Assembly: GCF_022045235.1 (NCBI RefSeq)
Contig: NW_027266272.1
Span: 25,544,001 to 25,608,000, forward strand
Direction of reading: 5' to 3'
Origin: Haliotis cracherodii
Taxonomy: Eukaryota
Length of the DNA: 64,000 nucleotides
Shown here: in pieces, positions 1-64,000 of the stretch
Layout: every line of letters begins with the position of its first letter
How positions within the stretch are numbered: position 1 is the stretch's first letter
The notes under the pieces: model-generated
Seen by the model: only the letters and a program-made list of their open reading frames with translations
Database searches by the model: none
Told to the model about the DNA's origin: nothing
Program-made: the position numbers and the translations under genes

Positions 1-13514: not shown

Positions 13515-14097
13515 TTTCACTAAATCCTACGCTGGACGTTCTACGTGTTCTGAACAAGGCGGTGTGGTTCCTCCTTACTGATAAAAAGCATGTTTTTTCT
13601 AAGCGCTGACTGAATAAATATTCTGATCGATGCTCATGATATCAATCATGGGATAGTCTGGTCCAGGCTCGATTATTTACCGCCATCATAAAGTTCGAAT
13701 ATTGCTGAGCGTGGCGTTAAATACAATGCAAACAAAGATTATTGTTAAAACCCAGGTGAAATACATGACACAATATACTTGTAAACACTAACATCGTATT
13801 TGTTTCCTTGTATTGGTTTTGCATTCAGATCAGAGCTTCCTGATTTGATCAACTTTTGAGTGAGTGAGTGAGTGAGTTGGGTTTAACGTCGCTTTTAACA
13901 GTATTCCAGTTATATCACGACGTGTCATGTGGGAGGAAAGCCCGAACTGATGCAGGTCGAAGACGTTTACCACTTCGGTGACAATGTACTATGAATCTGT
14001 AGGACATACTGGTGACAGTCAGCATGATTAGATTAGACCTTGCAAATGAACAAAATGCTAACAGAGATATGGGCAGAATATTATATGGACGGTCCCT

Positions 14098-14247
14098 TAA
14101 TTAATTAGGGATGGGATGACTCGTTTAATCAAGGAAGTAAGGAATGGGCCTGAGAGACGACTGGCGCTGGGCGCACCCACGTCAGTGCCTCAGGGTCGAT
14201 TATACTTGCCTCTCTTACCCTGCACCCTTATTTGAAGGCGTATATAA
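14098..14247 (+). promoter_or_regulatory. Proximal promoter of paralogue 1
   Basis: TAATTAATTA at 14098, half-CRE ACGTCA at 14179, TATATAA at 14241 (~70 bp before the ATG). Confidence 0.6.
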
Positions 14248-14313
14248 GACCCTCAAGTCGAAACCCCTGGCTATCGATTTCACGACTCAGTCTGTCTCAG
14301 TCCTACAGTAAAA

Positions 14314-15252
14314 ATGGTCCATCAATTCGTCGTCGCTGTGTGTGTGGTGTTGGGGCTCGCCTCTCACCAGGTGCGTGCTCAGTGGTGGGGCATGGGTCAA
14401 GGTCAAGGTCAGGGTATGGGTATGGGTCAAGGTCAGGGTATGGGTCAACTTGGAGGATTAGGTGGCGGTGCGTTTGCTCAAGGAGGAGGAGGGTGGGGGA
14501 ACAATCTCTTCCAACCGTTGAGGCCCAGTGTGCAAGACAACACCCTGTACCAGACCTGTATCGCCAAGAACTCCAACGGCGATGACATGAGGGTCACCTT
14601 CAGCCTTGGCAACAACAACAACAACAACTTCAACAACCCCATGTTTAACCGATTCGGTGGAGCCCGTAGCCTTCGTCTCTCAGCTGTCATCGCTTCCAAC
14701 CCTGCTTCGACTCTCCAAGGTCAGTTCCAGTTGGTCGTCACTGAATTCTCCCGCACTGAAGAAGTGTGTTCCAGTCGTGCTCTCGGCGACATCCTGACCG
14801 ACCGTGCCTGGTGGAGCCAGTCCCGTACTCCCCGCGGCATCGTTGGCACCCCCGTCACCATCTCCCAGGGACAGACCGCCACCTCCTCTGAGACCGTGGA
14901 GAACCTGGCCTTTGAGGAGCTGACCGGCCGTGGACTGGCTCTGTGTCCCTCTCACCAGATCTCTGGTTCCACCTGCATGGACGTCATCCCTCTGTGCTGC
15001 AAGATCGGCTTCGACAGTCAGGCTGCCACCACCTCTTTCACAGCCCAGAACCAGCTCTTCGGCCAGGGACTTCTCGGCATGCAGAACCCAGGTAGCAATA
15101 ACGGTTTGGGAGGTGGATTCAATCAAGGAATGGGCGGACAGTCTCAGGGAATGAACCAGGGACTCCCTTCAGGACTGAACGGAGGATTTGGTCAAGGTGG
15201 ACTCCCCTCAAACAACGCTGGTTCCCCCAACATGGGAGGACTAGGGTTTTGA
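14314..15252 (+). CDS. Secreted Gly/Gln/Asn-rich protein with Cu/Zn-SOD-like (metal-ligand-less) domain, paralogue 1 (312 aa, intronless)
   Basis: Uninterrupted, relatively GC-rich ORF with AAAATGG start context. Signal peptide [30 protein letters not shown] at 14241, AATAAA at 15553. Six close paralogues in the window. The SOD-like call comes from manual motif alignment. Confidence 0.93.
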   Translation: [312 protein letters not shown]

Positions 15253-16988
15253 AACATTGAGGTAGCTTAGAGGCAACATCACCGTGGACTCACAGTGTAA
15301 CAGAAGTCACCCATCACATGTACACTAATAGTTTCCATGGTGTGAAATATCGTTTTATCAAACTGCATGTTTTGGAGAAATTGTACGAACTATTATGTTA
15401 GTATATAACGCCGCAGACTAAACTAAGTTTTTTAAAGTTTCTTTCAAAATTTATCGTATATCAGTGCGCAAGATATGTTAATCAGCTGAGCTTTGTTCAC
15501 AAACTTGTATGAATGTATTTATTGCAAGGCAGGTTCTTGTGTGGTTGAATGTAATAAATTATCCTACATATTAAATCCTTGTGTGTATTTTGGGGATGAT
15601 TTGAGTGAGTGACGTTTCACGACGCTTTTAGCACTATTCCATCAACATCACGGTCAGGACACAAGAATTGAGCCTCGGATAGGTCAATAAATTGTGGGAA
15701 TAAACGATACGACTAATTTCAACAGTACTCGTTTCCGAGATGCGGAAATAATACTTCGTGCATCTTCCCGAGGCAAGTGAGTTAACGGACTTAAAAAGTC
15801 CAGTTTCCACCCTTGCCGAACTAGGCTGGTATTATGAAGTTACATTTTGACTGGAGTAACGAGTTTATGCACAGTCCAATCAAAATCACGCAACGAAATC
15901 GAAATCTGGTTCGTAAACTGTCGCGCAGATTTCGGTCAATACCAGGATTTGCAAAGCATGTACACCGCCAGGTCGTTGTCAACAGATATTTTCTAAACCT
16001 TTTCATGTTTTTAATCCAGGTGCTCACGTGATGTGAATTGTGATGCACTTCGCGATGTAAGACCCGTTTTATCACAATATAGATCTTGATTATCGATCAG
16101 ATCGTCCTGACTGGGCGCCACCGTTTTGTTTGAAAAAAAATGCAAGTGATGGAATCTAATTGGTCCATAGGACAGGCTTAGAATGGATATAACTCGTAAT
16201 AACCGTCGTCATATAGCTGGAATATATCTGAGTGCTGCGTTAAACTTCAAACTTCGATTGACGTAAATACGCTAATGTGTGGTTATTTCGGGCCCGATAA
16301 AGCAAAGAGCAACCTACTTGTTCATGAACTTGTTTACTCACATTTTTTCATGAAGTGAGAATCTCCATGTAAAATCCTTGTAATGTGGTTAGTCACCACA
16401 GCATATATGAGCTGCCACGTCTGCGCCGACCATCAGGGCATTGCGGGCAAACAGGGAACTTGCGTAGCACGTGCTTTTCGAGACACTAAAGTGAACACTT
16501 GTCTCTCGACTGCTTGGATCAAAATAGAATATCTGCGCGCCACCCTGATCAATTTTTACATCCGAAGAAAATGTGGATTTTATTTGCTAGGCTTTTTGGG
16601 TGGAAACCTCCCCACGGCCCCACCCTCCCCCAACGAACAACAAAACAACAACAACAGAAACAACAAAACAACCCCCCCCCCCAAAAAAAGAAAAAAAAGA
16701 AGAGTAAATTGTACACTGAACATGCTGGATTTCGTTTGATGTTCAACGCTGCACTCAACATATTCCAACCACATCACCGCGGCCTGGAATAATCGAAACT
16801 GTCCCAGGCGAAAGAGTGGTTGATATTATGAGCAACTCCCCACACCATCGGGGTACGATGACACTAAATGAACCAAGCCACCGGGTTTGACCCCCCAATC
16901 CAACTGACTCGCCTCTCTATGATCAGCGTTAGGGAGCTAGGAGCTGTTCTAAACCTGTGCCCTACGGGTAAATGTAGCAGTCGTATTT

Positions 16989-17039
16989 GGGCTGGGCTGG
17001 GCTGGGCTGGGCTTGGCTGGGCTTGGCTGGGCTGGGCTG
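16989..17039. repeat. (GGGCT)n microsatellite
   Basis: Direct reading. Confidence 0.9.
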
Positions 17040-18192
17040 AGGTCGACATGACTGCACAGTTGTAAGTTCACCAATCCGATATACGTGGCATCACGATCCG
17101 ATAACTATGCAAATGATGTCACCTGACCGGAACTGCTCTTAAGAAGCTCCACACATCGATACAATGCCTACTTGCTCATTGAACTTATGCCTGGTATCGC
17201 TAGTATGTTTCCCAGACCCTAGAGAATCAATTAAGAAATTAACGCAACACATGCCTAAAATGATTTGGCTCGTCTAGACTGCCCCATATCCTGAAACTAA
17301 GCATTGTTCTGGGCTCCATTTGGATTCTGTTTTATATTTTGTAGATACATATTTTTAAATAAGGTAACTTCATTTATGGGACTACATGTTGGTCTGTGAG
17401 TGAGTGAGTATGGTTTTACGCCGCTTTTAGCAATATTCCAGCAATATCACGGCGGGGGACACCACGAATGGGCTTCACACATTGTACTCATGTCGGGAAT
17501 CGAACCCGGGTCTTCAGCGTGACGAGCGAACGCTTTAACCACTAGGCTGACTGACCGCCCAAATGTTGGTCTGTAGCATCTCTAATAAGTTAAGATAAGG
17601 GCTTCCCGACGTGTGTGTGCGTGCCTGCGTGCGTGCGCATACGTGTGCGTGAATTTCTTAAGCTATTTCAGGGAAATACGTGTTGTCATAAACATTGATT
17701 ATTTTAATACGTCATCATGTGATACAGAGATTATAACAGATAGTGTTTCCGTTTCGTAAATATCATATGTTAAAAAAAACCCAGTTAAGTGAGTGAGTGA
17801 GCTGGGATTAACGCCACTGTGAACAGTATTCCAGTTATATCACAGAGTGTCTGCTTAATGTGAAGCAGGTCTTACCACGTGAAATCCACGAGAACGAGTA
17901 TGGTGCTGACAAACCCAGATACCAGTGAATCGAGATTCGAACCAACAATCATAGGTTTCTGGCATGCCCTATGGATGAATTGCGCCGCCTTGGACGACTT
18001 GGCCACCCGTGCCCCCAGAATAACAATTGGATTATGCGAGCCTTTGATTCATCTTCGTTAATGAGACTATATCTGTGTTTATCAGATACACATGGCTGAT
18101 GATCCGACATGCCATGCAGTACTTTATCCTTGTTCACATATGTGGAATACTGACACAAATATTAACATACTTCTCAGTTTCAAGACCTTACA

Positions 18193-18470
18193 GGGGGCAC
18201 GGGTGGCCCAGTCGTCTAAGGCGCCACGATTCGCTGTGCAGAGTCGCGTCCCTTGGGCACGCCAGAAACCTATGATTTTGGGTTCGAAGCCCGGTTCGCC
18301 CTGATTATGTTTCTAGGTTTGTCAGCACCATACCCGTGCTCGTGGCTTTCACCGAAGTGGTAAACGTCTAAGACCTGCATCACTTCGGGCTTTCCTCCCA
18401 CATTAAGCTGACACGCCGTGATATAACTGGAATACTGTTAAAAGCGGCGTTAAACCCAACTCACTCACTC
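18193..18470 (+). mobile_element. tRNA(Leu)-like-headed SINE with V-domain-like segment and (ACTC)n tail
   Basis: A box tggcccagtcgtctaaggcgcc, B box gggttcgaagccc, ctttcctcccaca motif, TSD tcaagaccttaca. Other copies at 378-546, 13857-13982, 17787-18015, 36465-36735, 41555-41762 and 51278-51550 (all minus). Confidence 0.85.
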
Positions 18471-19066
18471 AAGACCTTACACGTCGCTATATAAGTTCAA
18501 TAATCTTCGCGGCGTTAAACCTAATTTCACCTCACCTTGAAGACCTACAGAAACGTTTGTTCTGGAATTTCAGAAATACACAGGAGTGTACGGACGTCAA
18601 CAGAATGCGGTAATGTTCCGTCATAAACCGTATGCAGTTCTGACTGGTCATCGACAGCTATTTCTTATGGATCGATATGTAAGCTATCGCTGATTCATAA
18701 GACGGCCTTTGTGTGAAAACGATTACTATAGAGGTACATGTATTAGAAAATTGATACTTCATTTTAACCAGTCAGAATCAAGCATTCACGTTATAATAAC
18801 TGATAAGACGAATACACTGGAGTTTTCATGTGTTTGACATGGTCTGGTTATTTTATGAGAAACACATATGTAGTCAATGAATATTTTATTACAAAAAATA
18901 GATCATATACGATGAAACTGACATCGCCTGATGTCACACACCGACGTCTTCCGAAGAAAAGATTTCTTCAACCTACACATGCACAACAGAGGACGTCCTT
19001 AGACGTCTATAATTTTTCATAAATCAGTCATTCTTAACACCATTAACTAGGCTACATAAGTCTAGT

Positions 19067-19984
19067 CTAGAAGGAGAGTCGCATGTTTTGGGAGCCAGCG
19101 TTGTTTGAGGGGAGTCCACCTTGACCAAATCCTCCGTTCAGACCTGAAGGGAGTCCCTGGTTCATTCCCTGAGACTGTCCGCCTCCTATTCCCTGGTTGA
19201 ATCCACCTCCCAAACCGTTGTTGCTACCTGGGTTCTGCATGCCGAGAAGTCCCTGGCCGAAGAGCTGGTTCTGGGCTGTGAAAGAGGTGGTGGCAGGCTG
19301 ACTGTCGATGCCGATCTTGCAGCACAGAGGGATGACGTCCATGCAGGTGGAGCCAGAGATCTGGTGAGAGGGACACAGAGCCAGTCCACGGCCGGTCAGC
19401 TCCTCGAAGGACAGGTTCTCCACGGTCTCAGAGGAGGTGGCGGTCTGTCCCTGGTAGATGGTGACGGGGGTGCCCACGATGCCGCGGGGAGTACGGGACT
19501 GGCTCCACCAGGTACGGTCGGTCAGGATGTCGCCGAGAGCACGACTGGAACACACTTCTTCAGTGCGGGAGAATTCAGTGACGACCAACTGGAACTGACC
19601 TTGGAGTGTTGAAGCAGGGTTGGAAGCGATGACAGTTGAGAGACGCAGACTTCGGGATCCACCGAATCGGTTAAACATGGGGTTGTTGAAGTTGTTGTTG
19701 TTGTTGCCAAGGCTGAAGGTGACCCTCATGTCATCGCCGTTGGAGTTCTTGGCGATACAGGTCTGGTACAGGGTGTTGTCTTGCACACTGGGCCTCAACG
19801 GTTGGAAGAGATTGTTCCCCCACCCTGCTCCTCCTTGAGCAAACGCACCGCCACCTAATCCTCCAAGTTGACCCATACCCTGACCTTGACCCTGACCTTG
19901 ACCCATGCCCCACCACTGAGCACACACCTGGTGAGAGGCGAGCCCCAACACCACACACACAGCGACGACGAGTTGATGGACCAT
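19067..19984 (-). CDS. Paralogue 2 (305 aa, ends GSQNMRLSF)
   Basis: True start is the ACCATGG Met (MVHQL) at 19984. The upstream extension in the ORF track begins at a non-ATG codon and runs through the TATA box. Minus-strand AATAAA at 18885-18890. Confidence 0.93.
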   Translation of the reverse strand: [305 protein letters not shown]

Positions 19985-20040
19985 GGTTATTCTGGACTGA
20001 CTGACCGAGTGAGAATGGCTGACCACTGATCGGACTCGGG

Positions 20041-20128
20041 TTATATCCACGGCTGTCGAGGTGCGGGGTCATAAATCTGTCCTAGGTGTGGGTCTTCCTC
20101 TTTCCTCCGTGACGTCAGAGTCTAATTA
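20041..20128 (-). promoter_or_regulatory. Conserved promoter cassette of paralogue 2 (TATA-like ATATAA, GGGGTCA, CRE, TAATTA)
   Basis: ATATAA at 20041-46, TGACGTCA at 20110-17, TAATTA at 20123-28. Conserved in paralogues 2-6. Confidence 0.7.
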
Positions 20129-21030
20129 CCAGCTTAATTGTCATTTGAAGCCTCGAGGGAACGTTAATTATTAATTAACAGGCATACAATTACCCAATAT
20201 GGTCTTCCCTTGTCAAATATTGTTATCAATCCGTATCCATGGTTTTTTTAGAAAAGGTATGCGTCTATATCATATGAATATGAAAATTGTATTTAATTGA
20301 ATTATTTGTAAAATAATTTGTTTTTAATGTACATAAAAGACTGATTTTTTAAAGAAAATATTTCTTCTTCAAGTTTTACACGCACGAAACTTTTCGCGGA
20401 CATGTTTGAGGACCTGAAACATAGTGTTGTCAAGATAAATTTAATTAATATGATACCGTGCTGACGTCAAGCAAATATCACTGTTGACGTGATATAGACA
20501 TCATGACGACATATGTGATGAAGTCACAGCAGGGATGACGTATAGAAGGCAATACGAATTCTTTGCTACAGCTGACTATAAAGAGATCGTATCCAAACGC
20601 TATTTACCCAAAACATTAAGTACGATGTTAGGATATCACTTACTTGATTTCTACATTCTACATAATAAAATACAGAATAAAAAGGGAGTGAGCTAAAGTT
20701 TAACGTCACATCGGCATTATTTCAGCCATATAGCGACCAGAATAGATAGTAAAATGGCTCCGGAATATTTAGATGCAAGAAACACTGAATATTGTTTTAT
20801 GTATACGTACGGAATATGATCTTTTAAAATAATTATTATTTATTTTTGCCAGCAGCATCTTCGTGCCCGCAGTAAAAGGGGACCTGCTTCCAATCAATAT
20901 GATGTGTTGCAGAATGCCAGCTTCAACCTTTGTTAAGTACAGCAACGAAGATTCCGTAAGAACATAATCATCTGAAAAATCCCGCATGACATCACGCCTC
21001 ATCTATCACATTACATTATATTATATTAGT

Positions 21031-21435
21031 CATATCATATCATATCATATCATATCATATCATATCATATCATATCATATCATATCGGCCCGTGAAGATT
21101 CCGGGGTAGAATAGGTCTTCAGCAACCCATGCTTGCCGTAAAAGGCGACTATGCTTGTCGTAAAAGGCGACTAACGGGATTGAGTGGTCAGGCTCGCTGA
21201 CTTGGTTGATACATGTCATCGATCCCAATTGCGTAGATCGAAGCTCATGATATCAATCACTGGATTGTCTGGTCAAGACTCGATTATTTACAGACCGCCG
21301 TCATATAGCTGGGATATTGCTGAGTGCGGCATTAAGCAACAAACCAACCAACCAACCAATCATATCATATCATATCATATCATATCATATCATATCATAT
21401 CATATCATATCATATCATATCATATCATATCATAT
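21031..21435. repeat. (CATAT)n microsatellite split by a retroposon insertion (21087-21360)
   Basis: Direct reading. Confidence 0.9.
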
Positions 21436-21728
21436 CTCAATTATTGACCGTTCATTATGGCAATATCATGATTTATTGGCCCAAGAAACTGATATTGACT
21501 ATGGTCAATAATTGTTTTATTACATAATTTAAAAAAAACCAAACACACAAGAATATTTCAAATTTAACAATAATTGAATCAGATGTCACCGGAAGTCACA
21601 GGAGGTGATGAAAGACAAGCCTTGCGTTACGCTCTCTCTGATAGGCTGAAAATATTTTTATCCTTTGAGACCGCAGGGCGGTACCACTTTTGATCTCTGT
21701 TCGACAGGGTGGGTTTCAGGGCGATACG

Positions 21729-21842
21729 ATGTTGTGTTACGTTGACGTACGCATGACGTCCATTAGGTCGTCTCTGGACAGGCATGGATGTGTCTGGAGA
21801 CGTCCTGATGGACGTCAGGCGAACGTCAACGTAACGCAACAT
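21729..21842. repeat. ~114-bp near-perfect palindrome (foldback)
   Basis: atgttgtgttacgttgacg...tctggaca / tgtctggaga...cgtcaacgtaacgcaacat. Confidence 0.85.
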
Positions 21843-22375
21843 GTCAGTTTTTGGTTTTGTAATGATACGGGATGGAATCACTATAACTGCCAGAACGCCA
21901 TCGCATATTGTCCCTAGAAGGGTCACTGGAAGGTACTACCGATGCAACATAATCTGGACTGGAGACTGAATCTCGACTCACCTGAAAACACTAAATGAAA
22001 CTATCGGCGATTCATTCATTTTCTTCGCTCTAAATACCAATGGCGTCAGGCTAGAAAGTGTCGATATCTTAATGGCGCTGCAACATGTGGTCGCCGTGCA
22101 TGCAGATTAGTTACATGAAGACGACTACTAATCGTCTGGTCAGTAACTTGAGGGGCGGTCTTGTAGCCTACTGGTTAAAGCGTTCGCTCGTCACGCCGAA
22201 GACCCGGGTTCGATTCCCGACATGGGTACAATGTGTGAAGCCCATTTCTGGTGACCCCTCTGGTGACGCATGCAATAGCCCTTATGGTTCATCACGTTGT
22301 AGACAACATACCTCCAATCTGATCACAAATACCGTATTAAAACATGAGTAGAGAGCTTATATGTTACTGTGGCTC

Positions 22376-22377
<2 letters not shown>

Positions 22378-22445
<68 letters not shown>
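22378..22445. repeat. (GA)n microsatellite
   Basis: Direct reading. Another (GA)n lies at 36248-36322. Confidence 0.95.
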
Positions 22446-22449
<4 letters not shown>

Positions 22450-24849
22450 TGTTTATTAAAGTGTCACATGTTATATACACTTCGTGATAAGATATATACA
22501 AAACAGTAAAATATAACATCCGGCCAAATATGACCTACGAGACACTATAAAACGTATCAATCATAAACCTATTGACAATATTTACAAGTCCTATCCAACA
22601 GTGGGGTAGGTGGCTTGGCGTAACTTGTCGCTGGCTTTTCATAGCTGATCTTTCTTCAGACGACCAATCATAGTTTTCATATTTCATGATCCCCTCCGTA
22701 AGAGGCGACTAACGGGATCGGAGGGTCAGGCTCGCTGACTTGGTTTATGCATGTCATCGTATCCCAGTTGCGTAGGTCGATGCTCATGTTATCAATCTCT
22801 GGATTGTCTGGTCCAGACTCAGTTATTTACAGACCGCCATATAGCTTGAATATTACTGAGTGTGGCGTTAAACAAAAACAAACAAAACTACCTCGGGCCT
22901 GTTTCAAGACCTGAGGTGGTGACAAAACTCTCTACATTTGTGAGCGGACTTACATATATTATACGGCCTGTTACTCATTACCACTGACACTTATTCCTTC
23001 CATTGTATTGCCTTTTTTTGTGATTGAAAACCTAAAGCTTATCGATTTTTCATTGATCTTGTGTTACCACTTATTGATTTCACAATTTAGCTCTGTCCGT
23101 ACCTATTTCTGGGTTATCCTTTGTAACAGTACTCTGGGGCTCGTCCGGGATCTGAATTAAATTTGCTGAAAATTCTTCATTTGTGAACACATTGTTTTCA
23201 TGCTACCCTCATTTCATACACTAGAAATTGTGAAATCGGTAAATGAACACGCAAGGTCAATGAACAATCACTAATTTTTTTTATTTTTTTTAACTTTTAT
23301 TGTAACACTGTTTTAGCTTTTAGCTTTTGGTTTTAATTTCCGGTAGGACAGGACATGCTTACCCTTTTCGCAAAAACCTGGTGTCATCACTGATTTTCAG
23401 CGGTCCATTCACAGCTATTTTGTCTTTTACGACAAATGAAATCTCTTTCGTCGAAAAATCAAGACTGATTATTCTCTAATGACATTTTGGGCTGTCGGGT
23501 AGCCTAGTGGTTACAATTTAATGCACGTGCATCTTCCTAACCAAAGCACTGTGTTTTGAGCCTTAAATTTGCAGTATTTCCGCAATATAATAATCACTGG
23601 ACTGTCTGGTCCAGACTCGATTATTTACTGACCGCTGTCATATAGCTGGAATATTGCTGAGTGCGACGTTTAACAACAAACCAACCAACCAACAACCGTT
23701 CGTACTGCCCTCCCTTGCGCAACGTTTTATACAATTTTATGCACGTGCATCTTCCTAACCAAAGCACTGTGTTTTGAGCCTTATATTTGCAGTGTTTCGG
23801 CAACTGTTTCAACCCAGTGAGGCTTTCTCAACGTTTATAATTGTTTAGTCAAATACAATTTTCAAGTGTACTTACTTTTGCCCGCCAGTATATATCCGGT
23901 TAACACACAATACACTAAGGTGCATTCTATGACTTGTTTATTTCCATTATTATTTCATTCATAAAGATTGTTCACTACTGGCCCGATTTATTTTGGTTTG
24001 GGGATTTTTTTAACTAAACTATTTGTGCTTTCAAGGGTTATTTTAGGGCTGTGATATTTAATTGGAAACTATACACTGGTTCTATTACTTATATACTTCG
24101 AACTTGACACCAAAGTAATATGTTTTCGTTTTCAAGTAAAACGTTGTTACATTTATTTATTATTATTATTTTCGAACTTTCTGGTTCTTAAGGTCGGCGA
24201 ATCCGTGAACAAAGGAAACTGTAAGGCCTGAAGCGCCTTGTGATCTAACCCAAATGATAGCGAGTGGCTATATATTGAGTGTATATATTGCGCACGTGCC
24301 CTACGTGCAAAGTAAACAACCTATTTGGATCTGTTCTCGCATGTGGGCGCCCACTTTTCACATATCCGTCTCTGCACATTTTCAACACACCCGTGTCTAC
24401 AAGCAGACGGCAGAAGTTCAGAAAAGTAAGAACCAGTTTTGTTTAGGGAGGCTACATTAATTGAACAAACACGACATCAAGGGTGATCTCTTTATTAATA
24501 TATATGTTGCGCACACCAATCTTTCCACTCACACAATGATAATGAGCTCATCGAATTCGGTATGAATTTTAAAAGGTAGTGATACGACATGAAAGAATTC
24601 GTAGTTGGTGATATGTTTAATGGATAATAAATTAATATGCTGAATGAATGATAAATATATGTCAAAGTTATTTACAAAAAATAGATCATATACGATGAAA
24701 CTGACATCGCCTGATGTCACACACCGACGTCTTCCCAAGAAAAGATTTCTTCAACCTACACATTCACAACAGAGGACGTCCTTAGACGTCTATAATTTTT
24801 CATAAACCAGTCATTCTTAACACCATTAACTAGGCTACATCAGTCTAGT

Positions 24850-25782
24850 CTAGAAGGAGAGTCGCATGTTTTGGGAGCCAGCGTTGTTTGAGGAGAGTCC
24901 ACCTTGCCCAAATCCTCCGTTCAGTCCTGAAGGGAGTCCCTGGTTCATTCCCTGAGACTGTCCGCCTCCTATTCCCTGGTTGAATCCACCTCCCAAACCG
25001 TTGTTGTTACCTGGGTTCTGCATGCCGAGAAGTCCTTGGCCGAAGAGCTGGTTCTGGGCTGTGAAAGAGGTGGTGGCAGGCTGACTGTCGATGCCGATCT
25101 TGCAGCACAGAGGGATGACGTCCATGCAGGTGGAGCCAGAGATCTGGTGAGAGGGACACAGAGCCAGTCCACGGCCGGTCAGCTCCTCAAAGGACAGGTT
25201 CTCCACGGTCTCAGAGGAGGTTGCGGTCTGTCCCTGGTAGATGGTGACGGGGGTGCCAACGATGCCGCGGGGAGTACGGGACTGGCTCCACCAGGTACGG
25301 TCGGTCAGGATGTCGCCGAGAGCACGACTGGAACACACTTCTTCAGTGCGGGAGAATTCAGTGACGACCAACTGGAACTGACCTTGGAGAGTTGAAGCAG
25401 GGTTGGAGGCGATGACAGCTGAGAGACGAAGGCTACGGGCTCCACCAAATCGGTTAAACATGGGGTTGTTGAAGTTGTTGTTGTTGTTGCCAAGGCTGAA
25501 GGTGACCCTCATGTCATCGCCGTTGGAGTTCTTGGCGATACAGGTCTGGTACAGGGTGTTGTCTTGCACACTGGGTCTCAAAGGTTGGAAGAGATTGTTT
25601 CCCCACCCTCCAGCTTGACCTTGACCTTGTCCCATGCCAAGCGCACCGCCACCTAATCCTCCAAATTGACCCATACCCTGACCTTGACCCTGACCTTGAC
25701 CCATGCCCCACCACTGAGCACACACCTGGTGAGAGGCGAGCCCCAACACCACACACACAGCGACGACGAGTTGATGGACCAT
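24850..25782 (-). CDS. Paralogue 3 (310 aa, ends GSQNMRLSF)
   Basis: Intact ORF from ACCATGG at 25782, with signal peptide and six-Cys domain. Candidate minus-strand AATAAA at 24491-24496. Confidence 0.93.
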   Translation of the reverse strand: MVHQLVVAVCVVLGLASHQVCAQWWGMGQGQGQGQGMGQFGGLGGGALGMGQGQGQAGGWGNNLFQPLRPSVQDNTLYQTCIAKNSNGDDMRVTFSLGNNNNNFNNPMFNRFGGARSLRLSAVIASNPASTLQGQFQLVVTEFSRTEEVCSSRALGDILTDRTWWSQSRTPRGIVGTPVTIYQGQTATSSETVENLSFEELTGRGLALCPSHQISGSTCMDVIPLCCKIGIDSQPATTSFTAQNQLFGQGLLGMQNPGNNNGLGGGFNQGIGGGQSQGMNQGLPSGLNGGFGQGGLSSNNAGSQNMRLSF

Positions 25783-25838
25783 GGTTATTCTAGACTGACT
25801 GAGCGAGTGAGAATGGCTGACCACTGATCGGACTCGGG

Positions 25839-25926
25839 TTATATCCACGGCTGTCGAGGTGCGGGGTCATAAATCTGGCCTAGGTGTGGGTCTTCCTCTT
25901 TCCTCCATGACGTCAGAACCTAATTA
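25839..25926 (-). promoter_or_regulatory. Promoter cassette of paralogue 3
   Basis: ATATAA at 25839-44, CRE at 25908-15, TAATTA at 25921-26. Confidence 0.7.
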
Positions 25927-27015
25927 CCAGCTGATTGTCCCAATTAAGCCTTGAGGTTAAGTTAATGTAGGCTCACTCTATTTGTACCCATCCTTACAAC
26001 ATACCTATAGTTAAGTGGCCGACCCCATTGGTTTGCTAATGAATTCACAAGGCAGCACTTTCTTTAGTCTAAAATATAGTCCCTGAAATATAGTTTTTGT
26101 ATACGTTTGAATAAAAATGATAGAATACCCGTCGAGCATGAAAGTCGACCCTTCATACGATTTCTTATTTTCTTATTATTTATATAATTTAGAAAATATT
26201 ATTTAAACTAATAATTATTGCCCTAAGGCAAGACTCGTGCAAGTGTACAGATTTGGTTTAGTTTGTTTGTTGGTTAACGCCGCACTCAGCAATATTCCAG
26301 CTATATGACGGCGGTCTGTAAGTAATCGAGTCTGTACCAGACAATCCAGTGAGCATCGATCCACGCAATTGGGATACAATGACATGCATCAGCCAAGTCG
26401 GCGAGCCTGACCACCCGATCCCTTTGGTCGCCTCTTACCACAAGCATAGTCGCCTTTTGGTTGAACCTTATTTCACTACCTGTTTTTCACACCTACGTTT
26501 TCTGCGTCTGTGTCATCAGAAACTCAGTGTAGGTAGTATGAAGTGACAAATCAATGGTCAGTGTTAGTCCTGGATTAACACCTGAAAAGCGTGGATCAAA
26601 ATCGCCGACCCAATGATATGCTAACTTGACCCCAACCCGCGGCATTTCTTTCGTATGCTGTACCTGGCCATAATTCAGTATATTTTGAATTTCGAACCAA
26701 AGTTTTATATTTCTGTATTGTTTCCGTTTTCAAGTTAAACATTTTATACCCCAGACCTAAAAGGGCGGGGTATATAGTTATACCGAGAAATTCCATCCGT
26801 CATTTCGGTCGTCCTTCCGAGGACATTTTTTGTGTGACCTACTCGTATAATTTGAAAACTTCTACATATATTCTTTCGAACTTGGTGAACACTTTACCAA
26901 TACCAATAGGCGAGGTGCATTGCGAAGTTTGATGTTTGAATTTTCTGAAGAAAGAAAATACATTTGTTTTTCACTTTTTTACTTAGAATATTTTTACTAA
27001 ACATTCGTGTGACCT

Positions 27016-27175
27016 ATATAGAGAATCTCACCCGAGTGTCTTTTGATATCAAATATATCAACACGAGTTGATAAAAGTGGAAAAATTCCGAGGCTTGCCG
27101 AGGATTTTTGCCACTTTTATCAACGAGTGTTGATATATTTGATATCAAAAGACACGAGGGTGAGATTTTATTTAT
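27016..27175. repeat. ~160-bp palindrome (foldback-element arm)
   Basis: aatctcacccgagtgtcttttgatatcaaatatatcaacac... / ...gtgttgatatatttgatatcaaaagacacgagggtgagatt around the loop gaggcttgccgag. Confidence 0.85.
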
Positions 27176-27774
27176 CATCCAACATCATTCTTTCAACTTT
27201 TTCAATTTGTAGACATTAATTAGCAGTGTCTTCAGTGTAAAAAGTACTGCAAACAGCTTAAGTTGCAGAACCATTAGTGATGTCATCTGATTGTGACGTC
27301 ATGGTAACCAGTGACATCACAATGGTCTGCAAAGCATTGTGATGTAATGTCATTGCAGCGATATCTACAGTGTAGATATCGCTTGATCTCATCCAAGCGA
27401 TATCTCCTGTGGGAGCCAGTTTTGGATGATAAAATTTGGAAACTACAGCATGGCTTCATTTCAAAGTTAGAGTACAGTGTGTATTTTCTGCAAAATATAT
27501 ATATTTATTTTCTTGTTTTGAACTTTCGAATATTTTTTTACTATAATATTTGTGCGACCTATAACTTAAACACTTCTTCGTGGATTCTTTTCCAAATGGA
27601 GGTACATTTTGTAGACGCAATGGGAGAGATGCAGTGCAAAGTTTGATTTTGCTGAGTGGATTTTCTAAGAAAATATTGCTTTTTACATGTTTTGAACTTA
27701 GAAATATGTTGGACTCGAAGCCAGGTGTATTAGTGAGCCCTGGTCACCTTAAATAGTCTTGTTTCATTTATTGT

Positions 27775-30420
27775 TTGGTATTACTTTCTGTGTTTAATAA
27801 TGTCTTCTTTGACTTCGTGTGTAAGCAGAATATTATCTGTTTAACCCAAACGTGGAAAAATGTTCAGATGACTTTAAGTTTGTTTTTTCCTGATTTCATT
27901 TCATTACAGTCAGTTCGACCTAAAGAGAAGAGGGCAGGTCGCTGCAGTGGAGGTGTCGCAGTATATGTTAGTGGTAAACTTTCATCGTATTTTTCAAGGA
28001 TACATGACGAATGGGTTGACTGTGTTTTTCTTGTATCCAGTGATGTATCCTGACACTGATACAAATATATATCAAATACAGCCCATGCAAGTCTACATTA
28101 CTGCAGTATCTGAAAATGAAGAGAGTCACTGGGCTCCCTTTTGTTATATTTTTATTAAGATAACTGAACAACTGTTTTTTCTGCACGATATGTTCATTTC
28201 AGACACTAGATGTTAGTCTACTGAGGGCATTGAAATTTTAGAAACTTTTCTTGCAGTGCTCATAGACGAAATCCCGGAAAATGACTTCATCTTGTGTGGT
28301 AACTTTAATAGTAGAACTCGAACCGAATTCGATTATATTGGTTTTGATGCAGTTGATCATCTACCAATGGATGATATTGTGTATGAACAGAATGACAGCC
28401 CTGAAGAGCGAAAGAACAAGGACCAAGTAGTTAGAGACCAAGTATTAGAGCAACATGTGTTAGCTCACCATGTTATATGTGTGTGTCAGCATCCATTTAC
28501 AAGTATGTAGAGGTCTTTAAAGGTATAAGTCGCACTGAGTCTGGCCATCTTCCCATATTTGCTTCTTTCTCATCATTGTTTAATGTAGTATACACTCTAG
28601 AACAGCCTAGGTGAGGCCAGGGGTAGATATACATGGAACGCGGATAAGAGTGGAGACTATATGAATAATTTTGAAAGTGAATTAGTGCAAGAAATGTTAA
28701 ATTAATTTATTACCTGTGTGGAAATTGATGTTGATAAAGCCGCAGAGAAGTTACAGCATATAATGCAATACTGTGGAAGGAATATGAAAGTAAAGTTGTC
28801 CAAGTATATAGGCTTAAAGAAACAATCAGAATGGTTTGATGAAGAGTGTGAACACTTGAAGAGAGAAAAGTATAAACTCTTGAATACATTCAGAAAGGTT
28901 TCTTCTCCGGAAAACTATAACTTATACAAGAACATTAGAAACAAATGTAAATCTTTATGTAAACAAAAACAGACTAATTTTAAGCAGAGCATTAGTGAAT
29001 GCTGCGAATGATAGTAACTGTACAACATTTTGGAGACTTGTGTAACGGTATATCACCTCAAGCTCGCAGGACTCTGGCATCGCACCTGCAACTTGGGTAG
29101 ATTAGATCGTGTGATTTTATCGAACAAGATGTGGTAAACACTCTTCATCATTTAAAGTATGGAAAATCACCTGGTGATGATGGACACCCACCAGAATTGT
29201 ACAAATCTGTTGAAAATGTATTAACTCCATATCTTGTCATTTTGTTTAATGCAGTGTTGTCCAGTGGACATTACCCAAAATTATGGTCAACGGGAATAAT
29301 AATGCCACTGCATAAAAAAAGGTAGTAAAAGTGATCCTAATAACTTACGTGGTATATCACTTCTCAATATAATGGGTAAAATGTTTTCTTATATTTTGAG
29401 GCATAATTTGTGAATATCAAGGGGGGTCTAAGAAAGATCATACCACTATTGATAACATTTTCAATTTACAAGCTATTATACAAAAGTATATCACTCGCAA
29501 AAAGGAAAAGTATATTGCGCTTTTATTGATTTTAGAAAAAAACCCATTTGATATGGTTAATAGGAGTAAGTTAATGTGTTATTTATTGCAAAATGGTATT
29601 CATGGCAAGTTTTTATGTATTATCCAGAGTATGTATAATCATGTTAAAGCAACTGTAACATACGATTATGGCAAGAAAATTACTGAGTATTTTGATAGTT
29701 CATGTGGGTTAAGACAAGGTTGTACTCTTAGTCCAGTACTGTTTTCTTTATTAATCAACGAATTAGTTATATGTTTGGAAAGTAAATTCCAGGATGGTGT
29801 TTTTATCTCAGAGGAAATGTTAAATATAATTTCCCTATTGTTTGCCGACCATTTAATACTTGTTGCAAACAGTGTATTAAAATTACAAAAACGTCTTGAT
29901 GAATTACATTTATACTCTTATAAATGGGGTATGGATATTAATACTGAGAAAAGTAAAATTATTGTGTTTAAAATGGGAGCACCCTTGTCAAAAAATGAGA
30001 AATGGTATTATAACGGTGAACGGATGAAAACAGTTAATTCCTATAAATATTTGGGACTTAATTTCATTCCCAAATTAATTTGGACTAAGGCCTGTAAAAC
30101 TTTATGCGAGCAAGCAAACAAGGCACTTTGATCAGTTAAATCATTGATACGACGTTATGACATTTCGGTTACGGAAGTATTCTTTATATTTGATAAAAAA
30201 ATTGTACCAATATTACTGTATGATGCTGAGATTTGGGGATACCAAAAATGGAATACGATTGAAATTGTTCACCGCAAATTTTGTAAAATTGCAAATACTG
30301 TAGCCTATGGTGAATGTGGCAGGTATCAACTTCATACTTTTTATCATGTAAAATACATAAAAATATTGGTCTAAGAATTTGAATATGAGCCCAAACAGAT
30401 ACCCAAACCAGTGTTATAAG
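27775..30420 (+). mobile_element. Decayed non-LTR retrotransposon ORF2 (APE endonuclease + RT), RTE-X/CR1-like
   Basis: Fragments ICLTQTW, GRCSGGVAVYV, ILCGNFNSRT, GKSPGDDG, GLRQGCTLSPVLF, LLFADHLIL, YKYLG, ILLYDAEIWG, AYGECGRY. Many stops and frameshifts. MITE inserted at ~28045-28220. Clade assignment is tentative. Confidence 0.85.
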
Positions 30421-30852
30421 ATGGGTCAAATGGCAAATGGGTCAAATGGCCTTAATACAAATAAATCTGTCTGTCTGTCTGTTTTAGGTCGACGGATCCG
30501 TAAACAAAGTGAAAATGTTCTTTGACTGACGCGCCCAGCGCATTGACACAATTCCATCTGCATGAGAGAGAGAAGGGACAAGTAACAAAATCCCATGCCT
30601 GGGGATAATACGTAAATTGAACATAAAACAACTTAAATGAAGTCTTTTTATTAGAAAATATGTCGCACACACAATCTGTCCACACACACAATGATTATGG
30701 GCTGATCAACTCACTATCGGTTATAAATTTCTTGTGACATGAAAGAATTCGTAGTGAGTGATACGTTTCATTGACAATAAATTAATATGGTACATGAATG
30801 ATAAATATTGAAAGTTATTGAAAGTCTATTGACTAGTCTACATAAGTTTAGT

Positions 30853-31785
30853 CTAGAATGAGAGTCGCATGTTTGGGGAGCCAGCGTTGTTTGAGGGGAG
30901 TCCACCTTGACCAAATCCTCCGTTCAGTCCTGAAGGGAGTCCCTGGTTCATTCCCTGAGACTGTCCGCCGCCCATTCCCTGGTTGAATCCGCCTCCCAAA
31001 CCGTTGTTGCTACCTGGGTTCTGCATGCCGAGAAGTCCCTGGCCGAAGAGCTGGTTCTGGGCTGTGAAAGAGGTGGTGGCAGGCTGACTGTCGATGCCGA
31101 TCTTGCAGCACAGAGGGATGACGTCCATGCAGGTGGAGCCAGAGATCTGGTGAGAGGGACACAGAGCCAGTCCACGGCCGGTCAGCTCCTCGAAGGACAG
31201 GTTCTCCACGGTCTCAGAGGAGGTGGCGGTCTGTCCTTGGTAGATGGTGACGGGGGTGCCCACGATGCCGCGGGGAGTACGGGACTGGCTCCACCAGGTA
31301 CGGTCGGTCAGGATGTCGCCGAGAGCACGACTGGAACACACTTCTTCAGTGCGGGAGAATTCAGTGACGACCAACTGGAACTGACCTTGAAGAGTTGAAG
31401 CAGGGTTGGAGGCGATGACAGCTGAGAGACGAAGGCTACGGACTCCAACAAATCGGTTAAACATGGGGTTGTTGAAGTTGTTGTTGTTGTTGCCAAGGCT
31501 GAAGGTGACCCTCATGTCATCGCCGTTGGAGTTCTTGGCGATACAGGTCTGGTACAAGGTGTTGTCTTGTACACTGGGTCTCAACGGTTGGAAGAGATTG
31601 TTTCCCCACCCTCCAGCTTGACCTTGACCTTGACCCATGCCAAGCGCACCGCCACCTAATCCTCCAAATTGACCCATACCCTGACCTTGACCCTGACCTT
31701 GACCCATGCCCCACCACTGAGCACACACCTGGTGAGAGGCGAGCCCCAACACCACACACACAGCGACGACGAGTTGATGGACCAT
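30853..31785 (-). CDS. Paralogue 4 (310 aa, ends GSPNMRLSF)
   Basis: Intact ORF from ACCATGG at 31785. Minus-strand AATAAA at 30647-30652. Confidence 0.93.
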   Translation of the reverse strand: MVHQLVVAVCVVLGLASHQVCAQWWGMGQGQGQGQGMGQFGGLGGGALGMGQGQGQAGGWGNNLFQPLRPSVQDNTLYQTCIAKNSNGDDMRVTFSLGNNNNNFNNPMFNRFVGVRSLRLSAVIASNPASTLQGQFQLVVTEFSRTEEVCSSRALGDILTDRTWWSQSRTPRGIVGTPVTIYQGQTATSSETVENLSFEELTGRGLALCPSHQISGSTCMDVIPLCCKIGIDSQPATTSFTAQNQLFGQGLLGMQNPGSNNGLGGGFNQGMGGGQSQGMNQGLPSGLNGGFGQGGLPSNNAGSPNMRLSF

Positions 31786-31841
31786 GGTTATTTTGGACTG
31801 ACTGACCAAGTGAGAATGGCTGACCACTGATCGGACTCGGG

Positions 31842-31929
31842 TTATATCCACGGCTGTCGAGGTGCGGGGTCATAAATCTGTCCTAGGTGTGGGTCTTCCT
31901 CTTTCCTCCGTGACGTCAGAACCTAATTA
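31842..31929 (-). promoter_or_regulatory. Promoter cassette of paralogue 4
   Basis: ATATAA at 31842-47, CRE at 31911-18, TAATTA at 31924-29. Confidence 0.7.
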
Positions 31930-32479
31930 CCAGATGATTGTCCCAATTAAGCCTTGAGGTTATGTTAATGTAGGCTCACTCTATTTGTACCCATCCTTAC
32001 AACATACCTATAGTTAAGTGGCCGACCCCATTTGTTTGCTAATGAATTCACAAGGCAGCACTTTCTTTACACTAACATATAGTCCCTGAAATAAAGTTTT
32101 TGTATACGTTTGAATAAAAATAATAAAATACCCGTCGAGCATGAAGGTCGTTTTCTTATGAAATCACATTAATAACTTGTTCTTATTATTTATATTATTT
32201 AGAAAATATTAATCTGAAGAGCTAAATAGGATGAGTATAGGCTAGAGAAGGGGAAGAGTGGAATGAAGATCAAATATGTATTAAATATACCTAATGTGAC
32301 CTGTAAGAGAGATTACACTTTCTTATGTAAGCCGCCTTTTTTCTATCTGATCCATATTTTCAATATATCAATGATTTCGGTTATTTCATTGTACACCTGA
32401 GGACCAATTATTTTTTTCAAGCATTTTCAGTAATGGAATATTTCTTTCTAGCACCCTCACGAGTTATCATTATCATTAG

Positions 32480-33740
32480 GCTGTATGGATATAATGAAGA
32501 TACCTACCTATTTGATAACATGCTGTATGAATATAATGAAGATATCTTCCTATTTGATAACATGCTGTACGAATATAATGAAGATATCTACCTATTTGAT
32601 AACATGCTGTATGAATATAATGAAGATATCCACCTATATGATAACATGATGTACGAATATAATGAAGATATCTACCTATTTGATAACATGCTGTATGAAT
32701 ATAATGAAGATATCCACCTATATGATAACATGCTGTACGAATATAATGAAGATATCTACCTATTTGATAACATGCTGTATGAATATAATGAAGATATCCA
32801 CCTATATGATAACATGATGTACGAATATAATGAAGATATCTACCAATTTGATAACATGTTGTATGGATATAATGAAGATATCTACCTATTTAGTAAGATG
32901 CTGTATGAATATAATGAAGATATCTACCTATATGATAACATGCTGTATGAATATAATGAAGATATCTACCTATATGATAACATGTTGTATGGATATAATG
33001 AAGATATCTACCTATTTGATAACATGCTGTATGAGTATAATGAAGACATCTACCTATATGATAACATGATGTATGAATATAATGAAGATATCTACCTATT
33101 TGATAACATGCTTTTTGAATATAATGAAGATATCTACCTTTATGGTAACATGCTGTATGGATAAAATGAAGATATCAATCTCATTAAAATCAGATCTTAG
33201 TTCTCGCTGCCGCTAAACAAAGATCTGAGGACATCCCATTACGGGTCACGTCAGAACGACCTTTCGCGAACCTTGACCGACCACTGAAATGACTAACAAG
33301 AAGTCTGTATGTTGTATGGATATAATGAAGATATCCACCTAAATGATAACATGTTGTATGGGTATAATGAAGATATCTACCTATATGATAACATGTTGTA
33401 TGGATATAATGAAGATATCCACCTAGATGATAACATGTTGTATGGGTATAATGAAGATACCTACCTATATGGTAACATGTTGTATGGATATAATGAAGAT
33501 ATCCACCTAAATGATAACATGCTGTATGGATATAATGAAGATACCTACCTATATGATAACATGTTGTATGGATATAATGAAGATATCTACCTATATGGTA
33601 ACATGTTGTATGGATATAATGAAGATACCTACCTATATGATAACATGCTGTATGGGTATAATGAAGATATCTACCTATATGATAACATGCTGTATGGATA
33701 TAATGAAGATATCTACCTATATGGTAACATGCTGTATCTG
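32480..33740. repeat. 42-bp minisatellite, subarray A
   Basis: Unit atctacctatatgataacatgctgtatggatataatgaagat. Interrupted by a MITE fragment at 33176-33305. Confidence 0.95.
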
Positions 33741-33742
33741 TA

Positions 33743-35860
33743 ATGCCTACCTGTATTGCAACGTGTTGTATGGATAGAAGGACAATGCCTACCTGTATTG
33801 TAACGTGGTGTATGGAGAGAAGGACAATACCTACCTGTATTGTAACGTGGTGTATGGAGAGAACGACAATGCCTACCTATATTGTAATGTGTTGTATGGA
33901 CAGAAGGAATATACCTACCTGTATTGTAACATGTTGTAGGGAGAGAAGGAATATGCCTACCTGTATTGTAACGTGGTGTATGGACAGAAGGAATATACTT
34001 ACCTGTATTGTAACGTGGTGTATGGACAGAAGGAATATACCTCCCTGTATTGTAACGTGGTGTATGGAGAGAAGGAATATACCTACCTGTATTGTAACGT
34101 GGTGTATGGACAGAAGGAATATACCTACCTGTATTGTAACATGGTGTATGGACAGAAGGAATATACCTACCTGTATTGTAACGTGTTGTAGGGAGAGAAG
34201 GAATATACCTACTTGTATTGTAACGTGGTGTATGGACAGAAGGAATATACCTACCTGTATTGTAACGTGGTGTATGGACAGAAGGAATATACCTCCCTGT
34301 ATTGTAACGTGGTGTATGGAGAGAAGGAATATACCTACCTGTATTGTAACGTGGTGTATGGACAGAAGGAATATACCTACCTGTATTGTAACATGGTGTA
34401 TGGACAGAAGGAATATACCTACCTGTATTGTAACGTGTTGTAGGGAGAGAAGGAATATACCTACCTGTATTTTAACGTGTTGTAGGGAGAGAAGGAATAT
34501 ACCTACCTGTATCGTAACGTGGTGTATGGAGAGAAGGAATATACCTACCTGTATTGTAACGTGGTGTATAGATAGAAGGACAATGCCTACCTGTATTTTA
34601 ACGTGGTGTATGGAGGGAAGGAATATACCTACCTGTATTTTAACGTGTTGTATAGATAGAAGGACAATGCCTACCTGTATTGTAACGTGGTGTATGGACA
34701 GAAGGAATATACCTACCTGTATTGTAACGTGTTGTATAGATAGAAGGACAATGCCTACCTGTATTTTAACGTGGTGTATGGAGAGAAGGACAATGCCTAC
34801 CTGTATTGTAACGTGGTGTATGGACAGAAGGAATATACCTACCTGTATTGTAACGTGGTGTATGGAGAGAAGGAATATACATACCTGTATTGTAACGTGT
34901 TGTATAGATAGAAGGACAATGCCTACCTGTATTTTAACGTGGTGTATGGAGGGAAGGAATATACCTACCTGTATTGTAACGTGGTGTATGGAGAGAAGGA
35001 CAATGCCTACCTGTATTGTAACGTGGTGTATGGACAGAAGGAATATACCTAGCTGTATTGTATCGTGGTGTATGGAGAGAAGGACAATGCCTACCTGTAT
35101 TGTAACGTGGTGTATGGAGAAAAGGACAATGTCTACCTGTATTGTAACGTGGTGTATGGAGGGAAGGAATATACCTACCTGTATTGTAACGTGGTGTATG
35201 GAGAGAAGGACAATGCCTCCCTGTATTTTAACGTGGTGTATGGAGGGAGGGAATATACCTACCTGTATTGTAACGTGGTGTATACATAGAAGGACAATGC
35301 CTCCCTGTATTGTAACGTGGTGTATGGAGAGAAGGAATATACCTACCTGTATTGTAACGTGGTGTATAGACAGAAGGAATATACCTACCTGTATTGTAAC
35401 GTGGTGTATGGAGAGAAGGACAATGCCTACCTGTATTGTAACGTGGTGTATGGAGAAAAGGACAATGCCTACTTGTATTGTAACGTGGTGTATGGAGAAA
35501 AGGACAATGCCTACCTGTATTGTAACGTGGTGTATGGACAGAAGGAATATACCTACCTGTATTGTAACGTGGTGTATGGAGAGAAGGACAATGCCCCCCG
35601 TATTGTAACGTGTTGTATGGACAGAAGGACAATGCCTCCCTGTATTGTAACGTGTTGTATGGACAGAAGGAATAAACCTACCTGTATTGTAACGTGGTGT
35701 ATGGAGAGAAGGAATATACCTACTTGTATTGTAACGTGTTGTATAGATAGAAGGACAATGCCTACCTGTATTTTAACGTGGTGTATGGAGGGAAGGAATA
35801 TACCTACTTGTATTGTAACGTGTTGTGTGGATACAAGGACACTACCTACCTATATGGAAA
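33743..35860. repeat. 42-bp minisatellite, subarray B (~50 units)
   Basis: Unit acctacctgtattgtaacgtggtgtatggacagaaggaatat. Confidence 0.95.
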
Positions 35861-36242
35861 CAGCTTATATTTTTGTACCTGGGTGTTTCGTAATTTCCTG
35901 TTCGAAGAGGCTATCAAATTCTTTCATGTTTCGTTTGTAAATGGCGAAATTAAAACGGGTTGTACAAAGCCGTCTTTAAACTATCATTAACTAATAGCAC
36001 TTTAAGTATATAATTTTCATTACCGCGTAATTCAATTAGAGTATTCCTCCATCATGTTCCATACAATTTCGTATTAGCAAACAAATAAGTTTGTGCAACG
36101 CAGAAAGTTTCAACTTCAGACCCCTGTATTTTATCAACGTATTAGCGCATATTATTAGGCATGTGTGGATTATTAAATGGTAGATAAATGGTACTTCAAA
36201 ACCCCCATTAATGTAATGACCCGTTATGGTGTTATTGAAAGT

Positions 36243-36324
<82 letters not shown>

Positions 36325-37016
36325 CCAAGTAACAAAATCCCATGTTTTGGGATGATACCAAAGTTGGGTAACGCTGCTTTAAAAAGTATTTCAGTTATAA
36401 CACTGAGTATAATCCCATCATAGTTACTGAAAGTGAAGTATTGTTCAAGGTCATTACAAATAATGAGTGAGTGCGTCGGGTTTAACGCGGCTTTTAACAC
36501 TAGTCCAGTTATATCACGGAGTGTCAGCTTAATGTGGGAGGAAAGCCCGAAGTGATGCAGGTGTCAGACGTTTACCACTTCGGTGAAATCCACGAGCACG
36601 GGTATGGTGCTGACAAACCTAGAAACATAATCGGGGCGAACTTGAGTTCGAACACACGATCGTAGTTTTCTGGCGTGCACAAGGAACGCAACTCTGCACA
36701 TAGAATGGCACCGTTTTTGACGAATGGCCACTCGTTGGGACAACAAGAAACACTGTATTCAGGGATAATATATTTACTGACAAAACCATAAAGTCATACA
36801 CATCAGTGCAAATGTTTATCAAACATAATAATGCACTTAGTCTTCAGCATTACAACATAACTACCAACGCATTATTGGCTATAAATAGTTTTACAGAAGA
36901 GGAAACCATAAATAAATTTAAAAAATTAAACGTTTTATGGTATCAATAAATAAAATATATTTGAAGGGATGACATTTTTAAATTTAAGGGACTGTTTGAG
37001 ACTGTAAGAGAACATT

Positions 37017-37946
37017 TCAAAACCCTAGTCCGCCCATGTTAGGGGAGCCAGCGTTGTTTGAGGGGAGTCCACCTTGACCAAATCCTCCGTTCAGTCCTGA
37101 AGGGAGTCCCTGGTTCATTCCCTGAGACTGTCCGCCGCCCATTCCCTGGTTGAATCCACCTCCCAAACCGTTGTTGCTACCTGGGTTCTGCATGCCGAGA
37201 AGTCCCTGGCCGAAGAGCTGGTTCTGGGCTGTGAAAGAGGTGGTAGCAGGCTGACTGTCGAAGCCGATCTTGCAGCACAGAGGGATGACGTCCATGCAGG
37301 TGGAGCCAGAGATCTGGTGAGAGGGACACAGAGCCAGTCCACGGCCGGTCAGCTCCTCGAAGGACAGGTTCTCCACGGTCTCAGAGGAGGTGGCGGTCTG
37401 TCCTTGGTAGATGGTGACGGGGGTGCCCACGATGCCGCGGGGAGTACGGGACTGGCTCCACCAGGTACGGTCGGTCAGGATGTCGCCGAGAGCACGACTG
37501 GAACACACTTCTTCAGTGCGGGAGAATTCAGTGACGACCAACTGGAACTGACCTTGGAGTGTTGAAGCAGGGTTGGAAGCGATGACAGTTGAGAGACGCA
37601 GACTTCGGGATCCACCGAATCGGTTAAACATGGGGTTGTTGAAGTTGTTGTTGTTGTTGCCAAGGCTGAAGGTGACCCTCATGTCATCACCGTTGGAGTT
37701 CTTGGCGATACAGGTCTGGTACAGGGTGTTGTCTTGCACACTGGGTCTCAACGGTTGGAAGAGATTGTTCCCCCACCCTCCAGCTTGACCTTGACCCATG
37801 CCAAACGCACCGCCACCTAATCCTCCAAGTTGACCCATACCCTGACCTTGACCCTGACCTTGACCCATGCCCCACCACTGAGCACACACCTGGTGAGAGG
37901 CGAGCCCCAACACCACACACACAGCGACGACGAGTTGATGGACCAT
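37017..37946 (-). CDS. Paralogue 5 (309 aa, ends GSPNMGGLGF like paralogue 1)
   Basis: Intact ORF from ACCATGG at 37946 with the same architecture. Confidence 0.93.
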   Translation of the reverse strand: MVHQLVVAVCVVLGLASHQVCAQWWGMGQGQGQGQGMGQLGGLGGGAFGMGQGQAGGWGNNLFQPLRPSVQDNTLYQTCIAKNSNGDDMRVTFSLGNNNNNFNNPMFNRFGGSRSLRLSTVIASNPASTLQGQFQLVVTEFSRTEEVCSSRALGDILTDRTWWSQSRTPRGIVGTPVTIYQGQTATSSETVENLSFEELTGRGLALCPSHQISGSTCMDVIPLCCKIGFDSQPATTSFTAQNQLFGQGLLGMQNPGSNNGLGGGFNQGMGGGQSQGMNQGLPSGLNGGFGQGGLPSNNAGSPNMGGLGF

Positions 37947-38002
37947 GGTTATTCTGGACTGACTGGCCAAGTGAGAATGGCTGAGCACTGATCAGACGCG
38001 GG

Positions 38003-38092
38003 TTATATCCACGGCTGTCGAGGTGCGGGGTCATAAATCTGTCCTAGGTGTGGGCCTTCCTCCTACAACAGCGTGACGTCAGAACCTAATTA
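38003..38092 (-). promoter_or_regulatory. Promoter cassette of paralogue 5
   Basis: ATATAA at 38003-08, CRE at 38074-81, TAATTA at 38087-92. Confidence 0.7.
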
Positions 38093-39140
38093 CCAGCTGA
38101 TTGTTGCACTACACCCTTAAGGCGACTGTCGTAACTTGTCCCACTGAGTATATTCTGTGTTCAACGAAGCGTGTACCATCAAACGCCATCTCAAATATGG
38201 AAAAACTACTATGTTAATATATTTTCTTAGGCTCTCGTGAAATAATAATATTACTTTTATCAAATCAGAACGCGACAGGGACCTTAAAAGAAAGACGTGT
38301 GTTAAGAAAAAACAACGTAAAAGAGTATTATGTATGAGATACCTGAAACCAAATTGTTAAAAAAGGGAAAAGAAAGAAAATGCCAATCGACTGCTCATTA
38401 GTGGTAACTTAATAGAGGAGAATGTCCGAGTAACTCATTATAATTATGGGCCTGTGAATATCCGGGGTAGAATAGGTCTTCAGCAACCCATGCTTGAGAT
38501 AAGGGCAACTATACTTGGTGTAATGGGGTGACTAACGGGATCGGGTGGTCAGACTCGCTGACTTTGTTGATGCATGTCATCGTATTCCAATTGCGTGGAT
38601 CGATGCTCATGATGTCAATCATTGGATTATCCGGTCCAAACTCGATTATTTGCAGAGCGCCGTCTGATAGCTGGAATATTGCTGAGTGCAGCGTTAAACA
38701 GCAAAGAAACAAACATTATTATCATGGAATGGAGAGTTACGAGGATATTCCCTTATAAAACACATCCCTGATTTCAGACTTTGAGAAAAGATTCCTCTTG
38801 TGGAATATATTAAAATATTAAACCAGAATTTTGGTAGTTTGTGTATTTATACTGTGTGAGTCACCCTTTCGTGCTGCACGAGAAATGTGTTCTCTGACGC
38901 TGTTTCACGTGCGTCAAGCTTCGTCGCAAGCTAACCTTTACCATGCATTTTGCACGGCTCTTTAAAATCACATGGGGCCCTAAACCAGTGTTTTATCAAT
39001 TGCATACCCATTTTGAATGAGTGTAGACGGGTATCATAAGAAATATAGAGCCCAGAACAACAATATCTATATATTTTTCGGATTTTTAGTTTTTCTCGGC
39101 AAAGTTTTTGTTTAATTGTTTCGACATGATTTTCGGTAAA

Positions 39141-40510
39141 TACTCCTCAAAAAAAGAAACGCACATGTAGTATGTAGTTCATTTAACCTGACTACAAAAA
39201 AGATCCGGTATATAAACGCAGCCACTGTCGATTTGCAATGTCTTAAACGGCATCGTTTTCACACTTGTTCAAAAATGTCATGGAGGAAAACAGTAAAGCA
39301 AAATGCATGTGCAAGTTATGGCATTCATAACTCGTGGTAGTGGTGATGAAAAGGCAAGCATAAGCCAATAATTTGTCATTCAATTATCAACATTTTTCAA
39401 GTTCGAAAATGCCGAGACTGAGCGCTGCCGATAAGTCGTATCCAAATAGGGGATCGCAGACTTCTGTTGCACGCCACTTCAAAGTCCACCACAACACCAT
39501 TTGCAGCCTTTGTGACCGATACACACAGTTCAATTCAACTGCACATCGTCCGAGAACCGGTCGACCAAGAGTTACCACCCCTGCACAAGATCGCTACACT
39601 CGACTGTTCCACCCACGTCATCGCATTGTCACAGCTACAGAGACTGCAGGACGCATCCCTGGTGTTAGGAGGATATCGAACCAGACTGTCAGGAACCATC
39701 TTCGCGAGGCTGGAATCCGACCCAGCAGACCAGTTATCGTCCTTGTTTAGCAACATGTCCATCGACAGCGACGCTTGCGTTGGTGCCATACCTTACAGCC
39801 TTGGAATTTGAGTAACTGAAGACGAGTGTGGTTTAGCGATGAATCTCGATTTCCTCTTCACGAAATGAGTGTTTTGCCCCACATTGTGTACGTGAATTCA
39901 ACACATTCGGTGGCGGTAGTGTCATGGTGTGGGGGCCATATCCTACACCACGAGATTTGTGGTTCAGGGGAATTTGACAGCAAATCGCTACATGAATCAA
40001 ATTCTTCAACCTCACCTTCTTCCAATCATTGACCGCCAGAGGGAGCTGTTTCAACAGGACAAAGCTCGGCAGCACACAGCTCGTGTCACGGTAGACTACC
40101 TTCATAATGCCAACATCAACGCCTTGCCCTGGCCTTCGAGATCTTCAGATCTCAACCCAATCGAACACCTCTGGGATGAACTCCCACAACTGTCCAACGC
40201 GTTACAAGCAGAATGGCGCAGAATTCCGCAGGACAGAATTCGTACACTTATCCAGTCAGTGCCGAGGAGATGCAGAACCGTGATTGCTGCCCGGGGCGGT
40301 CACACGAGATACTGAGTTAAGCGCAACCTCGTGGCCTTATGTGACATGACAATGAACAGTTTTCAATACCTTTGTACAACGACAACATGTGACTATCGAG
40401 CACCAACATTTCATATTCGTATCTATGATATTAAATTAAATATATTGACTTTATTAGGTACAATAAATCTACTAAAAATCTACCAGCGCGTTTCTTTTTT
40501 TTGAAGAGTG
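39141..40510 (+). mobile_element. Tc1-family DNA transposon (DD34E); transposase pseudogene ~39409-40315
   Basis: TIRs tactcctcaaaaaaaagaaacgc / gcgtttcttttttttgaagagtg. Motifs MPRLS, RTGRPRVTT, WFSDESRF, FQQDKARQH-(34)-E, SDLNPIEHLW, GGHTRY. Stops and frameshifts present. Confidence 0.92.
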
Positions 40511-40607
40511 TATGTAACGGCAATATTTCCGCCCGTAACCCCTGCTTTGAATTTCGCCTGGGTAAGGACATCCTTACCCGAATCCGAAAACCAACCGAAA
40601 ACCAACC

Positions 40608-40677
40608 CCATCCAGAACCAAAACCCCATCCAGATCCAGATCCAGATCCAGAACTAGAACCAGATCCAGAACCAGAT

Positions 40678-40712
<35 letters not shown>

Positions 40713-40730
40713 TCAAGATCCAAATCAGAT

Positions 40731-40761
<31 letters not shown>

Positions 40762-40957
40762 CAGAACCAGATTCAGATCAGATCCAGATCCAGATCAAGA
40801 TCAAGATCCAGAACCAGGACAGATCCAGAACCAGAACCAGATCCAGATCAAGATCCAGAACCAGGACAGATCCAGAACCAGAACCAGAACCAGATTCAGA
40901 ACCAGAACCAGAACTAGATCCAGATCCAGATCCAGATCCAGAACCAGAACAAGAACC
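40608..40957. repeat. Compound hexanucleotide microsatellite (CCAGAT/CCAGAA/CCAGAG)n
   Basis: Direct reading. Confidence 0.95.
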
Positions 40958-41249
40958 ATACATATGTTTTAATACTTCAAGTCAGGGCTTATGATTTAAA
41001 ACAAATTCGAAGCACGTGTTACAGACGGAAGTATTTGCTATATAAAATGTTGTATCATTGACAAAAATGTGTCGATTCCCGAAAATTTATGTATAGTTTA
41101 AACAATAGAATGACGTCACACATGTGTTTGAAAAGTCGTTCGTTGGCATAGCGGACAAATAGAGAGAAACTTTCGATATGTATTAATGTGCAATGTTTCT
41201 CACGGATACTGATGATATGAGGATCTATTCTTAATTTTAAGATCTGGAT

Positions 41250-41437
41250 CAGACTAACAGCCTGACAGTCTCTGAAATGAACATATCTTACAGCAAAAAA
41301 TCCCTGTTGTTAAATCATCTTAATTAATATATATCAAAAGAAACCCAGAGACTCTCTTCATTTTCAGACACAACAGTAATCTAGAATTGCATTGTCTGTA
41401 TCGGATATATTTGTACCAGGGTCTGTATGACAGACTA
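41250..41437. mobile_element. Same MITE, inverted copy
   Basis: Perfect 9-bp TSD gatctggat at 41241-49 and 41438-46. Confidence 0.8.
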
Positions 41438-43259
41438 GATCTGGATAGATACCAATATCTACCAGTAAGGAACAGTTTTACCAAAGCTACAATTTCCTTA
41501 TTCAGTAAGATCCTTTTTAACATTTTCTTTTTTCCTTCATGCGTGAAGAAGTAGTGAGTGAGTGAGTGAGTGAGTTGGGTTTAACGCCGCTTTTATCAGT
41601 ATTCCAGTTATATCACGGCGTGTCAGCTTAATGTGGGAGGAAAGTCCCAAGTGATGCAGGTCTTAGACGTTTACCACTTCGGTGAAACCCACAGTGGTTT
41701 CTGGCGTGCCCAAGGGACGCAACTCTGCACAGCGAATCGCGGCGCCTTAGACGACCGGCCCCCCCCTTAGACCCCCTCCCCGTGAAGAAGTAATGCAAGG
41801 GATGCTCGCCCTTTTCGAGGGCGCCTGGTGTCATCACTGGTTTTCGGAACCCTTGAAAATCCGGATTAGAATAGGTCTTCTGCAGCCCATGCTTGTCTTA
41901 AAAGGCGCTTACGCCTGTCGTAAGTGGAGACTAACGGGATCGGGTGGTCAGGCCCTTTGACTTTGTTGATGCATGTCATCGTATTCCAATTGCGATGATA
42001 GATCCTTGTTTTAGCGCCGTAATACCGTTTAGCGCCGCCAGTGTAACAACAAGAAACATCTTTTAACGTCTTTTGGTATGACGCGGCCATGGATCGAACC
42101 CCGACCTTCCACTCTCCTGGCAGGCGCTCCACCACTTGACCACATTGGCGGTCAAAAGCGTATAAACTAAGGATAGTATGAATATTTGATTAATATGGTC
42201 TGGTATGCGTGGAAGCTGTGATCTCACTCCTTGTCAACGATTCTTTCAGCCGGAACTTTGTTAATCCTGAAGATTTCCCAGGAAACGGTGCCGTCCAGAT
42301 TAACAAGGTGCCGCTGTGTGCCAAAAGGTCAAGACTCGCCAAAGAGAAACTCAAGCATACATATTTCATCTGCAGCTTTTGTTACAGACTTTAGTAACAT
42401 CTTAGGGGCGGTGCGGTAGCCTAGTGGTTTAAGCGTTCGCTCGTCACGCCGAAGACCCAGGTTCGATTCCCGACATGGGTACAATGTGTGAAGCCCATCT
42501 CTGGTGTCCCCCGACGTGATATTGCTGAAGTATTGCTAAAAGTGGCGTAAAACCATACTCACTCACTCACTCACTCACAAGCAACATCTTATAACGATCA
42601 TCAGTGCCCATTCAACCGTGGTCAATGGCTTCCGTCCTGTTTTAGTTAAATGGTACAGAAGACTTTAGAATATATTTGATTACATATTATTCTTGGAATG
42701 GAACATCGTTCGCATTGTGCACCAATTATGGGAGTGCGTGAGTATGGTTTTACGCCGCTTTTAGCAATATTCCAGCAATATACGTCGGGGGACTGCAGAA
42801 ATGAGCTTCACACATTGTACCCATGTCAGGAATCAAACCCGGGTCTTCGGCGTGACGAACGAACGCATTAACCGCTAGGCTACCCGACTGCCCCGCACCA
42901 AATATGGACATATATACCACGTGACTGAAGGATGAGAACCAACATATATAAAGAGAGATGCGTTTATTAAGAAAACAGTTGCGTACACACAATGATTATG
43001 AGATTATGAACAGCATTGCCGTTATATGATGGCGTGTCCGCTTGACATGGGAGGAAAGTACAATGGGATGCAGGTCCTACATTTATATCACTTTGCTCAA
43101 GCCCGTGAACACAAGTATAATAATGAGGGTGAATCTGGGATTCGAACTCAAGAGCACCGGATTCTGGGACGACTAAGTTAGGCAACTCTGCATAGCGAAT
43201 TACGGAGCCTTATACGGCTGGACCACCCGTTCCTAACATGTAATGGCATTTAAGCATTT

Positions 43260-43380
43260 GAGCAATCGTAATGATAAATAAATTAATATGCTAAATGAAT
43301 GCTCAATAAATATCTTAATGACTAAAATTCTATTGACAAGCCTACATAAGTCCAGTCTAGAAGGAGAGTCGCATGTTTTG
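43260..43380 (-). pseudogene. Orphan 3' end (last 7 codons QNMRLSF*, plus 3'UTR) of a paralogue-2/3-type gene, downstream of paralogue 6
   Basis: 43357-43380 ctagaaggagagtcgcatgttttg is identical to the stop region of paralogues 2 and 3. It is followed on the minus strand by a diverged copy of the 3'UTR. Confidence 0.75.
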
Positions 43381-43495
43381 AGTCGCAAGAATTCGTAGTG
43401 AGTGATAGATTCATTGACAATAAATTAATATGGTACATGAATGATAAATATTGAAAGTTATTGAAAGTCTATTGACTAGTCTACATAAGTCTAGT

Positions 43496-44410
43496 CTAGA
43501 ATGCGAGTCGCATGTTTGGGGAGCCAGCGTTGTTTGAGGGGAGTCCACCTTGACCAAATCCTCCGTTCAGTCCTGAAGGGAGTCCCTGGTTCATTCCCTG
43601 AGACTGTCCGCCGCCCATTCCTTGGTTGAATCCACCTCCCAAACCGTTGTTGCTACCTGGGTTCTGCATGCCGAGAAGTCCCTGGCCGAAGAGCTGGTTC
43701 TGGGCTGTGAAAGAGGTGGTAGCAGGCTGACTGTCGAAGCCGATCTTGCAGCACAGAGGGATGACGTCCATGCAGGTGGAGCCAGAGATCTGGTGAGAGG
43801 GACACAGAGCCAGTCCACGGCCGGTCAGCTCCTCGAAGGACAGGTTCTCCACGGTCTCAGAGGAGGTGGCGGTCTGTCCTTGGTAGATGGTGACGGGGGT
43901 GCCCACGATGCCGCGGGGAGTACGGGACTGGCTCCACCAGGTACGGTCGGTCAGGATGTCGCCGAGAGCACGACTGGAACACACTTCTTCAGTGCGGGAG
44001 AATTCAGTGACGACCAACTGGAACTGACCTTGGAGAGTTGAAGCAGGGTTGGAGGCGATGACAGCTGAGAGACGTAGGCTACGGGCTCCACCGAATCGGT
44101 TAAACATGAGGTTGTTGAAGTTGTTGTTGTTGTTGCCAAGGCTGAAGGTGACCCTCATGTCATCGCCGTTGGAGTTCTTGGCGATACAGGTCTGGTACAG
44201 GGTGTTGTCTTGTACACTGGGTCTCAACGGTTGGAAGAGATTGTTCCCCCACCCTCCAGCTTGACCTTGACCCATGCCACCTAATCCTCCAAGTTGACCC
44301 ATACCCTGACCTTGACCCTGACCTTGACCCATGCCCCACCACTGAGCACACACCTGGTGAGAGGCGAGCCCCAACACCACACACACAGCGACGACGAGTT
44401 GATGGACCAT
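43496..44410 (-). CDS. Paralogue 6 (304 aa, ends GSPNMRLAF)
   Basis: Intact ORF from ACCATGG at 44410. Candidate minus-strand AATAAA at 42963-42968. Confidence 0.93.
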   Translation of the reverse strand: MVHQLVVAVCVVLGLASHQVCAQWWGMGQGQGQGQGMGQLGGLGGMGQGQAGGWGNNLFQPLRPSVQDNTLYQTCIAKNSNGDDMRVTFSLGNNNNNFNNLMFNRFGGARSLRLSAVIASNPASTLQGQFQLVVTEFSRTEEVCSSRALGDILTDRTWWSQSRTPRGIVGTPVTIYQGQTATSSETVENLSFEELTGRGLALCPSHQISGSTCMDVIPLCCKIGFDSQPATTSFTAQNQLFGQGLLGMQNPGSNNGLGGGFNQGMGGGQSQGMNQGLPSGLNGGFGQGGLPSNNAGSPNMRLAF

Positions 44411-44466
44411 GGTTATTCTGGACTGACTGAGCGAGTGAGAATGGCTGACCACTGATCGGACTCGGG

Positions 44467-44556
44467 TTATATCTACGGCTGTCGAGGTGCGGGGTCATAA
44501 ATCTGTCCTAGGTGTGGGCCTTCCTCCTGCAACAGCGTGACATCAGAACCTAATTA
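44467..44556 (-). promoter_or_regulatory. Promoter cassette of paralogue 6 (CRE mutated to TGACATCA)
   Basis: ATATAG/ATATAA region at 44467-72, TGACATCA at 44538-45, TAATTA at 44551-56. Confidence 0.65.
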
Positions 44557-45149
44557 CCAGCTGATTGCCATTGTGAAGCCTTTAGGCTGTATTGTATCTC
44601 TTGAAGCTTAACTTTCACTGCATCAAGACTGGCAAACTCACTTATTCCTCTTGAGAAATTTTTAGAAAACATACGAGGAATATCGGATTATCTGTCCTGA
44701 GTTAATACATTTTGTAATTTCCGAGTTCTTACGAGGAAGTTTTTACTTTAATTCAAGTGGTTCAGAAATCCGTAAATCGTTGCTGCGAGTAGGTGAGTGA
44801 GTGAGGTTTTACGCCGCTTTTAGCAATATTCTAGCAATATCACGGCGGGGCTTACCACAAGTAGGCTTCACACATTGTACCCATTTTGGGAATCGTACCC
44901 GGGTCTTCGGCGTGACGAGCGAACGCTTTAACCACTAGGCTACCCGACCGCCCCTGTTGCCTGTTGGTTATTCTTTATGTTACCTATAGACTATTTATCA
45001 AATGTAGACAAAAGTGGCTTTCCTTAGCCCAAGTGGAATCATCAGCTGAATCCGTGATGTAATGAACAATGCATGACGTCACATGCAATGGCGTCACCTT
45101 GCTACAATACATTCATATGACGTCATTTTGTTATTGTCCTCTTCGCAAA

Positions 45150-47130
45150 CAACAAGAACAGTCGATATTAAGGACTTTTTACACAGAATTAATGCTCCAA
45201 TCTCAAATCCTCAACAATATAAACATCTAGAACGGACAATATGTGTGAAAGAATTATCCAAGGCAATAAAAGACATTAGAAAAGAATGTCTGACATCATT
45301 GTCATTCCAGGTTAATCTTTGGGGAGATTTTTGAAAAGATTGTTGGACATGGGTTCACAAATACATGACTAAATCCTTCAATAACAACAACTTACATATT
45401 ACAATGGAGGTGAGTGAGTGAATATGGTTTTACGCCGTTTTTAGCAATACTCCAGCAATATCCCGTCGGGGGACACCAGAAATGTGCTGCAGACATTGTA
45501 CCTATGTGGGTAATAGAAACCGGGTCTTTGGCGTGACGATCGAACGCTTTAACCACTTGACTAACCCACCGCCCAATATATCTATTACATTTAACAGGGA
45601 TGTGATCACTAGTATTAAAAAGGCAGACACAGATCAATATTGCAAACTTGGCGACTCAATACTCTCAGTATAAGATCGTCAGTGCTTGTTTTACTAGAAG
45701 ACTTAAAATTGTTTTACGCCGTCATATAACTGGAATATTGGTGAGTGCGGCGTTAAACAACAAACAAACATACAAAACAAAACAGGTTTCATGATCCAGG
45801 ATTTATTATTGACTTGATACTGCAATGTTGATGAAATATTTCTGACAGCAGCATTAAACATACTCATATATTTACAGGCTGCAACAGGGGTTATCTAGAG
45901 CGGTTCAGAGGTTCTTATTCAGTCTGCAGCAAATGTCCATCAAAATTCTCAAATTGGAATTTCCCAATTCCTGTTGATATAGTTATGTCTAATATTATGA
46001 CTTTGTAGAGGTTACGATCTCACTAAAATCAGATCTTAGTTCTCGCTACCGCCGAACAAAGATCTGAGGACATCCCATTACGGGTCACGTCAGAACGACC
46101 TTGCGCGAACTTTGACCGACCAATTGAATGACCAATCAGAAGGCAGCTTTCTCGTGCTTTACGGCACTAATTTCAAATTGGCGACTTCACTTTGAAACAT
46201 ATTTTGACAAATTCCGATTAAAAATTTGAAACCTGAACCAAAAACATTCTGGAATGGCTAATAGATGGTCTAGATTGTAAGGAATCAGTCGTTAAACCCA
46301 TAACTATCGTTCGGTATACCCCATGTTAAAGTTTTCGAGGTTGTATGATTAGAAATCACATTCCGACTGTCACTTTCATAATGTGGTAAGCGACGCACTG
46401 ATTGGTTGGATAAAAGGTCAGTCTGACGTGACCCCTAATGGGATGTCTTCAGATCTTTGTTTAGCGGTAGCGAGAAGTAAGGTCTGATTTTAATGAGATT
46501 GTAGAGGTTACCGTATTTCACTGATAACAGGCCCAATAAAGAAGAGGGGGTTTTAATATATAGTTTTACATTAGCACACTGAATGCAATGTTTAAATACC
46601 TCAGAATTTTAGAAAATAAAGGTTGATCAAATTAAGATTGTTTTAGATATTTTAGTTTATGGTAGATATTCCAGGTAGATGTATTAGTGATGCCATTTGA
46701 AATGTATGTGATTTTACCTTTTAGACAAAAGAGAACGATAAGCCGGGTATGTCATTACTTATAGACTTTGAAAGGGCGTTCGACTTAATCTAAAAAGATA
46801 CAGATAAAAGTTCTCGAAGGGTTAGGATTGGATATTATATACAATTCAAATATTGGTCACATTGATATTGCATCCCAAATGCGTAGGCCGATGCTCATGA
46901 TGTCAATCAGTGGATTGTCCTATCCAGATTCGATTATTTACAGATCGTCGTCATATAGCTGGAATAAGGTTGAGTGCGGTGTTAAACAACAAACGAACAA
47001 ACAAACGTATAATGATTGACAACGCAACTTCTTGTATTACACAAAACAGCCACTTCCCATCTTTTTGGTGAACTGATGGGGTCGCCAGCAGGTGGTCCAG
47101 TTTCGCCTTATGTATTATTCATTTATTTTG
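45150..47130 (+). mobile_element. Highly decayed L1/Tx1-like RT remnant interrupted by SINEs and a MITE
   Basis: LERTICVKELSKAIK at ~45230, KPGMSLLIDFERAFD-like at ~46740-46785, GRQ..PVSPY-like at ~47080-47112. Confidence 0.4.
46015..46501. mobile_element. Long-TIR MITE with 9-bp TSD (Mutator-like or Academ-like)
   Basis: ~80-bp TIRs (caatctcattaaaatcagatcttagttctcgctacc...) and TSD tagaggtta. Truncated copy at 33176-33305; 63-bp mini copy at 55189-55251. Confidence 0.85.
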
Positions 47131-47131
47131 G

Positions 47132-47855
47132 TAGAGGTAGATAACACTGACGATCAGAGGTAGATGATACTGACGACGTAGGAGTACATAACACTGATGA
47201 TGTAGAGGTAGATAACACTGACGATGTAGGAGTAGATAACTAGGACGATGCATTGGTAGATAGCACTGACGATGTAGGAGTAGATAACACTGACGATGGA
47301 GTGGTAGATAACACTGACGATGTAGGAGTAGATAACTAGGACGATGCAGTGGTAGATAACACTGACGATGCATAGGAAGATAACACTGACGATGTAGGAG
47401 TAGATAACACTGACGATGTAGGAGTAGATAACACTGACGATGTAGGTGTAGATAACACTGACGATGGAGTGATAGATAACACTGACGATGTAGGTGTAGA
47501 TAACACTGACGATGCATAGGAAGATAACACTGACGATGTAGGAGTAGATAACACCGGCGATAATGTGGTAGATGACACTGACGATGCGGTGGTAAATGAC
47601 ACTGACGATGAAGTGGTAGATGACACTGAAGATGAAGTGGTAGATGACACTGAAGATGAAGTGGTAGATGACACTGACGATGAAGTGGTAGGTGACACTG
47701 GCGATGAAGTGGTAGATAACACTGACGATGAAGTGGTAGGTGACACTGAGGATGCAGTGGTACATGACACTGACGATGCAGTGGTAGATGACACTGACGA
47801 TGCAGTGGTAGATAACACTGACGATGAATTGGTAGATGACACCGATGATGCAGGG
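47132..47855. repeat. 24-bp minisatellite (~30 units)
   Basis: Unit gtagataacactgacgatgtagga, drifting to gtagatgacactgacgatgaagtg. Confidence 0.95.
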
Positions 47856-47968
47856 GTAAAGTAAAGGAGTTTCTATGAAGTCATTCAATCCTGCTTCTTT
47901 ATTAGTATTGCTCACTCTTCCCTATAGATGACAGGTTATTATCATCGTGAGAGGTTCTCTACAAAATC

Positions 47969-48130
47969 GAGGCGGTCGGGTAGCCTAGTGGTTAAAGCGT
48001 TCGCTCGTCACACCGAAGACCCGGGTTCGATTCTTGACATGGGTACAATGTGTGAAGCCCATTTCTGGTGTCCCCCGCCGTGATATTGCTGGAATATTGC
48101 TAAAAGCGGCGTAAAACCATACTCACTCCA
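47969..48130 (+). mobile_element. Short tRNA(Asp)-like SINE with (ACTC)n tail (representative copy)
   Basis: tagcctagtggttaaagcgttcgctcgtcac...gggttcgattc, TSD ctctacaaaatc. Other copies: 17398-17560(-, TSD atgttggtctgt), 22152-22262, 42405-42578, 42731-42895(-), 44790-44954(-), 45408-45574(-), 48480-48612(-), 51722-51840(-), 55322-55485, 55985-56092(-), 57020-57150(-). Confidence 0.9.
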
Positions 48131-49447
48131 CTCTACAAAATCAGTTCTTTATGCAAGTGCAATTAAATGTCATAATGATAACGAAATTAAATCAATGATG
48201 TACATTGATTACGATAATGAACATGACATTATCCGCATGGGGAAACATTACACTTCAAAAGGTTGACGTCTGGGGGAGGGGGGGGGTGGGGGGATGGTCC
48301 AGGTCCAATGTGGATCGGGTGGTTACAGTCTGCCCCCGAGTGGAATGTTTATCATTATACTTAGATGACGTATGTCATTGTTCTTGCTACCTGTCATTGG
48401 TCCTCCTCACTCGAAATTTCAGGCCGCCGTGACATAGCTGGAATATTCTGTCTGTGGCGTAAAACAACATGAGTAATGAGTAACTGAGTCAGTATTGTTT
48501 TACGCCGCTTTTAGCAATATTCCACCAGAAATGGGTTTCATACATTGTACTCATGTGGGAAAAAGGAACCCCGGGCTTTGGCTTGAACGAACGCTTTAAC
48601 CACTAGGATATCCTACTCAATTCTGAAAGAGAGTTGTTTTGGACGTGAAATAGACCATGCCAAAGCATACAGCATACTATTTATCCTAACCAGTAACTAA
48701 TATAATATACCAATAACGTCGTACTAGACAAACGGTATCGTATAAGGAAAAAATAATAAAAAGAACAATTATTTCAAATGTTCTTTACAACCGATACCAC
48801 CATAGTACAGCGACATTATTAAAAATATTTCCCAGTTGCAGATTATGTGTATCAGTGAGCATTAAAAAGAGGTATGTTCGTTGATAAATTTAAACGGTGT
48901 TCTATAACCGAGTTTACGCTTAGTATTCTCATCTGGGAGTCTAAGAATATACGTTTCTACTAATCACACACATTTTGACACTTTCAAACAATAAATGGAA
49001 ACTGACAATATGTCAGTTGATAATAAATGTCGACAATAAAAGTAGGTCAAGTTACATCACAGTCCACTTGTTTTCTTTTTAAGCAGAGTAGTGAATAAAT
49101 CCAATAAGCGAATCCCCTCCCCGAAAACCCAATGTTGTTCTCTTATATCAGGTTTTGGCTTCCTTTCTTTTGCGAATTCTAGTAATATATTTTCAACCTC
49201 AACAGACAGTTGAAAAATCTCCAATTCGGACGCCACCTAACATCACACCCTATTACGATAAGGAAAATGTTTATGGTCCTTGTTTCGTTTGTTACCACGG
49301 ACGCTCCTTGAACTGGGAAGAAGAACGACGACCCCCCGGGCGATAGGCTGCTGGGGGACTTTCCCACACCTCCATCTGGACAGACATATAACCCGAGACC
49401 CACCGGTGTCCGGTCACAAGCACTTGGTCAGTCAGTCTTGAGTCACC

Positions 49448-50956
49448 ATGGTCCATCAAATCGTCGTCGCTCTGTGTGTGGTGATAGGCCTCGCCTCTCA
49501 ACAGGTATTCGCTCAGTGGTCGGGCATGGATCAGAGTCAGGGTCAAGGTCTTGGTCAAGGTCAGATGGGAGAATTAGGCACAAGTGCGTGGGGCACAAAC
49601 CAAGGTCAAGGTTTCCGCCAAGGACAAGATCAGTTAGGAGGATGGAACAGCGGTGCGTGGAACATGGGCCAGGGTCAAGGATTTGGTCAAGGTCTGGGTC
49701 AAGGCCAAAGTCAGTTTGGAGGATGGGGCGGTGCTTTGGGCATGGGACAAGGAGGAGGATGGGGACAAGCGTCACCTGCTGGTTTAGGAATGGGAGGCAT
49801 GGGACAAGGAGGAGGATGGGGACAAGCGTCACCTGCTGGTTTAGGAATGGGAGGCATGTTCCAACAGGAACCTAACCAGTATCAGACCTGCATCGCCAAG
49901 AACTCAAATGGGGACGAGATGAGAGTCACCTTCAGCAGCAGCAACAACAACCCGTGGTTTGGAAACCAATTTGGCAACGCCTTGCGTCTCACTGCTCGCA
50001 TCTCCTCCAACCAAGCTGCAACTCTCCAAGGTCAATTCCAGTTGGTCGTCACTGAATTCTCCCGCACTGAGGAGGTGTGTTCCAGCCGTGCTCTCGGCGA
50101 CATCCTGACCGACCGTACCTGGTGGAGCCAGTCCCGTACTCCCCGCGGCATCGTGGGCACCCCCGTCACCATCAACCAGGGACAGACCGCCACCTCCTCT
50201 GAGACCGTGGAGAACCTGGCCTTCGAGGAGCTGACCGGCCGTGGACTGGCTCTGTGTCCCTCTCACCAGATCTTTGGGTCTACCTGCAGGGACGTCATCC
50301 CTCTGTGCTGCAAGATCGGCTTCGACAGTCAGCCTGCCACCACACCATTCACCGCCCAGAACCAGCTCTTCGGCCAGGGACTTCTCGGCATGCAGAACCC
50401 AGGTAGCAACAACGGTTTGGGAGGCGGTTTCGGCCAGAGGATGCCCGGAGGGATGGGAGGTGTCTTTAATACCGACGTTGGAAGGACCGCAACAATCGAC
50501 GGTAACATGAACACTGCAGGTGGGCTAGGTTTGAACCAAGGACCTCAAGCAGGTATGAACCAGAGGCTCCCCTCCGGAATGAACGGCGGTATGAACCAGG
50601 GACTCCCCTCCGGAATGAACGGCGGTATGAACCAGGGACTCCCCTCCGGAATGAACGGCGGTATGAACCAGGGACTCCCATCCGGAATGAACGGCGGTAT
50701 GAACCAGGGACTCCCATCCGGAATGAACGGCGGTATGAACCAGGGACTCCCCACCGGAATGAACGGCGGTATGAACCAGGGACTCCCCTCCGGCATGAAC
50801 GGCGGTATGAACCAGGGACTCCCCTCCGGAATGAACGGCGGTATGAACCAGGGACTCCCCTCCGGAATGAACGGCGGTATGAACCAGGGACTCCCCTCCG
50901 GAATGAACGGCGGTATGAACCAGGGACCCCCCTCCGGGTTGAACGGCGGTTTCTAG
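49448..50956 (+). CDS. Paralogue 7, long divergent form (502 aa) with expanded N-arm and 11 x 12-aa C-terminal repeat
   Basis: ACCATGG start and signal peptide MVHQIVVALCVVIGLASQQVFA|Q. Same six-Cys domain. TATAA at 49387, AATAAA at 51040. Confidence 0.93.
   Translation: MVHQIVVALCVVIGLASQQVFAQWSGMDQSQGQGLGQGQMGELGTSAWGTNQGQGFRQGQDQLGGWNSGAWNMGQGQGFGQGLGQGQSQFGGWGGALGMGQGGGWGQASPAGLGMGGMGQGGGWGQASPAGLGMGGMFQQEPNQYQTCIAKNSNGDEMRVTFSSSNNNPWFGNQFGNALRLTARISSNQAATLQGQFQLVVTEFSRTEEVCSSRALGDILTDRTWWSQSRTPRGIVGTPVTINQGQTATSSETVENLAFEELTGRGLALCPSHQIFGSTCRDVIPLCCKIGFDSQPATTPFTAQNQLFGQGLLGMQNPGSNNGLGGGFGQRMPGGMGGVFNTDVGRTATIDGNMNTAGGLGLNQGPQAGMNQRLPSGMNGGMNQGLPSGMNGGMNQGLPSGMNGGMNQGLPSGMNGGMNQGLPSGMNGGMNQGLPTGMNGGMNQGLPSGMNGGMNQGLPSGMNGGMNQGLPSGMNGGMNQGLPSGMNGGMNQGPPSGLNGGF
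50552..50947 (+). repeat. Coding tandem repeat, 11 x 36 bp (GMNQGLPSGMNG)
   Basis: 396 bp = 11 x 36 bp. Unit ggtatgaaccagggactcccctccggaatgaacggc. Confidence 0.95.
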
Positions 50957-52787
50957 ATTCGGCAATCTAACGGTCATGTTAGACTTTTGATGAAAGTCTA
51001 CATATCAAATTGATAGCATTTAATCTATCGTTTTGTGGGAATAAAGCTAAATACTATCATTACATTGGTTTTGCTTTTTTCTTATTGTCAGAAATCTGTC
51101 AGCTGAGTAACGGCTAAGGGACGCAACTCTGCATACCGACTAGAGGCGCCTGGGGCGACTACATGTCAGTATATATATTTACTTGAGATGCATTGGTTAA
51201 GAGAAAGTGTTGATCACATTATCTGTAACTAGGCCTAAATAGAGTTTATCATATAAAGGTTCGTGTTCTCGATGTGAGAGTGAGTGAGTGAGTTGGGTTT
51301 AACGCCGCTTTACGGTATTCCAGTTATATCAGCGTGTCAGCTTAATGTGAGAGGAAAGCACGAAGTGATGCAGGCCTCATACGTTTACCACTTCGGTGAA
51401 ACCCACGAGCACGAGTATGGTGCTGACAAACCTAGAAACATAATCGGAGTCAACCGGGATTCGAACCCATAATCATAGGTTTCTGGCGTGCCCAAGGGAC
51501 GCAACTCTGCACAACGAATTGCGGCGCCTTAGACGACTTGGCTCCCCGTACGGCGCCTATCGATGTGAGAAACCAATCAAACTTGGTATCACGATCACGA
51601 ACACATAAATATGAAAATGAGGTCACCTTGTCGGAACTACATTTTTAGTAAGCACTGTACATAGATGCAGGGTTTACTTGCTAAAAGCCTATTATCATAA
51701 TTTGGGCGGTTCACTCAGTTTGGTTTTAGCAATATTCCAGCAATATCACCTGAAATGGGCTTCACACATTGTACCCATGTCGGGAATCGAACCCGGGTCT
51801 TCGGCGTGACGATCGAACGCTTTTACCACTAGGCTACCGTTCGCTTAGGCTTTATATAACGTTGCTATAGTAAATAGCAATATGTCTTAAACTTTGATTT
51901 TTTTAAGAATAGCATGATATGATAAAGTGAGTATTTCCCTCGTATGCTTCCGTATCGTAAATATATGTAATATATTACCAATAAACAATATTTATTACCC
52001 TCGCCAAAGACTCGCATAATACAATATTTTTATTCCGACCATATAATATTTACTATACAAAACCACTCGACTAATAATATATATCATGTGTAAATAACAA
52101 CAAATATTTGCGCAGTCTTTGAGACTGTTTCATTGGCATGGGAACGGTACTTCCGAGACTACCCCATAAACGTCTTCTAGCCAGTTAACTCCCTTGCCTC
52201 GGGGATCTGATAGCCCAACAACTGCCATACTTCGAACAAGAGTTGTCAACACATGACGCACCTTTTAACGGTGATCAATTATCAATAACCATATCACTGA
52301 TAATAAATAATAACCACAGCTAGCCGGGTCTTATTAATTGACTGTCCGTAATATACGCTGAAATCGGCCCGCATCACTTAGAAGCACTGGAGGGCAATAC
52401 CGCCTGCCTTGGGCCAATATGACTGATCTTGGACCTACAACAAGGCCACTATTTGAACACCGATATTATAACAGAATAGTATTTGCACTACAATGACATG
52501 AATCACAATGCATCATCCATACATGGGTTGTTGTTTTTTGGTTTTTTGTTGTTGTTTAACGCCGCATTCAACAATATTCCAGCTATATGACGGCGGTTGG
52601 TAAATAATCGAGTCTGGACCAGACAATCCAGTGATTGACACCATGCCCATCGATCCACACAATTGGGATACGATGACATGCATGAACTAGGTCAACGAGC
52701 CTGTCCTCCCGGTCCCGTTAGTCGCCTCTTACGGCAAGCATGAGCTGAATGAAGTGTTATCCTAACCGTGATCAAACTGTCAACATA

Positions 52788-54246
52788 TACTAAACAACAA
52801 AAGTTCCTGTGACATTGAATAAGATTTAATGCAAAGTTATGTTTTTTACCAAATCTGAAACAATTTCGGTGTGCAACAGATAAAAAACTCCTGTAAGTGT
52901 TCACATGGTTTAATTTGCCATACTGACTTCAGAAAATGCGTGATTTCATAAAAAAACATGAACATGCCAAAATGTCAATTTACAAATCAATAGCGTGTGT
53001 GTCCACCTCTGGTTGCGATGCAAGCAAGTCATCTTCGCCTCATGGAATGGACCAGGTGTCGCACAAAGTCCTGTGGGGTATCTGTCCATATCTGCTGGAG
53101 CATGTTTCGAAGTTCCTGGAGTGTCTGTAGAACACGTGGTTGACGTCGAAGGCGCCGATCCATCTCATCCCACATGTGCCCGATTGGTGAGAGATCAGGG
53201 GAGCGAGCCGGCCAGGGCTGACATTCACGTTGTTTTGTTGAAGAGAATCCTGAACAAGTCGAGCAATATGAGGCCGGGCGTTGTCATGTTGAAAGGTAAT
53301 GCCTGGGCCCTGACGGCGCAAAAACGGTAGAACAACAGGGCCAATGATCTCGTCGCGGTAGCGCTGTCCATTGAGATTTCCCTCTACCACTATCAAACGG
53401 GTCCCCTGTCTTGCTATAATCCCATTACATACCATAACGCTGCCGCCCCAGAACCGATCTTCTTCCATGACACGATGATTGACGTAACGTTCACCTCGAC
53501 GTCGGTACACTCGAATCCGTTCATCGTTGTGGTTGAGGTGAAAACGAGACGCTGTCTGCACTACTGTAGACGTGTTTGACGGTGGTTTCCTGTCAAAATG
53601 GGATGTCTGGCGGGTCTTCTGGCGACAATCCCTGCACATCTGAGGCGACGGCGTACGGTTTGTGAAGATATTCGTCGAAGGCCAGGGATGCTTCTGCAGT
53701 CACTGTTGCTGGCTGGAATCGATTTCGTAGGTGAATTGTTCGAATCCAGTTGTCTTGTCGATTATTGGTAACGCTTGGCCTGCCACTCCGAGGATGGTCT
53801 CTGACTGCATTCGCCTGTTGCCAACGTTGCCATAAACACCAAATGGTGTTTCTGTGGACGTTAAATTTTCTTGCAACATCACGTTGACTCGATCCTGCTT
53901 CAAGCATACCAATGGCTCGCAGACGCTAATTTTTGGACAGGCGTGGCATTTCGTAATGTTGAATAATTGCGAAATTTGGTTGTTTTTCTGAGTGGTTGTC
54001 AGCACGATGCTGAACAATGCATATGGAATCCCGTTAACGCACATGTTTTTATACCCATTCTTGGGTAGTGAAATACATGGGGCTTGCATAAAAGTCGACT
54101 TGGAATGCATGGAATGCATGCTTTTCTAAGGCAGTTGCGTTTTTGTGACTTGTTCCATACATGTACTACAATATTGAAAACCAAACTTTACTTGTTTGAA
54201 AAATACACTAAAGTATTGGTGTCACAGGAACTTTTGTTGTTGAGTA
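52788..54246 (-). mobile_element. Second, different Tc1-family transposon; transposase pseudogene ~53949-52987
   Basis: TIRs tact(a/c)aacaacaaaagttcctgtgaca flanked by TA. Motifs RSGRPSVT, GGSVMV, FQHDNARPH, GGHTRY. Frameshifted. Confidence 0.9.
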
Positions 54247-56453
54247 TACATTTAACCACATGCTAGCGTGTAGATGTTATATTTTGATTTCAAAGAACTT
54301 GTAACTTAAATGCAAAATTCGCCAATATTCATGCATGATATAGTTCCGACACATGACTGTTGTTTAGAGCACATACTATTTCATTGTCTTTTCACTCAAC
54401 TTGTCCGTTTCAGACAGATATCCGGTATCACCTACGGAATTAAGCAAATATAGTTTACTGTTAAGCCTACATTCTGCATCTTTACCTCTTTAGATCATCT
54501 TATATTTCTGATGCTGTCTGACTAGTTATGTAAAGCTTTGGCTGCTACATCGTGTTGTATAAAGTACTGTATAATCACCTAATGATATGGTCAGAATTAA
54601 TTCGTGTTGCGATGTGATGTGTCTGCAATAAACAAGCGAATAGTTACGCTCCGAATTTTGCGTGATCCGACATGTGGCCGTGTGAAATATCTCTAACTGC
54701 TGTATGTGGAATTGGGTTTTCGTTTGATTTGGTTTGTTGTTTAACGCCGCACTCAGCAATATTCCAGCTATATGACGGTGGTCTGTAAAATAATCGAATC
54801 TGGACCAGACAATCCAGTGATTGATATCATGAGCAACGATCAAAGTAATTGGGATCGATGACATGCATCAACCAAGTCAGCGAACTTGACCACCCGATCC
54901 CGTTAGTCGCCTCTTACGACAAGCGTAGTCGCCTTTTACGGCAAGCATGGGTTGCTGAAGACCTATTCTACCCCGGCTCTTCACGGGTCGTATGTGTAAT
55001 TGGTGTACAGTGCTATAGGAATGAGATTCCACTGACCGTATTTGTATTAAGTATTTTTTAAATGTATTTTTTTTTAATGTACATGTATTTTTAACTTTTT
55101 ATTTAATAAATATTGTGCATATATGATCACTAGTGTATCGTTATTGACCGGATATAGCAATATACTGTTTTGTGTTCTATCATTGTATCAATCTCAGTGA
55201 AAATCAGATCCCAATTCTCGCGAGAACAAAGATCTGGTTTAAATGAGATTGTCACTGTATGCAATTTATGACAATAAAAGTAATCTTCTTCTCCTTCTTT
55301 CACTCAAAGTCGTCATGGGTAAGGGACGGTGGGGTAGCCTAGCGGTTAAAGCGTTCGCTCGTCACGCCGAAGTCCGACTTTGATTCCTCACATGGGTACA
55401 ATGTGTGAAGCCCATTTCTGGTGTCCCCCGCCGTGATACTGCTGGAATATTGCTAAAGCGGTGTAAAACCACACTCACTCACTTCACGGATCAGTGACTT
55501 ATAGAGAAAATATAGTCTTTACGCCCTGAATAGTAACAGTCAAAGAGCCAGACATCACACCTTGTCTACGTGAGTTATTCAATCTTACCTCGCTTTATCT
55601 ACAGGCCATGGCTTAAGGCGATAGTGGGAGACTCCCTTTAATCTAATAGTGTCCGGTCGTCTCCGCCAAGTAATCTCCTCAAATGTCCCTCAGGCCAAAT
55701 CAAAGTAATTAATTTCAATTAATTATGTGTAACTAAACCTGTCATTTTTACGACATGCCTTTCATCCCTGATACCATTATTGATAAAAGTAAGATCGATG
55801 GATTCATTTGACAAATCTGTATTATAAGCAACGTTTGTCCGGCTAAATAATTATGTGTGTTTTTTCTTATGAAAGGAAATACATATTGCAAACAAAATGT
55901 CCCCATATCAATACAAATATAGAAATTAGTATGTCATCTCGTGCACCCCAAAATTGTATTTATTGTGTGTTAAATAAAGCGTGCAGGCGAGTGATGGATT
56001 TGCGTCGCTTTAGCAATAATCTTGCAACATGACGGCGGGAACACGAACAATGGTTTTCCCACGTTGTACCCTTGTGGGGACTCGAACCCGGTTTTATATA
56101 TTTATATAGCGCCTCCAACTATTAGCTGTTCAGTGGGCGTGGAAGGATCTACAGTTAAAAAGAAATAGTCGAGTTTATAGCAATGTTGAGCATTGTTAAT
56201 TATTCTGAAAATCACAATTATTATTATAATCTACAATCCATATATCTTCAAAAGTTAACACTAAAATAACAAATTGTGCCCATGCATGCTCCTGTTGTTT
56301 TGTAGAGGACCTTAGAATGCTGGCTCTGGAATTAATTGCTAATTTCTGCTATCATTGATCGTCCGATACGTATGGAATCCTAAAACGGACATCGTCACGT
56401 TGTCGCATTTCGCCCTGACAAAAATACAAGCAAAGCGCGACAATGCGACAACG

Positions 56454-56760
56454 TACCCGTGAAGATCCGGGTTAGAATAGGTCTTCAGCAACCCAACCTT
56501 GCCGTAAAAGGCGACTATGCTTGTCGTAAAAGGCGACTATGCTTGTCGTAAAAGGCGACTATGCTTGTCGTAAAAGGCGACTAACGGGATCGGGAAGTCA
56601 GGCTTGCTGTCTTTGTTGATGCATGTCATCGTATCCTAATTTTGTGGATAGATGCTCGTGATGTTAATCACCGGATAGTCTGGTCCAGACTCGATTATTT
56701 ACAGACCGCCGTCATATAGCTGGAATATTGCTGAGTACGGCGTTAAACAACAAACAAACA
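56454..56760 (+). mobile_element. Retroposon lacking a tRNA head, with structured 5' end and (AAAC)n tail (representative copy)
   Basis: TSD acaatgcgacaacg. Other copies: 339-777, 8213-8453(-, TSD acatgtcatattg), 21087-21360, 22695-22887, 26255-26458(-), 38448-38714, 41849-41995, 52540-52770(-), 54720-54989(-), plus 3' fragments. Confidence 0.88.
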
Positions 56761-58319
56761 ATGCGACAACGCGACAATGTCCTTTCCAGGATTCCATAGA
56801 TACGTCGTACCATATATAGGACGATGTGAACCTCAGACATATACAAAATATACAAGATGGTTGCTTCAGACCATATAGGGGCAGTCAGGCAGTCAGACCA
56901 TATACATGTAGTACAGCTGAATCATTGAGTTTAATTAACTAAACCATAAAAAAGCTAAACCATATTTTGTTGAGGAATGTGCTGGTAGATAAATGTGTTG
57001 TTTAACACTTCTGTCAATATTTGAGTGAGGGAGCATTGTCTTACGCCGGGGGGTACTAGAAATGGACTTCACACATTGTATGTGGGGAATCGAACCCGGG
57101 CCATCTGCATGGCGAGCGAACGCTTTAACCACAAGGCTACCGCACCCGTCATTATTTGAAGTTGTTTAAGAATCAAATCATGTAAATAGCACATGATGCA
57201 CAAAATATATGGCAAGTTTCTCAAGTTTCTCATTTAGAAAATGAAAAAATATAAAAAATAAGTTACAGATAAAAGAGACAGCAAAAATACACACATTGCC
57301 ATAAAAACAAACCATGAAGTATTATTGCAATAAATAAAACATATTTTGGTCAAGAATAATATACCTTCGCAGGGAAATAGAATGAGTATGCAAATAATTA
57401 GGATTAATGTAGTTCTAAAATCAAAGAAGGGCCGAACTGTGTGTTCATTTAATACAACAAAGATCTCATGCAAGGATCAAATGCTATATGTACAACATAG
57501 TTATAAGGCCTTATATTGATTTATTTGCTTCCATTCATTGTTTGTGTGTGAACGAGCGATACGCCCTATGTATCGTCGAGTGAATGAATGTATGCCAAAT
57601 CGTGCCGGTATTGCGGGCTACTGATCTAACAACGTCAACTAAGAAATGTCCCATCTTACCCCTTACGTTCTTTAAGATCATAACATCTTGATTGTTGCTG
57701 AAAAGTAGCTGGGTTGTAGTAATTCAGCCATGTCATAACACTTTGTAACAAGGGGATGTTTAGTGTTATGAATTTCTTCCTGAAGTCGATGAACATAACA
57801 GTATACCAGTCGGTGAAATAAGTTCAATTTTGTGGCTTTTCAACTTGAAAAATGGGCCTACCTTTAGAATACAGTACCACAAACTTTTTAAACACGTGAT
57901 CATACCCTATGACGTAATTTGTAGTATTTTGTTGCCAATCACACCGGCGAAACAATGCCCTGTGACGTCAGGGGTCATTGGGTGTGCATAAGCTCCTCCC
58001 AGTGATTTATCATCTCTACATGAAATGCCATTGAATACGCCAAGCAGTGTGGAGAGTTTTGAATATTTGATTACTAAATATAGCCTGCGGCGGCGCATTT
58101 TATAGCAAGCGCTAGTTTACGAAAGCACTTTTATTTTTTATATATTTTATATTTCGTTTTTCTCGTAATTGAAGTGGCTAAAATGGTTATAATTGGGAAC
58201 TAACATACATATCTATTTTTTTCGGTTCATTAATTTTCATTATTATGCACAAGAACGCAGTTTATTAGGGATATTATATTGGCGCTGAACACATCCAAAT
58301 ATCGCTAGTGTTAGGGTAG

Positions 58320-58516
58320 GTTACCCCGAACTCTATCCTTAGCCCTTGGATCCCCTTTACCATCAATCACCCCTTTACGATCATTAGGGTTAGGTACCCG
58401 TTTAGTGGCTATATTAAATTACCCGAACTCTGTCCTTAGCCCTTGGATCCCCTTTACGGTCAATCATCCCTTTACAATCATAAGGGTTAGGTAAATCTAC
58501 CCGTTTAGTGGCTATT
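58320..58516. repeat. Two tandem ~98-bp units
   Basis: ttaccc(c)gaactct(a/g)tccttagcccttggatcccctttac...cccgtttagtggcta occurs twice. Confidence 0.75.
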
Positions 58517-58523
58517 ATAGATT

Positions 58524-61500
58524 CTATTGACCTTTTTCACACTTCGCTACTTCCGGTTTGAAAGCGAGGCTTGGAGAGCAGAAGGTGAAGGCTGGATAGC
58601 ACATGAAACACATGGAGATGTCAACAAGGCACGGAATCGGGACAAACTGTGACAATTTAACCATCCCGGTACATTTATCGTAAGTATTGAACATTATTCT
58701 TATTGACAAACTATTCTACTGTTATCTGGTCTCCTTACTGATATAAATTTGAATCTGGCCGTTCTGTTGTGATTTCAATTTAAAATATCCATGACCACCT
58801 GGTAACTCCCAGTGCAGTTTATGGTAGCTGAACAGACTTAATACAAATGCTACTGAAATCTTGTAAAGAATAATTCATTGTTTACACACCATTAAGCCAA
58901 ACTATCTATTGTGAGTTTAAATAACTTTGAGGGTTGTACTTGAAGTCGAAATATTGACCTTTTGACCAGATATATGTCAGAAACTAACTAAATTGATATG
59001 TTGATATAATGTATCAAATTGTAACCTACTGAGAATTTACAATCGTAACAAATCAAAAGTTTGCATCAGTTGCGTATTTGATGTAAATTGTAATGGACTC
59101 AAATGCATTCCAATAAAATATTAGACCTCTCGATCTACTTGTGCTGTTGTGATTGTGAACAGTTGTTATTTTGATTGTCAATGTTGACAGATTAGATAGC
59201 ATGAGGTGTAATATTTCAACTGAATTATTTACTTTACTGTACCAATTTAATCATGTCATGAAATGAACACAGAGCTCCAGATAAGCTTTTGGTGTTGTGG
59301 GTATTTTACCCATGCATTTTAAAATCATTGGGTATCAGTAATTCTATCTGCGTATTCAAATTTCTGTTACCCACTAGTTTTTACACATGTGGGTATTTAA
59401 GTTAAATATTTTCAATCACTATTCATCTAGTCCCTGCACACTGGTGTCGTGTGGTTTCGAGAGCTTTAAAGGACTCAAAAATACCACGATACTTCCACAA
59501 GAAAGTGTGATGGCGAATGATCATGATGTAACTGTCATCGTGGAGTTTGGCAAGGTTGACGGAATGCCAATTTATAATTTAAAAATAAGTTGCTGATTTG
59601 CTAATCGAATACGCAGGGTTACTTCACAATATTTTGATGATACGCACAAGTTTTATTTTTGTAGCGTATCTGTAATGTTCCTTGCGTATTTGATACGCTT
59701 GGATTATATTTTACTGCGTATTTCTGAATTTCTGATGTGTATTTCACGCAGATACGCAGCTTATCTGGATCTCTGGAACAAAACCCCAACTAATTAATGT
59801 CCAGTAAATGTTCAATCTACATTTGATCTTTATATAATTTACAGAAACAGATAACTCTTTAACAGTTTGTATTCAAATATTTCAAATGTTTAAATTGATA
59901 TTGACATTACTAAAAACTTAAATTATAAACAGAATTATTTTTAATTCCCATGCGTATTGCAATCATAACTCATTAATTCTCTTTGTTTAATTGTGAAACC
60001 CATCAGGTTTTATGTCCACAAACATGTTTTGAAACTTTTAAAACAAAAAGATTTCTTTTGTGCAAGCAATTGCCATGTATTATTGATTATTAATCATATC
60101 AATTTATATATAAGAATATAGTTGTGCTTACTGTGTCATTTTGCAATAATTATATTGTTATGATGTAATATTTTACTATTGTTAACAATCTTTAGAACTT
60201 TAGTTTATTTCAATCAAATCAAGTGGTGTGATCATATTGATATTTTTTTATAATTCAATCAAAACGCGAAAAATAAAAAAATATAAATACATAGAAGAAA
60301 TTTGTTTTCCTTGTCAAATAACGATGATAGCATGAAATTATGTCATGCTCCTTATATGCATGCTCCTTGTGAAAATTCATTCCATTTCTTCTTCGAATAT
60401 ACCTTATATGATGATTTTAGGAAGACATTACTGACAGGCTGTGACAGCTATCGATAATCTTGGAGGACAAAAAACTCTACATAGTATTCTTTTTGGTGAT
60501 CCAAACTTAGATGTTTTCCTGAATACAAAAATATTCTTGTCTGTACACAAATTTATAGAAACGACTAACAGATTCAGTAGCTAGCATATTATTGTTTCCA
60601 AACTGTTATCATTAATATTGTTAAATCTATATTCAACACTAAAATGTATAATATTAGGATATGTATGAGATACATATGAGCACTGTATATATATATTGCG
60701 CACTATGTTTCCACAATGGGAAGCTTCAAAGGTAAATTGTTCATTTTCATTATGCAATATTATGTATAACTGTATATAGGGAGAAGGCGGTAATAAGTGC
60801 TGCCCTTTGTCTTTTTGGACAATAAAATATGTTTAATAATATTTCGTCTTGTGATCTGACAAAGTTAATATTTTCAAGTCAAGATATCAACTTTAGTAAA
60901 CCACATGAAGGGATAAACATTGCATTTGACAAAATAAATTCAAGTCTTATATTTTCTTTGTGATCTTCATGACCTTACTCAGAAAACCATAGTGTTAATC
61001 AGGCAGACTGACTGCAGGTGTGACAAAACGTGATATTTCACCTATTCCAGCGATAGTATGTTTTCAACATGGTTAGACTAAACAAAGTATTTCATGATTA
61101 AATACATACTGGTAATGCAAATATCAAAACGTGTTCCATTAAAACAAGAGTGAATTTCTGTGTGACATTGATATAAAGAGCTTTAGTACACTGTCATTAA
61201 ATTGATGCATCTGTTGAGTTTACTGTTTACAAAGAATATACTGTTTGAGTTTTCGACATATCAGATGAATTGATGCCTTCAAAATTGTTCTTAAGTAGCA
61301 TGTAATGTTACACACTGTGATTACATTTCCTTAAACTTCTCTATTTCAGAAGAATGTTGTTTTCTAAATAAGCAATATTTTGAGAGAAGGTGAATATGCA
61401 TTGTTTATAAAAAATGTTATTGAAGTAGGAATATTATTACAATATTATTGAATAATTCATTTCAGGCCAGTGAGTCAACACAATGAAGTACTAGTATCCG

Positions 61501-62933
61501 GTGACGGATGTCTGGTGGAGCTTTCTGCTGACAGTAACACAATGGTTACAATGTGCGTCCTGTCAAAGGACGAGGAAGTGTAAAGCCATAATCATTTAAT
61601 CAACAAATGTCCTTCCTGTCATATTTCACTTAAATAGGACGAGGAAGTGAAAAGCCTTATTCACTCACAAATCAACATGGCCAATATTTATCGGACACTG
61701 AAAAAGCACATTGTACCATTTGTTTACATGCAAGAAAATTATTTTCTCCTGGAATTTAATTAGGTGCTTTTGACTGACAAAGACACCCAGTCGATGTTAA
61801 GTTTTGAAAACTTATATTGTGAGAAATAAAGATATATGAAAATTATGGTTTGTTTTTCTTTGTTAAATATGAGAAATCCAGATTGTTCCATCAGCATAAT
61901 TTGTACCGATACATATATTTTATCTTGGCTTGATTACCAATTGAAGTTGATTCCTTTTTATCTTTTGTTATTCTATCTGTACTCATATCTGATCAAGACA
62001 TTTTCAAACTATTCAGGATAAATGTATTAGTAGCTTCCTTTTGATATACAATTACCTATCATCATACAGGATTAGGTGAGGGTGTTCAAGAAGTTGGTAG
62101 TTGTATCAATTCTTATATTTCTTCAATTTCATACATTATTTATATTTATCAATTTTTAGTTTCCCTTTAACTTATTTTAAACAGTTCACACATTATTACT
62201 TTTGTTGTGCACGGTGCAATCTGAATCGGCAATAATCAGTTAAGTAAGTGATGTTTGAAAGTGTCATCTGTCATTGTACACACTGAATAGAGATATCGCC
62301 CCTTCTGAATATTTATTTTGACACACGAATTATTTTCATAATTAACATTGTAATATGTTAAAATGAAAATCTTAGCAGAAAAAGTGTCTTTCGTCAACTG
62401 GACTCATGGCAAAATGATGGTGCGATGTGCAGCAAACACCACTATGAAACGTGAAATAGATATATCTCAATCTTGATCTAGAGTTCGCCAAGCCACGCAT
62501 TGACTGTGCAATTTTGCAAAAGGAAACAGACGTGTTTCATGTTATTTACCGTTTCATGCAGTTTATTTACGATACAAAACTTCTGTCATTGAATGTACTG
62601 TCACATTGTCTCTATATGCCGACGAAGTTATGATAAAACAATCTATTTCTGAAATACGTATCTCGAAATACACCTTTCGATTCACTTCCGGGATCCTGAC
62701 AGCAAAATGCTAATTCCAGTGTATTACAGGCATATTTTAGTTGGACCTCAGGATTAAATGTGAAATATCTTCTGTATTAGATACTATTTTTTGTTTGTTT
62801 AAAATGTCCATCAGTGAAATGCACAACATGCTGTCCGTTCCCTATGAGCTGATGCGACTCTCACTGCATGGAGCTTTGCTCTCCAAGCCTCGTTTTCGAT
62901 CCAAGATGGCGAAAGTGTGAAAAAGGTCAATAG
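58524..62933. mobile_element. 4.4-kb non-autonomous TIR DNA transposon with nested insertions
   Basis: Termini ctattgacctttttcacacttcgc...gcgaggcttggagagcagaag and ctttgctctccaagcctcg...gcgaaagtgtgaaaaaggtcaatag are imperfect ~60-bp inverted repeats. No intact transposase. Confidence 0.7.
60360..60838 (+). mobile_element. 5'-truncated CR1-type LINE 3' end
   Basis: ENSFHFFFEYTLY...ILFGDPNL...NTKIFLSVHKFIETTNRFS-type C-terminus, then a 3'UTR ending aataaaatatgtttaa. Confidence 0.6.
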
Positions 62934-63910
62934 CGGCTCCTAATATTCTTCACACAAAAACGTCGAGTAAAAAGTATGAAATGGTTTTGTGTCGAATACT
63001 TTGTCTACTGGAAACTGTCCTGGAACATTCACACAAGCCACTTTCACCGGCTACATTTTTTCAGTACTGATTCAAAAGCGATCTCACCGTTGTGTCGTCA
63101 CTAGTCATGCTTATTCCTCCCTCGTTCCTTATTATTATCCACATCATCCTTACAGTGTTCCCTACCACACTTTTCTGTCACAGAAATCACCATATCATTC
63201 ATGCATACTCGTGAGTTCGACGTCTGACGTCTGACGCCTGAAGCCGTTTTCAGTTCGCGGCATATCGGCTCATTCCTCACCACTCGGTATCTTGTAGATA
63301 ACGGAATGGGACGAGTGTGCCAAATGGCATCGGGATCATTCGTAAGTGTCCGTTGACTAAAGTCACCATTCGTGACCAACTCGTGTTATTCCGGGACAAG
63401 CCGAATAGCGACTCGTGCCCCTATCATGGCCATTTTTGCGACCGGGTTCCGTCTTTGCGCAAACGGGCATACCTAAAACAATTGTCAACTCGTTGCGTAA
63501 TGGTTCATATTTATTTCCCCATATATTATATATATTTCACATGCAATATAAATCACATCGGGACATGCGAATTTATACAGTATGATTGAACACATTTAAC
63601 TGTGTCTTGGGTATATTTTTAGATGCAAAACATATGTAAAATCAAAAATTATTTCTGAGGGATTCTTTGACGAAGAACTTGAAATCATACACACATTCTG
63701 ATTGGTTTGTCGTATTTTCGCACATAACATTCATCGATAGGGGGACGAGTCTTCTTGCAGGTTACGGAAAGGGGCGAGTGGTGACGAATGTAAAGTCACG
63801 AGACACCATGCCTACCCGTAACCTTCGTAAGTGTCCGTCAACTATTCGGCCCTTTTCGTTCAGTTCCGTGACGTCATAGGCATGACTAGGTAAATTTGCA
63901 CTGTTACAGT

Positions 63911-63980
63911 GTGGACGTAGCTCAGTCGGTTAGCTGTCAGGCTAACAATCCGAAGGTCGCGGGTTCGCGTCCGACGGATT
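63911..63980 (+). pseudogene. tRNA(Ile-AAT)-like pseudogene or SINE head
   Basis: gtagctcagtcggttag...gctaacaatccgaaggtcgcgggttcgcgtcc. A and B boxes present, but the acceptor and anticodon stems are imperfect. Confidence 0.55.
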
Positions 63981-64000
63981 CTCCCCAAAACTGGTAGCTT

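Follow-up and report, generated by a model that had tools for sequence, protein, structure and literature searches.

Seven intact, intronless paralogous genes lie within the window (the whole stretch of Haliotis cracherodii DNA that was analysed, 64 kb in length); the array continues with an eighth copy some 2 kb beyond its end, and five further paralogues or fragments were found elsewhere in the genome. Two paralogues, L013 and L014, contain introns. Each window paralogue encodes, after a signal peptide, an arm rich in Gly, Gln, Asn and Met, then a core of about 160 amino acids with six Cys and a single His, then another arm. Paralogue 1 is a complete gene at 14314 to 15252 on the forward strand, 312 amino acids followed by a stop, in which a 23-residue hydrophobic leader (14314 to 14382) precedes a Gly/Gln/Met-rich N arm (14383 to 14523), a core of 169 residues (14524 to 15030, residues 71 to 239 of the protein) and a Gly/Gln/Asn/Met-rich C arm (15031 to 15249). 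Paralogues 2 to 6 are on the reverse strand, at 19067 to 19984 (305 amino acids counted from the ATG; core 19289 to 19792), 24850 to 25782 (310 amino acids; core 25072 to 25575), 30853 to 31785 (310 amino acids; core 31075 to 31578), 37017 to 37946 (309 amino acids; core 37242 to 37745) and 43496 to 44410 (304 amino acids; core 43718 to 44221). Paralogue 7, the most divergent copy, is on the forward strand at 49448 to 50956 (502 amino acids; core 49856 to 50341); its arms are far longer, and in its C-terminal part a Gly/Met/Asn/Gln unit of 12 residues is repeated about 13 times. Core residues are numbered below according to the 169-residue core of paralogue 1. The first-pass annotation had described, at 14548 to 15015, a six-Cys domain of about 155 residues standing between two low-complexity arms in all seven paralogues; that interval falls within the core and translates without a stop into 156 amino acids, among them exactly six Cys and a single His. 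The translations together with the list of open reading frames bore the description out.

The cores of the other window paralogues are 86–96% identical to that of paralogue 1, and all retain the six Cys. Values of dN/dS for the core ranged from 0.07 to 0.41, with dS of 0.03 to 0.11 among six of the copies and about 0.25 to paralogue 7; the array genes are intact and evolve under purifying selection. None of the six Cys varies among 13 sequences from Haliotis and vetigastropods, and 41 of 54 relatives from across the gastropods have the full set, a conservation far beyond chance.

To ask what fold the core adopts, we modelled it with AlphaFold (AF2). A model from 13 sequences had a pLDDT of 74 and a pTM of 0.71, and one from 59 sequences, with the same eight strands, had a pLDDT of 90.5 and a pTM of 0.84. 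The predicted structures form an eight-stranded Greek-key beta-barrel with the strand order and loop placement by which the SOD superfamily is recognised. When the model was compared with the PDB by Foldseek, the top 50 matches were all Cu/Zn SOD, CCS (in its domain II) or EA4, with E values of 4e-6 to 9e-4, a probability of 1.00 and TM scores of 0.54–0.76. An independent comparison by VIA-align with 48,161 representative chains gave 14 SOD-superfamily chains with Z scores of 10.7–14.1 over 114–142 aligned residues, the next unrelated chain scoring 6.5. The best match was CCS 6fp6_B (Z 14.1, 137 residues aligned, rmsd 2.9), and SOD1 5yto_G (Z 13.6, 133 residues, rmsd 2.6) and SOD3 2jlp_A (Z 12.8, 142 residues, rmsd 3.2) were also among the 14. 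In the ESM Atlas, all 30 named neighbours carried PF00080, with a score of 0.92 and 188–193 of 256 features shared. The proposal that the core has a Cu/Zn-SOD fold was thus upheld by AlphaFold and Foldseek, and the hand alignment to SOD1 on which it had been based agrees with the predicted models in strand order and spacing.

Sequence profiles gave a different result, and here the same proposal found no backing. The Pfam profile PF00080 (Sod_Cu; curated cut-off 28.9 bits) matched neither the paralogue 1 protein nor 12 further relatives at E≤10, and it matched none of 59 family members at E≤1. A search of the family with NCBIfam showed no link to SOD, phmmer and family-profile hmmsearch against PDB sequences found nothing, and hhalign comparisons between the family profile and SOD profiles (a small mollusc/fungal alignment and a 16-sequence alignment including 12 bacterial SodC genes) gave E values of 0.1–0.6, which are not significant. 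As the global mode of hhalign mis-paired the halves of the barrel, it was excluded from the assignment of residue register. A Lottia homologue (P0040) bears the source name 'Superoxide dismutase copper/zinc binding domain-containing protein', for which a Pfam search of the protein gave no basis. Because none of these profile methods links the family to SOD, the case for shared ancestry is built from the predicted structure, from language-model features and from likeness at the level of motifs.

When all six frames of the genome were scanned with PF00080, 24 SOD exons or domains came up, none of them at the array genes. The canonical Haliotis SOD1 gene is split into exons, and elsewhere in the genome there are several SOD genes of secreted type and a gene for a Cu-only SOD repeat protein with four domains (L015, CSRP-like). 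A search for SOD relatives with the Haliotis Cu-only SOD domain returned mostly fragments.

The weakness of the sequence link raises the alternative that the SOD topology arose by convergence, the core being a disulfide-rich, immunoglobulin-like sandwich that does not derive from SOD. Identity between the core and SODs in the structural alignments was only 6–20%, and Greek-key sandwiches are common. However, the gap between the 14 SOD-superfamily representatives, all at a Z of at least 10.7, and other sandwiches, at 6.5 or less, was sharp; the alignment was full-length and collinear, and a disulfide appears to occupy an SOD-specific position. Also kept were a Glu-Phe after strand 4 and, leading up to strand 7 and running through it, a Gly-Arg-x-Leu-x-x-(His to Cys) motif, and the language-model neighbours were PF00080 proteins exclusively. 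Given these features we consider convergence very unlikely, and we take the core to be an SOD-type barrel.

Cu/Zn SOD requires His46, His48, His63 and His120 for Cu, His63, His71, His80 and Asp83 for Zn, and, in addition, Arg143. We assigned the corresponding positions from strand boundaries and fixed spacings (8 residues from Glu to the Cys57 equivalent), a register consistent with the predicted interface described below. By this register Val71 and Thr73, in Val71-Val72-Thr73 at the end of strand 4 (14734 to 14742, forward strand), stand at the His46 and His48 positions; Val occurs at the former in 42 of 54 relatives and Thr at the latter in 48, and His occurs at either in none. The His63 position is Gly (Gly88) in all 54, and the residue after it is Asp (Asp89 in paralogue 1), Pro, Arg or Asn. 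Cys (Cys141) replaces His120 in 51 of the 54. At the Arg143 position Ile was found in 34 of 54, otherwise Val or Tyr; in paralogue 1 this is Ile155, which is followed by Pro-Leu and by Cys158-Cys159 at the start of strand 8 (14986 to 15000, forward strand). No alignment column contained more than 6 His among the 54 relatives, and thus no His column is conserved. In the window proteins no His was present between Cys82 and strand 5, the Zn-ligand region of loop IV; the sole His of the core is His144, and translation of the window cores confirmed the earlier statement that the domain has a single His. Between the His120 and Arg143 positions there are 13 residues in the family core, loop VII being shortened; in SOD1 there are 22.

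The claim that every metal ligand has been lost therefore holds across the 54 relatives, with Val, Thr, Gly (or Asp) and Cys at the Cu positions and Ile most often at that of Arg143. As no residue remains that could rebuild the Cu site, the Zn site or the Arg143 guide, the barrel, judged by its sequence, cannot carry out SOD catalysis. We think it very probable, on the predicted models, that the core has a Cu/Zn-SOD fold and is catalytically dead. That the protein might be an active SOD or some other redox enzyme with unconventional ligands is favoured by the fold alone; throughout the family non-ligating residues have taken the place of the four Cu ligands, of every Zn ligand and of Arg143, the single His is not conserved, and the Cys are best explained as disulfides, so that we regard this idea as scarcely credible.

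The pattern of Cys loss among the 54 relatives suggests how the six Cys are paired. Cys12, on strand 1 at the position of SOD1 Cys6 (14557 to 14559, forward strand), and Cys159 were absent together in 6 of 6 informative relatives representing about three separate lineages, and neither was ever lost singly; they are the likely partners of one bond. Cys141, at the His120 position at the end of strand 7, and Cys151, in loop VII (together spanning 14944 to 14976, forward strand), were present in 51 and 52 members, respectively, and were replaced jointly in one relative (P0069), the sole co-loss event for this pair; they would form a disulfide specific to the family, with His144, the only core His, between them. 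With these two bonds assigned by co-loss, Cys82 (14767 to 14769, forward strand) and Cys158, on strand 8, are paired by elimination and by position. Each occurs in 53 of 54 members, and Cys82 stands 8 residues after Glu74, which follows strand 4, matching the spacing of Glu49 to Cys57 in SOD1. One paralogue (L012) is without Cys82 and retains the CC pair. The annotation had proposed three disulfides, including an extra one between the Cys of LALC and that of STC, and both co-losses fit its map: 6 of 6 for the N-terminal Cys with the second of the CC pair, one for LALC with STC. We hold the map C12-C159, C82-C158 and C141-C151 to be likely, with considerable confidence for an assignment made from sequence.

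In such a map, C82-C158 would be the ancestral SOD bond, equivalent to C57-C146 of SOD1, and C12-C159 would join strand 1 to strand 8 as in extracellular SOD3, whose disulfide pattern involves a strand 1 Cys and a Cys-Cys pair on strand 8. The third bond, C141-C151, would be new in this family and would tie the old His120 position to the shortened loop VII; by stapling these together it would close the former active-site pocket.

We then asked whether the barrel might dimerise. ESMFold2 predicted a homodimer with an ipSAE of 0.74 compared to 0.00 for the best control, a value which may reflect the model's memory of SOD1 dimers. Repeated runs shared at least 90% of contacts, and the pLDDT of the partner was 82. 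In calibration, the pass mark was reached by 21 of 30 same-chain solved pairs and by 0 of 23 solved single chains; in eukaryotes only 1 of 7 true pairs lacking an older solved relative reached it. The predicted interface comprises residues 10–15, 74–80, 134–137 and 159–166, which by the inferred register correspond to the interface segments of SOD1; a dimer of the SOD1 type is formed through strand 1, the beginning of loop IV, the Gly-Arg ahead of strand 7, and strand 8. On or beside the predicted interface lie the residues that, Cys apart, are most conserved (the Gly-Arg-Gly that precedes strand 7, with Asp164, Arg77 and Thr73/Glu74). We consider a homodimer formed through an SOD1-type interface somewhat better than an even proposition on this modelling.

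The predicted interface is also the docking face between SOD1 and CCS, the copper chaperone for SOD1, in which domain II is an SOD-derived barrel that has lost catalysis and docks proteins through the SOD dimer face (PMC13017621). It might be, then, that the abalone barrel is a partner or decoy of an active extracellular SOD, forming a CCS-like heterodimer that anchors, stabilises or regulates the enzyme in a matrix made by the arms. The top structural match was a CCS domain II complexed with SOD1 (6fp6_B, at the Z of 14.1 given above), the residues of this face are the most conserved in the family, and the secreted-type SODs and the four-domain Cu-only repeat protein are possible partners in the genome. 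Nevertheless, a homodimer by itself accounts for the conserved face; at least eight closely similar tandem genes, together with a transcript abundance that appeared very high in one run, suit a bulk product better than a regulator; and no CCS-type Cu-handling motif was present, there being no ATX1-like domain and the Cys being accounted for as disulfides. A heterodimeric partner or decoy is therefore unlikely in our estimation, and we continue with the homodimer.

Comparison with known members and derivatives of the superfamily brings out what is peculiar to the abalone proteins. With SOD1 and SOD3 the core shares the eight-strand Greek-key barrel, collinear along the entire domain, a disulfide at the Cys57-Cys146 position, a Gly-Arg before strand 7 and, by prediction, the same dimer face; with SOD3 it also shares secretion, a Cys on strand 1 and a Cys-Cys pair on strand 8. 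It differs from both in being without Cu ligands, Zn ligands, Arg143 and a Pfam match, in having a loop VII of 13 residues that would be stapled by the new disulfide, and in carrying an Asn-rich insertion of about 15 residues between strands 2 and 3 and long low-complexity arms on both sides. The closest single structural match, CCS, has the SOD-type barrel in common with the abalone core. Human CCS domain II, however, retains the Zn site and three of the four Cu His, has about 50% identity to SOD1, resides in the cytosol and is flanked by the Cu-binding domains I and III (PMC13017621), whereas the abalone protein is without any ligand, is secreted and is flanked by disordered arms; in place of an ATX1-like domain I and a CxC domain III, its flanks consist of the signal peptide and arms without a Pfam domain. 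YojM of Bacillus subtilis (PDB 1s4i; Z 10.7, among the 14 top matches) likewise has an SOD fold lacking part of the metal site, but it is a bacterial lipoprotein that matches Sod_Cu and is without arms or extra disulfides.

Extracellular derivatives are also known. Dominin and the CSRPs are described as extracellular proteins that derive from SOD, have no SOD activity and are believed to have been co-opted for different functions outside the cell (PMC13017621; PMC6530089). CSRPs are chains of 4–12 Cu-only SOD-like domains joined by very short linkers (PMC13017621), whereas the abalone array protein has a single barrel, three inferred disulfides and low-complexity arms. Dominin differs, by its description, in being recognised as a Cu/Zn SOD-like sequence and reported as a metal binder, the abalone family being without profile-level similarity to SOD. 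A 2026 review of the evolutionary derivatives of SOD covers CCS, fungal Cu-only SODs, animal repeat proteins and oyster dominin, and nothing like the abalone family is among them (PMC13017621).

The family was found in 58 cluster representatives at E≤1e-3 among 1.84 billion proteins. It occurs in five gastropod clades, with named members from Haliotis, Gigantopelta, Patella, Lottia, Littorina, Plakobranchus, Bulinus, Lymnaea and Physella, and no bivalve was among the 20 relatives whose source names were checked. Literature searches with gene and protein identifiers and tryptic peptides found no paper on the family. In one public sequencing run (X2), contig depth was 6,000–43,000 within the open reading frame only and zero just upstream, contig depth being a poor measure of abundance. 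This undescribed family thus occurs across gastropods, where it probably serves as a scaffold and not as an enzyme.

Secretion, a Gly/Gln/Met-rich composition, tandem duplication and restriction to a lineage are what might be expected of an ordinary shell-matrix protein, silk-like in its low complexity and occluded in the nacre or prismatic layer, and Haliotis shells do contain Gly/Ala/Gln/Met-rich and Gln-rich proteins similar in composition to the array proteins (PMC6003135). Yet neither the family's invariant tryptic peptides nor its motifs occurred in 28 supplementary files (6.2 million characters) from an in-depth study of the H. laevigata shell proteome, the Lottia homologue was absent from 17 files of the Lottia shell proteome, and the family is present in Plakobranchus, a sacoglossan without a shell. 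On these grounds the shell-matrix reading was rejected as a leading idea, and we rate it as having little likelihood. Family motifs were also absent from the supplements of the mucus proteomes of Patella (a limpet) and Cornu (a land snail) and from those of the mantle gene-expression atlas of the pond snail Lymnaea.

The composition of the arms suggests another possibility, that they handle metal through Met (in heterobranchs, through His) or serve as a sacrificial methionine antioxidant, with the dead barrel only a carrier. Met/Gly/His repeats of similar style bind Cu in bacterial proteins of the CopA/PcoA type and in Ctr1. Met makes up 6.7% of the arms of paralogue 1 and 10.2% of those of paralogue 7, with a median of 5.75% and a maximum of 20% over the 58 relatives, and the arms of some relatives contain 15–28 His. 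The enrichment is not universal, however, since arm Met was below 5% in 28 of 58 relatives and zero in several, only Gly-richness being general, and no fixed Met or His motif was conserved. Metal handling or methionine sacrifice by the arms thus seems to us improbable as the function of the family.

We propose instead a structural use of the barrel. The secreted protein would consist of a metal-free SOD-type barrel between two disordered arms, rich in Gly, Gln, Asn and Met in abalone and in Gly, Tyr, His and Met, or in Asp, in heterobranchs. The barrel would be locked by its three disulfides, and two barrels would pair through the SOD1-type face to give a rigid, oxidation-proof dimeric knot displaying four floppy low-complexity arms. 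These arms may stick to one another or to a matrix, and the protein would then be a building block that cross-links some abundant gel or other material outside the cell. A structural or cross-linking role as such is, on these models, plausible, although we put it at somewhat less than an even chance. More tentative still is the complete scheme, in which an undescribed class of gastropod building block, a metal-stripped, triple-stapled and dimerising SOD barrel, would set, by means of interchangeable arms, the properties of a major secreted material, for example a gel, an adhesive or a sclerotised structure such as a mouthpart or cuticle; this we offer as a possibility to be held with reserve. 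As an overall explanation of the locus, with the claims for the fold and the dead site given most weight, the reading advanced here is in our judgement a likely one.

Few enzymes have been studied as much as Cu/Zn SOD. If the present reading is true, the gastropod family would mark a third path that evolution has taken from the SOD template, the others being those to CCS and to the Cu-only SODs and repeat proteins, and confirmation of a metal-free, disulfide-locked dimer would make it a case of an enzyme fold recycled as a structural connector. Confirmation would also assign a fold to dozens of gastropod proteins now named 'uncharacterized', 'hornerin-like', 'fibroin-like' or 'elastin-like', and would point to an apparently abundant secreted gastropod material. 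The family also offers a natural experiment in metal-free SOD folding, with relevance to research on the stability of SOD1.

Translation of positions 14548-15015 on the forward strand gave an uninterrupted 156 residues with six cysteines and one histidine, lying in the middle of an intronless open reading frame of 312 residues, paralogue 1 (14314-15252, forward strand). This frame comprises a hydrophobic leader of 23 residues ending in Ala-Gln, a Gly/Gln/Met arm of 47 residues, a core of 169 residues (14524-15030, forward strand) whose numbering is used below, and a Gly/Gln/Asn/Met arm of 73 residues. The window holds seven genes of this type, two on the forward and five on the reverse strand; together with the translation they bore out the first-pass annotation, which had described a six-cysteine domain of about this size in seven paralogous copies. 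When the core was used as a query against the whole assembly for further copies, it found an eighth about 2 kb past the window end. Elsewhere it found three more full-length paralogues, at 77%, 65% and 54% identity, a distant paralogue (L012) with 35% identity in the core, and two fragments resembling exons. All copies were intact. Core dS was 0.03-0.11 among six window copies and about 0.25 to the seventh, and core dN/dS for the window copies was 0.07-0.41, indicating that the core is under purifying selection. In contigs of X2, a public run from a related species, a depth of 6,000-43,000 was restricted to the reading frame, with zero in the unique sequence directly upstream; this looks like a candidate abundant transcript. 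The distant paralogue (L012:577-1764, forward strand; G000:C10 near 3.21 Mb in the abalone genome) has a long N-terminal arm of Gly/Phe/Val repeats and almost no C-terminal arm. The exon-like pieces (L013:1366-1713 and L014:1477-1710; G000:C34 near 10.35-10.37 Mb) belong to two more paralogues and match the proteins P0026 and P0027; both stop inside loop IV and therefore point to a core interrupted by an intron, whereas the window copies are intronless.

Repeats lie on either side of paralogue 1 (12914-14053 and 15764-16200), and in each of the four runs their depth is 1,000-100,000 times that of unique sequence; their loose-end consensus looks tRNA-like, with a GGTTCGATCC-type box, so they are probably SINEs. 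Long stop-free frames at 32433-35940 (forward strand) and 47154-47915 (reverse strand) consist of short, minisatellite-like tandem repeats, the former with strong GC skew at 34-36 kb, and are almost certainly not genes. Judged by eye, frames at 29526-30131 (forward strand) and 53040-53639 (reverse strand) look like part of a reverse transcriptase and a Tc1/mariner-type transposase, respectively, which suggests transposon debris between the paralogues.

AlphaFold2 modeled the core as an eight-strand sandwich with a 13-sequence alignment (pLDDT 74, pTM 0.71) and gave the same topology with 59 sequences (pLDDT 90.5, pTM 0.84). With both models, the top 50 Foldseek matches in the PDB were exclusively Cu/Zn SODs, CCS and the SOD-like clock protein EA4 (E 4e-6 to 9e-4, probability 1.00, TM 0.54-0.76), as expected from the SOD fold proposed in the first-pass annotation. 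VIA-align, which is independent of Foldseek, was run against 48,161 representative chains and returned 14 at Z 10.7-14.1, every one from the SOD superfamily, the next chain falling to Z 6.5. Among them were CCS (6fp6_B, Z 14.1), SOD1 (5yto_G, Z 13.6, 133 residues, rmsd 2.6), Cu-only SOD5 (4n3t_A, Z 12.9), SOD3 (2jlp_A, Z 12.8, 142 residues) and a B. subtilis SOD-like protein (1s4i_B, Z 10.7), and the alignments were collinear, model residues 7-165 pairing with SOD1 1-153. In the ESM Atlas, used as a different, sequence-only check, all 30 named neighbors carried PF00080 (score 0.92, 188-193 of 256 features in common), and one source labels the Lottia homologue 'Superoxide dismutase copper/zinc binding domain-containing protein'. 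A Cu/Zn-SOD-type barrel is well supported. The Pfam Sod_Cu profile, to which the first-pass annotation had looked for confirmation, matched none of the 59 family members; a PF00080 genome scan recovered the true SOD genes but not the window-family genes, the family profile matched no PDB sequence, and hhalign comparison of family and SOD profiles, one of the latter including 12 bacterial SodC genes, was not significant (E 0.1-0.6). As all profile methods were negative, the link to SOD lies at the level of the fold and of motif-level likeness, without sequence-statistical support.

The strands of the 59-sequence model (9-15, 21-28, 50-57, 66-73, 106-113, 118-125, 137-142 and 157-164) paired one-to-one with those of SOD1, with a constant offset inside each strand. 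In core and SOD1 alike, the Glu that follows strand 4 lies 8 residues ahead of the next Cys; the two also coincide in having Gly-Arg ahead of strand 7 and in the hydrophobic-Gly pattern of strand 8. The register was drawn from these strands, spacings and motifs, the structural alignments having given ranges only, and finds independent agreement in the dimer interface predicted for the core (see below). In this register, counted over 54 relatives, the His46 position is Val71 (Val in 42), His48 is Thr73 (Thr in 48), His63 is Gly88 (all 54) or the variable residue next to it, and His120 is Cys141 (Cys in 51), while Ile155 takes the place of Arg143 (Ile, Val or Tyr). No alignment column held more than six His, the zinc-ligand loop of the window proteins contained none, loop VII was shortened to 13 residues, and an Asn-rich insertion between strands 2 and 3 was modeled with low confidence. 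The proposed loss of every metal ligand held across the family, and loss of catalysis is well supported.

Disulfide pairing was assigned from Cys covariation in the 54-sequence core alignment, in which 41 sequences had all six Cys. Cys12 and Cys159 were jointly absent from six sequences, about three lineages (one with Cys12 replaced by Ala and Cys159 by Gly or Ala, the others a Gigantopelta and a Lymnaea protein), and neither was ever absent alone; Cys141 and Cys151 were both replaced in one sequence. These joint losses indicated the pairs C12-C159, joining strands 1 and 8, and C141-C151, which links loop VII to the place once held by His120, leaving C82-C158 by elimination, at the position of SOD1 Cys57-Cys146. 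The three pairs are those that had been predicted from paralogue 1, including the extra pair at the former active site, for which the single C141/C151 replacement is the support. Together, the proposed C12-C159 and C82-C158 bonds resemble the two-disulfide pattern of SOD3. An exception is L012, which has Thr at the Cys57 equivalent (Cys82) and retains the Cys-Cys pair; with its odd Cys count, it may hold one thiol unpaired or form a bond between molecules.

Homodimer prediction with the core scored 0.74, whereas none of three controls scored above 0.00; at least 90% of contacts agreed between runs, and partner pLDDT was 82. In calibration this mark was reached by 21 of 30 one-chain-pair structures and 0 of 23 single-chain structures, and by 1 of 7 eukaryotic pairs lacking an older solved relative; a pass may be model memory if a similar complex is already solved. 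The predicted interface (10-15, 74-80, 134-137 and 159-166) is the SOD1 dimer face in the inferred register, and it holds or adjoins the most conserved non-Cys residues, Gly135 (53/54), Gly137 (48/54), Asp164 (50/54) and Arg77. The prediction gives moderate support to a dimer conserved in the family.

Among 1.84 billion representative proteins, a profile of the core alone matched 58 at E≤1e-3, of which 27 reached E≤1e-10. Almost all are 200-450 residues long, with the core bordered or broken by low-complexity sequence. Among 20 relatives looked up, all named proteins were gastropod (Haliotis, Gigantopelta, Patella, Lottia, Littorina, Plakobranchus, Bulinus, Lymnaea and Physella), covering vetigastropods, neomphalines, patellogastropods, caenogastropods and heterobranchs. 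Their database labels ('uncharacterized', 'hornerin-like', 'fibroin heavy chain-like', 'elastin-like', 'collagen-like', 'PE-PGRS-like') reflect the arms, whose composition depends on lineage: Gly is always high and Met often so, with a median of 5.75% and a maximum of 20%, and the arms of some heterobranch members are rich in His, Tyr or Asp. In P0071, P0072, P0054 and P0060, unnamed or heterobranch proteins, arms and loop-IV inserts have a very high content of His, Gly, Tyr, Met or Asp, with up to 28 His in 290 residues, a composition that resembles proteins of sclerotised or metal-cross-linked tissues. Many C-termini across gastropod clades (P0042-P0062 and the window paralogues) end in Gly-Leu-Phe or a close variant, and others in Gly plus two basic residues, an amidation-type signal; these endings look like a conserved C-terminal tag.

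Literature searches found no publication for the family's gene or protein identifiers or its invariant peptides, and its motifs did not occur in supplementary files from two shell and two mucus proteomes and one mantle atlas. A 2026 review of SOD derivatives covers CCS, fungal Cu-only SODs, animal Cu-only SOD repeat proteins, some of them Cu-less, and oyster dominin, with no family of the abalone-core kind among them (PMC13017621). Elsewhere in the abalone genome, an intronless 649-aa frame (L015:1357-3306, reverse strand; G000:C80:517077-520445) has four SOD-like domains. Domains 2 and 4 retain equivalents of His46, His48, His63 and His120 along with the disulfide and the Arg, and have no Zn-loop His, whereas domains 1 and 3 have degenerated; the frame appears to encode the abalone Cu-only SOD repeat protein. 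Contig L035, labelled as an Acidobacteriaceae MAG, has a stretch 45% identical to the mollusc Cu-only SOD domain with stops in its translation, and is probably contamination because it is eukaryotic-looking and possibly intron-bearing in a bacterial bin.

The evidence supports a core that is a Cu/Zn-SOD-type barrel lacking every metal ligand, in which an additional disulfide pair lies where the active site used to be. We infer the dimer and the structural role of the family: a metal-free, triple-disulfide, probably dimeric knot would present disordered arms, and knot and arms together would form a cross-linking unit of a secreted material. Dead SOD derivatives are already known, and the abalone and gastropod family adds to them a new and widespread variant with a distinct architecture.

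What the first reader, a model, noticed from the sequence alone, without database searches (positions are those of the whole stretch)
56454..56590. tRNA-less retroposon family starts with a compact, covarying multi-stem RNA with a loop-loop pseudoknot: candidate self-cleaving ribozyme or novel structured RNA
Seen: full-length copies (339, 8453-, 21087, 38448, 41849, 54989-, 56454) all begin within a few nt of CCCGTGAAG, next to the TSD where one is visible, and show no Pol III A/B boxes. The first ~70 nt fold as closing stem CCCGU/ACGGG enclosing three hairpins: GAAGAU-CC[GGGGUAGAAUA]GG-UCUUC, AGCA[ACCCA]UGCU, and UUGYC[GUAARA]GRCGA, followed by CUAA. The first loop (GGGGU, UGGGU or GGGUU in different copies) is complementary to the second loop (ACCCA/AACCC). 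One pair in hairpin 3 occurs as C-G, U-G and U-A across copies (compensatory change). Established: R2, RTE, Ingi and Penelope elements use HDV-like, twister or hammerhead ribozymes to define their 5' ends. By eye this fold lacks the hammerhead (CUGANGA/GAAA), twister (GUCCCAAGC) and HDV (L3 CC / P1.1 GG) cores. Inference: either an undescribed 5'-processing RNA motif or a LINE 5'UTR structure retained in a bipartite non-autonomous element.
Basis: partly seen in the sequence, partly recalled or inferred. Interest (0 to 1): 0.7.

Follow-up and report, generated by a model that had tools for sequence, protein, structure and literature searches.

The report
Knotted RNA shared by retrotransposons, viruses
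The front end of this jumping-gene family is a ~70-letter folded RNA that also follows the last gene of several invertebrate-type viruses and likely marks where an RNA begins by stalling the cell's 5'-to-3' decay enzyme rather than by cutting itself, which would be the first such element in animal retrotransposons.

Summary
The element is real: a ~250-nt, TSD-flanked, tRNA-less retroposon (at least 15,387 head matches in the genome) fitting the published Haliotis LP-SINE, whose head was proposed to be a promoter. Across 25 heads from diverse families, hairpins 1 and 2 covary strongly (154/175 and 85/100 pairs against 109 and 59 in swaps). The closing stem and loop-loop pseudoknot do no better than swaps. 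Loop 2 instead pairs with bases after ACUAA, and the 5' CCG likely pairs into loop 1. The same fold lies, in sense, behind the last ORF of five RNA-virus contigs and between genes of a DNA virus; Rfam has no match. In this genome an older LINE subfamily starts at the motif, while a younger one has an HDV-like ribozyme directly upstream; 82 of 96 LINE copies start at the ribozyme with the motif intact. That argues against self-cleavage and against a fixed internal promoter. Best reading (about 0.5, untested): an exoribonuclease-blocking RNA of a new fold that sets 5' ends. Main rival: a host-factor or translation element.

The parts
56440..56453 (+). 5' target-site duplication (14 bp); its partner is 56758-56771
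56454..56747 (+). LP-SINE-type retroposon copy, 294 nt to the end of the tail (250 nt in two-unit copies)
56457..56459 (+). S1 5' strand (CCG), predicted to pair with 56468-56470 (CGG) in loop 1, giving a 5'-terminal H-type pseudoknot
   Evidence: 73 of 75 pairs, but mostly invariant and the register partly chosen by pairing; inferred
56461..56486 (+). P1: 7-bp stem (56461-56467 with 56480-56486) whose loop carries CGG and the conserved AGAAU
   Evidence: 154 of 175 pairs; 5 of 5 counted pairs change on both sides
56487..56499 (+). P2 hairpin; loop CCC predicted to pair with 56586-56588 (second pseudoknot). The 3' strand is mutated in this copy
56496..56583 (+). four tandem 22-nt units, each with the near-invariant P3 hairpin and ACUA
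56585..56590 (+). 3' strand of the second pseudoknot (only 3 bp in this family, 4-6 bp in many others)
56712..56757 (+). LINE-like 3' tail and (CAAA)n; 18 of 21 nt shared with the tail of the motif-bearing LINE L371
56758..56771 (+). 3' target-site duplication
21087..21190 (+). head of another copy (two P3 units)
54885..54989 (-). head of another copy (two P3 units)
8377..8453 (-). head of a one-unit copy, 13-bp TSD
38449..38546 (+). head of a diverged copy
41848..41946 (+). head of a diverged copy that lacks the tail
336..598 (+). head split by an insertion of another short repeat (373-546, 12-bp TSD)

Best explanation
The SINE begins with a ~70-nt RNA module of three stems and likely two pseudoknots, shared with LINE 5' ends and viral 3' UTRs, which likely sets RNA 5' ends by stalling 5'-to-3' exoribonucleases (Xrn1/Xrn2) just upstream of its first base pair. 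Shown: the module, the covariation of P1 and P2, its places, and where copies start. Inferred: the promoter-less element is transcribed by read-through; decay of the host transcript runs 5' to 3' until it meets the knotted 5' domain; the protected RNA, starting 1-5 nt before the first pair, is copied by a LINE reverse transcriptase through the shared tail. Where an HDV-like ribozyme was added upstream, it cuts first and leaves a 5'-OH end that Xrn1 does not load on (recalled), so copies start at the ribozyme. In viruses the same block would leave a short stable 3'-UTR RNA, as flavivirus xrRNAs do.
For: Pairing is selected at RNA level: P1 154 of 175 pairs against 109 in swaps, P2 85 of 100 against 59, loop 2 with 3' tail 98 against 78 Watson-Crick pairs, 0 swaps reaching any of these; inside one LINE family a P1 pair switches A-U (33) to C-G (31) with 6 discordant of 70. 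A model built from 18 non-viral heads scores 7 viral loci (6 distinct viruses) at 38-70 bits and 0 of 80 loose-pattern control loci at E<=1. In 5 RNA-virus contigs the motif is sense, about 5-100 nt after the last stop and 27-119 nt from the contig end, once in tandem; tandem 3'-UTR copies and a pseudoknot that engages the 5' end are xrRNA traits (PMC8374639). Independent families start just before the first pair: 3 nt in this SINE, 2-3 nt in a metagenome family of 22 copies, 1 and 5 nt in two TSD-flanked LINE copies. With the ribozyme upstream, 82 of 96 LINE copies start at its G1, including 11 of the 12 with the canonical ACUAA; a cutter or fixed promoter in the motif would have removed the ribozyme. 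Only 8 pattern hits in 596 Gb of prokaryote assemblies, mostly host-associated or contig-end.
Against: No nuclease assay; no sense RNA ends seen (uninformative). The fold lacks the three-way junction of flavivirus xrRNAs, and the loops are more sequence-invariant than most xrRNAs (recalled), which fits a protein-binding site or catalytic core as well. The motif stays under pairing selection behind the ribozyme, where a block should be partly redundant. First bases are purine-biased (G at -2 in 42 of 62 heads; A/G in 16 of 22), as transcription starts or cap-derived G would be. The 5' pseudoknot rests mostly on invariant CC/GG. The second pseudoknot is 2-3 bp only in 4 of 6 viral copies and 3 bp in this SINE. 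P3 and AGAAU look invariant partly because my search patterns required them.
Confidence: 0.5

Rival explanations
1. The module binds a conserved host factor (translation-initiation factor, ribosome or RNA-stability protein). It would serve uncapped viral and LINE RNAs as a cap-independent translation or stability element, and let the SINE dock where LINE protein is made, as Alu does through SRP9/14. Bound protein could also block decay, so this can coexist with the best explanation.
For: Invariant loop letters across viruses and animals; retention under selection directly behind a ribozyme that yields uncapped RNA; the viruses have tombus-, toti- and tetra-like proteins, groups recalled to include uncapped RNAs with 3' translation enhancers.
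Against: Alone it does not explain why several families start 1-5 nt before the first pair; the SINE encodes nothing; the motif is about 480 nt from ORF1 in the LINE.
Confidence: 0.22
2. A new class of self-cleaving ribozyme that cuts just 5' of the fold.
For: Precise 5' ends; compact pseudoknotted fold with invariant core; an ACUAA strand between a hairpin and a pseudoknot strand recalls HDV J4/2; ribozymes head several LINE clades (PMC6765202, PMC5786205).
Against: 82 of 96 LINE copies keep upstream RNA across the motif's 5' edge; the letters at the would-be cut site are not conserved; constitutive cutting would sever viral ORFs from the 3' end in 5 contigs; HDV descriptor met by 1 of 26 heads, with a poor P1, against 20 of 30 controls.
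Confidence: 0.14
3. An internal Pol II promoter, as proposed for LP-SINEs in 2016, with the RNA structure incidental or a second function.
For: Position at element starts; purine first base; a very high copy number is easier with an own promoter; L1Tc Pr77 is both promoter and ribozyme (PMC4758252 section 10).
Against: Same letters and pairing kept in RNA viruses, which have no DNA stage; a fixed start at the motif would lose the upstream ribozyme, yet 82 of 96 LINE copies retain it.
Confidence: 0.1

Closest known systems
LP-SINEs Hdi_LP / Hmi_LP and the ~70-bp head shared with Nimb-17_LMi, I-3_DR and RTE-9_CPB (Matetovici et al. 2016, PMC4758252)
   Same: tRNA-less head of about 70 bp, TSDs, short tandem tail, length near 255 bp; the scallop 'Nimb-17 homology' alignment in the supplement shows the same motif by eye.
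   Different: The paper proposes a promoter; in what I read it gives no RNA structure, no viral occurrence and no ribozyme-plus-motif LINE. Its Fig. 3 alignment could not be seen, so identity with Hdi_LP is by description.
Viral exoribonuclease-resistant RNAs (flavivirus classes 1a, 1b, 2; Tombusviridae/Luteoviridae type; PMC8374639)
   Same: About 70 nt, pseudoknots, predicted pairing of the 5' end, start of 3' UTRs, tandem copies.
   Different: No closing three-way junction; different conserved letters; no Rfam match; found in retrotransposons. The review (2021) states xrRNAs had been characterised only in viruses. Resistance untested.
HDV-like ribozymes at LINE 5' ends (R2, RTE, L1Tc/ingi Pr77)
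   Same: Same place and apparently the same job (5'-end definition); swapped between LINE clades; an ACUAA strand after a hairpin.
   Different: No nested P1/P2/P3/P1.1 fold; element ends lie 1-5 nt before the first pair, not at G1 of P1; a true HDV-like ribozyme sits next to it in the LINE L371 and sets the end there.

Membership tests
LP-SINE (Matetovici 2016) | head of about 70 bp shared with a LINE 5' end | tested here: met
   same motif heads LINEs L371, L530, L546 in this genome and L313; scallop alignment in supplement
LP-SINE (Matetovici 2016) | no tRNA head; TSDs; 3' tandem repeats; about 255 bp | tested here: met
   (228-294 nt by unit number)
LP-SINE (Matetovici 2016) | sequence identity with the Hdi_LP consensus, including the AATATA hexamer | tested here: inconclusive
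   figure not held; this tail reads AATATT; head 9-mer absent from the text supplements
HDV-like ribozyme | nested double pseudoknot P1/P2/P3/L3/P1.1/P4 with J4/2 C | tested here: not met
   descriptor 1 of 26 heads against 20 of 30 control LINE ends (first version failed its control); Rfam hits only the upstream ribozyme
HDV-like ribozyme | self-cleavage 5' of G1 | not testable with these tools
   indirect: 82 of 96 LINE copies are uncut at the motif edge
hammerhead, twister, twister-sister, pistol, hatchet, hairpin ribozymes | Rfam model match or catalytic core letters | tested here: not met
   no match over the motif; hammerhead and twister cores 0 of 26
flavivirus xrRNA classes 1 and 2 | three-way junction closed by P1, with base triple | tested here: not met
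   no conserved closing stem; no Rfam match
xrRNA (functional class) | at least one pseudoknot | tested here: met
   loop 2 with 3' tail, 0 of 5000 swaps; 5' pseudoknot inferred
xrRNA (functional class) | ring of 15-16 nt around the 5' end | not testable with these tools
   needs a 3D structure
xrRNA (functional class) | halts Xrn1 at a defined site | not testable with these tools
   no assay; reads uninformative
tRNA-derived SINE (SINE2) | tRNA head with A and B boxes | tested here: not met

The most novel reading that the evidence does not exclude
A new class of exoribonuclease-resistant RNA, traded between RNA viruses, a large DNA virus and non-LTR retrotransposons of several clades, lets promoter-less LINEs and SINEs be carved out of host transcripts by RNA decay: a third route to a 5' end beside internal promoters and ribozymes, and the first xrRNA class native to animal genomes, at tens of thousands of copies.
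Probability: 0.45. Interest if true: 0.88.

Novelty: new variant of a known kind. Interest (0 to 1): 0.72.

Why it matters
The 2016 paper left open why a ~70-bp 5' segment is shared by unrelated LINEs and SINEs, and a 2021 review asked whether eukaryotic genomes carry xrRNAs. A defined fold, its presence in viral 3' UTRs, and a natural pair of LINE subfamilies with and without an upstream ribozyme make both questions testable with one short in vitro assay. Under any of the three RNA-level readings it is a structured RNA absent from Rfam 15 that links viruses and retrotransposons.

Tried and rejected
HDV reading with ACUAA as J4/2: rejected. My own idea that ACCAA in most LINE copies shows decay: dropped, because it forms a G-C pair in the alternative P3 register (82 of 96); the two P3 registers could not be told apart. 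A relaxed viral scan (120 loci, 80 tested with the model) gave noise and served as control; (20 loci) added no new virus. No match in the phage collection. Sequencing runs: no RNA holder listed; small-RNA reads of a related species gave 40 reads on the SINE and 147 reads, all antisense, on the LINE end, which say nothing on processing; contigs cannot show ends. The apparent excess of LINE starts at the motif edge (5 of 14, p=0.003) is not independent truncation: 4 of the 5 share the older P1 variant. The exact partner LINE of the SINE was not found; L371's tail is related, not identical; a second variant search (30 of 52 loci read) showed only SINE-type copies. Earlier-findings look-ups returned nothing. 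Ruminski 2011 was not held.

Full report
Observation. The window lies in a 1.18-Gb genome. The named copy runs 56454-56747 between 14-bp TSDs and ends in (CAAA)n. An exact 30-nt head pattern has 15,387 matches genome-wide, some in tandem arrays. Among 62 heads gathered from the window and own-genome loci, 51 had a tail and 23 a detectable TSD of 8 bp or more; 16 of the 23 have exactly two bases before CCCGT, most often GA. There is no tRNA or Rfam match over the head.

Known part. Matetovici et al. 2016 (PMC4758252; passages, section 10 whole, supplement 3 whole, supplement 4 part 1 of 5) describe LP-SINEs, including 255-bp Haliotis families, whose first ~70 bp are shared with Nimb-17_LMi, I-3_DR and RTE-9_CPB. 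They propose a promoter and mention the L1Tc ribozyme only as an analogy. Their scallop alignment shows the same motif by eye. Their Fig. 3 is not held, so filing this family as Hdi_LP-like rests on description.

Wider distribution. A pattern built from two conserved blocks found 18 loci in IMG/VR, of which 7 carry the whole fold; they represent 6 viruses, as L038 and L045 are nearly identical. Three have an RdRp domain (L464, L465, L467), two have RNA-virus-type capsid domains (L461, L462), and one is a 212,482-bp DNA-virus contig with an NAD-dependent ligase nearby (the size is recalled as that of invertebrate iridescent virus 6, not checked). In the five RNA-virus contigs the motif is on the coding strand, about 5-100 nt after the last stop and 27-119 nt from the contig end; L461 has a second, cut-off copy with its own P1 changes. 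In the DNA virus it lies between two same-strand genes. A metagenome scan returned 122 loci from 1 of 64 parts (about 10,000 estimated), mostly multi-copy repeat families, some with the motif directly before a tRNA-like head. Prokaryote assemblies gave 8 hits in 596 Gb; one is core-only, the rest lie on short contigs, contig ends or host-associated bins, and L313 runs into a LINE-type ORF1, so I read them as eukaryotic contamination (inference from one pattern). A model from 18 non-viral heads scored the 7 viral loci at 38-70 bits and none of 80 loose-pattern controls; the core letters were preselected by my patterns, the P1 and P2 pairing was not.

Structure. I chose 25-26 heads by hand, one to three per family, leaving out those without a clear 5' domain. 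With fixed offsets, P1 pairs in 154 of 175 cells (swap mean 109), P2 in 85 of 100 (59), and loop 2 pairs with the bases after ACUAA (98 against 78; examples CCUCCU/AGGAGG and CCUUCU/AGAAGG); no swap reached these (one search agrees: 65 cells changed on both sides against 20). Swaps ignore kinship, so these are not probabilities, but the changes recur across unrelated hosts and viruses. The 5' CCG is complementary to CGG at the start of loop 1 in 73 of 75 cells, which would make an H-type pseudoknot with a one-base first loop and a 7-bp second stem; two pairs are invariant and the third (15 G-C, 8 C-G) depends partly on register, so this is inferred. P3 is near-invariant and has two possible registers. 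Rfam gave nothing over the motif in window, viral, LINE or metagenome loci, and an HDV descriptor that finds 20 of 30 control LINE ends finds 1 of 26 heads.

The LINE in this genome. A variant search led to a LINE family with the motif in its 5' UTR. L371 is intact: 6.2 kb, TSD, ORF1 and an endonuclease-RT-RNase H ORF2. Its first 58 nt form an HDV-like ribozyme (Rfam E 0.004, below the gathering score; full descriptor parse), and the motif follows with no spacer. Of 107 pattern matches I read 98 loci, 96 distinct: 82 start at the ribozyme's G1, 2 inside it, 5 at the motif edge, 7 inside the motif. Four of the five edge copies share an older P1 variant; of 17 matches to that variant, 7 are tandem fragments, 1 has the ribozyme, 6 run into the LINE UTR with no ribozyme upstream and 3 are short. 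Two have TSDs placing the start 1 and 5 nt before the CCG. So one subfamily begins at the motif and another, better preserved and so likely younger, has a ribozyme stacked in front; P1 keeps covarying in both.

Mechanism. Any explanation must cover starts just before the first pair in several families, the shift of the start to G1 when a ribozyme is added, and RNA-level selection in viral 3' UTRs. A promoter fails the second and third; a self-cutter fails the second and sits badly with the third; a binding element covers the third and the retention behind the ribozyme but not the first. A block to 5'-to-3' exonucleases covers all three, given that 5'-OH ends are poor Xrn1 substrates (recalled), and matches xrRNA traits in PMC8374639 (passages and part 2 of 5). 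Against it: no assay, high loop conservation, purine-biased first bases, retention behind the ribozyme, and a weak second pseudoknot in 4 of 6 viruses. I give it 0.5, a host-factor element 0.22, a ribozyme 0.14, a promoter 0.1.

Novelty. The SINE family and the shared head are published. Ten full-text searches (listings only) found no paper on its RNA fold, its viral copies or an xrRNA in non-LTR retrotransposons; passages of PMC6765202 and PMC5786205 showed none either. Subscription papers, Repbase reports and bioRxiv supplements were not searchable, so prior description is not excluded. Verdict: a real, apparently undescribed structured RNA on a known SINE kind; new variant; interest 0.72.

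Noticed in passing
L371:9623-9680 (- strand); G000:C4 near 37792600: HDV-like ribozyme at the 5' end of an endonuclease-RT-RNase H (I-group-like) LINE family; 82 of 96 sampled copies start at its G1. I/Nimb is not among the six ribozyme-bearing clades listed in PMC5786205; the clade was not determined by tree.
   Followed up: partly
window 14248-15250+, 19069-20068-, 24852-25866-, 30855-31869-, 37019-37991-, 43499-44494-, 49442-50953+: Seven near-identical intronless ORFs for a ~330-500 aa protein with a signal-peptide-like start and Gly/Gln-rich N-terminus, five spaced about 6 kb apart; no Pfam match for the two tested.
   Followed up: partly
L371:9587-9617: 127 identical 31-nt small-RNA reads antisense to the motif's P1 region in a related species, piRNA-like.
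   Followed up: no
L245, L236, L192, L267: The motif stands directly upstream of a tRNA-like SINE head in metagenome contigs, like the scallop MESC SINEs.
   Followed up: no
G000:C1:5446238-5447436; L533-L536; L542-L544: Tandem arrays with 50-75 nt periods built from the 5' half of the motif.
   Followed up: no
window 373-546, 18199-18471, 36464-36727, 51325-51549: A second abundant short repeat family; one copy inserted into the head of the 339 element.
   Followed up: no
window 22157-22228+: tRNA-like segment (Rfam tRNA 31 bits, not called by ARAGORN), probably a SINE head.
   Followed up: no
window 29400-30128+: Reverse-transcriptase fragment (PF00078, E 1e-18).
   Followed up: no
window 32458-35900, 47059-47934, 50480-51022, 40566-40962: Minisatellite arrays of 42, 24, 36 and 12 bp.
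   Followed up: no
L308-L314: Prokaryote assemblies that contain this animal-type element, probably host DNA contamination; L313 is a LINE 5' end in a symbiont scaffold.
   Followed up: partly
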